From contig OX597841.1 in NCBI GenBank assembly GCA_951406725.2, forward strand, positions 248,001 through 312,000: 64,000 nt of DNA, written 5' to 3'. Both the position numbers and the translations under genes were made by a program. Position 1 is the first letter of the stretch. Every line of letters starts with the position of its first letter. The notes beneath the pieces were generated by a model, which was not told where the DNA came from, made no database searches, and saw only the letters and a list, made by a program, of their open reading frames with translations. The DNA is from Octopus vulgaris (lineage: Eukaryota). Shown here piece after piece: positions 1 to 64,000 of the stretch.

Positions 1-82
1 ATATATATATATATATATATATATATATAACATATGTAAACATACAAAAGAAATATTTCATAACCACTGGGCCATTGTGCTT

Positions 83-121
<39 letters not shown>

Positions 122-1393
122 ATATATAGAGGGCATTATTATACATACATGCCACACGCTAAGAGGGACATTAGTCATTTCTACCAAAAATTTATTAAGA
201 GGTTATCCTTAATTGTTAGATAATTTTATATATATATATACATATATATTTTTTAATAATATATTAATAATATATTATTTCTCAAGGAGAGAAACAAGGA
301 GAGAGAAAAAAGGAGAGAAAAGGAGAAAATAAAAAGGAGAGAAAAAAATGCGTGTAGGAGCTAACGATCTTTCAAGGCGTCCAATATATTAATAATATAT
401 TATTATTACAAAGAGATAAGAGATAAAATTATATGTACTAGCAATATTTTTATATTAATTAGTGCTTGATATATCATTGTCTGCTAAACACAGCTTGTTG
501 AATTAATCAACTAAAATTTATTCCCACCCAAAATGTGTAGCCCGGAGAGAACACACTGAAACGCTGAATTTAGTAGTTAGACATACAGCGGAAAATCACC
601 CGACGACATGCCTTCTTAGTTCCATTAGAATTCTGTCTCTAAATTGGCAATAAGTTATAGTTTCCCCCAGGTATAACCGCCTGATACTTCTTCAGTTTCT
701 GTAGAAATTTTCCACGTTGATTTTGATCTGTCACGCTTGTCTCCCTTGGGATATTCATCGGACGGTTTACCTGGTGTTATCAGAAAGAGGTTTTCACGAG
801 ATGTGTTCTAGCTAATCTTATTTACTGCTCTTAATCTGGGTTCTGACAGTTTTCTGGCTTCGCTCTTCCTTCAAGGTTTGTTTGTAACTCAATCTTGCCA
901 TATCACAAAAAGAATGACAAAATAATTCGAGAGCCACCGAGGTCCACATGCATGAATAAGACTTTTACCAGTCATGAATCCTAAGGAGATTTCATCGATT
1001 TTGTCGTTTATTCACTCGTCATTCCCAATAAGGAAAGTCTTTTGTCTATGAAAAGGACGGGTAGCATAGCACCGTAGGCTGCAAACAGCAAGCTTGCTAC
1101 GCATGCAAGATTCTAGGAGCTCCAGCAAAACCTATTATAAAAAGAATTAATAACAATGGTTTCAAATCTTTTCCACAAGGGCAACAATTTGGGGCAGGCC
1201 ATGAATCTCACCGCGGTTTGCCGCAGATAAAATTCTTCACAACACTGCTTCGCCTTCCCAATAAATAATTTTTACAGGTCAAAAATGTGACACACATAAC
1301 TGAATTAATCTAAATATTTGTTTATCATTATTACTGTTATTATGGAAATAATAATATGCATTTGTGTGCGCGTGTATGTGTATGCATACGTAC

Positions 1394-1572
1394 CTCCTCA
1401 ATTGGAAGATAGTTCCAGAAATCAAGGATAGGATGCCGGAAGAAGTTGGGACAAAAGGCACCTCTGCATTCGTACACATTCCAGGTTGAAGGAAGTCCTA
1501 TATTCAGGAATGAATCATAGACTTTCGAACCAGCTCCCATTGATATGGCATATGTTTTAATCCATTGGCTAC
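1394..1572 (-). CDS. Gene A exon 2 (179 bp); exons 3-5 presumably lie left of the window
   Basis: Acceptor TTTCAG|GTAGCCAATGG and donor GAGGAG|GTACGT on the minus strand. Encodes SQWIKTYAISMGAGSKVYDSF...CPNFFRHPILDFWNYLPIEE. Same length and phase as exon 2 of genes B and C. Confidence 0.9.
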
Positions 1573-1602
1573 CTGAAATAATAATAATAATACCAACAAC
1601 AA

Positions 1603-1677
<75 letters not shown>

Positions 1678-2127
1678 TAGTAGTAGCAGTAGTAGTAGCA
1701 GTAGCAGCAGCAGCAGCAGAAGCAGCAGTAATAATCATGGCAATATTGGCTTCAAAACTCGATGCCAGTAACATAGTTTCGGCAAAGAACTTTCGCGCCA
1801 TTTCAGAGTTGGGTATGGCGTTGGCATCCTGAACTGAAGAGAGGAGGAGGTATAGGAGATGGACAGGAAAACGAGAAAGCTTCTAAAGATGCATGGAGCC
1901 CATCATCCACGTACAGACACTGTTTGTCTGTATGCGAGGAGAGCGAATTGAAACCTTGCTAGTGTCGGGAATGATGGAGTATTGAATGCAGAGGAAAAAA
2001 ATTAAGATAAAGGAACAAATACAAAATGGACATGATAAAGCATAATTTAACAAGGGACTACAAAATCATTTAGATGCAGCCAGAACAGAAGTTTTTGGAG
2101 AACATAGGTTAGCAATTTTGGGGAGGC

Positions 2128-2662
2128 CATGAATCGATTACATCGACCCCAGTGTTGAACTGGTACTTAATTTATCGACCCCGAGTGGATGAAAGGCAAA
2201 GTCGACTTGGACGGAATTTGAACTCAGAACGAGTCAACAGGCGAAATACCTATTTCTTTACTACCCATAAGGGGTTAAATACAGAGAGGACAAACAAGGA
2301 TAGACAAACGGATTAAGTCGATTACATCGACCCCAGTGTGTAAATGGTACTTATTTAATCGACCACAAAATGATGAAAGACAAATCGACCTAGGCGGAAT
2401 TTGAACTCAGAACGTAGCGGCAGACGAAATACCTATTTCTATACTACCCACATGGGGCTAAACACAGAGAGGACAAACAAGGACAGACAAACGGATTAAG
2501 TCGATTATATCGACCCCAGTGCGTAACTGGTACTTATTTAATCGACATCAAAATGATGAAAGGCAAAGGCGACCTCGGCGGAAATTGAACCCAGAACGTA
2601 GCGGCAGACGAAATACCGCTAAGAATTTCACCCGGCGTGCTAACGTTTCTGCCAGTTTGCTG
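2128..2662 (-). mobile_element. Cluster of three partial SINE copies
   Basis: Repeated ATCGACCCC...GATGAAAGGCAAAGTCGAC...GGAATTTGAACTCAGAAC (B-box-like GAGTTCAAATTCC on minus). Same family at 25966-26113, 47410-47565, 50380-50785, 51515-51670 and 63040-63380. Confidence 0.8.
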
Positions 2663-2989
2663 CTTTCCCCTCTGAAAATATTAACAACTTTAAAAGAATT
2701 TTTCACCGATCTAGTGAACCAAATCATTGCAGTAAACAGTAAGTGTGTATGTGTATAAGTAGGTATGTAAGTAACTAAGTAGGTTCGTATGTTTGTACCA
2801 ATATAGTAGGAAAGCGTCAGTTTTAACCATGAACCGTGAACTTTGGCTTTTTCTTACAAGTATACTAGAAGAAAAGAAAACGAGTAGTCCACTTGATAGA
2901 TGTCAAATAAATGAAGATGTTTACCTGCTATATAGAGTGATACAACGCACCACCTAACAGGTTCAAATCCAGCAAAATTACAACACTCG

Positions 2990-3460
2990 CCCCCTGCCTT
3001 AAAAACGTTTAGAAACAGTTAAAAATTTAAGAATGCCCATGACTGTTCTGGAGATATTCTTACATGGTGTGAACGCCGAAAAGATCCGAGTTATATTTAG
3101 TTTGCAGCATGCTTTGACAGATGACTTTAAATTAGCTGCAGCCATCGATATAGTACCATTATATGGAGAAGTAGGAAGCCGAAGAGATTTAACCACAGAT
3201 TTTGAAAGGAAGTTTTCCAATCTTCCAGTGTCCGAGAGAGTTTTCACGAAAATCCATTTATAGATATTTCTATCATCGACGCGTGCAACGCAGAGAGAAC
3301 AGAAGCAACCGTATCAGTTTGAATTGATGCAGTAACTGAATATTTAGACCTACATACTTTTGAAAAGTGATCAATCTTCTTCCATTTCCTACATTCAGTA
3401 TTTCGAGCTGGATATTTAAGACGCTCGTAACCTAATTTTCTCATTGAGAGCGTTGTTACG
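2990..3460 (-). mobile_element. Gypsy-like gag/protease remnant
   Basis: Degenerate zinc knuckle (ECRKWKKIDHFSKVCRSK) followed by a protease-like DTG..ENFLS motif. Confidence 0.6.
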
Positions 3461-3769
3461 TCTGTGGTCCAGTAGGCATGGGTGTTGATAAATAATAATA
3501 AAGCAGATAGGTGGTGGTCTCAAACCTCTTCCTGAGATTTAGTTTTACAATATTTAATTTCTTTCTCTTAAATGTGACACACGCGTCAGGTACGTACAAA
3601 TATATTATTACTATCAATGATAATTATAACAATAATAGCTCGTATTAATGAGGAAAAAGGAGAATTAACTTTATCAACACCTGTAACCGTAGACCACCTA
3701 TTTCTGGTGCTTTTCGTTTTCTGCGTGATACCTGAGGGTACTAACTAAAGGAAAACTCCCAAACAATTA

Positions 3770-4345
3770 GCCACCTTCTCTTCATGAATGATTAAAAAAT
3801 GGATAGCAAAGATGTTCCTTGGTGAACAAGGTCCCCTGTTTTAATACTGATATTAGAATGGAATTTGGACTTAAGAAATGAGGAATAATCTATTTAAAAA
3901 GAGACAAAAGGGGACACTCCCTAACAGGGATTAAAGTACCGAACAGAGACTTGATGAAGCAAATTGAAACGGAAGGATGCAAATACCTTGGTGCACTAGA
4001 GTTCAACGAGATAATGGCAAAAGCGATGAAAGACCAACAGAAGATGGAGAATTTCCGAAGACTGGGGTATGTGTTTCGCTCAAAATTGAATGAATGCAAT
4101 AAAATCCAAGCAGTTAATACGTGGCAATAGCATCACTTCGTTATGGATCGGTAATTATAAAACGGCAAAAGAGATAAATGAAGAAAATGAATAGCATGAC
4201 CAGAAAAATGTTGAGAGTACACGGAGCCTTTCACACGAAGAGTGATACCAATAGGCTGTACTCGTCCAGAAGAAAGGGTGGGACAAGTTTGATCTGTTGT
4301 CAGGACTGTTTCGAAGCAGAGGAAAATGGCATATAAAAAATGATC
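3770..4345 (+). mobile_element. R4/Dong-like non-LTR retrotransposon RT remnant
   Basis: Frame-broken KYLG.LE, SKLN..NKIQAVNTWA and GAFH..SDTNRLY..RKGG motifs. Confidence 0.65.
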
Positions 4346-4451
4346 TATATACACGCAGAAGAGAGTCGATTCATATGAAAAAGAAAGTTACCTCGGCGGA
4401 ATTAATCATGATGATAATGAAAAATAATAATAGTAATAATAATTCACTGAC

Positions 4452-4782
4452 TTCTGTAGAAGGACATCTCGTTGCTGTCATTCGTGCTGACAACTGTCAT
4501 GATATTTTTCGGTGAGTAATTCTTACAAACACGGCTGACATTGTTGTAAGTGAAGAATTCCGATTGGCTGCTTAGAGAAATTGCGACACATTTCAGTAGA
4601 CATCGAGTGGAGGAGAATTGTTCTGTCGGAGGTTCCTGAAGGTAACGGTAGGAATACCCAGGAGCCAAAGATTTGTAGCTGCCTGTATAAATTTCCCGAT
4701 TTGAGGCAACGGTCAGAATTGTAGTAAGAGTTAATAGCAGCACTGTGGTCACGGTTGGAATGGTAGAAGGAAACTGGAACAT
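4452..4782 (-). CDS. Gene A exon 1 (331 bp): signal peptide + atypical PAN/apple-like domain
   Basis: ATG at 4782, hydrophobic VLLLTLTTILTVAS, C..A...S..FTYN..S..CKNY motif, phase-1 donor AGAA|GTCAGT. 69/110 aa identical to gene B exon 1 (manual count). Confidence 0.88.
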
Positions 4783-5980
4783 CTTGGCTCTAGAATCAGA
4801 AGAGGACTATACATGTAAATATTTGTGTACGCATGTGTATGTGTGCGTGCGTGTGTGTGTGTGTGTGTGTGTTTGTGTGTGTATGTGGGGGGTGTTAGAA
4901 GATGAGGGAGAAAATTTAGAGAGAGATGAGAGGAAGACAGAATTCAAAAGTGGGAGAGGTAAAGAGAAAGAGACTGTAGAGTAATTGATAGAGAGATAGA
5001 AATAGGGAGAAATAGATCCTGGTATAAGGGGACAGAGAAAGGGATAAGGGGACAGATGTAAAAAGAAAGATTAACAGATAAAAGAGAGTGAGAGTCATCG
5101 GAGAGAGAGTGAGAAACATAGAAAGCAGTAGGGGAGAGGAGAGCATAGAGAGGGGAAGAAAATAGGCTCTCTCTCTCTCTCACACACACACTCACACAAC
5201 CAAATGTAATCTTACCTTTGTTGTGGGTAGACGCAGTGATTTTGCTATTCCTGGGCAACGAGAAACGTCAGGTCTGTCCACTATGACCGTCCAGTAATGT
5301 CCTCTCCTCGGATGACCGTCCACTTATGAATATAATGCCACAAAATATGAAGGATGTCCACAAATTCCGCTTTCAGAATTACCACAGACGTCACCACTGT
5401 TTCTAGATGTCAAGTCAGGACCCCAACGAATGCCAATATTGTTCACTGCATTCAAATGTTACAGAGGCCGACTTATCCTTTTTTCCTTTCAGGCTCAATA
5501 AAACAAGTAGTAGCTGAGCAGTGGGGTTCATATGATCAACTAGCCCTTTCCTACAAAATTTCAGACCTTGTGTTTATAGTAGAAGGAATATTATCTTCTG
5601 CTTCCAGAATTACCACAGATGTCGGCACTGTCTCCAGATATCAATCCAGAGTTCCTACAGATGACAATATTACCACTGTCTCTACAAGTGAAACCGGAGC
5701 GCAGGTTTTCGAACTGTTCACTGATAGCAGCACTGCTCGCTTCTGTCACCAGTATCAGCAGATACGACAACTCTATATAATGGTCAATAACATACACAGT
5801 GAGAGCAACACTTGTCATTAATAATATTATGACTTCACCTGCACGGAACTAAACTAGTGTCTCACATGAATACGAACAGTCACACTTCACTGAGCCCATT
5901 AGATACCTAAATGCACATTCGATGGGATGTGTTCGATATTCTTGTTGGTTGTGTCAGTGGTGTTGGTGCGTTTGATGTGA

Positions 5981-6053
<73 letters not shown>

Positions 6054-6080
6054 GTATATGTATATATAAATATATATATT

Positions 6081-6535
6081 AAATTAGAGATAAAACCACT
6101 ATTAAGCAAATCAATCAGTGAAAAACATAAACCAAAACATAGAAATAAAATTAATTAATATAAAATATATAAAATATAAAATTCAAAATTAAATTATTTA
6201 AATTTAAAATTAAAAATTTTTAAAAAATTAATTATTAATTTATACTTATAAATTTATAAATTTATATATATATATTTATAAGTACAAATCAATAATAAAA
6301 AAAAATTTTTTAATTTTCAATTTTAAATTTAAATAATTTAATTTTGAATTTTATATTTTATGTATTTTATATTAATTAATTTTATTTCTCTGTTTTGGTT
6401 TATGTTTTTCACTGATTGATTTGCCTAATAGTGGTTTTATCTCTAATTTAATATATATATTTTTACTGCGAAATTAGAATTTAATCCTAAATCTAATTTT
6501 TTTTCCTGTAAATTTGGATTTGCTCCCTAATATTA
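6081..6535. repeat. AT-rich fold-back element at (TA)n; same family at 19785-20065, 20120-20420 and 60640-61525
   Basis: AATTAGAGATAAAACCACTATT... faces its reverse complement ...AATAGTGGTTTTATCTCTAATT in each copy. Confidence 0.8.
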
Positions 6536-6569
6536 TTATTATTATAAATATATATATGTATATATATAG

Positions 6570-6772
6570 TTAATCCAAACAAGAAAAAAAAAAAAAACAC
6601 AACAACGCGAGGACGTGGAACAAATATAGTATTATTGGACGCTCAGGAAAGAAGGGAAGAAGGAGGGTTTAATGTTTCGCGCGGAGCTCTTCGTCGGAAA
6701 CATAGGAGAAGGAAAGATCCAGAGAAAGGAAGACAGAGGAAAAAAATCGCCAATGGTACACACGAGGTCACA
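6570..6772 (-). mobile_element. Diverged Penelope pseudo-LTR-like copy
   Basis: Minus strand reads GTTTCCGACGAAGAGCTCCGCGCGAAACATTAAAC (degenerate hammerhead-like core); 3' end at (TA)n. Confidence 0.5.
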
Positions 6773-7992
6773 TATGTATCTCTTATTATAAAAGGCAGAT
6801 TTTATCTGCCTCCCTTTGGGAGTTATAGAAATCTACAATATAGGATTTCTTCAATTACAATTTACCTAGCATTTTTAAGAGTAGAATGCATCGGGTCATG
6901 CCAGGTCCAGTTTTTAAAATTTAAACTCCAATTAAGCAAAATTTACAGAAAACTCACATTCTGGTGTGTATGTCAATTGCTTTTCTTAGTCTGGTTTACA
7001 GCACACGCAAACGCACACACACAGTGTGCAGCGAATAAAATGAAAGTAAATAGCGACAGAGTGATTTGAGGAAGACTAAACTGAAAGTATTTAAACCACT
7101 ACTCAAAAAATAATAAAACACAGCAAACAGAAACAAATAAATACATAACGATTTACTCCTCACACAATTTCTTCAATTAGAGTGTACCCATGATTTTTCA
7201 GAGTACTTCAGTGGGTGATGCCATAAAAAATTTCTTTCAATTTTACCACCAATTAAGACAAAATTCGAGAAAACTCAATATTTTAACACTCCGAAAGCAT
7301 TGATGTACATGTGTGCGTGCGTGAGTGTGTGTGTGTCATTCCTCACACACACGCATACACATACATATACAACTACATACAACTACATACACATACAACT
7401 ACATACAAACACGTGTGTGTTTGTTATTAGTAAAAAAGGCGCCAAAACACAACTCACTTATCATTCCAACACATTTGCAAAGACACACGGACGGACAGAA
7501 AAGGTAAATTGGTTTTTATTTTACTCTGTATATATTTTATTATATAATATTATATATAGATATATGTATATATAATTGCAGTATGAAACAGTGTTTATGT
7601 ATAAACAGACGACACTTATATATAGTTATTATAATAAGAGATTAATAAATGTATGCATCCGTTTAACCCTTTCGTTACCAAGCCGCCCGAATTTACCTAT
7701 TCATATTTAAATGAGAATATCAGAGCAAATCTCTTTAGTACATTCGTGAAAACACGTATTATACTTCGTAAACACTTCAACTACAGTTTTGTACAAAAAT
7801 CGAAGTGTAATTTTAATTCCGTGAATTACGGGAGATTTTTTTCCGAAATTTGTTCCTATTGTGTTTTCAAAATTTGTAATTCTGACAAAAAATGGATACG
7901 AATTTCATTATATCAAGCAGCGAGTCAGAATTCGAAGGATTTTCTACTGAAGACCTTCATAAATCTAACTCTATGACTGAAAAAAAAAAGCA

Positions 7993-8385
7993 TCTTTATA
8001 TAAGAGTGAAGTTGTGTGTCTGTCTCCTACGATTTAGATTCCTAACTACTCCCACATTTTGCGGTGCAGTTTAACCAAAAGCGGGTATCTTATAGTCGTG
8101 ATTGATATCGAGCCCTTCTGTGTATTAACGTGCGTCTACGATGAGTCTACGATTTAAAAAAAATTTACCATCATATTTTTCCATTTTAATGCATTTTTTC
8201 GCTTTTATATAAGGGAAGTAACTCTCTAAAAATATCTACGATGTGTCAACGATTTAAAAAAAATTTACCTTAATTTTTTTCCATTTTTAATGCATTTTTT
8301 TGCTATTTTTTGGCTATAACTCTCTAAAAATGCTTATATAGTTATTTCCCTTACAAACCCGAGCAACGCCGGGCGATACTGCTAG
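7993..8385 (+). mobile_element. Non-autonomous Helitron-like element
   Basis: A|TC 5' end, subterminal hairpin CCCGAGCAACGCCGGG, CTAG|T 3' end. Confidence 0.7.
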
Positions 8386-9119
8386 TGTGTATAGAAGTAC
8401 GAATGTATGTATATATGTATTTGTTGTAATATAGAATATTTTCTATACTGAAGTCTGTTGTCTTTTCGTTGCCCTAGGAAACACAACTCTTGTCAGTAAT
8501 GGAAAACATTAAATATTACCAGAAAATCATTTGGAAAATGACAAGATTAAAATGAAGCCACGAGTATGGATTTTGTAGACATGTTGCTCAGTTTTAAGCC
8601 ACATTCAACACATCGCTTAAAAGCTAATAACTATGTTGTACGATTTGTAATGGTGTACAATATCTAATGGTGTGTCGGCACATGAAACAATATTGATAAA
8701 TGAAAATGTTAGAGCAAAAAATCAGTTCAGTAAATTAATTTACTTCAAGCTGACAGTATTACGTCTAAGACGTTCGTGCTTATATATCGACTGACAGTGA
8801 CCAGATGAGGTTAGTTGGTTGAATTAATTATGTTGTTTACTGTTAATACGATTCGCACTCAGTTACAGAGATTCATGTTTGGGCAGCAAAAAAGATTTCA
8901 ATGCTTAAATCGATAAGTTCGATTAAACTCAGCAGTCAGGAGAATCATTGATGTCATAGGTTCAATACATGGTTGTATTTATTGAAGCTTAAATAGATTG
9001 AAAAACAACATAGAAATGTAGCATTAATTATATATATATATATATATGCCAGCAAAAGTTTCAAGATCGATCGAATCCAGCTCGTTCCTGTATCTTACAT
9101 AGACCACATGATGTATTTT

Positions 9120-9480
9120 TATACGATTTTGTCCCAAACAAGGTTTGAGACCAGCGTAGTACAAGGGACTACGAAGGAGGAAAGGAAAGGAGCCCACATA
9201 TTCAAAACTGGTTGATTGACAAAGCTTAATGGACCGAATATCACAGAGCAAAGGAAACGAAGACGATTTTAGTGAGTTCGAGAGAGCAGTAGTTCGAGGA
9301 AAGAAACTGTGGGAATAAAAGCACTTAAGACTGACAGGAAGCTCAACAGGGAAACGATGCGTATTTAAAAGAGAAATGGGGGACACGTTTGAAGGTTTTG
9401 AGAGGAGTTACTAGACAAGAAATTTCATCAGAGCAAAGTCTGTGGAAATACTGGAGGTAAAAAAGTGTTAGAATACGTTG
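9120..9480 (-). mobile_element. CR1/Jockey-type LINE 3' remnant
   Basis: FYSHSFFPRTTALSNSL resembles the ORF2 C-terminal SFFPRT...WNSL motif. Confidence 0.5.
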
Positions 9481-9744
9481 CGATTTGTAAACATTTAGTT
9501 AGACAGGTGTACAGAATTATGAGGCGGAAATGTTTTTTCTTTAATAAAAAAATTTTTTCTGGGGCACTTTTTCCAACAGAACCCAGACATGCGATTGGTT
9601 TTCATCCTTGGTATACAATCTAACTTGATTTTTCAGTAAGAATATATGCTGTTTCGCTTGTTTTTATGTCCTGGTCTTTGGAGTAGAAGGCAAAAGCGTG
9701 AAGAATAGATCATTGAGGAAATACAAGATGATGTATAGTAGACA

Positions 9745-9872
9745 TATGTATGTATGTATGTATGAATGTATGTATGTATGTATGTATGTATGTATGTATG
9801 TATGTATGTATGTATGTATGTATGTATGTATGTATATAAGTATGTATGTATGTATGTATGTATGTATGTATG

Positions 9873-9906
<34 letters not shown>

Positions 9907-9976
9907 TGTATGTATGTATGTATGTATGTATGTATATAAGTATGAATGTATGTATGTATGTATGTATGTATGTATG

Positions 9977-10007
<31 letters not shown>

Positions 10008-10012
10008 GTATG

Positions 10013-10057
<45 letters not shown>

Positions 10058-11148
10058 AGCTATATGATAATGGAGAGAGCTGCTTAGTAATTAGATATGT
10101 AACAGTTAATAAAGAATTTAATTATTAAAGCTTGAACGTCTGGAATATTTTTTTAATAAATTTATGAACCGACGCAAAAGAATTCGAGACAGGAGAGAAA
10201 TCATCTCATCCTGCGTCAGATTGCTGAAGGCACGCGTGCAGATGAAAAGGGATTTGGCGTCGAACAGACAGTAAACAACCAGAATGACCGACCTTAGAGT
10301 GTATCTGTCTCTATCGATATTAGACCCGCAAATCGACGTCCAAATCCACTGTCACTTAGGATTTGGACTGTTGTGACAGCTACTGGAAGGTCTCCTCTCG
10401 TTTTTGTGATCTCGGATGTTGAAACGAATTCCCAGCAATACATTAGCGACATTCAGGTAGCTGAACCGTTTCTATGGGCTGATGAGCACTTTCAAGGGGC
10501 ACATTCGAGACTCCAGCAGGAATCTGCACATTCCCACAGCTCCAAGCAGACACAACACTCGATACAGCTATGTATGTATGTATGTATGTATGTATGCATG
10601 TATGTACGTACGTATGTATGTATGTATGTATGTATGTATGTATGTATGTATGTATGTATGTATGTATGTATGTATGTATGTATGTATGTATGTATGTATG
10701 TATGTATGTATGTATGTACGTATGTATATATATATAAGTATGTTTGTATGTATGTATGTAAGTATGTATATATGTAAGTATGTATGTATGTATGTATGTA
10801 AGTATGTATGTATCTAAGTATGTATGTATGTATGAATGTATATATGTAAGTATGTATGTATGTAAGTATGTATATACGTAAGTATATATGTATGTATGTA
10901 TGTACGTATGTACATATATAAGTATGTATGTAAGTATGTATGTATGTATGTACGTATGTAAATATGTATATATGTAAATATGTATGTATGTATATATGTA
11001 TGTATGTAAGTATGTATGTATGTATGCATGTATGTATGTATATAAGTATGTATATACGTAAGTATGTATGTATGTATGTATGTAAGTATGTATATATGTA
11101 TGTATGTATGTATATATGTATGTATGTATGTATGTATGTAAGTAAGTA

Positions 11149-11184
<36 letters not shown>

Positions 11185-11290
11185 TATATGTAAATATGTA
11201 TGTATATATGAATGTATGTAAGTATGTATGTATGTATGTATGTATGTATGTATATACGTAAGTATGTATGTATGTATGTATGTATGTATG
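9745..11290. repeat. (TATG)n tetranucleotide tracts separating a ~500-bp tandem duplication
   Basis: (TATG)n at 9745-10020 and 10569-11290; 10060-10563 is repeated at 11323-11826. Confidence 0.9.
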
Positions 11291-11449
11291 TGTGTGTGTG
11301 CGTTTGTGTGCGCGTGCGTACCTATATGATAATGGAGAAAGCTGCTTAGTAGTTAGATATGTAAAGGTTAATAAAGAATTCAATTATTAAAAGCTTGAAC
11401 GTCTGGAATGTTTTTTTAATAAATTTATGAACCGACGCAAGAGAATTCG

Positions 11450-12193
11450 AGACAGGAGATAAATCATCTCATCCTGCGTCAGATTGCTGAAGGCACGTGT
11501 GCAGATGAAAAGGGATTTGGCGTCGAACAGACAGTAAACAACCAGAATGACCGACCTTAGAGTGTATCTGTCTCTATCGATATTAGATCCGCAAATCGAC
11601 GTCCAAATCCACTGTCACTTGAGGTTTGGACTGTTGTGACAGCTACTGGAAGGTCACCTCTCGTTTTTGTGACCTCGGATGTTGAAACGAATTCCCAGCA
11701 ATACATTAGCGACATTCAGGTAGCTGAACCGTTTCTATGGGCTGATGAGCACTTTCAAGGGGCACATTCGAAACTCCAGCAGGAATCTGCACATTCCCAC
11801 AGCTCCAAGCAGACACAACACTCGATTCAGAAAGCATTCAGTCTTTCATAAGTAAGGATGTATGGACCTCAAGAATCTACGATGTCAACTCGTTGGAGTT
11901 TTTCTGTTTGGTCCAATTTGGGTCCGAGGCTCGCGAGCAGTTCTGATGCTTCTCTCGGCATCTGCGCCAGGAATGGGCTCGATTCCACAAAAACTGCTGC
12001 GTGCTGCGTGTGAAGCATTCACACGTAGATTTAAGGTTGTGATTCGAAACAAAGGTGGTTTTATCGAATAAATGTTGTCATATCGTAAATGTGTTTCATT
12101 TTCCATTGCATTGCAACGCTCACTCCCGAAATATATAAATATCTTGCTATGGAAATAGTGAAAAATTTGTTTGCCCTGTTTTGGGGATACCCT

Positions 12194-12197
<4 letters not shown>
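11450..12197 (+). mobile_element. Tc1/mariner-superfamily transposase 3' remnant with right TIR; partial duplicate at ~10190-10565
   Basis: [55 protein letters not shown], ending ...GGGGATACCCTG|TA. Confidence 0.7.
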
Positions 12198-12281
<84 letters not shown>

Positions 12282-12534
12282 ATATGCGTGCACACACACT
12301 ATCACACATACGCACGCACACACAAATACACACACACATAGTTTTTAATTAGGAAGCACCGCTAATTGCCATGATACATGTAAAGACATATATTGTGAAA
12401 CTTATTAAAGCAGTTTGTGTTACGGTTGAAATAGAGAGTGTATCGATCCAGAAATATGTTTACTTTTCATCATCCATGGTGATTGATTTCAATGATTTGA
12501 ATGATTTCCTTAAATGGAAGACTTCGCTCCAGCG

Positions 12535-12588
<54 letters not shown>

Positions 12589-12596
12589 GGTATATG

Positions 12597-12644
<48 letters not shown>

Positions 12645-14551
12645 TGAATGAATTATCCAAGTACGGATAATTCGGTTAACCGATAACCGGGTAGCAAATT
12701 CAAGTCAGAAAAACACGGTTGAAGCTACATGCCAAGGGCAGCGATCACGTGCTTTCGTGTGGAAATTTGTGTGTTTTTTTAATACAAATAAATGAAAGAA
12801 TGGAGTTGAACGACGATTTAACAAAATTCCTTTATTCTCGACATATGTTTCGAAGACTGCATATTCCTATAGACTTTCAAGGGGCACCTTCGAGACTCCA
12901 GCAGGAATCACCACATTCCCACAGCTCCCAGCTGACATCTCTCGATTCAGAAAGCATTCAGTCTTTCATAAGCAAGGATGTATGGACCTCAAGAAGCTAC
13001 GAAATTAGGAATATGCAGTCTTCGAAACATATGTCGGGAATAAAGGAATTTTGTTAAATCGTCGTTCAACTCCATTTTCTCATTTCTTTATATATATATA
13101 TATATACAGACACACATAAGTGATGGCAGTGACTCAGAAATATGTTTACGTTGTATCATCTATGGTGATTGATTTGAATGATTTTCTTTAATGGTAGATT
13201 CGGTCATGCGAACTTCAACGTTCAGCTTTTATATCTCCACCTACAGAAACACCAACATCACATCACGCAATCACCAGGTATTAACACTGCAACGTCAGTA
13301 TCAAAAACACCAGAGCTGCATTACTGCTAACATCGGAACGACTTCAACAACTACACAGGCGTATCTTCTGTATGTTTCGTGAAGCGCATTTCTCCGCTCA
13401 AGAACTTCTTTTATTCGTTGTAACAAAGAAGACGTATTGAAAAGTTTGGTGTATTTTCACTCTTCTCGAGAAATACAGGCATATTAGTAAACAATATATA
13501 TCTGAGTGGTTGGTACTGTGTTTTTTGGGAAGTCTGCGAGTTTTGGTAATTTGTAGACAAGCCTAAGTCTGAAGGTGAAATAGATAAGAGAACAAAGGAC
13601 AGACAGCAGTGGTCAGTTCTGGCATTTATGAAAAGTCCTGATATCTGTAGACTCTACTGTGGTTAATAGAAGAAAGTATTTACAATAGAAGACAGGAAGG
13701 AGAGCAGAAAGAAGCCGTGCCCTTAATGAACAGTCCTGACTAGAAGTCCTCACATAACCACCTAAAGTGTAGGGGCGGCCCTGCACCTCAGTGAAAGTAA
13801 GTGTTTTTTCTTATCGGATTCTGCTTTATTTGCGCGCGTATGTATTATGATTGGGAGGTGAGTGTGTCTGTAAGCGCGCATTGTGAAGTGAGCAAGAGTT
13901 TGTGACCGTGTTTAATCACCAGATCAACTCTGATCCAACAGAGCTATGATCTAAAGTATTCCAAATGTGACCATCTCATCATTTGTTAAGTCATAATGTA
14001 GTTATGGCTACAACATCCAGTTTGTTTCTGTTGCATTTGTTTAGTAACAGGTCATCCCCAATCGAGGTAACACATTCACAGATACAATAATACGTGCATA
14101 CTAGCTGGGGCCTTGACGAGTACTTCTGCTGCGTGTCAGATAAGACCCTCGAACAACACTGGTTAAGAGACGATTCTAAACTCTTTGAAACCCTGGAAAT
14201 TTCCAATTAGAGGCCCCGTACTGAATGCAATTTAAAGGACTTCCCAAGACCCATGTTTCTAAATTTTAATTTCTTCTTTTTTCGTTTTCTCTTCCAAACA
14301 TTCTTCCACTCACGCACAAACACTCTCCATTTTCTCATTGTATCTCTCTCTTCTTTTTCAGGATATTTTTCTGCTACTCTTTCACGCTTTGCGACCCTTT
14401 CTATCTTTCTCTTCCCCGTTCCATCTTTATTTATTAAAATTCATCTTGTCTCCTTGCTGAATCTCCTCATAGCTCTCCCCATCCCATTCGTTCTTTCTTT
14501 CACGCCATTTGTTTCCCTTTCTGTCTCCCTCTAATAATCTCAAAACCAAGA

Positions 14552-14882
14552 ATGTCCCTGTTTCCTTTTACCCGTCCTGCTGCAATGGAAGTGCTGCTGT
14601 TAGCTCTTACAACAATCCTGGCTGTCACCTCAGGTCAGAAATGTGATGACGCTTACTACAAACGTTTGGGGCCTGGTTATTCCTATGATTATATTGGGAC
14701 ACCTCCAACAGAACAATTCTTCTCAACACGAAACCTACTCGACTGCACCGCGCTCGCTCAGAGGAGCCAATCGCAATATTTCACTTACAACAAAGTCAGC
14801 CATGCTTGTAAGAATTACTCACCGAAAAATATAATGACAGTCGTCAGCACGAATAACGAGAACGAGATTTCCTTCTATAGAA
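14552..14882 (+). CDS. Gene B exon 1 (331 bp): signal peptide + atypical PAN/apple-like domain
   Basis: ATG at 14552, VLLLALTTILAVTSG signal-like segment, phase-1 donor TATAGAA|GTAAGT. Paralogous to gene A exon 1 with identical length. Confidence 0.9.
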
Positions 14883-16192
14883 GTAAGTGAATCTTCTTTA
14901 TTATTACTGTTGACTTATTTTTACATTGTTCGGTCAGATCAAAGTACCAGTTGAACATCAGCGGTCGATGAAATCGACTTACTCATCTACCCTCGAAATT
15001 GCTGGCCAAGATTTCGAAACCATATTGTTGCTGATATTATTGTTTCTATTGCTGTTAACCAGCATTTCAATTTTGTCTTTCTTGTTCACTTAGTCTTTGT
15101 CGAGTTACTGCAAACATTCCCTTTTTAAACCATATCTCTTTCATACTGTTGTTGCGTTCAGAGGTTCCACCTCTTTTTTATACCTAAGAATTTAGTATTT
15201 TAAAATACTAATAATTTATTTATTAACTACAATTTTTAGAAAAAACGAATATATAAAGAAAGTGTATAGCAGGGAATTTTATTTAAAATTTGATATAGGA
15301 ATCAGCATTCACCACCAGCTTCTCAAACCACCTGGGAACCACATCAACTGATTTCATCAGGAAGTCTTGTGGAATGAAAGACATAACGTCTCGTATTCAC
15401 CCTTCAGGTTCTTCCAAAGTCATCGGTTTGGTAGAGAAGACTTCCTCCTTTAACAAAACCCAAAATCACAGGGTGTTAAATCAGGGCTTCTGGCCAGCCA
15501 GTCATGCAGACCTTGATGAATTGGAAGGACGACCACTTCAAGTATCAGCTACAAATCCTGTAGTCATGAATTTTGCATGGCATTTCTTGATTATCTTTGC
15601 ATCAACTTGAGCATGTCTTCCTCTAATGGTCCCCCACCATCTTTGCAATTGAACAACTGATATCTAAACTTCGTAATGTGCAGCTAGCTGGGCACAGTAA
15701 GGCATCCAGCCATGTTTGTAGGGCTTCTAAATTTCAAACAAAATAATCAGTCTGAAAAATAACAACATGGAATCAATTCCCATACATTAAATAACATACA
15801 CTACAAATTTGAGAAAAAACTTATAGTTAATAAATAAATTATAAGCATTTTAAAATAGGGAGTTACTTTCCAATCACCCTGTATATATATTAAACTTCAC
15901 ACAGAGTGAAAAATATAATGAAGGGAGAGGACTTAGAATATTTTCTGAATGAAACTTCAAAATCTGGTTGAGGGGAGATAAGCGTTTGTGATGAAAGACA
16001 TCTAACGATCGTTTGGCAGAGTTGAACTGACGTTGCCTAGACATCGTTTTTAATTTTTTTTTTAAAACGGCTTTGCGTTGATAGAGAAAATAGGGGAGAG
16101 AGCTGCTTACGGATCGGACCGCTTGCAACATAACTTTGAACAATCGAGTACTGGACATCGAATATAGAATTAAACTTCACACACGGTGAAAA

Positions 16193-16288
<96 letters not shown>

Positions 16289-16394
16289 CGGAGTAAACAC
16301 ATAAATGTGAAACAAGGTGGAAAAAAGAGTACTCAAATACCAGCGGTAGAGTAATATGCTTTAAATAAAGTATATATATATGTGTGTCGCCAGT

Positions 16395-16600
16395 CGCCAT
16401 GATAGATCGTTAGCCACTACACATATTTTTTTCTCTCCTTGTTTCTCTCCTTGTTTTTTTTCTGTACCCCTTTCTGTAGAAGAACGTAGGCTCGAAACGT
16501 AAAAGACTTTTACAATTCCAGAGCGTTATACTAATACATTTGTTTGTTTTGTACACCACCTGTCTTCGTTTTTTGTTTTTTTTTCGTAAACTCTCCCTAT
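16395..16600 (+). mobile_element. Solo Penelope pseudo-LTR copy
   Basis: TTTCTGTAGAAGAACGTAGGCTCGAAACGTAAAAGAC plus the same downstream sequence as the intron-2 element; ends at (TA)n. Confidence 0.7.
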
Positions 16601-16606
16601 ATATAC

Positions 16607-16674
<68 letters not shown>

Positions 16675-16924
16675 CACTGAGTGTATATTATATTTCGTCG
16701 CCGTCTGTGAAGTTTAATTCTGTGTCAGGGTTCGAATCCTTCAAACTTTCTTTCATTTTTCTTGAACGTAGGGCTTCCGTTTCGACACTCCTACGAGGGT
16801 TCGTAACCTCGTTACCACTGTTATAACGACACCGTTATACAGTGGGAGCTATGAATCCTCGTCGCCACTGCTACGTCCCGCTACTACATATCAGTGGCTT
16901 AGGGGGCTACGAAACTCCGTCGCC

Positions 16925-18121
16925 ATTGTTATGTTCCACATTATAACGACGTAATTGCTTATGTCCCACATTATAACGACGTAATTGCTTATGTCTCACA
17001 TTATAACGACGTAATTGCTTATGTCCCACATTATAACGACGTAATTGCTTATGTCCCACATTATAACGACGTAATTGCTTATGTCCCACATTATAACGAC
17101 GTAATTGCTTATGTCCCCACATTATAACGACGTAATTGCTTATGTCCTACATTATAACGACGTAATTGCTTATGTCCCACATTATAACGACGTAATTGCT
17201 TATGTCCTACATTATAACGACGTAATTGCTTATGTCCCACATTATAACGACGTAATTGCTTATGTCCCACATTATAACGACGTAATTGCTTATGTCCACA
17301 TTATAACGACGTAATTGCTTATGTCCCACATTATAACGACGTAATTGCTTATGTCCCACATTATAACGACGTAATTGCTTATGTCCTACATTATAACGAC
17401 GTAATTGCTTATCTCTCACATAATAACGACGTAATTGCTTATGTCCCACATTATAACGACGTAATTGCTTATGTCCCACATTATAACGACGTAATTGCTT
17501 ATGTCCCACATTATAACGACGTAATTGCTTATGTCTCACATTATAACGACGTAATTGCTTATGTCCCACATTATAACGACGTAATTGCTTATGTCTCACA
17601 TTATAACGACGTAATTGCTTATGTCCCACATTATAACGACGTAATTGCTTATTCTCACATATAACGACGTAATTGCTTATGTCCCACATTATAACGACGT
17701 AATTGCTTATGTCCTACATTATAACGACGTAATTGCTTATGTCCCACATTATAACGACGTAATTGCTTATGTCTCACATTATAACGACGTAATTGCTTAT
17801 GTCCCACATTATAACGACGTGATTGCTTATCTCTCACATAATAACGACGTAATTGCTTATGTCCCACATTATAACGACGTAATTGCTTATGTTCCACATT
17901 ATAACGACGTAATTGCTTATGTCCCACATTATAACGACGTAATTGCTTATGTCCCACATTATAACGACGTAATTGCTTATGTCCCACATTATAACGACGT
18001 AATTGCTTATGGCCCACATTATAACGACGTAATTGCTTATGTCCCACATTATAACGACGTAATTGCTTATGTCCCACATTATAACGACGTAATTGCTTAT
18101 GTCCCACATTATAACGACGTC
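16925..18121. repeat. 30-bp minisatellite, ~40 copies, in intron 1 of gene B
   Basis: Unit CACATTATAACGACGTAATTGCTTATGTCC head-to-tail with no spacers and few substitutions or indels. Confidence 0.97.
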
Positions 18122-18219
18122 TCTGCGGGACTGGGCCAAACTCAATTATTTATTAGTAGTGGCGCTGTAGCATGTGTCTGCCATTTATTCATAGAATATT
18201 ATATCTATTTTATGGTTAT

Positions 18220-18385
18220 AGGCGCAAGAGTGGCTGTGTGGTAAGTAGCTTCCTTACCTACCACATGGTTCCGGGTTCAGTCCCACTGCTTGGCACCTTG
18301 GGCAAGTGTCTTCTACTATAGCCTCGGGCCGACCAAAGTTTTGTGAGCGTGAATTTGGTAGACGGAAACTGAAAAGAAGCCTGTC

Positions 18386-18425
<40 letters not shown>

Positions 18426-18625
18426 ATGTGTGTGTGTCTGTGTTTGTCCCCTAGCATTGCTTGACAACCGATGCTGGTGTGTTTATGTCCCCGTCACTTA
18501 GCGGTTCGGCAAAATAAATCGATAGAATAAGTACTGGGCTTACAAAAGAATAAGTCCCGGGGTCGAGTTGCTCGATTAAAGGCGGTGCTCCAGCATGGCC
18601 GCAGTCACATGACTGAAACAAGTAA
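18220..18625 (+). mobile_element. tRNA-derived SINE (octopus-type)
   Basis: GGCGCAAGAGTGGCTGTGTGGTAAG...GGGTTCAGTCCC head (A/B boxes), central microsatellite, tail ...ATGACTGAAAC. Relatives at 29726-30070, 46893-47225, 51867-52157, 55740-56090 and 60137-60490. Confidence 0.85.
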
Positions 18626-18634
18626 AAAAAAAAA

Positions 18635-19430
18635 GAAATTGGTGCTACATTGTTCATGGCTAGTGTTTCTAGCATCCATATGTGAGGAATACTATCAAAA
18701 ACCATTCGATAATCGATCCAAGCCATACTTAGATGCTTCTTCTTCTGCTGCTGCTGTCTTCAGTTATGGATTTATTGGTAAGTAGCTGATCTTTACAGCC
18801 GTATGAACCCTTGCAACATCCCTTCTACTCTTCTGACAACAGGGTGTTGTCTTCCAGATTTTTACCCATTCTCTGCGATATTATTGCAGTAAAGGCTATG
18901 TAAATTATAGGGAGACAAGTTATCGGTCTTTAATTTTGTCAGTTTGCTCTATCAGTGGATTTGGGAATTAGGATAGTTTTCCCTTCTGTGAAATATTCGG
19001 GGATTGTCTCTGGCTTTGCTAGTATTTCCTTAATATTTTCAGCCAGCGTTTTATGTATTCTTGTTTGATATTTTAACCCCAGAATTTAGGGATCTTGTCG
19101 TGCCCAGGTACCTTCCAGCAGCTTAGATTTGCAGTGCCTTGGTGACCCCTTCACTTGTAATAGGAGCCCAGAATTGTTCAGGTGCTGTGCTTGTTGTTTT
19201 GGTATATCTTTTCTGTGGTTGTTCCTTCCCCGACCATATTTCTTTCCAAAATCCTTCCGCTTCTTCTACTGTTTTCATCTCTATTTTCTTTTTGCCAAGT
19301 TCTTGGTGGAAGCTTTTGTATTGTTGGTTTGTTTCGTTGGCGTTTCTCATACCGGTGGATTCTTTGTGCTATGGCGAGGCTATCTTTAGCTGTTCTTTTA
19401 GCTCAGGTAGACCTTGTATTTTTAATTTGG
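18635..19430 (-). mobile_element. R4/Dong-like non-LTR retrotransposon RT remnant
   Basis: MAWIDYRMVFDSIPHIWMLETL, YRPITCL-like and KT.LIPK-like motifs, FWKEIWS; lies next to (TAA)n. Confidence 0.7.
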
Positions 19431-19442
19431 TATTTACGCAGC

Positions 19443-19510
<68 letters not shown>

Positions 19511-19514
19511 TCAG

Positions 19515-19693
19515 ACAGCCAGTGGATTAAAACATATGCCATATCAATGGGAGCTGGTTCGAAAGTCTATAATTCAATTATGAATATAGAAAGTCCTTCA
19601 ACCTGGAATGTGTACGAATGCAATGGTACCTTCTGTCCCAACTTCTTCAGACATCCTATTCTTGATTTCTGGACCCATCTTCCAATCGATGAG
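19515..19693 (+). CDS. Gene B exon 2 (179 bp)
   Basis: Acceptor TTTCAG|ACAGCCAGTGG, donor GATGAG|GTAGGT. Encodes SQWIKTYAISMGAGSKVYNS...FRHPILDFWTHLPIDE; phase 1 in, phase 0 out. Confidence 0.92.
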
Positions 19694-19731
19694 GTAGGTG
19701 CATAAACGATCTTTATGCGCATTCATACGCA

Positions 19732-19790
<59 letters not shown>

Positions 19791-20057
19791 GGGAGTTTGG
19801 CTCCAAACCCACAGGGAAAAATTAGATTTAAGATTAAATCAAATTTCATAGTATAAATATATAAAATATGAATTAGAGATAAAACCACTATTAGGCAACT
19901 CAAACGGTGATAGACATAAACCAATACATAAATAGCAAATAATATAATTAATAATATAATAATATAACTATAATTATAGTTATATTATTTGTTATTTATG
20001 TATTCGTTTATGTCTATCACTGTTTTAGTTGCATACTAGTAGTTTTGTCTCTAACTC

Positions 20058-20113
<56 letters not shown>

Positions 20114-20424
20114 AATAATAATATTAGGGAGTTTGGTTCTAAACTTACAGGGAAAAATTAGATTTAGGATTAAATTAAATTTCACAGTATAAATATATAA
20201 AATATGCATATGAGATAAAACCACTATTAGGCAACTCAAAAGTAATAAAAAAATAATTTTAAAAATTATTAAAAAAAAATAATAAATAAAAATTTTATAT
20301 ATATATAAATATTATATATTATATTAATTATATTTATATTATTTGTTATTTATGTATTGGCTTATGTCTATCACTGTTTGAGTTGCCTAATAGTGGTTTT
20401 ATCTCTAATTCATATTTTACATGT

Positions 20425-20624
20425 TGATTCGCTTGCTTCTGCACGCATTTTTTTTCTCTCCTTGTTTCTCTCCTTGTTTCTTTTCTGTGTATCTTTCTGT
20501 CGAAGAGCGTAGGCTCGAAACGTAAAAGACTTGTTTTATTTCTATTCCTGAGCGCCATACTAATACAATTGTTTGTTTGTATTCCACCTGCCTTCGTCTT
20601 TTGTTTATTTTCATAAAACTTCCC

Positions 20625-20696
<72 letters not shown>

Positions 20697-20865
20697 AGGA
20701 GAATTTACAAAAAAAGACGAAGGCAGATGGTGTAGAAAACAAACAGATGTATTAGTATAACGCTCGGGAATTGAAAAAGTCTTTAACGTTTCGGGCCTGC
20801 GCTCTTCCACGGAAAGGAACACAGAAGGAAACAAGAAGAGAGAAAAATGTGTGTAGTGGCTACAT
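20425..20865. mobile_element. Two related Penelope pseudo-LTR copies in inverted orientation either side of a (TA)n tract
   Basis: 20425-20628 (+) and ~20695-20865 (-; reads GGAAGAGCGCAGGCCCGAAACGTTAAAGAC) converge on (TA)n. Confidence 0.7.
20492..20529 (+). ncRNA. Minimal hammerhead-like motif, variant core, in a Penelope pseudo-LTR (also ~21377-21414 and ~25608-25645)
   Basis: TCTTT-CTGTCGA-A-GAGC-gtag-GCTC-GAAA-CG-TA-AAAGA. Stem I TCTTT/AAAGA, stem II GAGC/GCTC, palindromic ACGT stem III; core reads CUGUCGA rather than CUGANGA. Confidence 0.6.
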
Positions 20866-21374
20866 CGCTAGCCACTTCGCCGGAGGAGTGAGGATACAAC
20901 ACCAGTTGATCCTGTCTCCTCTCATCACCCACAAACTTCTCCACTAGACTTTCTACCTTTCTACCCTTGACGGATTCTCTTTTGGACTTTCTACACTCCG
21001 ATTGTACCTCTTCTTCCTATGGATTACTCTGGACTCTTCTGTTGATCAATATATATATATAGATATAGATATAGATATAGATATATTTATATTGTTATAT
21101 TTCGGAATGGTTATTTTGCCAGTTTAGCCAATAAAAACACACGCACTTTATATTTGGTGTTATTTTGCTTTAGTGTTATTTATTTTTACATTAATCTTAA
21201 TCTTATTTCGGCCAGAGTTCTTTCGTCACACTCCTGTGACCACATCAGTGATCTTTTGTTTTCTTCTTTCTTATTTATTGGCTAAACTGGCAAAATGACC
21301 ATTCCGAAAGATAACAATATCTGTTTCAACACACGACTTCACATAAAATATCTTGCACAACAAATATATAAACG

Positions 21375-24300
21375 TATCTTTCTGTCGAAGAGCGTAGGCT
21401 CGAAACGTAAAAGACTTGTTTTATTTCTATTCCTGAGCGCCATATTAATACAGTATTTGTTTGTACTCCACCTGCCTTCGTCTTTTGTTTATTTTCGTAA
21501 ACCTGCCTTCGTCTTTTGTTTATTTTCATAAACCTTCCTGTTATATATCACGCGCTCACGTGGTCACACTTTTATCCTATATTCTACCAACTCTTACCTT
21601 TCCATTGGATTGTTTTACCTCTAAGGATACCTGCCTTCTGACTGCACCTCTCCTTCACGGATCAAAGTGACTTTGTTATTGATGTGAAATCCTTAAAATA
21701 TACCACGACGTCTATACATTTTTAACATTGAACTTTCAACCTTGAACTTGTTCGTATATACAGTCCCTTTCGTTTTATTTTCTCATAAATTATCTTCATT
21801 TATTTTTTTTTACATTCATTTCACACTTCCACAATTTCCTGTATTTTTTTGTCCTTTCTGTCGTTTCTTCCTTCTCTGGATGTCCATACTCTGTTTTCTT
21901 TGCTTGCACCCCGTTTTTTTTTGCCTCCCTCTCTCTCTGCTTCCTCTCTTTCCTTTTTCTATTTGTCCCATCTTCTTCACCTTTATTTTCTGCTCCTACC
22001 GCTTTTTTTATCTAGTTTTTTCGAACGATTTTTTCTTTTTTCGAACGTTTGTTTTTTCCCCCCTTTTCCCCTTTTTTCCTCTCTCTCTTTTTTTTCGCTA
22101 TTCCACCATGCCGGATTATAAATCCTACCTCCTCACTATCCACCATCGTTCGAAAGATTTCCTCCGCCTACTCCCTCTAAACTGCTATCAGCCGTCCATT
22201 AACCTCTCTCTGCTTCTTTTTAAAAAAACCGCTTCTCTAGCCACGTCTCTTTTCTAAGCCGCTGCCTATATCACCGCCTCATCCCTAAAGATTTCCGCCT
22301 CCATTACCACCCTGCTCTCCACTCTGCTTCTTCCATCTTACCCATACTCCGCATCACATCTTACCGCCTTATGCGTGCCACTATTCGCTCCAATCTCTCT
22401 CAACTACATACCATCGAATGCCTTCTCCCTCCTGCTTTTTCCATCTTTTTCTTCTTTCTGCCGCCTTTCCATGCTCAAAACACGTTGCGCTTCATTATCC
22501 ATTTAAATCACCTCTTCCATCAATTTCTTTCCAATACCAAACTTCGTAAATCCCAATCACTCCTCTATTCAATCACACCCAACTCCACTACCCTTCTCCC
22601 CTCTTGATAGGCTCCACCCACCCACATCTAACCCCACTGTCCCTCCTAACCACCCCCACACACCTCCCCACTCCCTCCCCTCAGACCTCCACCAGCCCTA
22701 CCACCCCTCCTACTCCTATTCCATTCACCCCTTCTACTTCTATTCCATCCACCTCTTCTCCACTTCCGTCTGTTGTTACCATTCCCCCTGATCTTCCCCT
22801 CTCCGTGGCGTAACGCTCCGTCCTCAGTAGGGGTCTGCGTTTCATCCCTCTCACTCCATCTTGTAAGGAATTCCAGACGCGTGCTGATGTCCACAGCTTT
22901 GTGCGCCGCGTCCGGTTGGGTGCGTTTTTCCGCGACATACCATCCGCATCCAACGATGAGGACTGCTTCACTGACCTGGGCCGCCGACCATCCCTGTGGA
23001 CGCCTGCCCCCGGCCAGTTCCTAGCAGTGGATCTTTTCGCGGGTGCCTGTCAGCGTGCGTTGGAGCGGTTCAACTTCTCCAGGCGCCACCGCCGCCTCAA
23101 CATCTCCCCGGCTGAACTCTCGGTTCTTCGTTCCCTCCAACGGCGCGCTGACATTGTCATCAAACCGGCTGACAAGGGTGGAGCTGTGGTGGTGTGGCGC
23201 GTTGACCTCTACAGGGCTGAGGCGCTCCGCCAACTCAATGACACCTCCTTCTACTCCCCTCTGTCCTTTGACCCCACGCTTAGCTACCAAGAGACGGTAT
23301 CCTCTACTGTCCACGACCTCATCTCGTCCTCCCGTCTCCCCCACACGGAATCCAACCTCATTGTGCGAACCCCACGCACCCCCACAATTTACTTCCTCCC
23401 CAAAATCCACAAACGCAACAACCCTGGCCGCACCATCGTCTCCGCCTGTAACTGCCCCACGGAGCTCATCTCAAAATACCTCGACCGTGTCCTTGCCCCC
23501 CTAGTGGCGTCTCTTCCCTCCCACATCCACGATACAAACCATGCTCTCCGGCTTTTCAACTCTTTCTCCTTTCCTCCCGGCTCCTCCAATATCCTTTTTA
23601 CTATGGACATCCAGAGCCTCTATACCGTCATCCCTCACCACGAAGGACTGCGGGCACTTCAACACTTTCTCGACCTCCGCCCCAACCCTGAACCCGACAC
23701 CTCCACACTCATTCGTCTGGCCGAAATTGTCCTTTCTCTTAACTGTTTCTACCAACAATTCTCGGGAGTGGCCATGGGAACGCGAATGGGCCCCAACTAT
23801 GCGAACCTGTTCGTTGGCTATGTTGAGGCCCAAATATTCTCTAATTTCACTGGTCCCACTCCCGAACTATACGGTCGTTACATTGACGATATTATCGGTG
23901 CCACCTCACTCTCCCGTGAACATCTAGATTCTTTCTCTCTTTCGTTCAATCCTTCCATCCTGCCCTCCACTTCACCTCCACTATCTCCTACACCTCTGTC
24001 TCCTTCCTCGACATTTCGGTCAGCATTCATCACTCCACTCTTACCACCTCCATTCACTACAAACACACAGACTCACACTCATACCTAAACTTCTCTTCCT
24101 CCCACCCCAAACACACTAAGCTTTCCATCCCCTATTCTCAATTCCTCCGTCTACGTAGGCTCTGTAGTGACGACCATGACTTTAAGACTCAGTCTCAACT
24201 CATGGCTCGCCACTTCATCCTACGTGGATATCCCCTCACCACTATCCACACCGCCCTTGCCAGAGAACGTTCTGTAGACCGTGCATCTGCTCTCTCCCCT

Positions 24301-25740
24301 CGAACCCGCCCTGCAGTCTCCCGCCTCCCTTTTCCCCTCACTTACCACCCCACCACCCTACCTCTCCAACGCACCATTCTTCGAGCTTTCCGGCATCTCC
24401 AGTCTGACCCGTACACTTCACACCTCTTCCCTAACCAACCCTACCCTCTTTCAAACGAGCCCATAACCTACGAGACCTCTTGGTCCACAGCTTCTTCCCT
24501 GACCCTACCTCCCAACCTGGCTCGTTCCCCTGCTCCCGCCATGTTGCCGCACTTGCCCTTACCTCTCCAACACCACCCTCCTCACTGGCACCCATCATCG
24601 ACCTGATCGCATCCTCGACTCCTTCACCAGCACCTCCAGCAATATTATCTATTGCATCTCCTGCTCTCTCTGCCATTCCCTGTACATCGGACAAATGGGA
24701 CGCCGCTTGGCTGACCGGTTCGCGGAACACATCCGAGACATCCGCCTTGCCAACGATACACCGGTCTCACGCCGTTTCCGTTCCACCGGTAACTCCTTGG
24801 AACACCTGTCTGTGTTCGGATTGTCCTTGCACAGAGCCCATCCGGATTCCTGTTTGCGCAGTGAACAGGGATTAATCTTCTCTCTTCCCTCTTTCACGCC
24901 ATTTAGTCTCAACTCTCCCCACTTTTTCATTTAACCTCCCCGACTCCTACTTCTCTTCAGTCCTTCATCTTTTCACCCCTACTCTCTTTCTCTCCTTTCC
25001 TTTCTTCTCTTTCCACTTTCCCTCCTTTCCCTTCTTCCCTCTTCTTCTTTCTTCTTTCTTCTTCCCTCTTCCCCCTCTCTCTTTCTCTCTGCTCCCTCAC
25101 TCCCCTTCTCTTCCCCTCATCCTCCTCTCCCTCTCCCCTCTCTTCTTCCTTTCTCCTTCCATTCTCCTCCCCTTCCCCTTTCTTCTCCTCCCCTCCTCCT
25201 TCTCATCTTCTCCTCTCCTTCCTTCTCCTCTCCCTCGTCCTCCCCTCGCCCCCTCATCTCCCCTTCCCCTTGCTCTCCTCCCCCTCTCCCCCTCATCTCC
25301 CCTCTCCCTCTCCCCAACACCACACTACACTACACCATACGACATTACACATCACATCATACATACATACACACGTCCAAACCACCAGCCCTCTTCCACA
25401 TGCACATACATACTCTCTTATGCACACACGCACCTTCAGGTTGGAGCGCGGTCACTTTACCCTGTTATCTCCCCTACTATCCCTCTAGTGTCTAACGTCT
25501 GACCTCTAACGTTTGACCTCCGATCTCTGACTTCTGAAATCAGAACGCCATGTTGAATTGTTAGCCCCTACATGCAATTTTTTCTCTCCTTGTTTCTTTT
25601 CTGTGTATCTTTCTGTCGAAGAGCGTAGGCTTGAAACGTAAAAGACTTGTTTTATTTCTATTCCTCAGCGCCATAGTAATACATTATTTGTTTGTACTAC
25701 AACTGCCTTCGTCTTTTGTTTATTTTCATAAACCTTCCCG

Positions 25741-25742
<2 letters not shown>
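21375..25742 (+). mobile_element. Penelope-like retroelement (probably Neptune-type), degenerate, in intron 2 of gene B, with direct pseudo-LTRs
   Basis: RT and GIY-YIG coding remnants between two copies (~21375-21535 and ~25575-25742) of a repeat containing TCTTTCTGTCGAAGAGCGTAGGCTYGAAACGTAAAAGAC. The 3' end runs into (TA)n. Confidence 0.9.
22088..24934 (+). pseudogene. Penelope-like RT-GIY-YIG polyprotein with frameshifts and stops
   Basis: Motifs IVIKPADKGGAVVV, YFLPKIHK, MDIQSLYT, FYQQFSGVAMG, GRYIDDI; frameshift near 23940; then SFLDI, YLNFSSSHP, IPYSQFLRLRRLCS, and GIY-YIG-type NIIYCISCSLC..LYIGQMGRRLADRFAEH...EQGLI...LN. Confidence 0.92.
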
Positions 25743-25790
<48 letters not shown>

Positions 25791-25809
25791 TATATACATA
25801 TATATAAGA

Positions 25810-25926
<117 letters not shown>

Positions 25927-26349
25927 GTTTCTTAACACTATATATTGATTCACGATATTTTCTTGCGCCGAGGTCGACTTTGCCTTTCATCCTTTCAGGG
26001 TCGATAAATTATGTACCAGTTACGCACTAGGGTCGATGCAATCGACTTAATCTATTTGTCTGTCCTTGTTTGTCTCCTCTGTGTTTAGCCCCATTGTGGG
26101 TAGTAAATAAATAGATATTTTCTTGAAGCGACCAAAGCATTTCCAGGCTTTCACTATAATATATTCATTGAATATGATATACAGAGTACAAATTTGAACT
26201 ACATCTGGTTCCCTCACTAATAATGAAATATAATATATCCAGCCTGTCTGCTGATTTCTGAACACTGCTGATTTCTTAATTATAATTTTCCTGTATCATT
26301 AGAGACTAAATTTGATTTGGTATGTATGTATGTATATATGTGTGTACTT

Positions 26350-26383
<34 letters not shown>

Positions 26384-26496
26384 TATTAATTTCTTACATT
26401 AAAAAACTGATGAACTAAGTGGAGTAGACTCACAGCCAATAAAATAGTTGTTAAATTACATCGATCAATTTAACTTGATCTATTTATGCGAGTGTG

Positions 26497-26572
<76 letters not shown>

Positions 26573-26610
26573 CTGTGTGTGTGTGTTACATGTATGCTCA
26601 TGTTTTTCAG

Positions 26611-26774
26611 GTGAAACTGGTGATTTATAAAAACCAAACACCTGTTGTGACTATGATTTTTGATGGACGAAATTCAAACCTTGAAAGCTGGTTCTCTCAT
26701 GCAAACTTGAAAAGTTCTCCATGGAATGACCTATCTTCAGACAACCCACAGTATTTCACGATCGAAGGAATGGA
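26611..26774 (+). CDS. Gene B exon 3 (164 bp)
   Basis: Acceptor TTTTTCAG|GTGAAA, phase-2 donor ATGGA|GTAAGT. Encodes VKLVIYKNQTPVVTMIFDGRNSNLESWFSHANLKSSPWNDLSSDNPQYFTIEGM. Confidence 0.92.
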
Positions 26775-28052
26775 GTAAGTTCTAAATATACTTTTCTTTT
26801 TCTCTTTGTAGAAACGTAATATACCAAAAGCACTTTACGCACGCTACTAATATATATATATATATATATATATATCTGTTTCTTAACACTATATATTTAT
26901 TCACGATATTTTCTTGAAGCGACCAAAGCATTTCCAGGCTTTCACTATAATATCTTCATTGAATATGTTATACAGAGTACAAATTTGAACTACATCTGGT
27001 TCCCTCACTAATAATGAAATATAATATATCCAAACTGTCGGCTGATTTGTGAACCCTGCTGATTTCTTAATTATAATTGTCCTGTATCATTAGAAACTAA
27101 ATTTGATTTGGTATGCGGTTGCTGGTGGGTACTTACTGCTGATGACATTCAAAGTAGTAGAGATACATATTTAGCAATTCCATCGCAGCTGCTAGATGCT
27201 ATTTGTCTATTACTGGGGCATTTCTGTAATTTTTAACACTGTTCCTCTATATGAGTTGCTTTCTGGATACGAATAACGAAGTTTTCCGTTTTCAACAGTG
27301 TATCTACATTAAGTGGCCTGTTTTAAAGTGGGGAAACACGAAAATATACATTCACCTTAAAATGTATGCTATAACTAGTTTTACTTGCGCGTGTTCGTTT
27401 TTAAATATTCTTTATTCCATTATATTATTTCTCTTAATTACCAGAATCCATTGCACGCTTAGTTTCCTAATGTGTTTAACAAGGGAAAATGTTATGGTTG
27501 TTATATTTGTGGCGCTTTTTCTTACAAATTTTAACTGACGTCTACTTCGTGTGTAATTTATTATTTCTTTGCGTAATTGTACGAGTGTATTTCTGTGTGA
27601 GTGTGTGTGTGTCTGCGTGAATGCGTTCGTGCGTGTGTGTGCGTGCTTATGCGTGTGTTCACGCACCTATGTTGTAAGATAGATCCCGTTGTGAATTTAC
27701 TTTCTGCCTAATCAAAGAAATCTATTGACGGCTGTTGGAGCCGTCACTACAGATTTTAACAGACTGGTATAGATGTCTTTGTATCGTACCTGACGTGTAT
27801 ATACACTCTCGACAGTCCAGTTACTGCAATATTTGTCCTGAGATAGCATTTGTTTTCTCTCATTGTCTACTCAGGGAAAATACTACAGAAACTAGCCTAT
27901 CGACTGTGTGTATATCCTTTCAATATGATACACAAATGGCTATTTTAATTAAATACTGGTTCAAATGTGTACATCGAACATAATGGTTTATTTAATAAAT
28001 GTTTATATTTTCTCATTCTGAAACCCAAACGAATTTCTCTCCAACTTTGTAG

Positions 28053-28216
28053 CGGCGTACGTCGCTTCTATATAACGAACCACAACGGTGGCTGTCTTGT
28101 TGAGAGTGGCTGGCTAGCCGTAGTTCAAGATCAAATTTACTGTGCATATGATGAAATGGATCACTTCCCTGCAATTCGTTATTCTGATGCAAAATCGAAA
28201 ACCATCTGGAACAACG
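28053..28216 (+). CDS. Gene B exon 4 (164 bp)
   Basis: Acceptor TTTGTAG|CGGCGTA, phase-1 donor AACG|GTAAGT. Encodes GVRRFYITNHNGGCLVESGWLAVVQDQIYCAYDEMDHFPAIRYSDAKSKTIWNN. Confidence 0.92.
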
Positions 28217-28716
28217 GTAAGTGATGCTTCTATTTTATGTCTTTGTGTGCTTCTCTCTCTCTCTCCCTATCTATCTGTCTGTCAATCTCCCTGACTATCT
28301 ACCTGTCTATCTATCTATCTATACACGATCCTTATTGATCGGCCCCATTTTCCTTTTTTTTTTTTACACGATCCCTTTTGATCGGAATTCGACCCCTCTT
28401 TTTTCTTTCTTTTTTTCTCCTTCTCTTGTTCCCCAAAAGAAAAGCACTACTTTATATTTTGCCCCTTCTGTGTCTAGCCCCTGCGTGGCCAATAAATAAA
28501 TCGATTCTCAATGTGAGTAGTAATTGCAGCCAATCAGCCTGATCCAACTGATTTATGATCAAAGGTGTTCTGACCATGACCCACCTGGATATTTCCCATT
28601 ACACTATGTGTAGACTTGGCTGCAATTTCTAGTAATTCGAGTGACCACCTATAAAGCCCTCCAACGATATATTTGAATGTCTTTTTGTTGTTGATGTTGT
28701 TATTTGTTACTTGCAG

Positions 28717-28772
28717 GTTATGCATTAGCAGACTCCATGGCCATATTCATCCGCCTGAGGCAGCAGAACTAA
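28717..28772 (+). CDS. Gene B exon 5 coding part (56 bp); full CDS 894 bp, 297 aa
   Basis: Acceptor TTGCAG|GTTATGCA. Encodes (G)YALADSMAIFIRLRQQN*. All five exons join in frame (331+179+164+164+56=894). Confidence 0.9.
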
Positions 28773-28871
28773 CCCAGCACATGATATCCATTGATACTAT
28801 TGTTGTTGTTAACGCCCATCCAATCCAGCTGACCACCACTAGTGATCCGCATAGGTCAAGTAATACCTGTT

Positions 28872-28877
28872 AATAAA
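28872..28877 (+). promoter_or_regulatory. Candidate polyadenylation signal of gene B
   Basis: AATAAA ~100 bp after the stop codon; retained at the equivalent place in gene C (TTTATT near 56984). Confidence 0.55.
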
Positions 28878-30145
28878 GAATTCATAAAAAAATATTGGTG
28901 ATCTTTCGTATTGAGTCGACAATTTATAAGCAGGCTTCTTCGGTAATTTCTGTGAACACGCGATCTCTTATCAACTGCGTGCTTCTTCTGTCTGACGTGA
29001 CGAAGTGGAAGGGGAAGCTAATGGACCTACGTCTGTGTGTGTGTGTGTGTGCGTGTGCGTGCTTCTTTTTGTGTGTGTGTGAGTGCTTGTTCTGTTTTTA
29101 TGTATTTATGGGTGTGGAATGTAGATATAAAAGCCTTGTGTATTTTTTCTTACCTGCTTCATGTGTGTAAGTAAAATCTGTAAATTTCCAAAAAGAAAAC
29201 GAGATTGACGTCGAAAAGCCATCACAGTTATAGTACACACACACACACAAACACACACGTGAACAAGCACGCGCGCACAAGAACAAACTCACACAATCAT
29301 ACACTCGTTAGCTTCCTCTTCCTCAATCAGCAAAAGCACGCAGTTGGCAAGACAACACGTGCTCATGGAAACTAACGAATATTTTGTTTTCATTCGTCTA
29401 CTCAAAACGAAGCCATGCCAAATTATTCCACCCAACATCGGTCTTTTGAGTTGTGATTCTCTTTCTCTCTCTCCAGGGACAGAACTGTTTTTGTTATTGT
29501 TCCATGTCAAATCTGACCAAAAATATGCATGGGTGTGTGTGTGTATGTGTGTGAACGTCTTTATTTGTATTAAAGCTACCAATGGTTTCAGGTCATGAAA
29601 ATATCGTTATATCTTAACAATTTTTCAAGGCCATCACATGAAGGAACAGATTTCGTCTCCATTTTGTGTTATAAACCTTAATGGAGAAAAACAACCATGT
29701 GATCGGCTCGAAAAATTGTTAAGATAGGAGTGGCTGTGTGATACGTACCTTGCTTACCAGCTACATGGTTCCTTTGGCAAGTGCATTCTACTATAGCCTC
29801 AGGCCGACCAAAGCCTTCTAAGTGGATTTGCTAGATTGAAAGTGAAAGAAGCCCGTCGTATACATATTGAGTGTGTGTCTGTGTGTCTGTGTTTGTCCCC
29901 CCAACATCACTTCACAACCGATGCTGGTGCGTTTACGCCCCCGCAACTTGGGGGTTTAGTAAAAGAGAATGATAGAATAAGTACTAGGCTTACAAAGAAT
30001 AAGCACTGCAGCAGATTTGCTCGGGTAAAGGTGCTGCTACAGCATGGCCGCATTCAAATGACTGAAACATAAGAGTAGAAGAATAAAAGAATATTTTCTA
30101 AACATGAATAAAATGGTAGCATTAATGCTCCAATAATATGATTAA

Positions 30146-30204
<59 letters not shown>

Positions 30205-30809
30205 CAACAGACTTCTTTCAGTTTCCGCCAACCAAATCTACTCACAAGGCTTTGGTCGGCCAGACTCGAAGATATTTGCGAAAGTTGCCCCGAAATGGGA
30301 CTGAACATGGAACCAAGTGGTTGGTAAGCAAATAAGTAACTTTATAATTACATGAGTATAAATTATCAAATAATTATTTAGTAGTTGTGAGCATGCGAAT
30401 TTACAGTCAGAAGACATAAATACTTTAAAATATAATAGTTTATGAAATATACGCTGAGTGAAAAGTATTATGTGGATTTCTTACATGCTAAAAATAGCAG
30501 TCAAAGTCTAAAACCACGAAAGAATATTCTTACATTAAAGCACGTTGATTTGTAATCAAGCAACACATTTGAGTGAATAAAAATATAGTAAACCTTATAC
30601 TAAAGAGTTTCGGTATTAATGACAAAATAAATCAATTAATGAAATAATTTATTGATTAATTAATTTTCTATAGCTCGTCGGAAAGGTCGCTAATTGAATG
30701 CATAAACATAAAACTGCAATACATATCGAAAACACAAATTAAACAGATGCGCACTCTGGTCCATGTTTATGCATCATTGATTCATCTCAGAATGACCGCA
30801 AACAATGTG

Positions 30810-30874
<65 letters not shown>

Positions 30875-30980
30875 TATTAGAGACAAAACCACTATTTTGC
30901 AAAACAAACAAGGAAAGACTTAATCAATACATAAAATTTTAATAAATAGTCAAAAAAAAAATATATATATATATATATAT

Positions 30981-31243
30981 CCTCCCGAAGAACCTAAGAG
31001 ACCTGCATGGGGTGGATTCAGATATCTTTAAAATGAATCTGGATCTCTTCCTGTCAGGTATCCCAGATAAACCAACTTCACGGCAGGAGGTGCAGATGAG
31101 GGCAGCTGCATCGAACTCTCTCATGCACCAAATGGCAGTTGCTAAAAAGCTTTCGTGAAGTAAAACCATGTAGCAACACCGAATGGCGGTGCCCCAGCTT
31201 GGCCACTGCTCATGAGCTGAAACTAGAATCAATCAATCAATCA
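30981..31243 (+). mobile_element. 5'-truncated LINE 3' end (CR1/Jockey-group-like) with (AATC)n tail
   Basis: LPKNLRDLHGVDSDIFKMNLDLFLSGIPDKP...AASNSLMHQ, short 3' UTR and AATCAATCAATC tail, embedded in (TA)n. Confidence 0.7.
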
Positions 31244-31263
31244 TATATATATATATATATATA

Positions 31264-34200
31264 GTAGACAATTTAGGGTAGCAAAAAAAAAATTCAATAG
31301 AAATTTATCGCTACCAGCGGCCTAGTGGAAAAGAGAAAATAGTCAACGACTAAATATATAAATATAACAATTTAGGAGTGACCCTAACAGGTCATTCGTC
31401 TACCAGAAAGAGCAGCCATAACTCACACCGCCAAGTAGTAGTAATTCAGAAATTAGGTGAAAATTTAAAAGCATTTACCCTAATTCATCTTTTAGACGAT
31501 GCATCGTTTCTGTGTCATTAATGATTAAATTAGCTTAATTAAATTAAATTAAGCCAATCTACCATAGGTTACACTTCATCAGTAAAAAACCTGGGAGAGA
31601 CAAATATACACGAGGCGTCTGTATCGATGCCTACGGAATATCTGTCTTAAAATTTTCAAGACTGACGTATTCGCGCCAAACTTATCAGCAGTAAATATAA
31701 ACTGCCGATTCAATCTCAGAATTATTCAGAAAATTATCAATTAGTCAATTTAGGGTAGCAAAAAAAATTCAATAGAAATTTATCGCTACCAGCGGCCTAG
31801 TGGAAAAGAGAAAATAGTCAACGACTAAATATATAAATATAACAATTTAGGAGTGACCCTAACAGGTCATTCGTCCACCAGAAAGAGCAGCCATAACTCA
31901 CACCGCCAAGTAGTAGTAATTCAGAAATTAGGTGAAAATTTAAAAACATTTACCCTAATTCATCTTTTAGACGATGCATCGTTTCTGTGTCATTAATGAT
32001 TAAATTAGCTTAATTAAATTAAATTAAGCCAATCTACCATAGGTTACACTTCATCAGTAAAAAACCTGGGAGAGACAAATATACACGAGGCGTCTGTATC
32101 GATGCCTACGGAATATCTGTCTTAAAATTTTCAAGACTGACGTATTCGCGCCAAACTTATCAGCAGTAAATATAAACTGCCGATTCAATCTCAGAATTAT
32201 TCAGAAAATTATCAATTAGTCAATTTAGGGTAGCAAAAAAAAATTCAATAGAAATTTATCGCTACCAGCGGCCTAGTGGAAAAGAGAAAATAGTCAACGA
32301 CTAAATATATAAATATAACAATTTAGGAGTGACCCTAACAGGTCATTCGTCCACCAGAAAGAGCAGCCATAACTCACACCGCCAAGTAGTAGTAATTCAG
32401 AAATTAGGTGAAAATTTAAAAACATTTACCCTAATTCATCTTTTAGACGATGCATCGTTTCTGTGTCATTAATGATTAAATTAGCTTAATTAAATTAAAT
32501 TAAGCCAATCTACCATAGGTTACACTTCATCAGTAAAAAACCTGGGAGAGACAAATATACACGAGGCGTCTGTATCGATGCCTACGGAATATCTGTCTTA
32601 AAATTTTCAAGACTGACGTATTCGCGCCAAACTTATCAGCAGTAAATATAAACTGCCGATTCAATCTCAGAATTATTCAGAAAATTATCAATTAGTCAAT
32701 TTAGGGTAGCAAAAAAATTCAATAGAAATTTATCGCTACCAGCGGCCTAGTGGAAAAGAGAAAATAGTCAACGACTAAATATATAAATATAACAATTTAG
32801 GAGTGACCCTAACAGGTCATTCGTCCACCAGAAAGAGCAGCCATAACTCACACCGCCAAGTAGTAGTAATTCAGAAATTAGGTGAAAATTTAAAAACATT
32901 TACCCTAATTCATCTTTTAGACGATGCATCGTTTCTGTGTCATTAATGATTAAATTAGCTTAATTAAATTAAATTAAGCCAATCTACCATAGGTTACACT
33001 TCATCAGTAAAAAACCTGGGAGAGACAAATATACACGAGTTGTCTGTATCGATGCCAACGGAATATCTGTCTTAAAATTTTCAAGACTGACGTATTCGCG
33101 CCAAACTTATCAGCAGTAAATATAAACTGCCGATTCAATCTCAGAATTATTCAGAAAATTATCAATTAGTCAATAAAGGGTAGCAAAAAAATTCAATAGA
33201 AATTTATCGCTACCAGCGGCCTTGTGGAAAAGAGAAAATAGTCAACGACTAAATATATAAATATAACAATTTAGGAGTGACCCTAACAGGTCATTCGTCC
33301 ACCAGAAAGAGCAGCCATAACTCACACCGCCAAGTAGTAGTAATTCAGAAATTAGGTGAAAATTTAAAAACATTTACCCTAATTCATCTTTTAGACGATG
33401 CATCGTTTCTGTGTCATTAATGATTAAATTAGCTTAATTAAATTAAATTAAGCCAATCTACCATAGGTTACACTTCATCAGTAAAAAACCTGGGAGAGAC
33501 AAATATACACGAGGCGTCTGTATCGATGCCTACGGAATATCTGTCTTAAAATTTTCAAGACTGACGTATTCGCGCCAAACTTATCAGCAGTAAATATAAA
33601 CTGCCGATTCAATCTCAGAATTATTCAGAAAATTATCAATTAGTCAATTTAGGGTAGCAAAAAAAAATTCAATAGAAATTTATCGCTACCAGCGGCCTAG
33701 TGGAAAAGAGAAAATAGTCAACGACTAAATATATAAATATAACAATTTAGGAGTGACCCTAACAGGTCATTCGTCCACCAGAAAGAGCAGCCATAACTCA
33801 CACCGCCAAGTAGTAGTAATTCAGAAATTAGGTGAAAATTTAAAAACATTTACCCTAATTCATCTTTTAGACGATGCATCGTTTCTGTGTCATTAATGAT
33901 TAAATTAGCTTAATTAAATTAAATTAAGCCAATCTACCATAGGTTACACTTCATCAGTAAAAAACCTGGGAGAGACAAATATACACGAGGCGTCTGTATC
34001 GATGCCTACGGAATATCTGTCTTAAAATTTTCAAGACTGACGTATTCGCGCCAAACTTATCAGCAGTAAATATAAACTGCCGATTCAATCTCAGAATTAT
34101 TCAGAAAATTATCAATTAGTCAATTTAGGGTAGCAAAAAAAATTCAATAGAAATTTATCGCTACCAGCGGCCTAGTGGAAAAGAGAAAATAGTCAACGAC

Positions 34201-37200
34201 TAAATATATAAATATAACAATTTAGGAGTGACCCTAACAGGTCATTCGTCCACCAGAAAGAGCAGCCATAACTCACACCGCCAAGTAGTAGTAATTCAGA
34301 AATTAGGTGAAAATTTAAAAACATTTACCCTAATTCATCTTTTAGACGATGCATCGTTTCTGTGTCATTAATGATTAAATTAGCTTAATTAAATTAAATT
34401 AAGCCAATCTACCATAGGTTACACTTCATCAGTAAAAAACCTGGGAGAGACAAATATACACGAGGCGTCTGTATCGATGCCTACGGAATATCTGTCTTAA
34501 AATTTTCAAGACTGACGTATTCGCGCCAAACTTATCAGCAGTAAATATAAACTGCCGATTCAATCTCAGAATTATTCAGAAAATTATCAATTAGTCAATT
34601 TAGGGTAGCAAAAAAAATTCAATAGAAATTTATCGCTACCAGCGGCCTAGTGGAAAAGAGAAAATAGTCAACGACTAAATATATAAATATAACAATTTAG
34701 GAGTGACCCTAACAGGTCATTCGTCCACCAGAAAGAGCAGCCATAACTCACACCGCCAAGTAGTAGTAATTCAGAAATTAGGTGAAAATTTAAAAACATT
34801 TACCCTAATTCATCTTTTAGACGATGCATCGTTTCTGTGTCATTAATGATTAAATTAGCTTAATTAAATTAAATTAAGCCAATCTACCATAGGTTACACT
34901 TCATCAGTAAAAAACCTGGGAGAGACAAATATACACGAGGCGTCTGTATCGATGCCTACGGAATATCTGTCTTAAAATTTTCAAGACTGACGTATTCGCG
35001 CCAAACTTATCAGCAGTAAATATAAATTGCCGATTCAATCTCAGAATTATTCAGAAAATTATCAATTAGTCAATGTAGGGTAGCAAAAAAATTCAATAGA
35101 AATTTATCGCTACCAGCGGCCTTGTGGAAAAGAGAAAATAGTCAACGACTAAATATATAAATATAACAATTTAGGAGTGACCCTAACAGGTCATTCGTCC
35201 ACCAGAAAGAGCAGCCATAACTCACACCGCCAAGTAGTAGTAATTCAGAAATTAGGTGAAAATTTAAAAACATTTACCCTAATTCATCTTTTAGACGATG
35301 CATCGTTTCTGTGTCATTAATGATTAAATTAGCTTAATTAAATTAAATTAAGCCAATCTACCATAGGTTACACTTCATCAGTAAAAAACCTGGGAGAGAC
35401 AAATATACACGAGGCGTCTGTATCGATGCCTACGGAATATCTGTCTTAAAATTTTCAAGACTGACGTATTCGCGCCAAACTTATCAGCAGTAAATATAAA
35501 CTGCCGATTCAATCTCAGAATTATTCAGAAAATTATCAATTAGTCAATTTAGGGTAGCAAAAAAATTCAATAGAAATTTATCGCTACCAGCGGCCTAGTG
35601 GAAAAGAGAAAATAGTCAACGACTAAATATATAAATATAACAATTTAGGAGTGACCCTAACAGGTCATTCGTCCACCAGAAAGAGCAGCCATAACTCACA
35701 CCGCCAAGTAGTAGTAATTCAGAAATTAGGTGAAAATTTAAAAACATTTACCCTAATTCATCTTTTAGACGATGCATCGTTTCTGTGTCATTAATGATTA
35801 AATTAGCTTAATTAAATTAAATTAAGCAATCTACCATAGGTTACACTTCATCAGTAAAAAACCTGGGAGAGACAAATATACACGAGGCGTCTGTATCGAT
35901 GCCTACGGAATATCTGTCTTAAAATTTTCAAGACTGACGTATTCGCGCCAAACTTATCAGCAGTAAATATAAACTGCCGATTCAATCTCAGAATTATTCA
36001 GAAAATTATCAATTAGTCAATTTAGGGTAGCAAAAAAAATTCAATAGAAATTTATCGCTACCAGCGGCCTAGTGGAAAAGAGAAAATAGTCAACGACTAA
36101 ATATATAAATATAACAATTTAGGAGTGACCCTAACAGGTCATTCGTCCACCAGAAAGAGCAGCCATAACTCACACCGCCAAGTAGTAGTAATTCAGAAAT
36201 TAGGTGAAAATTTAAAAACATTTACCCTAATTCATCTTTTAGACGATGCATCGTTTCTGTGTCATTAATGATTAAATTAGCTTAATTAAATTAAATTAAG
36301 CTAATCTACCATAGGTTACACTTCATCAGTAAAAAACCTGGGAGAGACAAATATACACGAGGCGTCTGTATCGATGCCTACGGAATATCTGTCTTAAAAT
36401 TTTCAAGACTGACGTATTCGCGCCAAACTTATCAGCAGTAAATATAAACTGCCGATTCAATCTCAGAATTATTCAGAAAATTATCAATTAGTCAATTTAG
36501 GGTAGCAAAAAAAATTCAATAGAAATTTATCGCTACCAGCGGCCTAGTGGAAAAGAGAAAATAGTCAACGACTAAATATATAAATATAACAATTTAGGAG
36601 TGACCCTAACAGGTCATTCGTCCACCAGAAAGAGCAGCCATAACTCACACCGCCAAGTAGTAGTAATTCAGAAATTAGGTGAAAATTTAAAAACATTTAC
36701 CCTAATTCATCTTTTAGACGATGCATCGTTTCTGTGTCATTAATGATTAAATTAGCTTAATTAAATTAAATTAAGCTAATCTACCATAGGTTACACTTCA
36801 TCAGTAAAAAACCTGGGAGAGACAAATATACACGAGGCGTCTGTATCGATGCCTACGGAATATCTGTCTTAAAATTTTCAAGACTGACGTATTCGCGCCA
36901 AACTTATCAGGAGTAAATATAAACTGCCGATTCAATCTCAGAATTATTCAGAAAATTATCAATTAGTAGATTTAGGGTAGCAAAAAAAAATTCAATAGAA
37001 ATTTATCGCTACCAGCGGCCTAGTGGAAAAGAGAAAATAGTCAACGACTAAATATATAAATATAACAATTTAGGAGTGACCCTAACAGGTCATTCGTCCA
37101 CCAGAAAGAGCAGCCATAACTCACACCGCCAAGTAGTAGTAATTCAGAAATTAGGTGAAAATTTAAAAACATTTACCCTAATTCATCTTTTAGACGATGC

Positions 37201-37790
37201 ATCGTTTCTGTGTCATTAATGATTAAATTAGCTTAATTAAATTAAATTAAGCTAATCTACCATAGGTTACACTTCATCAGTAAAAAACCTGGGAGAGACA
37301 AATATACACGAGGCGTCTGTATCGATGCCTACGGAATATCTGTCTTAAAATTTTCAAGACTGACGTATTCGCGCCAAACTTATCAGCAGTAAATATAAAC
37401 TGCCGATTCAATCTCAGAATTATTCAGAAAATTATCAATTAGTCAATTTAGGGTAGCAAAAAAATTCAATAGAAATTTATCGCTACCAGCGGCCTAGTGG
37501 AAAAGAGAAAATAGTCAACGACTAAATATATAAATATAACAATTTAGGAGTGACCCTAACAGGTCATTCGTCCACCAGAAAGAGCAGCCATAACTCACAC
37601 CGCCAAGTAGTAGTAATTCAGAAATTAGGTGAAAATTTAAAAACATTTACCCTAATTCATCTTTTAGACGATGCATCGTTTCTGTGTCATTAATGATTAA
37701 ATTAGCTTAATTAAATTAAATTAGCAATCTACCATAGGTACACTTCATCAGTAAAAAACCTGGGAGAGACAAATATACACAAGGCGTCTG
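31264..37790 (-). repeat. ~475-bp tandem array, left half (13 full + 1 partial units; hammerhead sense on minus strand)
   Basis: Marker TAGGGTAGCAAAA recurs at about 31274, 31751, 32226, 32702, 33176, 33650, 34126, 34601, 35076, 35550, 36023, 36498, 36973 and 37449 (period 473-477). Units are nearly identical. Confidence 0.97.
31488..31589 (-). ncRNA. Type I hammerhead-ribozyme-like motif (representative of 14 minus-strand copies)
   Basis: Reverse complement of the same motif: TCTTTTAGACGATGCATCGTTTCTGTGT...ACACTTCATCAGTAAAAAA. Confidence 0.75.
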
Positions 37791-40700
37791 TTTTTGCTAC
37801 CCTAAATTGACTAATTGATAATTTTCTGAATAATTCTGAGATTGAATCGGCAGTTTATATTTACTGCTGATAAGTTTGGCGCGAATACGTCAGTCTTGAA
37901 AATTTTAAGACAGATATTCCGTAGGCATCGATACAGACGCCTCGTGTATATTTGTCTCTCCCAGGTTTTTTACTGATGAAGTGTAACCTATGGTAGATTA
38001 GCTTAATTTAATTTAATTAAGCTAATTTAATCATTAATGACACAGAAACGATGCATCGTCTAAAAGATGAATTAGGGTAAATGTTTTTAAATTTTCACCT
38101 AATTTCTGAATTACTACTACTTGGCGGTGTGAGTTATGGCTGCTCTTTCTGGTGGACGAATGACCTGTTAGGGTCACTCCTAAATTGTTATATTTATATA
38201 TTTAGTCGTTGACTATTTTCTCTTTTCCACTAGGCCGCTGGTAGCGATAAATTTCTATTGAATTTTTTTGCTACCCTAAATTGACTAATTGATAATTTTC
38301 TGAATAATTCTGAGATTGAATCGGCAGTTTATATTTACTGCTGATAAGTTTGGCGCGAATACGTCAGTCTTGAAAATTTTAAGACAGATATTCCGTAGGC
38401 ATCGATACAGACGCCTCGTGTATATTTGTCTCTCCCAGGTTTTTTACTGATGAAGTGTAACCTATGGTAGATTAGCTTAATTTAATTTAATTAAGCTAAT
38501 TTAATCATTAATGACACAGAAACGATGCATCGTCTAAAAGATGAATTAGGGTAAATGTTTTTAAATTTTCACCTAATTTCTGAATTACTACTACTTGGCG
38601 GTGTGAGTTATGGCTGCTCTTTCTGGTGGACGAATGACCTGTTAGGGTCACTCCTAAATTGTTATATTTATATATTTAGTCGTTGACTATTTTCTCTTTT
38701 CCACTAGGCCGCTGGTAGCGATAAATTTCTATTGAATTTTTTTGCTACCCTAAATTGACTAATTGATAATTTTCTGAATAATTCTGAGATTGAATCGGCA
38801 GTTTATATTTACTGCTGATAAGTTTGGCGCGAATACGTCAGTCTTGAAAATTTTAAGACAGATATTCCTAGGCATCGATACAGACGCCTCGTGTATATTT
38901 GTCTCTCCCAGGTTTTTTACTGATGAAGTGTAACCTATGGTAGATTAGCTTAATTTAATTTAATTAAGCTAATTTAATCATTAATGACACAGAAACGTTG
39001 CATCGTCTAAAAGATGAATTAGGGTAAATGTTTTTAAATTTTCACCTAATTTCTGAATTACTACTACTTGGCGGTGTGAGTTATGGCTGCTCTTTCTGGT
39101 GGACGAATGACCTGTTAGGGTCACTCCTAAATTGTTATATTTATATATTTAGTCGTTGACTATTTTCTCTTTTCCACAAGGCCGCTGGTAGCGATAAATT
39201 TCTATTGAATTTTTTTTTGCTACCCTAAATTGACTAATTGATAATTTTCTGAATAATTCTGAGATTGAATCGGCAGTTTATATTTACTGCTGATAAGTTT
39301 GGCGCGAATACGTCAGTCTTGAAAATTTTAAGACAGATATTCCGTAGGCATCGATACAGACGCCTCGTGTATATTTGTCTCTCCCAGGTTTTTTACTGAT
39401 GAAGTGTAACCTATGGTAGATTAGCTTAATTTAATTTAATTAAGCTAATTTAATCATTAATGACACAGAAACGATGCATCGTCTAAAAGATGAATTAGGG
39501 TAAATGTTTTTAAATTTTCACCTAATTTCTGAATTACTACTACTTGGCGGTGTGAGTTATGGCTGCTCTTTCTGGTGGACGAATGACCTGTTAGGGTCAC
39601 TCCTAAATTGTTATATTTATATATTTAGTCGTTGACTATTTTCTCTTTTCCACAAGGCCGCTGGTAGCGATAAATTTCTATTGAATTTTTTTGCTACCCT
39701 AAATTGACTAATTGATAATTTTCTGAATAATTCTGAGATTGAATCGGCAGTTTATATTTACTGCTGATAAGTTTGGCGCGAATACGTCAGTCTTGAAAAT
39801 TTTAAGACAGATATTCCGTAGGCATCGATACAGACGCCTCGTGTATATTTGTCTCTCCCAGGTTTTTTACTGATGAAGTGTAACCTATGGTAGATTAGCT
39901 TAATTTAATTTAATTAAGCTAATTTAATCATTAATGACACAGAAACGATGCATCGTCTAAAAGATGAATTAGGGTAAATGTTTTTAAATTTTCACCTAAT
40001 TTCTGAATTACTACTACTTGGCGGTGTGAGTTATGGCTGCTCTTTCTGGTGGACGAATGACCTGTTAGGGTCACTCCTAAATTGTTATATTTATATATTT
40101 AGTCGTTGACTATTTTCTCTTTTCCACTAGGCCGCTGGTAGCGATAAATTTCTATTGAATTTTTTTGCTACCCTAAATTGACTAATTGATAATTTTCTGA
40201 ATAATTCTGAGATTGAATCGGCAGTTTATATTTACTGCTGATAAGTTTGGCGCGAATACGTCAGTCTTGAAAATTTTAAGACAGATATTCCCTAGGCATC
40301 GATACAGACGCCTCGTGTATATTTGTCTCTCCCAGGTTTTTTACTGATGAAGTGTAACCTATGGTAGATTAGCTTAATTTAATTTAATTAAGCTAATTTA
40401 ATCATTAATGACACAGAAACGATGCATCGTCTAAAAGATGAATTAGGGTAAATGTTTTTAAATTTTCACCTAATTTCTGAATTACTACTACTTGGCGGTG
40501 TGAGTTATGGCTGCTCTTTCTGGTGGACGAATGACCTGTTAGGGTCACTCCTAAATTGTTATATTTATATATTTAGTCGTTGACTATTTTCTCTTTTCCA
40601 CTAGGCCGCTGGTAGCGATAAATTTCTATTGAATTTTTTTTTGCTACCCTAAATTGACTAATTGATAATTTTCTGAATAATTCTGAGATTGAATCGGCAG

Positions 40701-43700
40701 TTTATATTTACTGCTGATAAGTTTGGCGCGAATACGTCAGTCTTGAAAATTTTAAGACAGATATTCCGTAGGCATCGATACAGACGCCTCGTGTATATTT
40801 GTCTCTCCCAGGTTTTTTACTGATGAAGTGTAACCTATGGTAGATTGGCTTAATTTAATTTAATTAAGCTAATTTAATCATTAATGACACAGAAACGATG
40901 CATCGTCTAAAAGATGAATTAGGGTAAATGTTTTTAAATTTTCACCTAATTTCTGAATTACTACTACTTGGCGGTGTGAGTTATGGCTGCTCTTTCTGGT
41001 GGACGAATGACCTGTTAGGGTCACTCCTAAATTGTTATATTTATATATTTAGTCGTTGACTATTTTCTCTTTTCCACTAGGCCGCTGGTAGCGATAAATT
41101 TCTATTGAATTTTTTTGCTAACCTAAATTGACTAATTGATAATTTTCTGAATAATTCTGAGATTGAATCGGCAGTTTATATTTACTGCTGATAAGTTTGG
41201 CGCGAATACGTCAGTCTTGAAAATTTTAAGACAGATATTCCGTAGGCATCGATACAGACGCCTCGTGTATATTTGTCTCTCCCAGGTTTTTTACTGATGA
41301 AGTGTAACCTATGGTAGATTGGCTTAATTTAATTTAATTAAGCTAATTTAATCATTAATGACACAGAAACGATGCATCGTCTAAAAGATGAATTAGGGTA
41401 AATGTTTTTAAATTTTCACCTAATTTCTGAATTACTACTACTTGGCGGTGTGAGTTATGGCTGCTCTTTCTGGTGGACGAATGACCTGTTAGGGTCACTC
41501 CTAAATTGTTATATTTATATATTTAGTCGTTGACTATTTTCTCTTTTCCACTAGGCCGCTGGTAGCGATAAATTTCTATTGAATTTTTTTTGCTACCCTA
41601 AATCTACTAATTGATAATTTTCTGAATAATTCTGAGATTGAATCGGCAGTTTATATTTACTGCTGATAAGTTTGGCGCGAATACGTCAGTCATGAAAATT
41701 TTAAGACAGATATTCCGTAGGCATCGATACAGACGCCTCGTGTATATTTGTCTCTCCCAGGTTTTTTACTGATGAAGTGTAACCTATGGTAGATTGGCTT
41801 AATTTAATTTAATTAAGCTAATTTAATCATTAATGACACAGAAACGATGCATCGTCTAAAAGATGAATTAGGGTAAATGTTTTTAAATTTTCACCTAATT
41901 TCTGAATTACTACTACTTGGCGGTGTGAGTTATGGCTGCTCTTTCTGGTGGACGAATGACCTGTTAGGGTCACTCCTAAATTGTTATATTTATATATTTA
42001 GTCGTTGACTATTTTCTCTTTTCCACAAGGCCGCTGGTAGCGATAAATTTCTATTGAATTTTTTTTGCTACCCTAAATTGACTAATTGATAATTTTCTGA
42101 ATAATTCTGAGATTGAATCGGCAGTTTATATTTACTGCTGATAAGTTTGGCGCGAATACGTCAGTCTTGAAAATTTTAAGACAGATATTCCGTAGGCATC
42201 GATACAGACGCCTCGTGTATATTTGTCTCTCCCAGGTTTTTTACTGATGAAGTGTAACCTATGGTAGATTGGCTTAATTTAATTTAATTAAGCTAATTTA
42301 ATCATTAATGACACAGAAACGATGCATCGTCTAAAAGATGAATTAGGGTAAATGTTTTTAAATTTTCACCTAATTTCTGAATTACTACTACTTGGCGGTG
42401 TGAGTTATGGCTGCTCTTTCTGGTGGACGAATGACCTGTTAGGGTCACTCCTAAATTGTTATATTTATATATTTAGTCGTTGACTATTTTCTCTTTTCCA
42501 CAAGGCCGCTGGTAGCGATAAATTTCTATTGAATTTTTTTTGCTACCCTAAATTGACTAATTGATAATTTTCTGAATAATTCTGAGATTGAATCGGCAGT
42601 TTATATTTACTGCTGATAAGTTTGGCGCGAATACGTCAGTCTTGAAAATTTTAAGACAGATATTCCGTAGGCATCGATACAGACGCCTCGTGTATATTTG
42701 TCTCTCCCAGGTTTTTTACTGATGAAGTGTAACCTATGGTAGATTGGCTTAATTTAATTTAATTAAGCTAATTTAATCATTAATGACACAGAAACGATGC
42801 ATCGTCTAAAAGATGAATTAGGGTAAATGTTTTTAAATTTTCACCTAATTTCTGAATTACTACTACTTGGCGGTGTGAGTTATGGCTGCTCTTTCTGGTG
42901 GACGAATGACCTGTTAGGGTCACTCCTAAATTGTTATATTTATATATTTAGTCGTTGACTATTTTCTCTTTTCCACTAGGCCGCTGGTAGCGATAAATTT
43001 CTATTGAATTTTTTTGCTACCCTAAATTGACTAATTGATAATTTTCTGAATAATTCTGAGATTGAATCGGCAGTTTATATTTACTGCTGATAAGTTTGGC
43101 GCGAATACGTCAGTCTTGAAAATTTTAAGACAGATATTCCGTAGGCATCGATACAGACGCCTCGTGTATATTTGTCTCTCCCAGGTTTTTTACTGATGAA
43201 GTGTAACCTATGGTAGATTGGCTTAATTTAATTTAATTAAGCTAATTTAATCATTAATGACACAGAAACGATGCATCGTCTAAAAGATGAATTAGGGTAA
43301 ATGTTTTTAAATTTTCACCTAATTTCTGAATTACTACTACTTGGCGGTGTGAGTTATGGCTGCTCTTTCTGGTGGACGAATGACCTGTTAGGGTCACTCC
43401 TAAATTGTTATATTTATATATTTAGTCGTTGACTATTTTCTCTTTCCACTAGGCCGCTGGTAGCGATAAATTTCTATTGAATTTTTTTTTGCTACCCTAA
43501 ATTGACTAATTGATAATTTTCTGAATAATTCTGAGATTGAATCGGCAGTTTATATTTACTGCTGATAAGTTTGGCGCGAATACGTCAGTCTTGAAAATTT
43601 TAAGACAGATATTCCGTAGGCATCGATACAGACGCCTCGTGTATATTTGTCTCTCCCAGGTTTTTTACTGATGAAGTGTAACCTATGGTAGATTGGCTTA

Positions 43701-44358
43701 ATTTAATTTAATTAAGCTAATTTAATCATTAATGACACAGAAACGATGCATCGTCTAAAAGATGAATTAGGGTAAATGTTTTTAAATTTTCACCTAATTT
43801 CTGAATTACTACTACTTGGCGGTGTGAGTTATGGCTGCTCTTTCTGGTGGACGAATGACCTGTTAGGGTCACTCCTAAATTGTTATATTTATATATTTAG
43901 TCGTTGACTATTTTCTCTTTTCCACTAGGCCGCTGGTAGCGATAAATTTCTATTGAATTTTTTTTGCTAACCTAAATTGACTAATTGATAATTTTCTGAA
44001 TAATTCTGAGATTGAATCGGCAGTTTATATTTACTGCTGATAAGTTTGGCGCGAATACGTCAGTCTTGAAAATTTTAAGACAGATATTCCGTAGGCATCG
44101 ATACAGACGCCTCGTGTATATTTGTCTCTCCCAGGTTTTTTACTGATGAAGTGTAACCTATGGTAGATTGGCTTAATTTAATTTAATTAAGCTAATTTAA
44201 TCATTAATGACACAGAAACGATGCATCGTCTAAAAGATGAATTAGGGTAAATGTTTTTAAATTTTCACCTAATTTCTGAATTACTACTACTTGGCGGTGT
44301 GAGTTATGGCTGCTCTTTCTGGTGGACGAATGACCTGTTAGGGTCACTCCTAAATTGT

Positions 44359-44362
<4 letters not shown>
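37791..44362 (+). repeat. ~475-bp tandem array, right half in inverted orientation (13 full + 1 partial units; hammerhead sense on plus strand)
   Basis: Reverse-complement marker TTTTGCTACCCTAAA (or ...AACCTAAA) recurs 14 times from ~37792 to ~43962. Junction is AAGGCGTCTG|TTTTTGCTAC; the array ends in (TA)n. Confidence 0.97.
37966..38067 (+). ncRNA. Type I hammerhead-ribozyme-like motif (representative of 14 plus-strand copies; last at ~44136-44237)
   Basis: TTTTTTA-CTGATGA-A-GTGT...ACAC-A-GAAA-CGATGCATCG-TC-TAAAAGA. Stem I TTTTA/TAAAA, intact CUGAUGA and GAAA boxes, palindromic stem III, GUC cleavage triplet at 38058-38060. The A.A apposition at the base of stem II is non-canonical. Confidence 0.75.
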
Positions 44363-44393
<31 letters not shown>

Positions 44394-47300
44394 ATAATAT
44401 TTGTGACTTGGAACCAGTGAAAGGATAATTAAACTATAGCATTTAACACCAATTCGAAGCCAAACAGTGTTAAACAATGTGTGTGTGTGTGCCTTTTGTT
44501 TGTAATTAAAAAGTGCACTGATAATTTCTGTGATACATGTAGAAACACGCAGGGAGAAGTTGGTGAAAACTGTTTGTGTTACAATGTTTCGAAGTCGATA
44601 ACCAAGTCACGTGGAATTGTTGATAGAGGCAAGAGTGCTTACGTGATTAATTGACGTTAAATGAAGAGGTATCTTTTGAGATGGCAACTAGGAAGGATTT
44701 AAATCGATTGTGTACGAATGCCGAACTATGAGAAAATCCACATTGACGAATACCTTTCTACAATGTAAGTCTTAGTCTAAGCGGAGAAGGAACACACACG
44801 AGGACGGAAAGTCTTTCCTGTAGATGTCACACGTGTATGACGAAAGATTCATGGATAATGGCCATGCGTTAGAATAAGAACAGTAGCAAACGAGTGAAGA
44901 GCGAAGATATGGTGCGTGTGTTTATTTGGCAAATAAACAAGAACAACGACAGTAATTTTATTCAGCTGAATACACGTTATTGATTGGTTGAAATTACCGA
45001 AATACGACAACTTTAACGTGGAATAACTTCGTAAATATAAGTTTTTCTCCAAAATGCTGAGAGTAAAATATGTTTTATATGACACATTCTATCAGTGTCC
45101 GAAGTTTCAAAGTGTTTAGTTGCGAAAAAATTATTTTCTAAATCTGTATGTCAAAAGGTAAAGATCCTATAACGAGATAATAAATAACGTCCTCGCAAAT
45201 CGTTGTACTCAAGATACACAATACTTGTACTTACACTCGACAATATGCAACTCTCGGCTTTACACAGCTCACCGACTCTCCTTTTCTTTATTTGGCACCC
45301 AGGCCTTAACAGAGAGGGGACATCAAAAGGACAGACAGAACACAACAAATGGGGACAAAAAATATGCAGCGAACGCAAAATGAAAAAATGTATAATGAAA
45401 TCGATCCTGATGAAATGGCTGCATGAGCCCAACTCTGATTCTTTATTTAGGCACTCGGCAACTAACACGGAGGGGACACTACAAGGACAGACACAACACC
45501 ACAGTGGGGACAATAAACATAATAACGAATGAGCATGACTATTATATAATAATGAAAGATGAATGGTTGCATGAGCCCCACTCACAAGCAGTACCATTTA
45601 ACTGTTAATTTAGACAATTTTTTAGTTTTCTTTTATCTTTTTGCATTTTCTTTCCCATTTAAAAAAAAATCTATTTCCTTCATTTTTTCTTTCTTATTTT
45701 TTCTTCTCTTTTTACCTTTTTAAAGGACTCCTCTATTACCATTCATTAGGGGCATTAATTCCTCGTATTTATCTTCTTTTGGTAGTTGCTCAAATTAAAT
45801 TTCTTTCCCCAAAGGTTTCACATAGTTCTTTCAACCTTTTATACCTTTCCTTGTCAATCGCCACACCCTTGATGTGTTCCAGCTAACGTTCAGCTGGCAA
45901 TCCTATTCTTATGGCACCTTTGAATTTCCTTATTTTTCGCTCTATGTCGGTGCCGTTCACATATATTACTACAATCCACTTTTTCTTATTAGTAATTACT
46001 TGGTTACGCTCCGGACATGGGCCGTCCTGGCTATTCGTTTCCCTTCGTTCCTCCCTCTGTACATAACCATAACCGTCCACGATTATATTTTCCAATCTAT
46101 GTAGCGATACTTCTGCTGGGGTATCTGCCAGTTCATTGGTACTTCCTCTATTTTCTCAATTTTGCACCGTTGTCACGACTGGAGCGGCATCACGTGATGT
46201 AGAAACTATGTTAGCATGAATGCCTTTGGCAGGCTGAACCTTTTTTGTGCACGTGCTCGAGAATATCACGATGCCAAATATTCTCCATTTTCAAATATAA
46301 TATTCAGTTCTAGGAAAACCAATTTCCTTTAAGGGGATCGAAAACATCCCATTTTCCACCGGTTCTTCAGTTAAATACCCAATATGATAGAGAAAGATTT
46401 ATCAAAACTAAAAAGGGTATATATTCAATTTTGAAGCACTCCGTCGGTTACGACAACGAGGGTTCCGGTTGATCCGAATCAACGGAACAGCCTGCTCGTG
46501 AAATTAACGTGTAAGTGGCTGAGCACTCCACAGACACGTAGTTCTCGGGGATATTCAGCGTGACACAGAGAGTGACAAGGCCGGCCCTTTGAAATACAGG
46601 TACAACAGAAGCAGGAAGTAAGAGAGAGAAAGTTGTGGTGAAAGAGTACAGCAGGGATCACCACCATCCACTGCCGGAGCCTCGTGGAGCTTTAGGTGTT
46701 TTCGCTCAATAAACACTCACAACGCCCGGTCTGGGAATCGAAACCGCGATCCTATTACCGCGAGTGGCTGCCCTAACCACTGGGCCATTGCGCCTCCACA
46801 TATATCCAATATAGATAGATTAAAAGGATAGAGAGAATTACAATTTTAATATTTTTATCTTAATTTATTAACATTATAATACAATTATACTATAGGCGCA
46901 GGAGTGGCTGTGTGGTAAGTAGCTTACTTACCAACCACATGGTTCCGGGTTCAGTCCCACTGCGTGGCACCTGGGGCAAGTGTCTTCTACTATAGCCTTG
47001 GGCCGACCGAAGCCTTGTGAGTGGATTTGGTAAATGGAAACTAAAAGAAGACCGTCGTATATATATATGTATGTGTGTGTATTTGTGTTTGTCTCCCCAA
47101 CATCGCTTGACAACCGATGCTGGTGTGTTTCCGTCCCCGATACATAGCGGTTCGGCGAAAGAGACCGATAGAATAAGTACTCGGCTTACAAAGAATAAGT
47201 CCCGTGGTCGATTTGCTCGAGTAATGGGCGGTTTTCCATTAGACAAATTATTAACATTAGTTATCTCCCTTGCATCCTGTTGAAGCTCAAGTTTCGAACT

Positions 47301-48247
47301 GTACTGCTTTTTTATGTAAATAATTTTTGCTGTTAACATGGTCCGATTTGAATTTTTTCTTCTACGGAAGGAAGAGCAAGCCTTCTTCTGTCATAATCTC
47401 AATTTTGGTCAACCCCACTGCGTAACTGGTACTTAATTTATCGACCCCGAAAAGATGAAAGGCAAAGTTGACATCAGTGGAATTTGAACTCAGAACGTAT
47501 CGGCAGACAAAATACGGCTACGCTCTTCGGCCGGTGTGCTAACGTTTCTGCAAGCTCGCCGCCTTTACTGGCTTTTATATACTTAACGTTATCCCTTTAA
47601 CTTGCTTACGAATGGCAGCATATTGAAAAATAACTTTAAAGGTTAAATTTATAAACAACTTATAAACAAGGGAAAAGAAAAATTCTAATGCGAAATATGC
47701 CGAAAATAGACACATCATCACTAACCATATAAGTTATTGCTATAAGCACGTGTCTCGAAGTAAGCCGACAGAAATTTCTAAAAAACTGAAACGACTGAAA
47801 CGATGCTTCATAAATTGTGTTGCTTCAGAAGAGAAATACTTCGAAGGAGATGAAATCCTGAATTCCTGTGTGTTGTAGTTTCCTCTTTATAGCAGCAGTC
47901 CCGATACGTTTTGATCAGATCTCGCATTGTGATATATATGTACTCACATAATTTAATTATTCCAAGCTATCCTAACTGTCTGATGAACGGTCACGTGAAA
48001 GCCTGGGTAAGAGTTTTCTGAAGGTTTTTCGGTTTTAACAAAACAATGTATATGTGTGTGTGTGTGTGTGTGTGTGCGTGTGTGTGTATGTCTGTGGGTA
48101 TGTGTGTGAGGACGAACGTGTTTGTGTGTGTATGTGTGTGTGATATGCGTTAATTCCGTTGAATTCCGGTTTGAAAATTTGTAAGGTATTGCGATATATT
48201 CTAAATATTAAACAAAAGGTAGACTTATGACACAAACAATATATCAT

Positions 48248-48297
<50 letters not shown>

Positions 48298-48860
48298 TAT
48301 ATACATATATACATATATATATTTACATCTAATATAGGATAGAAATTTTCGAAAAAAATTCTCTCAATGGCCAGCATATTGAAAAATAACTTTAAAGTTT
48401 AAATTTATAAACAACTTATAAACAAGGGAAAAGAAAAATTCTAATGCGAAATATGCCGAAAATAGACACATCGTCACTAACCATATAAGCTATTACTATA
48501 AGCACGTGTCTCGAAGTAAGACGACAGAAATTTCTAAAAAATTCTGTTAATATCATATCGGTCCCAATTTCAGAGTTAATTCATAACAATTTTTTCCTCG
48601 TCAGCGATAAATACCGTAAGAAATAAATGAAATACTTACTTATACCCATGGAAGAAGCAAACATTAAGTCATGAGCATACTTAAGTACCACAAATATATC
48701 CAAAATAGAAATTCTCCAGCACACCTCGAGACACGTGCGATCGGACTGAAAACTCTCATAGAGTGAGAGAGTCCGGAAGTGAACACGATTTGTCTATTTT
48801 CCGCATATTTGGCATGATAATTATTTCTTTTGCCCTTGTTTATAAGTTGTATATATATAT

Positions 48861-48928
<68 letters not shown>

Positions 48929-49259
48929 CCATACATATATAATATACATAATATATTAAATGTATATATATATATATAAATACGTACAGTTTTATACATA
49001 TATTAGAGACGATCTAACCCATCGTTTTATCACTATGGGTTCAATGGAATGTTAGGTAAGAGTCCGATCTATTATGTAACACTGCACACTTCAGAGGTGG
49101 CAGTTACAGAATGAAATATGGTGATCATTCACGGTGGTTATAAAGTTTCCACTAACTTCCGTTGTTGATAGCAGTGTTTAGAAGTAAAGTGTCTTGAGTG
49201 TGGTTGTCCCAAGAAGAAGAAAGGCTGTCAGCGGTGCAGAATCTATTTGGTTGTGTCTA

Positions 49260-49570
49260 GGAAGTCATTTGAAAAACGTCATTACAGGTGAAGACCTTGT
49301 GCCTGTTGCTATGACACCGGAACCAAGGTCTTCGTAGTGGAAGGCCCAAAAGATTTGAAGATGTCAAGAAAATCCTAGAGAATTCGACGAGGTAGATGCT
49401 CGCTATCCTCAGAAATGAGTTCCAGGGATGTTCCTGACGACTGAAACGATGCTTCATAAATTGTGTTGCTTCAGAAGAGAAATACTTCGAAGGAGATGAA
49501 ATCCCGAATTCCTATGTGTTGTAGTTTCCTCTTTATAGCAGCAGTCCCGATACTTTTTGATCAGATCTCG
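49260..49570 (+). mobile_element. Mariner-like transposase C-terminal remnant (partial duplicate at ~47790-47920)
   Basis: RLKRCFINCVASEEKYFEGDEI resembles the mariner C-terminal W..C....G.YFEG motif. Confidence 0.5.
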
Positions 49571-49692
49571 CATTGTGATATATATGTACTCACAGAATTT
49601 AATTAGTCCGAGCTATCCTAACTGTCTAATGAACGGTCACGTGAAAGCCTGGGTCAGAGTTTTCTGAAGGTTTTTCGGTTTTAACAAAACAA

Positions 49693-49756
<64 letters not shown>

Positions 49757-50798
49757 TCTGTGGGTATATGTGTGAGGATGAGCGTGTTTGTGTGTGTATG
49801 TGTGTGTGATATGCGTGCGAGCGTGTTCCTTTTGGTTTGTTTGTGTGTTGTAGCGTTTGCTTCACAACTATTGTTGGTGTGTCTCCGTCCCCGTAACTTA
49901 GAGACTCGACATTCCGATAGAATGAACTTCATAGAATAAGTCTTCGGTCGATTTGTTCGAGTAAATTCTTCAAAGTGATGCACATAAATTATTTGTTTAT
50001 ATACGTGTAGGGGAGGGAAATCTTCAGGAGTCACCTGCGAGAGAGCCAGTTTATTCTTTTTAACTCTTTCAAGATGCTCTCCGCCATCTTGCTTAGTTGT
50101 ATGTGATTAAAACGCCCATTGTTTGTGGGGCCGAATATAGCCCTGCAAGGGGCCAAACAAACACAGACACCCAGTGACAGGCTTCTGGTGTTTCTATTAA
50201 CAACTTGGAACGAAATGTAAACCGATAAATCAAGAAGGAATGAAAGGAAAGAGAAAAAGACAGAGTATGGGAAGAATAAGAGAGAGAGAGAGAGAGAGAG
50301 AGATAAAGAAAGAGAGGGAATATAGAGGAAGAAGAGCCGAGTTAATGATAGAAACATATAATATTATTTTTATTTATTAGCCACAAGGGGCTAAACACAA
50401 AGGGCACAAACAAGGACAGACAAAGGGATTAAGTCGATTACATGGATCCCAGTGCGTAACTGGTACTTAATTTATCGACCACGAAGGGATGAAAGGCGAA
50501 CGCCGACCTCGGCGGAATTTGAACTTAGAACGTAGCGGCAGACGAAATATCTATTTCCTATTTCTTTATTGCCCACAAGGGGCTAAACACAGAGGGGACA
50601 AACAAAGACAGACATAGGTATTAAGTCGATTACATCGAAACCAGTGCGTAACTGGTACTTTCATTTATCGACCCCGAAAGGATGAAAGGCAAAGTCGACC
50701 TCGGCGGAATTTGAACTCAGAACGTAGCGGCAGACGAAATACCGTGAAGCATTTCGCCCGGCGTGCTAACGTTTCTGCCAGCTCACATATAATAAGTA

Positions 50799-51157
50799 CT
50801 AGCAGTATCGCCCGGCGTTGCTCGGGTTTGTAAGGGAAATAACTATAAGGCATTTTGAGAGAGTTAAAGCCAAAAAATGGAAAAAAAATGATGGTAAATT
50901 TTTTTTTAGTTAAAAAGGTCGAGTTGCGTCCCCATGACAGTCTATGGTTTGTGTTTCTGATTCCCGACCCCATGTTGAATTTATCGATTTTTTTCAGAAC
51001 TGGGGGAACTTTTCAAAATTTTCGCTGCGTTAGTTTTGAATTATGACATTGGGCTATGTGTGTGTCAAGTTTCATCAGAATCGGTTGAAAGCCGTGGTCA
51101 GGGTGAGGGTACAACGTAACAGACACACAGACAAACTGCCGTTTATATATAGAGAGA
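50799..51157 (-). mobile_element. Non-autonomous Helitron-like element
   Basis: Same 3' end as the 7993-8385 copy in reverse (CTAGCAGTATCGCCCGGCGTTGCTCGGG); TC 5' end near 51157. Confidence 0.7.
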
Positions 51158-52249
51158 TTGAGTAAAGTTTAGGAGGAGTGGTAGTGGTGTGAGGTGTTGA
51201 TGACTTGGTTATAGAAGTAGAAAAGGAGGCAAGAATAGAAAGAGTAGAAGGAAAGAGGAATAAAAAGGATAGAAAGAAAAAGAGAGGGAGACAATGAACG
51301 AACACACAGACACAGTGAAAAAGGATGACTGAAAACAGTATAAACATATGCAAATAAAAAGAAATACATGAATATACATCAGAGACACGCACACTTAAAA
51401 AGGTGTACACCCCGTCTTAAACTGCAGTCTGAAACTGGTGAAACCTGTTCGTTTTATATTCCGCCATTCGTAAGCAAGTTAAAGGGATAACGTTAAGTAT
51501 ATTAAAGCCAGTAAAGGCGGCGAGCTGGCAGAAACGTTAGCACGCCGGCCGAAGTGCGTAGCCGTATTTTGTCTGCCGATACGTTCTGAGTTCAAATTCC
51601 ACCGAGGTCGACTTTGCCTTTCATCCTTTCGGGGTCGATAAATTAAGTACCAGTTACGCAGTGGGGTTGACCAAAATTGAGAGTATGACAGAAGAAGGCT
51701 TGCTCTTCCTTCCGTAGAAGAAAAAATTCAAATCGGACCATGTTAACAGCAAAAATTATTTACATAAAAAAGCAGTACAGTTCGAAACTTGAACTTCAAC
51801 AGGATGCAAGGAGATAACTAATGTTAATAATTTGTCTAATGGAAAACCGCCCATTACTCGAGCAAATCGACCACGGGACTTATTCTTTGTAAGCCGAGTA
51901 CTTATTCTATCGGTCTCTTTCGCCGAACCGCTATGTATCGGGGACGGAAACACACCAGCATCGGTTGTCAAGCGATGTTGGGGAGACAAACACAAACACA
52001 CATATATATATATATATACGACGGGCTTCTTTTAGTTTCCATTTACCAAATCCACTCACAAGGCTTAGGTCGGCCCCAGGTGCCACGCAGTGGGACTGAA
52101 CCCGGAACCATGTGGTTGGTAAGTAAGCTACTTACCACACAGCCACTCCTGCGCCTGTAGTATAAGTATATTATAATGTTAATAAATTAAGATTAAAACA
52201 TGAAAATTGTAATTCTCTCTATCCTTTTAATCTATCTATATTGAATATA

Positions 52250-52905
52250 TGTGGAGGCGCAATGGCCCAGTGGTTAGGGCAGCGGACTCGCGGTCATAGG
52301 ATCGCGGTTTCGATTCCCAGACCGGGCGTTGTGAGTGTTTATTGAGCGAAAACACCTAAAGCTCCACGAGGCTCCGGCAGTGGATGGTGGTGATCCCTGC
52401 TGTACTCTTTCACCACAACTTTCTCTCTCTCTTACTACCTGCTTCTGTTGTACCTGTATTTCAAAGGGCCGGCCTTGTCACTCTCTGTGTCACGCTGAAT
52501 ATCCCCGAGAACTACGTTAAGGGTACACGTGTCTGTGGAGTGCTCAGCCACTTACACGTTAATTTCACGAGCAGGCTGTTCCGTTGATTCGGATCAACCG
52601 GAACCCTCGTCGTCGTAACCGACGGAGTGCTTCCATCCGATGCTCCGGCAGGGGATGGTGGTGATCCCTGCTGTACTCTTTCACCACAACTTTCTCTCTC
52701 TCTTACAACCTGCTTCTGTTGTACCTGTATTTCAAAGGGCCGGCCTTGTCACTCTCTGTGTCACGCTAAATATCCCCGAGAACTACGTTAAGGGTACACG
52801 TGTCTGTGGAGTGCTCAGCCACTTACACGTTAATTTCACGAGCAGTCTGTTCCGTTGATTCGGATCAACAGGAACCCTCGTTGTCGTAACCGACGGAGTG
52901 CTTCA
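52250..52905 (+). mobile_element. tRNA-derived SINE with tandem duplication of its 3' part
   Basis: Head GGAGGCGCAATGGCCCAGTGGTTAGG...GTTTCGATTCCC. 52372-52633 is repeated at 52642-52904; the left-arm copy (46435-46800, minus) has one unit. Confidence 0.85.
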
Positions 52906-55574
52906 AAATTGAATATATACCCTTTTTAGTTTTGATAAATCTTTCTCTATCATATTGGGTATTTAACTGAAGAACCGGTGGAAAATGGGATGTTTTCGAT
53001 CCCTTAAAGGAAATTGGTTTTCCTAGAACTGAATATTATATTTGAAAATGGAGAATATTTGGCATCATGATATTCTCGAGCACGTGCACAAAATGGTTCA
53101 GCCTGCCAAAGGCATTCATGCTAACATAGTTTCTACATCACGTGATGCCGCTCCAGTCGTGTCAACGGTGCAAAATTGAGTAAATAGAGGAGGTACCGAT
53201 GAACTGGCCGATACCCCAGCAGAAGTATCGCTACATAGATTGGAAAATATAATCGTGGACGGTTATGGTTATGTACAGAGGGATGAACGAAGGGAAACGA
53301 ATAGCCAGGACGGCCCATGTCCGGAGCGTAACCAAGTAATTACTAATAAGAAAAAGTGGATTGTAGTAATATATGTGAAAAGCACCGACATAGAGCGAAA
53401 AATAAGGAAATTCAAAGGTGCCATAAGAATAGGATTGCCAGCTGAACGTTAGCTGGAACACATCAAGGGTGTGGCGATTGACAAGGAAAGGTATAAAAGG
53501 TTGAAAGGACTATGTGAACCCTTTGGGGAAAGAAATTTAATTTGAGCAACTACCAAAAGAAGATAAATACGAGGAATTAATACCCCTAATGAATGGTAAT
53601 AGAGGAGTCCTTTAAAAAGGGAAAAAGAGAAGAAAAAATAAGAAAGAAAAAATGAAGGAAATAGATTTTTTTTTAAATGGGAAAGAAAATGCAAAAAGAT
53701 AAAAGAAAACTAAAAAATTGTCTAAATTAACAGTTAAATGGTACTGCTTGTGAGTGGGGCTCATGCAACCATTCATCTTTCATTATTATATAATAGTCAT
53801 GCTCATTCGTTATTATGTTTATTGTCCCCACTGTGGTGTTGTGTCTGTCCTTGTAGTGTCCCCTCCGTGTTAGTTGCCGAGTGCCTAAATAAAGAATCGG
53901 AGTGGGGCTCATGCAGCCATTTCATCAGGATCGATTTCATTATACATTTTTTCATTTTGCGTTCGCTGCATATTTTTTGTCCCCATTTGTTGTGTTCTGT
54001 CTGTCCTTTTGTTGTCCCCTCTCTGTTAAGGCCTGGGTGCCAAATAAAGAAAAGGAGAGTCGGTGAGCTGTGTAAAGCCGAGAGTTGCGTATTGTCGAGT
54101 GTAAGTACAAGTATTGTGTATCTTGAGTACAACGATTTGCGAGGACGTTATTTATTATCTCGTTATAGGATCTTTACCTTTTGACCTACAGATTTAGAAA
54201 ATAATTTTTTCGCAACTAAACACTTTGAAACTTCGGACACTGATAGAATGTGTCATATAAAACATATTTTACTCTCAGCATTTTGGAGAAAAACTTATAT
54301 TTACGAAGTTATTTCACGTTAAAGTTGTCGTATTTCGGTAATTTCAACCAATCAATAACGTGTATTCAGCTGAATAAAATTACTGTCGTTGTTCTTGTTT
54401 ATTTGCCAAATAAACACACGCACCATATCTTCGCTCTTCACTCGTTTACTACTGTTCTTATTCTAACTCATTGCCATTATCCATGAATCTTTCATCATAC
54501 ACGTGTGACATCTACAGGAAAGACTTTCCGTCCTCGTGTGTGTTCCTTCTCCGCTTAGACTAAGACTTACATTGTAGAAAGGCATTCGTCAATGTGGATT
54601 TTCTCATAGTTCGGCATTCGTACACAATCGATTTAAATCCTTCCTAGTTGCCATCTCAAAAGATACCTCTTCATTTAACATCAATTAATCACGTAAGCAC
54701 TCTTGCCTCTATCAACATTTCCACGTGACTTGGTTATCGATTTCGAAACATTGTAACAAGAACAGTTTTCACCAACTTCTCTCTGCGTGTTTCTACATGT
54801 ATCACAGAAATTATCAGTGCACTTTTTAATTACAAACAAAAGGCATACACACACATTGTTTAACACTGTTTGGCTTTGAATTGGTGTTAAATGCTATAGT
54901 TTAATTATCCTTTCACTGGTTCCAAGTCACAAAGATTATATACATGTATATATATATATGTATATGTTGCACCATGTTTGCGGGCATTCTGAGATGAATC
55001 AATGATGCATAAACATGGACCAGAGTGCGCATCTGTTTAATTTGTGTTTTCGATATGTATTGCAGTTTTATGTTTATGCATTTAATTAGCGACCTTTCCG
55101 ACGAGCTATAGAAAATTAATTAATCAATAAATTATTTCATTAAATGATTTATTTTGTCTTTAATAGTGAAACCCTTGAGTATAAGGTTTACTATATTTTT
55201 ATTCACTCAAATGTGTTGCTTGATTACAAATCAACGTGCTTTAATGTAAGAATATTCTTTCGTGGTTTTAGACTTTGACTGCTATTTTTAGCATGTAAGA
55301 AATCCACATGATACTTATCACTCCGCGTATATTTCATATACTATTATATTTAAAAGTATTTATGTCTTCTGACTGTAAATTCGCATGCTCACAACTACTA
55401 AATAATTATTTGATAATTTTTACTCTTGTAATTACAAAGTTACTTATTTGCTTACCAACCACTTGGTTCCATGTTGAGTCCCATTTCGGGGCAACTTTCG
55501 CAAATATCTTCGAGTCTGGCCGACCAAAGCCTTGTGAGTAGATTTGGTTGGCGGAAACTGAAAGAAGTCTGTTG

Positions 55575-55661
<87 letters not shown>

Positions 55662-56265
55662 TCTAATCATATTATTGGAGCATTAATGCTACCATTTTAT
55701 TCATGTTTAGAAAATATTCTTTTATTCTTCTACTCTTATGTTTCAGTCATTTGAACGCGGCCATGCTGTGGCAGCTCCTTTAGTCGAGCAAAACTGCCGC
55801 AGTATTTATTCTTTGTAAGCCTAGTACTTTAAACCGCCAAGTTGCCGGGGCGTAAACACACCAGCATCGGTTGTCAAGCGATGTTGGGGGGACAAACACA
55901 GACACACAGACACACACTCAATATATATACGACGGGCTTCTTTCACTTTCCGTCTATCAAATCCACTTAGAAGACTTTGTTCGGCCTGAGGCTACAATAG
56001 AATGCACTTGCCGAAGGCGCCACGCAGTGATATTGAACCCGGAACCATGTAGCTGGTAAGCAAGGTACGTATCTCACAGCCACTCCTATCTTAACAATTT
56101 TTCCAGCCGATCACATGGTTTTTTTCTCCGTTTATGTTTATAACACAAAATGGAGACGAAAACTGTTCCTTCATGTGATGGCCTTGAAAAATTGTTAAGA
56201 TACAACGATCTTTTCATGACCTGAAACCATTGGTAGCTTTAATACAAATAAAGAAGTTCACACAC

Positions 56266-56304
<39 letters not shown>

Positions 56305-56586
56305 CATATTTATGGTCAGATGTGACCTGGAACAATAACAAAAACAGTTCTGTCCCTGGAGAGAGAGAAAGAGAATTACAACTCAAAAGACCGATGTTGG
56401 ATGGAATAGTCTGGCATAGCTTCGTTTTGAGTAGACGAATGAAAACAAAATATTCGTTAGTTTCCGTGAGCACGTGTTGTCTTGCCAACTGCGTGTTTTT
56501 TCTGATTGACGTGTCGAAGAGGAAGAGGAAGCTAATGAGTGTATGATTGTGTGAGTTTGTTCTTGTGCGCGCGTGCTTCTTCACGT

Positions 56587-56625
<39 letters not shown>

Positions 56626-57094
56626 TGTGTGTGTACTATAACTGTGATGGCTTTTCGACGTCAATCTCGTTTTCTTTTTGGAAATTTACAGATTTTACTT
56701 ACACACATGAAGCAGGTAAGAAGAAATACGCAAGGCTTTTATATCTACATTCCACACCCATAAATACATAAAAACAGAACAAGCACTCACACACACACAC
56801 AAAAAGAAGCATGCACACACACACACAGACGTAGGTCCATTAGCTTCCCCTTCCATTTCGACACGTCAGACAGAAGAAGCACGCAGTTGACAAGAGATCG
56901 CGTGTTCACAGAAATTACCGAAGAAGCCTGCTTATAAATTGTCGACTCAATACGAAAGATCACCAATATTTTTTCATGGATTCTTTATTAACAGGTATTA
57001 CTTGACCTATGCGGATCACTAGTGGTGGTCAGCTGGATTGGATGGGCGTAAACAACGACAACAACAATAGTATCAATGGATATCATATGCTGGG

Positions 57095-57150
57095 TTAGTT
57101 CTGCTGCCTCAGGCGGATGAATATGGCCATGGAGTCTGCTAATGCATAAC
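57095..57150 (-). CDS. Gene C exon 5 coding part
   Basis: Inverted copy of gene B exon 5 with the same peptide and stop; acceptor TTGCAG|GTTATG. Confidence 0.9.
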
Positions 57151-57652
57151 CTGCAAGTAACAAATAACAACATCAACAACAAAAAGACATTCAAATATAT
57201 CGTGGGAGGGCTTTAAAGGTGGTCACTCGATTTAATAGAAATGGCAGCCAAGTCTACACATAGTGTAATGGGAAATATCCAGGTGGGTCATGGTCAGAAC
57301 ACCTTTGATCATAAATCAGTTGGATTAGGCTGATTGGCTGCAATTACTACTCACATTGAGAATCGATTTATTTATTGGCCACGCAGGGGCTAGACACAGA
57401 AGGGGCAAAATATAAAGTAGTGCTTTTCTTTTGGGGAACAAGAGAAGGAGAAAAAAAAGAAGGGTCGAATTCCGATCAAGAGGGATCGTGAAAAAAAAAA
57501 AAGGAAAATGGGGCCGATCAATAGGGATCGTGTATAGATAGATAGACAGATAGCTAGACAGGGAGATTGACAGACATATAGATAGGGAGAAAGAGAGAGA
57601 GAGAGGGGGGAGACAGAGATACAGAAAGACATAAAATGGAAGCATCACTTAC

Positions 57653-57816
57653 CGCTGTTCCAGATGGTTCTCGATTTTGCATCAGAATAACGAATTGCAG
57701 GGAAGTGATTCATTTTATCATATGCACAGTATACTCCAGCTTCGTTTAGGGCTAGCCAGCCACTCTCAACAGAACAGCCACCGTTGTGGTTCGTTATATA
57801 GAAGCGACGTACACCG
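57653..57816 (-). CDS. Gene C exon 4 (164 bp)
   Basis: Acceptor TTTATAG|CGGTGTA, donor AGCG|GTAAGT. Encodes GVRRFYITNHNGGCSVESGWLALNEAGVYCAYDKMNHFPAIRYSDAKSRTIWNS. Confidence 0.92.
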
Positions 57817-57955
57817 CTATAAAGTTGGAGAGAAATTCGTTTGGGTTTCAGAATGAGAAAATATAAACATTTATTAAATATACCATTATGTTCGATGTAC
57901 ACATTTGAACCAGTATTTATTTAAAATAGCCATTTGTGTATCATATTGAAAGGAT

Positions 57956-58283
57956 CTAAAAAGACTCCGCCGGTTACGAAGACGAGGGTCCCAGCTGATA
58001 CCATCAACGGAACAGCTTGCTCGTAAAATTAACGTGCAAATGGCTGAGCATTCCACAGACACGTGTACCCTTAACGTAGTTCTCGGGGATAATCAGCGTG
58101 ACACAGAGAGTGACAAGGCTGACCCTTTGAAATACAAGTACAACTCATTTTTGCCAGCTGAGTGGACTGGAGCAACGTGAAATAAAGTGTCTTACTCAAG
58201 GACACAACGCGTCGCCGGGAATCGAACTCACAACCTTACGATCATGAGCCGAATGCCCTAACCACTAAGCCACGCGCCCTCAC
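57956..58283 (-). mobile_element. tRNA-derived SINE inserted in gene C intron 3 with 11-bp TSD
   Basis: ATTGAAAGGAT at 57945-57955 and 58284-58294; the matching gene B site (~27915-27925) is empty. Confidence 0.88.
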
Positions 58284-59332
58284 ATTGAAAGGATATACAC
58301 ACAGTCGATAGGCTAGTTGCTGTAGTATTTTCCCTGAGTGGACAATGAGAGAAAACAAATGCTATCTCAGGACAAATATTGCAGTAACTGGACTGTCGAG
58401 AGTGTATATACACGTCAGGTACGATACAAAGACATCTATACCAGTCTGTTAAAATCTGTAGTGACGGCTCCAACAGCCGTCAATAGATTTCTTTGATTAG
58501 GCAGAAAGTAAATTCACAACGGGATCTATCTTACAACATAGGTGCGTGAACACACGCATACGCACCCACACACACGTAGGAACGCATTCACGCAGACACA
58601 CACACACTCACACAGAAATACACTCGTACAATTACGCAAAGAAATAATAAATTACACACGAAGTAGACTTCAGTTAAAATTTGTAAGAAAAAGCGCCACA
58701 AATATAACAACCATAACATTTTCCCTTGTTAAACAAATTAGGAAACTAAGCGTGCAATGGATTCTGGTAATTAAGAGAAATAATATAATGGAATAAAGAA
58801 TATTTAAAAACGAACACGCGCAAGTAAAACTAGTTATAGCATACATTTTAAGGTGAATGTATATTTTCGTGTTTCCCCACTTTAAAACAGGCCACTTAAT
58901 GTAGATACACTGTTGAAATCGGAAAACTTCGTTATTCGTATCCAGAAAGCGACTTATATAGAGGTGCAGTGTTAAAACTTACAGAAATGCCCCAGTAATA
59001 GACAAATAGCATCTAGCAGCTGCGATGGAATTGCTAAATATGTATCTCTACTACTTTGAATATCATCAGCAGTAAGTACCCACCAGCAACCCCATACCAA
59101 ATCAAATTTAGTCTCTAATGATACAGGAAAATTATAATTAAGAAATCAGCAGTGTTCAGAAATCAACAGACAGGTTGGATATATTATAGTTCATTATTAG
59201 TGAGGGAAGAAGATTTAGTTCAAATTTGTACTCTGTATATCATATTCAATGAAGATATTATAGTGAAAGCCTGGAAATGCTTTGGTGGCTTCAAGAAAAT
59301 ATCGTGAATAAATATATAGTGTTAAGAAACAG

Positions 59333-59363
<31 letters not shown>

Positions 59364-59435
59364 CAGCGTGCGTAAAGTGCTTTTGATATATTACGTCTCT
59401 ACATAGCGAAACAGAAGATTATATTTAAAACATAC

Positions 59436-59599
59436 AAAACTCCCTTCATTTGGAAAAACTTTGGGTTGGCTGAAGATAGGTCATCCCATGGAGAACTTTT
59501 CAAGTTTGCATGAGAGAACCAGCTTTCAAGGTTTGAATTTCGTCCATCAAAAATCATAGTCACAACAGGTGTTTGGTTTTTATAAATCACCAGTTTCAC
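59436..59599 (-). CDS. Gene C exon 3 (164 bp)
   Basis: Acceptor TTTTCAG|GTGAAA, donor GGAGTTTT|GTATGT. Encodes VKLVIYKNQ...SPWDDLSSANPKFFQMKGV. Confidence 0.92.
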
Positions 59600-59748
59600 C
59601 TGAAAAGTAAGAGCAAATATATAACAGACAAACACGCATAAATGGATCAAGTTAAATTGATCAACGCTAATTTAACGGCTGTTTTATTGGTCATTCTTAC
59701 CCTAATGTCCATTCCACATTTACTCCATCATTTCTTTGCATGTAAAGA

Positions 59749-59798
<50 letters not shown>

Positions 59799-60505
59799 TA
59801 ATATGTGTGTGTGTCTGTGCGTGTGTGTGTGTGTGTGTGTATATACACATATTGGAGCAAATGTTGAGCAATTAGAATGAGTTCTCAACATCACTTTGGT
59901 GAATAAAAGTTCTTTATTTCTATTAAGACTACCGATGGTTTCATGTCATGAATATAGCTTAATATCTTAACAATTTTTCATGATGATCAAATGAAGGAAA
60001 ATTGCTCGTGTCCATTTTGTCTTTTAATACTAAATGGAGACATTCACCATGTCATCGGCTTGAAAACTTCTTAAGATATTACGATGTTTTCTAAACAAGA
60101 AACAAATGGTAGACTTAATGCACAAATAATATATATAGGCTCAGGAGTGGCTGTGTGGTAAGTAGCTTGCTTACCAACCACATGGTTCTGGGTTCAGTCC
60201 CATAGCGCGGAACCTTGGGCAAGTGTCTTCTACTATAGCCTCGGGCCGACCAGTGAGTGGATTTTGTAGACGGAAACTGAAAGAATCCCGTCGTATATAT
60301 ATAATATATGTATATATTTGTGTGTCTGTGTTTGTCCCGGCAACATCGCTTCACAACCGATGTTGTTGTGTTTACGTCCTCGTCATTTAGCGGCTCGGTA
60401 TGAAGCTTACAAAAAATAGGTCCTGGGGTCGATTTGCTCGACTAAGGGCGGTGCTCCTGCATGACCGCAGTCAAATGACTGAAACGAATAAAAGAATATA
60501 AGAAT

Positions 60506-60538
<33 letters not shown>

Positions 60539-61522
60539 AGCACATAATATGTAATATATATATAACATTGATCAAAGTGTACAGTTTTATACATGCATTA
60601 CAGACGATCTTACCCGTCGGTTTCTCAATATATATATGAATTATAGATAAAACCACTATTATGCAACTCAAACAGTGATAGGCATAAACCAATACATAAA
60701 TAACAAATAATATAAATATAATTAATATAATATAGGAGATGTACCTGCATAGCAAGTTATTTGATCTGAGATCGTGTGCTGAAACGAAAACAATTTTAGC
60801 GTGGAAGGTGTTTGTAAGCCATTTAAGAAACACACAAAAGCCGTTCGATTCACTTCAATATTTTAGTTTAATTTGTCAAAATATTTTCGTCACTTTAAGA
60901 CCGCGACCTGCATCTCAGCACGGATTTTTGATGCAGTACGGATTTTTGTCAGTGAACAGGTCGCGGTCTCAAAGCGACGAAAATATTTTGACAAATTAAA
61001 CTTAAATTTTGAAGTGAATCGAACGGCTTTTGTGTGTTTCTTAAATGGCTTATAAACACCTTCCACGTTGCAATTGTCTATATATATATAAACCTTATTC
61101 AGCACGGATTTTTGTCAGTGAACAGGTCGCGGTCTCAAAGCGACGAAAATATTTTGACAAATTAAACTTAAATGTTGAAGTGAATCGAACAGCTTTTGTG
61201 TGTTTCTTAAATGGCTTACAAACACCTTCCACGCTGCAATTGTAATATAATATATATTTTTTTTAATGATAAATATAAGTGTTTTTAATTATTATATTTT
61301 ACTTATTTCTTATTACATTATATTTATATTTATCATTTATCATTTAAAAAAATAAAAAATATATATATATTATATTAATTATAGTTATATTATTTGTTAT
61401 TTGTGTATTGGTTGGTTTATGTCTATCACTGTTTGAGTTGCATAATAGTGGTTTTATCTCTAATTCATATTTTATATATTTATACAGGGAATTTTTCCCT
61501 GTAAGTTTGGAGCTATACTCCC

Positions 61523-61624
<102 letters not shown>

Positions 61625-62081
61625 TTTATTAATAAAAGCTGCAAAGATATTTCAAAAACTGTTACTCTATTTTTCACGTTCCTGTTGACTGGATGTTTGA
61701 TTTTTATCACTCTCAGTACATGTGTCCTCAGATTGTACTGTCCTCAGACACACACCGAAAGACTCTGAAATGTTCGTATTGGACTTTCACCGCAAATGTC
61801 AGGCAGTACAGCACATCATTTCCAAATCTCTGCCAGAGTGAAATACGACAATTTACCCATCGCACCCTTCATATGTATCGAGCTACTTTTAGAAACGCTG
61901 CACGGCGTTACAGTTTTTTTTTTCCGCGGAAGGAAAGTATTACAAATCTTACAAATACTTTTTAGATAATCCCCGAAATAGAAGATTGGACCGGCTTATG
62001 TGACTGGTATCAAGTCGAAATAATGAAGTCAAACGAAAATAGGGATGTTTTGAAATCATGTTGTAGTTGAAAGGACGGGTG

Positions 62082-62581
62082 GCATGCAAGATTCTAGGAG
62101 TTCCAGCAAAACTTATTATAAAAAGAATTAATAACAATGGTTTCAAATCTTTTTCCACAAGGGCAACAATTTGGGGCAGGCCATGAATCTCACAGCGGTT
62201 TGCCGCGGATAAAATTCTTTACAATACTGCTTCGCCTTCCCAATAAATAAGTTTTACAGGTCAAAAATGTGACACACATAACTGAATTGATCTAAATATT
62301 TGTTTATCAGTATTACTGTTATTATGAAAATAATAATATGCATTTGTGTGCGCGTGTATGTGTATGCATACATACCTCCTCAATTGGAAGATGTTTCCAG
62401 AAATCAAGGATAGGATGTCGGAAGAAGTTGGGACAAAAGACACCTCTGCATTTGTCCACATTCCAGGTTGAAGGACTTCCTATATTCATGAATGATTTAA
62501 AGACTTTTGAACGAGCTCCCATTGATATGGCATAAGTTTTAATCCATTGGGTATCTGAAATAATGATAATAATAACACAAC

Positions 62582-62636
<55 letters not shown>

Positions 62637-63685
62637 ATAGTAGTCATGATGATATTGGCTTCAAAACTCAATGCCAGTAACATAATTTCGGCAAAGAACT
62701 TGCGCGCACTTTCAGAGTTGGGTATGGCGTTGGCATCCTGAACTGAACAGATGAGGAGGTATAGGAGATGGACAGGAAAACGAGAAAGCTTCTAAAGATA
62801 CATGGAGCCCATCATCCACGTACAGACACAGTTTGTCTGTATGCGAGGAGAGCAAATGGAAACCTTGCTAGTGTCGGGAATGATGGAGTATTGAATGCAG
62901 CGGAAAAAAAGTAAGACAAAGGAACAAATACAAAATGGACATGATAAAGCATAATTCAACAGGGGACTACACAATCATTTCCATGTAGCCAGAACAGAAG
63001 TTTCTGGAAAACATAGGGCAGCAATTATGGGGAGGCCATGAATCGATTACATCGACCCCAGTGTTGAACTGGTACTTAATATATCGACCCCGAGTGGATG
63101 AAAGGCAAAGTCGACCTGGGCGGAATTTGAACTCAGAACGAGTCAACTGGCGAAATACCTATTTCTTTACTACCCATAAGGGGCTAAATACAGAGAGGAC
63201 AAACAAGGATAGACAAACGGATTAAGTCGATTATATCGACCCCAGTGCGTAACTGGTACTTATTTAATCGACCTCAAAGTGATGAAAGGCAAAGTCGACC
63301 TCGGCGGAAATTGAACCCAGAACGTAGCGGCAGACGAAATACCGCTAAGAATTTCACCCGGCGTGCTAACGTTTGCCGCTTTCCCCACTGAAAATATTAA
63401 CAACTTTAAAAGAATTTTTCACCGATCTAGTGAACCATATCATTGCAGTAAACAGTAAGTATGTATGTAAGTAACTAAGTAGGTACGTATGTTTGTACCA
63501 ATATAGTAGGAAACCGTCAGTTTTAACCATGAACCGTGAACTTTGGCTTTTACTTACAAGTATACTAGAAGAAAAAAAAACGAGTAGTCCACTTGATAAA
63601 TGTCAAATAAATGAAGATGTTCACCTGCTATATAGAGTGATACAACGCACCACCTAACAGTTTCAAACTTCATCAAAATCACAAC
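62082..63685. repeat. Direct segmental duplication, copy 2 (gene C exon 2 region)
   Basis: Starts GCATGCAAGATTCTAGGAG as at ~1100 and ends near CAAAATYACAACA as at ~2980. Confidence 0.92.
62376..62554 (-). CDS. Gene C exon 2 (179 bp); exon 1 presumably lies right of the window
   Basis: Acceptor TTTCAG|ATACCCAATGG, donor GAGGAG|GTATGT. Encodes TQWIKTYAISMGARSKVFKSF...FRHPILDFWKHLPIEE in an open frame. Confidence 0.9.
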
Positions 63686-64000
63686 AACCGAAAATGTTCT
63701 TACCATTGTTTTGAAGTGCAAAAAAAAAAATTGCCCAAATAAGTCCGGAGTTGGACGATGAGGGAAGGGTGTAAAAAAGGAGTATACAAAACTTTTTCAT
63801 ACAAAGATGCCTCATCCCCACCCCAACATTTCGAAGGCTGTGGTTTAAAAAAAAAATAGCAAAATCTTTGAAGAAATTTTCTCCACAAATTTCTTTACAA
63901 TCGTAATCTGTGCGTTTGAAGGGGATTTGTATAAATGTTCATTAAAAGATACTCATCTTCCTGAAAGTTATGAGGGAGTAAAGTAGATCGTGTCAATTTT

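What the first reader, a model, noticed from the sequence alone, without database searches (positions are those of the whole stretch)
30816..44384. The ribozyme array is a 13-kb palindrome inserted at a (TA)n site, with the empty site preserved in the paralogous arm
Seen: ~13.7 units face left and ~13.8 face right, joined out of register at 37790/37791, with hammerhead-sense 3' ends pointing outward into (TA)n on both sides. The two flanks (...AATGTGCAACATATA at 30805 and TATACATGTATATAATATTTGTGAC at 44383) are adjacent in the right arm at ~54925-54975. The block is therefore an insertion in the left arm (or a clean deletion from the right), and at least one real strand switch is needed if the flank order is right. 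Known: Penelope-like insertions often form inverted structures with 3' ends outward, and some clades target microsatellites. Inference: two opposed priming events with rolling-circle reverse transcription of a circular RNA could give two long, similar-sized concatemers; later unequal crossing-over is the alternative. Read-through would make a ~6.5-kb hairpin.
Basis: partly seen in the sequence, partly recalled or inferred. Interest (0 to 1): 0.8.

Follow-up and report, generated by a model that had tools for sequence, protein, structure and literature searches.

The report
Giant back-to-back ribozyme retroelement insertion
This 13-kb mirror-image array of a 474-base repeat with a predicted self-cutting RNA motif is the longest of more than a hundred copies examined in this animal genome, and the copies' fixed, paired ends and shared variants suggest that a borrowed retrotransposon enzyme likely writes both arms at once from one small RNA circle.

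Summary
Observation largely confirmed. The array is 31265-44371, not from 30816: two unrelated repeat fragments lie in the TA run to its left. Left arm 13.7 and right arm 13.9 units, joined out of register, 3' ends outward in (TA)n. Two paralogous sites are empty, so it is an insertion. It is one of 119 loci examined of a hammerhead retrozyme family. In 71 of 71 loci with both outer ends typed, one arm starts at monomer site A (~134) and the other at site B (~230), never like with like. Both arms share one haplotype in 41 of 43 loci. Six loci carry a minority variant shared between units, five at every second unit and three in both arms, as a re-read dimeric circle would give. Best reading: Penelope-type priming on both strands of a (TA)n break, rolling round one circular RNA. 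The partner enzyme, cleavage and circles are untested. The window's length is an outlier (next arm 3.3 kb) and could not be checked against reads.

The parts
31265..37790 (-). Left arm, 13.7 units; outer end at monomer site B (~228-230, just after CCTAAATTG), inner end at phase 348
37791..44371 (+). Right arm, 13.9 units; inner end at phase 206, outer end at monomer site A (~129-134, just after CCTAAATTG; last bases merge with the TA run)
37790..37791 (.). Head-to-head (5'-to-5') junction, out of register, 1-nt overlap, unique in the genome
43281..43755 (+). One predicted RNA monomer, cut site to cut site (475 nt here); longest stop-free frame 55 codons; fold z = -5.2
43660..43763 (+). One of 28 type I hammerhead motifs: 8-bp stem I, CUGAUGA, long stem II with an A.A mismatch at its base, GAAA, palindromic stem III, predicted cut after GUC at 43755
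31243..31264 (.). (TA)n target, left of the array
44359..44384 (.). (TA)n target, right of the array
30982..31242 (+). Separate insertion: 5'-truncated 3' end of a longer high-copy repeat with (ATCA)n tail (LINE-like by layout; family not identified)
   Evidence: 2804 candidates, 40 scored at 95-100%; 11 of 11 other copies viewed extend further 5'
30869..30961 (.). Separate 93-bp AT-rich repeat fragment between TA runs
   Evidence: ~75% matches at 6014-6178, 19852-19972, 20313-20422, 61359-61484
30814..30868 (.). (TA)27 adjoining the unique left flank
54930..54975 (-). Empty paralogous site (short TA run) in the inverted segmental duplicate
   Evidence: second empty copy in L211
34908..40819 (.). 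Approximate central block in which monomer position 415 is A (outer units on both arms carry G)

Best explanation
The array is one insertion of a non-coding hammerhead retrozyme into a (TA)n microsatellite, likely written by a borrowed Penelope-like RT-endonuclease that would prime on both strands of the target, once at site A and once at site B of the same, probably circular, RNA. Shown by sequence: (TA)n target, empty paralogues, head-to-head arms, strict A+B pairing, one haplotype in both arms, seamless passage through the ribozyme cut site, period-2 variants. Inferred: transcripts of arrays are cut by the hammerheads and closed into monomer and some dimer circles; a two-subunit enzyme binds the RNA near the duplicated CCTAAATTG motif, nicks both strands of the TA run, and each RT runs round the circle; the two cDNA ends are then joined by microhomology-type end joining, giving the out-of-register centre. 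The window is the extreme of this process (about 14 laps per arm), possibly with a change of template at lap 8-10 or later exchange between units.
For: 71 of 71 two-armed loci with both ends typed are A+B (49 of 53 two-armed loci; 13 + 9 more in the later set; chance 2^-71 if ends were independent and equally likely). Six single-armed loci show a short stub of the other end type, seen by eye. Arms share haplotype in 41 of 43 loci against 13% in shuffles; locus-private variants are fixed in all units of both arms. Inner ends fall in register in 10 of 69 loci against 1.1 by permutation and 3-5 under a microhomology null. Arm lengths correlate (rho 0.40, p 0.006, 46 end-selected loci). 214 of 217 cut-site crossings are exact and stops are not enriched there (4 of 189 against 4.75). 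Of 28 other loci with 5 or more pieces, six have shared minority variants; five repeat at lag 2 and three (L045, L054, L059) show the pattern in both arms. Stem III has a compensatory double change that keeps the palindrome (105 against 107 units). The genome holds a young intact 781-aa RT + GIY-YIG family that also ends in (TA)n at two sites ~35 nt apart, one of each in the 2 loci showing both ends. In vitro a Penelope-like protein nicks and extends both strands, starts at two internal RNA sites and is predicted to be a dimer (PMC11167929).
Against: No autonomous element sharing sequence with the unit was found among 50 GIY-YIG loci or the Penelope copy in the window. No RNA, circle or cleavage data; Rfam gives no hammerhead match, the 10.1-11.1 pair is A.A, and the hammerhead fold is 1.6 kcal/mol above the free minimum. 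In vitro the start site did not differ between strands (PMC11167929), so strict pairing is not yet explained by known biochemistry. A linear multimeric transcript explains most observations, including L059. In L041 and L048 alternation stops after four units, which a two-unit DNA duplication also gives. In the window, variants seen nowhere else recur in scattered units of both arms (170A in 6 of 27 against 0 of 183 elsewhere) and do not mirror, which one pass over one circle cannot give; a period-6 hint in the right arm is not significant (p 0.09). No target-site duplication can be read in TA runs.
Confidence: 0.72

Rival explanations
1. Same two-site Penelope priming, but on a linear, uncut multimeric read-through transcript of a source array; no circle is needed.
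For: Seamless cut-site crossings and shared haplotypes follow equally. In-register inner ends (10 of 69) suggest a common RNA 5' end. Unprocessed RNA was the dominant substrate in vitro (PMC11167929).
Against: Locus-private variants fixed in up to 9 units of both arms need a one-unit bottleneck; period-2 variants (L042, L045, L054) need a two-unit template read repeatedly or an earlier such event. No source array with 14 units was found other than the window (all 76 exact A-ends examined).
Confidence: 0.15
2. The architecture is as above, but the window's length is secondary: a short two-armed insertion grew by unequal exchange and arm-to-arm conversion, or by repeated breakage and re-extension at the palindrome centre. 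(Concerns length only; compatible with the best explanation.)
For: Arms 6.5 kb against a maximum of 3.26 kb in 126 others. Window-only variants are shared among non-adjacent units and across arms. The nested G-outside, A-inside block at 415 (permutation p 5e-5) fits growth from the centre. Li et al. 2026 cite unequal crossover as the standard route.
Against: Both 415 states exist elsewhere as uniform loci (L031 and L098 G; L056 A), which fits two RNA templates. No phase break in either arm. A log-normal fit makes one 6.5-kb arm rare, not impossible (p 0.005 per arm).
Confidence: 0.35
3. Unit number, symmetry or the internal variants of the window are assembly or consensus artefacts of a 13-kb palindrome inside a triplicated segment. 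(Concerns this locus only.)
For: T-tract length varies 7-10 here against 6-8 elsewhere; one unit has a cluster of 6 substitutions and the unit at the junction has deletions. No reads could be examined.
Against: Ends are A+B as in 70 other loci; the flanks are in the order of two empty paralogues; the junction is out of register and unique, unlike a fold-back read; a second homopolymer is uniform in 28 of 28 units.
Confidence: 0.2
4. One priming only; the inverted arm is made by fold-back self-priming on the first strand, as proposed for Penelope inverted ends (PMC3846280).
For: Some junctions sit on short palindromes or carry templated snippets. In 50 of 71 loci one arm could be contained in the other.
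Against: In 21 of 71 loci, the window included, neither arm fits inside the other, and in 13 the A arm is too short to hold site B. Fold-back copying gives no reason for the second arm to end at a second fixed site in (TA)n.
Confidence: 0.04

Closest known systems
Metazoan non-LTR retrozymes (Cervera and de la Pena 2020, PMC7229834, passages and Discussion read; Li, Clavereau and Pollet 2026, 10.64898/2026.07.22.740005, parts 1-2 of 5 and passages read)
   Same: Non-coding low-GC tandem units with one type I hammerhead each; proposed circular RNA template copied into tandem cDNA by a Penelope-like RT; arrays up to 62 and 300 units are known, so 27 units is not large for the class.
   Different: Neither main text describes inverted two-armed insertions, fixed paired start sites or (TA)n targeting (word searches; supplements not seen). 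The unit is 474 nt with a very long stem II and an A.A mismatch at its base.
Endonuclease-plus Penelope-like elements (Craig et al. 2021, PMC8557442, passages; Arkhipova et al. 2013, PMC3846280, passages; Frangieh et al. 2024, PMC11167929, parts 1-2 of 4)
   Same: Head-to-head inverted 5' copy, a 'tail' at only one end, two RT start sites, AT-rich or microsatellite targets, palindromic hammerhead stem III.
   Different: No ORF; the two starts are ~97 nt apart rather than 30-40; both arms are multi-unit concatemers; the one-of-each pairing is absolute in 71 loci; no sequence link to a coding element found.
L1 twin priming (recalled, not read)
   Same: Two primers on one RNA give an inverted insertion with 3' ends outward.
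   Different: Here both start sites are fixed and internal, there is no poly(A), and in 57 of 71 loci the two arms hold the same RNA stretch, which needs strand displacement or a circle.

Membership tests
Non-LTR retrozyme | Tandem non-coding units of a few hundred bases, low GC | tested here: met
   474 bp, ~34% GC, longest frame 55 codons
Non-LTR retrozyme | Type I hammerhead motif in each unit | tested here: met
   Core and three stems in 28 units; compensatory change in stem III. Non-canonical A.A at 10.1-11.1; no Rfam match
Non-LTR retrozyme | Dispersed, mobile copies without LTR, PBS or PPT | tested here: met
   119 loci examined on many contigs; two empty paralogues. No terminal repeats other than the unit; PBS and PPT not searched for specifically
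Non-LTR retrozyme | Self-cleavage in vitro | not testable with these tools
   Fold only
Non-LTR retrozyme | Expressed as circular RNA | not testable with these tools
   No read data available; indirect genomic signs only
Penelope-like element (autonomous) | ORF with PLE RT and GIY-YIG endonuclease | tested here: not met
   No ORF in the unit
Penelope-like insertion signature | Inverted 5'-truncated copy, head-to-head | tested here: met
   53 of 79 loci in the first set are two-armed
Penelope-like insertion signature | Tail at one end only (two start sites) | tested here: met
   71 of 71 A+B; spacing ~97 nt, longer than the published 30-40
Non-autonomous derivative of a specific PLE | Sequence shared with the pLTR of a coding element | tested here: inconclusive
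   None among 50 GIY-YIG loci of 6136 candidates, mostly one family, nor in the window's own PLE

The most novel reading that the evidence does not exclude
These loci are a DNA record of a two-headed Penelope enzyme rolling round one circular RNA on both target strands at once, including dimeric circles; the window is a single such event of about 14 laps per head in which both heads changed to a second circle together at lap 8-10. That would explain both the Penelope inverted end with its one-sided tail and the birth of ribozyme satellites in one step.
Probability: 0.3. Interest if true: 0.82.

Novelty: new variant of a known kind. Interest (0 to 1): 0.62.

Why it matters
How Penelope-like elements make their tandem and inverted insertions is called undefined in the literature read here (PMC8557442), and rolling-circle copying of retrozyme circles is a proposal without direct evidence in the papers read (PMC7229834). 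This family gives countable genomic predictions: one A and one B start per insertion, one template for both arms, passage through the cut site, and period-2 variants. It names the RNA region (about 105-235 of the monomer) and a (TA)n target for an in vitro test. If the length is real, it also shows that one retro-insertion can create a 13-kb palindrome.

Tried and rejected
1) An apparent excess of inner ends at the ribozyme cut site (9 against 3.2; 19 against 4.8) was an edge effect of a one-unit query; with a three-unit reference it vanished (4 of 189 against 4.75). Run-off from cleaved linear monomers is therefore not supported. The exact-crossing count had an index slip and was redone. 2) Stops at sites A or B from collisions: no excess. 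3) One arm copied from the other in the window: private variants and T-tract lengths do not mirror. 4) Period-6 structure in the right arm: p 0.09. 5) Partner search: no shared sequence. 6) The two fragments at 30869-31242 as part of the event: the larger lies within 30 bp of an array end at 1 of 78 other loci (L057) and none of its own 11 loci held the young unit. 7) Chimeric join with another locus: junction unique; a 2.8-kb query found no other long array among 39 scored of 1857 candidates, but neither DNA search listed the window itself among its rows shown, so other giant arrays with variant ends could be missed. 8) Rfam: nothing relevant. 9) Raw reads could not be examined, so copy number, expression and circularity stay open. 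Literature searches found no paper describing paired fixed starts or alternating variants in retrozyme insertions; subscription papers and supplements (including Figure S9 of PMC7229834 and the bioRxiv supplements) were not seen.

Full report
Observation. Tandem Repeats Finder gives a 474-bp unit in 13.7 copies at 31265-37791 and 13.9 copies in the opposite orientation at 37791-44371. Each arm has 14 CUGAUGA cores. Numbering the monomer from the base after the predicted GUC cut, the left arm runs from phase 228 (outer) to 348 (inner) and the right arm from 206 (inner) to about 134 (outer). The flanks match an inverted paralogue (27911-30842 with 57958-54937, 90%; 44374-46684 with 54959-52638, 97%) in which they are joined by a short TA run. 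A third copy just upstream of the window is also empty, so this is an insertion. One, 30982-31242, is the truncated 3' end of a longer repeat with an (ATCA)n tail and 2804 candidate copies. The array proper starts at 31265. The organism was not determined by any search; earlier notes of this scan call it an octopus.

The unit. It is non-coding (longest frame 55 codons) and folds better than shuffles (z -5.2). It holds a type I hammerhead motif with an 8-bp stem I, a very long stem II that begins with an A.A mismatch, and a palindromic stem III; the hammerhead fold is -25.0 against a free minimum of -26.6 kcal/mol. Across the family stem III occurs in two forms, 105 and 107 of 217 units, that differ by a compensatory pair and are both palindromic. 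Rfam does not match it. Cleavage is predicted, not shown.

The family. I examined 118 other loci in the same genome: 39 chosen by similarity score, 39 by an end motif, and 40 more as a later check (18 of these were picked from the first 100 rows and are mostly older subfamilies). Outer ends fall at two sites, A (~129-134) and B (~228-230), each just after a copy of CCTAAATTG and each running into (TA)n. In the first 79 loci, 53 are two-armed; 49 have both ends typed and all are A+B, four have one broken end, and 26 are single-armed. In the later 40, 22 more are A+B and none is like with like. Total 71 of 71.

One template for both arms. The family has several haplotypes, yet the two arms agree at diagnostic sites in 41 of 43 loci against 13% (maximum 31%) in shuffled pairs. 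Variants private to a locus are fixed in every unit of both arms, for example three in 9 units of L046. Inner ends are in register within 3 nt in 10 of 69 loci (1.1 expected by permutation, 3-5 under a microhomology null); this could reflect a shared RNA end or the joining step. In 21 of 71 loci neither arm fits inside the other, which argues against fold-back copying.

Signs of a circle. 214 of 217 cut-site crossings are letter-perfect (counted within arms merged with a 3-nt tolerance) and arms do not stop preferentially there once a query-edge artefact is removed. Of 28 other loci with five or more pieces, six have a minority variant shared between units. Reading from the outer ends: L054 -+ and -+-+; L045 -+ and +-+ (an 8-9-bp duplication); L059 -+- and -+-; L042 -+-+-; L041 and L048 +-+----. 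Five of six repeat at lag 2 and three show the pattern in both arms. A dimeric circle read repeatedly by two RTs gives this directly. A linear multimer needs a source that already has the pattern, and L041 and L048 could also be two-unit DNA duplications.

The enzyme. The layout matches Penelope-like insertions: inverted 5' copy and a tail at one end only (PMC8557442; PMC3846280), two internal RT starts and extension of both strands in vitro (PMC11167929). The genome has a young intact 781-aa RT + GIY-YIG family ending in (TA)n at two sites about 35 nt apart, but it shares no sequence with the unit. The partner is not identified.

What is special about this locus. Its arms (6527 and 6584 bp) compare with a median of 530 and a maximum of 3262 in 126 other arms and a maximum of 906 in the later set. 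All 76 exact A-ends in the genome were among the loci examined. It is the most symmetric of 71. Position 415 is G in the outer 9 left and 8 right units and A in the inner ones (p 5e-5; two left units are ambiguous); both states exist as uniform loci elsewhere. That fits a joint change of template, or regrowth from the centre. Other variants (170A in 6 units, 215A in 2, 223C-224T in 2) are absent or nearly absent elsewhere and scattered, which points to later exchange or consensus error. Without reads these cannot be separated.

Comparison and verdict. It works like a Penelope insertion and meets the sequence criteria of a non-LTR retrozyme (PMC7229834; Li et al. 2026); cleavage and circles are untested, and it is not an autonomous element. 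Earlier notes of this scan reached the two-start, Penelope-type reading for sister families in this genome; none matched this unit by sequence and none came up for alternating variants.

Noticed in passing
window 21500-25750: Frameshifted GC-rich Penelope-like element (RT and GIY-YIG pieces, 26-33% to the 781-aa family) ending in (TA)n, with related terminal repeats at 20462-20862 and 21374-21507 that carry a CUGUCGA variant of the hammerhead core. No sequence link to the array.
   Followed up: partly
window 26575-30842, 44374-47623, 51053-59894 and L211: At least three copies of a 7-10-kb segment (90-97% identity), in both orientations, near the start of the contig.
   Followed up: partly
L151-L163 (for example L154:768-4468): Very young intact Penelope-like family: 781-aa RT + GIY-YIG frame preceded in some copies by a 479-aa frame without a clear Pfam match; no CUGANGA core in the 3' terminal region of L154; two ends about 35 nt apart in (TA)n.
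   Followed up: partly
L192:4888-4981; L188; L187: Junctions filled with tandem copies of 17-nt or shorter pieces of the adjacent arm, as in templated end joining.
   Followed up: no
L033: Three-piece insertion with an internal phase jump in one arm (342 to 202), a possible template switch.
   Followed up: no
L193-L206, L147, L038: Older subfamilies (72-93% identity) keep the same A and B ends and show compensatory changes in stem II.
   Followed up: partly
window 16925-18120: 40 copies of a 30-bp minisatellite, 96% identical.
   Followed up: no
window 6065-6465 and 19853-20428: AT-rich fold-back elements between TA runs, related to the 93-bp fragment at 30869.
   Followed up: no

Follow-up and report, generated by a model that had tools for sequence, protein, structure and literature searches.

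A young family of hammerhead-bearing tandem repeats in Octopus vulgaris, very probably a non-LTR retrozyme mobilised by Penelope-like machinery

Architecture of the locus

The window, that is, the whole 64,000-nucleotide stretch of DNA analysed here, contains a ~13-kb head-to-head palindrome composed of two arms of 14 hammerhead units each, joined at 37791 (Table 1). The preliminary description had reported 28 hammerhead-bearing units of ~475 bp, and 28 CTGATGA cores are indeed counted in the array, 14 on the + strand (37973 to 44143) and 14 on the - strand (37751 to 31582). The complete units measure 473-476 nt (26 of 26), and TRF gives a period of 474 with 99% matches. As a consequence of the head-to-head arrangement, any one transcript has just a single arm in sense orientation. 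The unit has no ORF of 60 aa or more, as had been noted; its longest stop-to-stop frame, in a trimer of the unit, is 55 aa, so that it lacks the RT plus GIY-YIG ORF of an autonomous Penelope-like element (PLE). The reference monomer is strongly structured, with a fold z of -6.2, or -6.9 as a circle.

At unit position 414 each arm contains a mixture of two variants. One arm does not mirror the other, and a simple fold-back duplication is therefore rejected. The array belongs to a young, dispersed family and represents a single insertion into a (TA)n tract, two paralogous copies of which lack it; this copy is probably an unusually long product that was lengthened or homogenised later by DNA exchange.

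Table 1. Features of the array, its hammerhead, its insertion site and the neighbouring PLE
Feature	Position	Strand	Remarks
Left arm	31264..37791	-	13.8 tandem units reading leftwards; 5'-truncated at position 347 of the unit
Outer 3' end of left arm		-	site B, about 227 nt past cleavage site
Right arm	37791..44362	+	13.9 tandem units reading rightwards; 5'-truncated at position 205 of the unit
Outer 3' end of right arm		+	site A, about 131-135 nt past cleavage site
Junction of the arms, head to head at their truncated 5' ends	37791		1-nt overlap, no spacer
Reference monomer	38061..38534	+	from one cleavage site to the next; 474 nt, 33.8% GC, non-coding
Type I hammerhead	37966..38067	+	first of 14 on +; predicted cut after 38060
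Stem I	37966-72/38061-67	+
Core CTGATGA	37973-79	+
A.A apposition at 10.1/11.1	37980/38044	+
Stem II	37981-38043	+	64-nt; GTGT/ACAC at base
GAAA box	38045-48	+
Stem III	38048-59	+	palindromic, 12 nt
C17	38060	+
Tail (stretch from site A to site B, about 93 nt)	31265..31360	-	at a single end of the insertion
CCTAAATTG motif directly upstream of site B	31269..31277	-	candidate cis element for reverse-transcription start
CCTAAATTG motif directly upstream of site A	44349..44357	+
Left-hand (TA)n target tract	31243..31263
Right-hand (TA)n target tract	44359..44400
Empty paralogous site	54937..54965	-	flanks contiguous via short TA tract; inverted segmental duplicate
Second empty paralogous copy of the site	L207:3616-3650
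Neighbouring PLE	21374..25745	+	sequence unrelated to unit; context
RT and C-terminal ORF pieces of neighbouring PLE	22814-24934	+	three frames; RVT_1 E 5.5e-7
pLTR copies of neighbouring PLE	21374-21545, 25575-25745	+	each with short hammerhead-like motif

The hammerhead and its covariation

Every motif previously assigned to the hammerhead is present (Table 1 gives stem I, the core, GTGT/ACAC, GAAA, the palindrome and C17). The core nucleotides C3-A9, G12-A14 and A15.1-U16.1, together with the NUH triplet, are present in 28 of 28 window cores, and stem II is a 64-nt AU-rich hairpin (folding z -7.6). Stem III had been considered too tight to close in a monomer, and cleavage to be obligatorily dimeric. 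The first is contradicted by the fold, in which stem III closes as 4 bp with a UGCA loop, and the second is not supported, since the monomeric hammerhead is near the MFE, lying 1.6 kcal/mol above it locally and 4.5 kcal/mol within the whole unit. The Rfam search proposed in the same description gives 0 hits of any family in the window at the gathering score; at E<=10, nine matches are returned over 37800-38600, the hammerhead family not being among them. This may be due to the length of stem II. Two other CTGATGA..GAAA matches in the window (11742 and 47980) represent a frequency no higher than chance, and 47965-48020 is rejected as another hammerhead because its fold is not hammerhead-like.

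The type I assignment is supported by a sister family (family 2), which is 73% identical to the family of the window (family 1) and shows compensatory stem changes while the core is kept. In the alignment of the two (19 distinct sequences), the core columns are invariant except N7. Both sides are altered in 8 of the 17 pairs, and 87% of the alignment cells are paired, compared to 26-54% in slid controls; the covariation is largely one split between the two families, and the cells are thus not independent events. Because the sister family holds the core while the stems covary, the motif is beyond chance; on the strength of this covariation we take the hammerhead to be real and predict its cleavage. 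A linked double change in stem III divides the arms of family 1 (35 vs 29) and could originate from palindrome repair. The same hammerhead design is found in an unrelated 593-nt family (family 3).

The A.A apposition at 10.1-11.1, rightly flagged before as non-canonical, is peculiar to family 1, which has no purine-pyrimidine pair there. The G10.1-C11.1 pair, termed highly conserved in hammerheads (PMC4209133), occurs in 14 of 15 family-2 rows and also in family 3, so that the A.A-closed hammerhead and its G-C sister constitute a natural comparison. A literature search for cleavage rates with a 10.1-11.1 mismatch found none. Eight of nine predicted Xenopus retrozyme dimers did not cleave, which counts against cleavage in family 1.

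Insertion footprint

Family 1 is dispersed, with 222 matches over many contigs in the best-scoring 39 of 1748 candidates, a sample that favours young copies. The retrozyme-type mobile unit suggested earlier is supported by these near-identical dispersed loci, by the lack of LTR architecture and by the empty paralogous sites. Inverted two-armed loci, in which a partial tandem adjoins an inverted 5'-truncated copy, make up 28 of the 40 loci, with a median arm length of about 800-900 bp. The outer 3' ends run into TA repeats and fall at either of two fixed sites, A or B, about 93 nt apart (65 of 68), while the inner 5' ends are scattered along the unit and the arms are joined with little or no spacer. 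All 25 scorable two-armed loci have A at one end and B at the other (p about 3e-8 if independent). The exceptions to this end rule are one odd end in 3 of 28 pairs of family 1, one B+B and three odd cases among 16 pairs of family 2, and one apparent A+A in family 3.

The tail between the two sites is about 93 nt in family 1, about 87 in family 2 and about 103 in family 3. In families 2 and 3, both sites carry motifs related to CCTAAATTG; at least three retrozyme families of the genome, two of them unrelated in sequence, share a CCT-W-H-ATT-like candidate start motif. The family-1 hammerhead precedes the RT start, its distance to site A being about 131-135 nt, similar to what is found in an autonomous 775-aa PLE family of the same genome. 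This PLE, with a 32-nt tail, follows the A+B rule in all of its scorable inverted pairs (19 of 19), and a 781-aa PLE does so in 2 of 2. In vitro work with a PLE protein shows nicking and extension of both strands, with starts at two internal positions that mark the limits of the tail (PMC11167929). It is therefore very likely that the window family is a non-LTR retrozyme mobilised by PLE machinery.

The preliminary description had also linked the array to Penelope. Mobilisation by such machinery stands, on account of the footprint, while the nearby PLE, with its ORF split over three frames, does not serve as evidence; it is also rejected as the partner, as blastn finds no match between its pLTR and the unit. 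Among 50 sampled GIY-YIG loci (from the best 150 of 6136 and of 17197 candidates scored), no pLTR homologous to the unit was found, save for an adjoining family-2 insertion and AT-rich words. The site A motif of the 775-aa PLE resembles that of family 2 in 11 of 12 letters, a post hoc comparison by eye that we regard as a lead only.

We have also considered other accounts of the arm ends. Synchronous synthesis of both arms is unsupported, their lengths being uncorrelated (Spearman -0.14). RT stalling at a hairpin is rejected, as the cluster of 5' ends at 355-380 (11 in 25 nt) is reached in 34 of 500 simulations, and so is L1-style twin priming with the B arm halting at site A, given the scattered 5' ends of the B arms.

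Template of the insertions

Opposite arms of one locus differ by 0.07% (24 comparisons), against 1.4% between loci (1991 comparisons). The 40 family-1 loci comprise 29 haplotypes; 18 locus-private variants, across 12 loci, are fixed in all covering units, and 9 are present in part of the units. The cleavage junction is exact in 177 of 178 cases, the remaining one being a substitution. A single haplotype per locus and exact junctions are expected if the template is one continuous monomer, and from these two features we judge an RNA circle to be the probable template. In the contigs of four runs, which carry no information on transcript ends, strand or level, a 474-nt backward joint fits arrays and circles equally. 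The stretch occurs in 19 of 24 sequence sets, none on record as RNA.

On balance, we favour a young non-autonomous non-LTR retrozyme that would parasitise a (TA)n-targeting PLE through a full cycle including the circle. The array would be transcribed, and the hammerheads, as their conserved structure suggests, would cut the RNA to 474-nt monomers, either as monomers or via the 12-bp palindromic dimer, perhaps protein-assisted. By analogy with known retrozymes, a host ligase would circularise the monomer. The PLE RT-endonuclease, probably a dimer, would then nick both strands of the (TA)n tract, one template being primed at site A from one strand and, 93 nt further downstream, at site B from the other, as reflected in the footprint. 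Each cDNA would lap the same, putatively circular, monomer across the cleavage junction up to a random stop, and the two truncated cDNAs would be linked in the head-to-head form seen in the insertions. More tentatively, the insertions may be footprints of rolling-circle TPRT, in which one PLE dimer primes both target strands at two dedicated internal sites of one ribozyme-made circle; we consider this plausible without calling it probable. If true, it would tie retrozyme circles mechanistically to PLE enzymes, and the PLE tail would represent strict one-site-per-strand priming on a single molecule.

An alternative template is the uncleaved linear multimeric transcript, used in PLE twin priming, with the family-1 hammerhead crippled by its A.A or active elsewhere and the arrays growing and homogenising as DNA. 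Such a template predicts unit-specific variants mirrored in both arms, whereas minority variants are mirrored in 2 cases vs 47 unmirrored (1 vs 27 without the window). A two-unit periodic variant at L041 is mirrored in both arms, and together with period-2 variants in L037, L055 and L060 and the mixed window array it speaks for DNA-level exchange or multimeric templates. In vitro, hammerhead mutants of the PAc system still insert, the main template being unprocessed RNA (PMC11167929), so that cleavage is dispensable there; the short median arms and the 5' ends, which do not pile up at the cut, fit a multimer as well. Against it stand the 18 private variants fixed in every unit, the many monomer-to-multimer steps that 29 homogeneous haplotypes in 40 loci would require, and the shrinkage of the arrays to be expected in each generation through repeated 5' truncation. 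We consider this alternative unlikely.

A cleaved linear monomer, with tandems arising by RT jumps back from the 5' end to the molecule's own 3' end, would account for one haplotype per locus without ligation. It is nevertheless very improbable, as the 178 junction crossings show no indel or added base. A few 5' ends at or beside the cut (L006, L050, L067, L093 and L161) and a 3' end of family 3 that falls 3 nt short of it (L158) would suit such jumps or run-off at the cleavage site, but ends within 3 nt of the cut number 2/68, 2/46 and 1/26 in the three family sets, an excess that is significant in none, and run-off is rejected. Finally, a DNA-level element (a satellite, a Helitron-like or MITE array, or reinserted eccDNA) with an incidental or fossil hammerhead would explain the tandem structure and the signs of unequal exchange, and an assembly fold-back the perfect, spacer-less 13-kb palindrome with near-equal arms (6527 and 6584 bp), a structure of the sort that assemblers can produce, but both are highly improbable given the fixed 3' termini at different unit positions with random inner ends, the same architecture in 28/40 loci and in the autonomous PLE, the unmirrored window arms and the covarying stems.

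Comparison with known systems

In PMC7229834 (Discussion) and PMC7761336, the enzyme that copies animal retrozymes and the circle as its template appear as hypothesis only, and 10.64898/2026.07.22.740005 states that the mechanism remains to be elucidated. In the openly accessible literature, neither a cephalopod retrozyme nor a PLE footprint in retrozymes was found described; the present families may already be catalogued elsewhere. Here, the PLE integration signature is carried by almost every insertion of the family, and the same rule holds for autonomous PLEs of the genome (775 and 781 aa), which are young and intact. With a defined 474-nt substrate, two start sites already mapped and these PLEs as candidate enzymes, the family lends itself to the in vitro assay established for PLEs.

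As described in PMC7229834 and in the vertebrate survey 10.64898/2026.07.22.740005, the metazoan non-LTR retrozymes of coral, mussel and axolotl are likewise short, non-coding, AT-rich tandem units with one type I hammerhead per unit, dispersed as dimers to multimers, and with a structured monomer. Those shown as circles measure about 170-400 nt, compared to 474 nt for the putative circle of the window family, and they differ from it in its 64-nt stem II, its 12-nt palindromic stem III and its A.A at 10.1-11.1. Axolotl HHR_Amex2, according to PMC7229834, also has a mismatch at the base of helix II, U.U instead of A.A, and shorter helices II and III; it cleaves despite the mismatch, 22% in an hour as a monomer and more as a dimer. 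PLEs are proposed in the accessible text of both sources as the mobilising partner, on the basis of shared hammerheads, co-occurrence and pLTR homology, whereas for the window family the link is the integration footprint itself; the word "inverted" is absent from PMC7229834.

Among Chlamys elements, most of which have no hammerheads, non-autonomous members such as MRC1 generally have 3' sequence in common with an autonomous family (10.1101/2021.04.23.441226); for the window family, the sampled loci gave no pLTR homologue. With respect to EN+ PLEs (Neptune, Poseidon and Naiad; 10.1101/2021.04.23.441226; PMC11167929), the window family is distinguished by the lack of an ORF, the whole unit being the repeat, by a tail of about 93 nt, about three times their usual 30-40 nt, and by a full helix III, position 9 being followed directly by 10.1 in families 2 and 3. 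It shares with them the partial tandems, the inverted 5'-truncated partner, the single-end tail, the (TA)n targeting and a hammerhead upstream of the RT start.

Array and Hammerhead Motif

The 28 hammerhead units of ~475 bp recognized in the preliminary description form two adjoining period-474 arrays (TRF), which are oppositely oriented and diverge from the junction at 37791 with 14 CTGATGA cores per strand; the 26 complete units are 473–476 nt long, with 18 variable columns among them. Every unit carries, in this order, a stem I of 7–8 bp, the core, and an AU-rich stem II of 64 nt with an A on either side, followed by GAAA, a palindrome of 12 nt, and C17; on the + strand, the first predicted cleavage site (cut) falls after 38060. 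Positions within the motif are given in hammerhead numbering. The longest frame is 55 aa, in line with the claimed lack of ORFs of 60 aa or more, and the monomer is far more strongly structured than shuffled sequences (z −6.2).

The Rfam check did not recognize the motif in the window unit. Stem III, described as too tight for a monomer, forms a 4-bp helix capped by a tetraloop, the monomeric fold costing 1.6 kcal/mol locally, and an alternative 12-bp dimer duplex is also available to it (−18.7). Among 19 distinct sequences (5 rows from the window family, family 1, and 15 from its sister family 2, picked from the family-2 search matches), the core is unchanging except at N7, while 8 of the 17 stem pairs are changed on both sides, mostly in one phylogenetic split rather than in many events; slid controls reach at most 4. 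This pattern bears out the type I assignment and, as judged from sequence comparison, the hammerhead is under structural constraint. The family-1 double change in stem III is fully linked in the haplotypes of the 64 arms (35 versus 29), one window unit carries a single stem III change alone, and a third variant, A–U at 15.3–16.3 (places 38050 and 38057), comes from contigs of public runs. The G10.1–C11.1 pair is present in both family 2 and family 3 (593-nt unit) and is replaced by A·A in family 1, which indicates that the A·A closure is particular to one lineage, amplifying now. A CTGATGA···GAAA copy at 47980 was rejected as a hammerhead, convincing stems I and III being absent.

By its architecture, the window family is a non-LTR retrozyme missing one canonical pair, with predicted cleavage and circles, and its hammerhead is very probably working or was so recently.

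Location of the features (window positions unless a locus, L, or assembly contig, G000:C, is named)
Feature	Location	Description
Family-1 arrays	31265–37791; 37791–44371	Period 474
Family 2	L065 (G000:C12:43452748-43455961), L064–L093	470-nt hammerhead tandem unit, G10.1–C11.1, same two ends
Family 3	L046:3485-4520, L136–L165	593-nt hammerhead tandem unit, copies 97–100% identical
Pseudo-LTR (pLTR) copies of neighboring Penelope-like element (PLE)	20443–20630; 21374–21545; 25575–25745	Short hammerhead-like motif, core CTGTCGA (A6 changed)
775-aa PLE	L186–L205 (e.g., G000:C3:57250300-57257000)	Very young, autonomous; intact ORF, many identical copies; full tandems ~4.27 kb; AC-rich 32-nt tail; pLTR hammerhead CCGAAGA in youngest copies
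781-aa PLE	L124–L135 (e.g., G000:C16:20834500-20841000)	Second young PLE; intact ORF; 36-nt tail; repetitive 3′ UTR; degenerate hammerhead core (TTGATAA)
Other repeat ends	30843–31263	~420 bp, same TA tract as array; absent from paralogous empty site
Inverted segmental duplication	26575–30842 and 44374–47623 vs 51456–59635	90–97% identical; third copy just upstream of window (L207)
Duplicated segment	47791–48107; 49437–49753	One copy (47980) with CTGATGA, a short hairpin, and GAAA
Minisatellite	16925–18120	40 copies of 30 bp, 96% matches
Small ORFs	near 4444–4806; 14438–14890	Inverted paralogues, ~77% DNA identity; signal-peptide-like start, four cysteines

Mobility and Integration Footprint

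A one-unit search of the 2.8-Gb assembly gave 1748 first-look candidates and 222 matches from the 39 scored; the 150 matches listed are 95–100% identical. The set analyzed comprises the 39 loci readable from the list and the window, i.e., best scorers, with young copies favored. Two paralogous segments have the flanks of the window array joined directly by a short TA tract, which shows that the array was inserted after a recent segmental duplication; the tract also received the other repeats. Pieces related to the two small ORFs of the window occur in L208 and suggest that genes for small secreted proteins are clustered there. Family 2, reached via a 78%-identical fragment adjoining one locus, is 73% identical to the window unit over its whole length (2536 candidates), and family 3 is without alignable similarity to it (1989 candidates); one family-3 copy lies in the same TA tract as a family-1 insertion.

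Head-to-head tandem halves (arms) are found in 28 of the 40 family-1 loci. The outer 3′ ends of the family-1 copies enter TA repeats at either of two positions, site A (~131–135 nt after the cut, BLAST overrunning to 144 in TA) and B (~224–236), the stretch between them being the tail; the 5′ ends are scattered, and the arm junctions mostly show an overlap or a gap of <8 nt. The 68 outer ends divide into 34 A, 31 B, and 3 other, and the 25 two-armed loci in which each end could be assigned to A or B all have one of each. The 16 family-2 pairs comprise 12 A+B, 1 B+B, and 3 odd, one B being built in because the query ended there. In family 3, whose ends lie 194 and 297 nt past the cleavage site, 16 A+B, 1 apparent A+A, and 2 odd pairs were scored by eye among the matches listed (150 of 179) and further loci. 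In all three families, both sites are preceded by related motifs: CCTAAATT (family 1), CCTTATATT (family 2), and CCCTTYATT (family 3).

As a control, 20 inverted pairs of the 775-aa PLE were selected by endonuclease matches on opposite strands less than 10 kb apart, and the 32-nt tail is at one end only in 19 of 19 scorable pairs (17 by pattern, 2 by eye). Published PLEs are described with an inverted truncated partner and a 30–40-bp tail, usually at one end (10.1101/2021.04.23.441226). A PLE protein, predicted to act as a dimer, has been shown to nick both strands and extend them, starting at two internal RNA sites that bound the tail (PMC11167929). The window family integrates like a PLE, and a PLE very likely drove the insertion of family 1.

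Template of the Insertion

Internal starts would make a circle possible as template. Jumps between linear monomers are argued against by the cleavage-junction crossings, exact in 177 of 178, together with the lack of a pile-up of 5′ ends at the cut. A linear multimer would give both arms unit-specific variants in register, and only 2 minority variants are mirrored versus 47 unmirrored in 19,006 bases with in-register coverage. Divergence between the arms of a family-1 locus is 0.07%, versus 1.4% between loci, and of the locus-private variants at positions with at least twofold coverage, 18 are common to all units (12 loci; 9 span both arms), 9 are present in part of them, and 64 in a single unit. 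Each insertion thus seems to derive from one template, probably a monomer circle. Against a pure circle count the mirrored two-unit pattern of locus L041, the differing arms of L036, possible consensus errors among the singletons, and the window array, whose arms are near-equal in length and both shift from 414A near the center to 414G outside; this last pattern is tentatively attributed to arm-to-arm conversion and unequal exchange. On balance, the circular monomer is moderately favored as the template of one insertion.

Partner Element and Comparison with Known Retrozymes

The PLE reported near the array is real (RVT_1, 5.5–10 kb away), with 26% identity to the 781-aa PLE protein and its ORF split over three frames, but its pLTR is unrelated to the unit, and no pLTR homologous to a unit was found among the sampled PLEs. 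We take the clade label "Neptune-like" from the CxxC linker before the GIY-YIG motif. A transcript across both arms would form 6.5 kb of dsRNA, and it is therefore more likely that the source loci are single-armed or internally promoted.

Invertebrates are represented in 10.64898/2026.07.22.740005 by three insects and one coral. An axolotl retrozyme tolerates a mismatch at the 10.1–11.1 position (PMC7229834); the activity of the A·A hammerhead of family 1 is putative.
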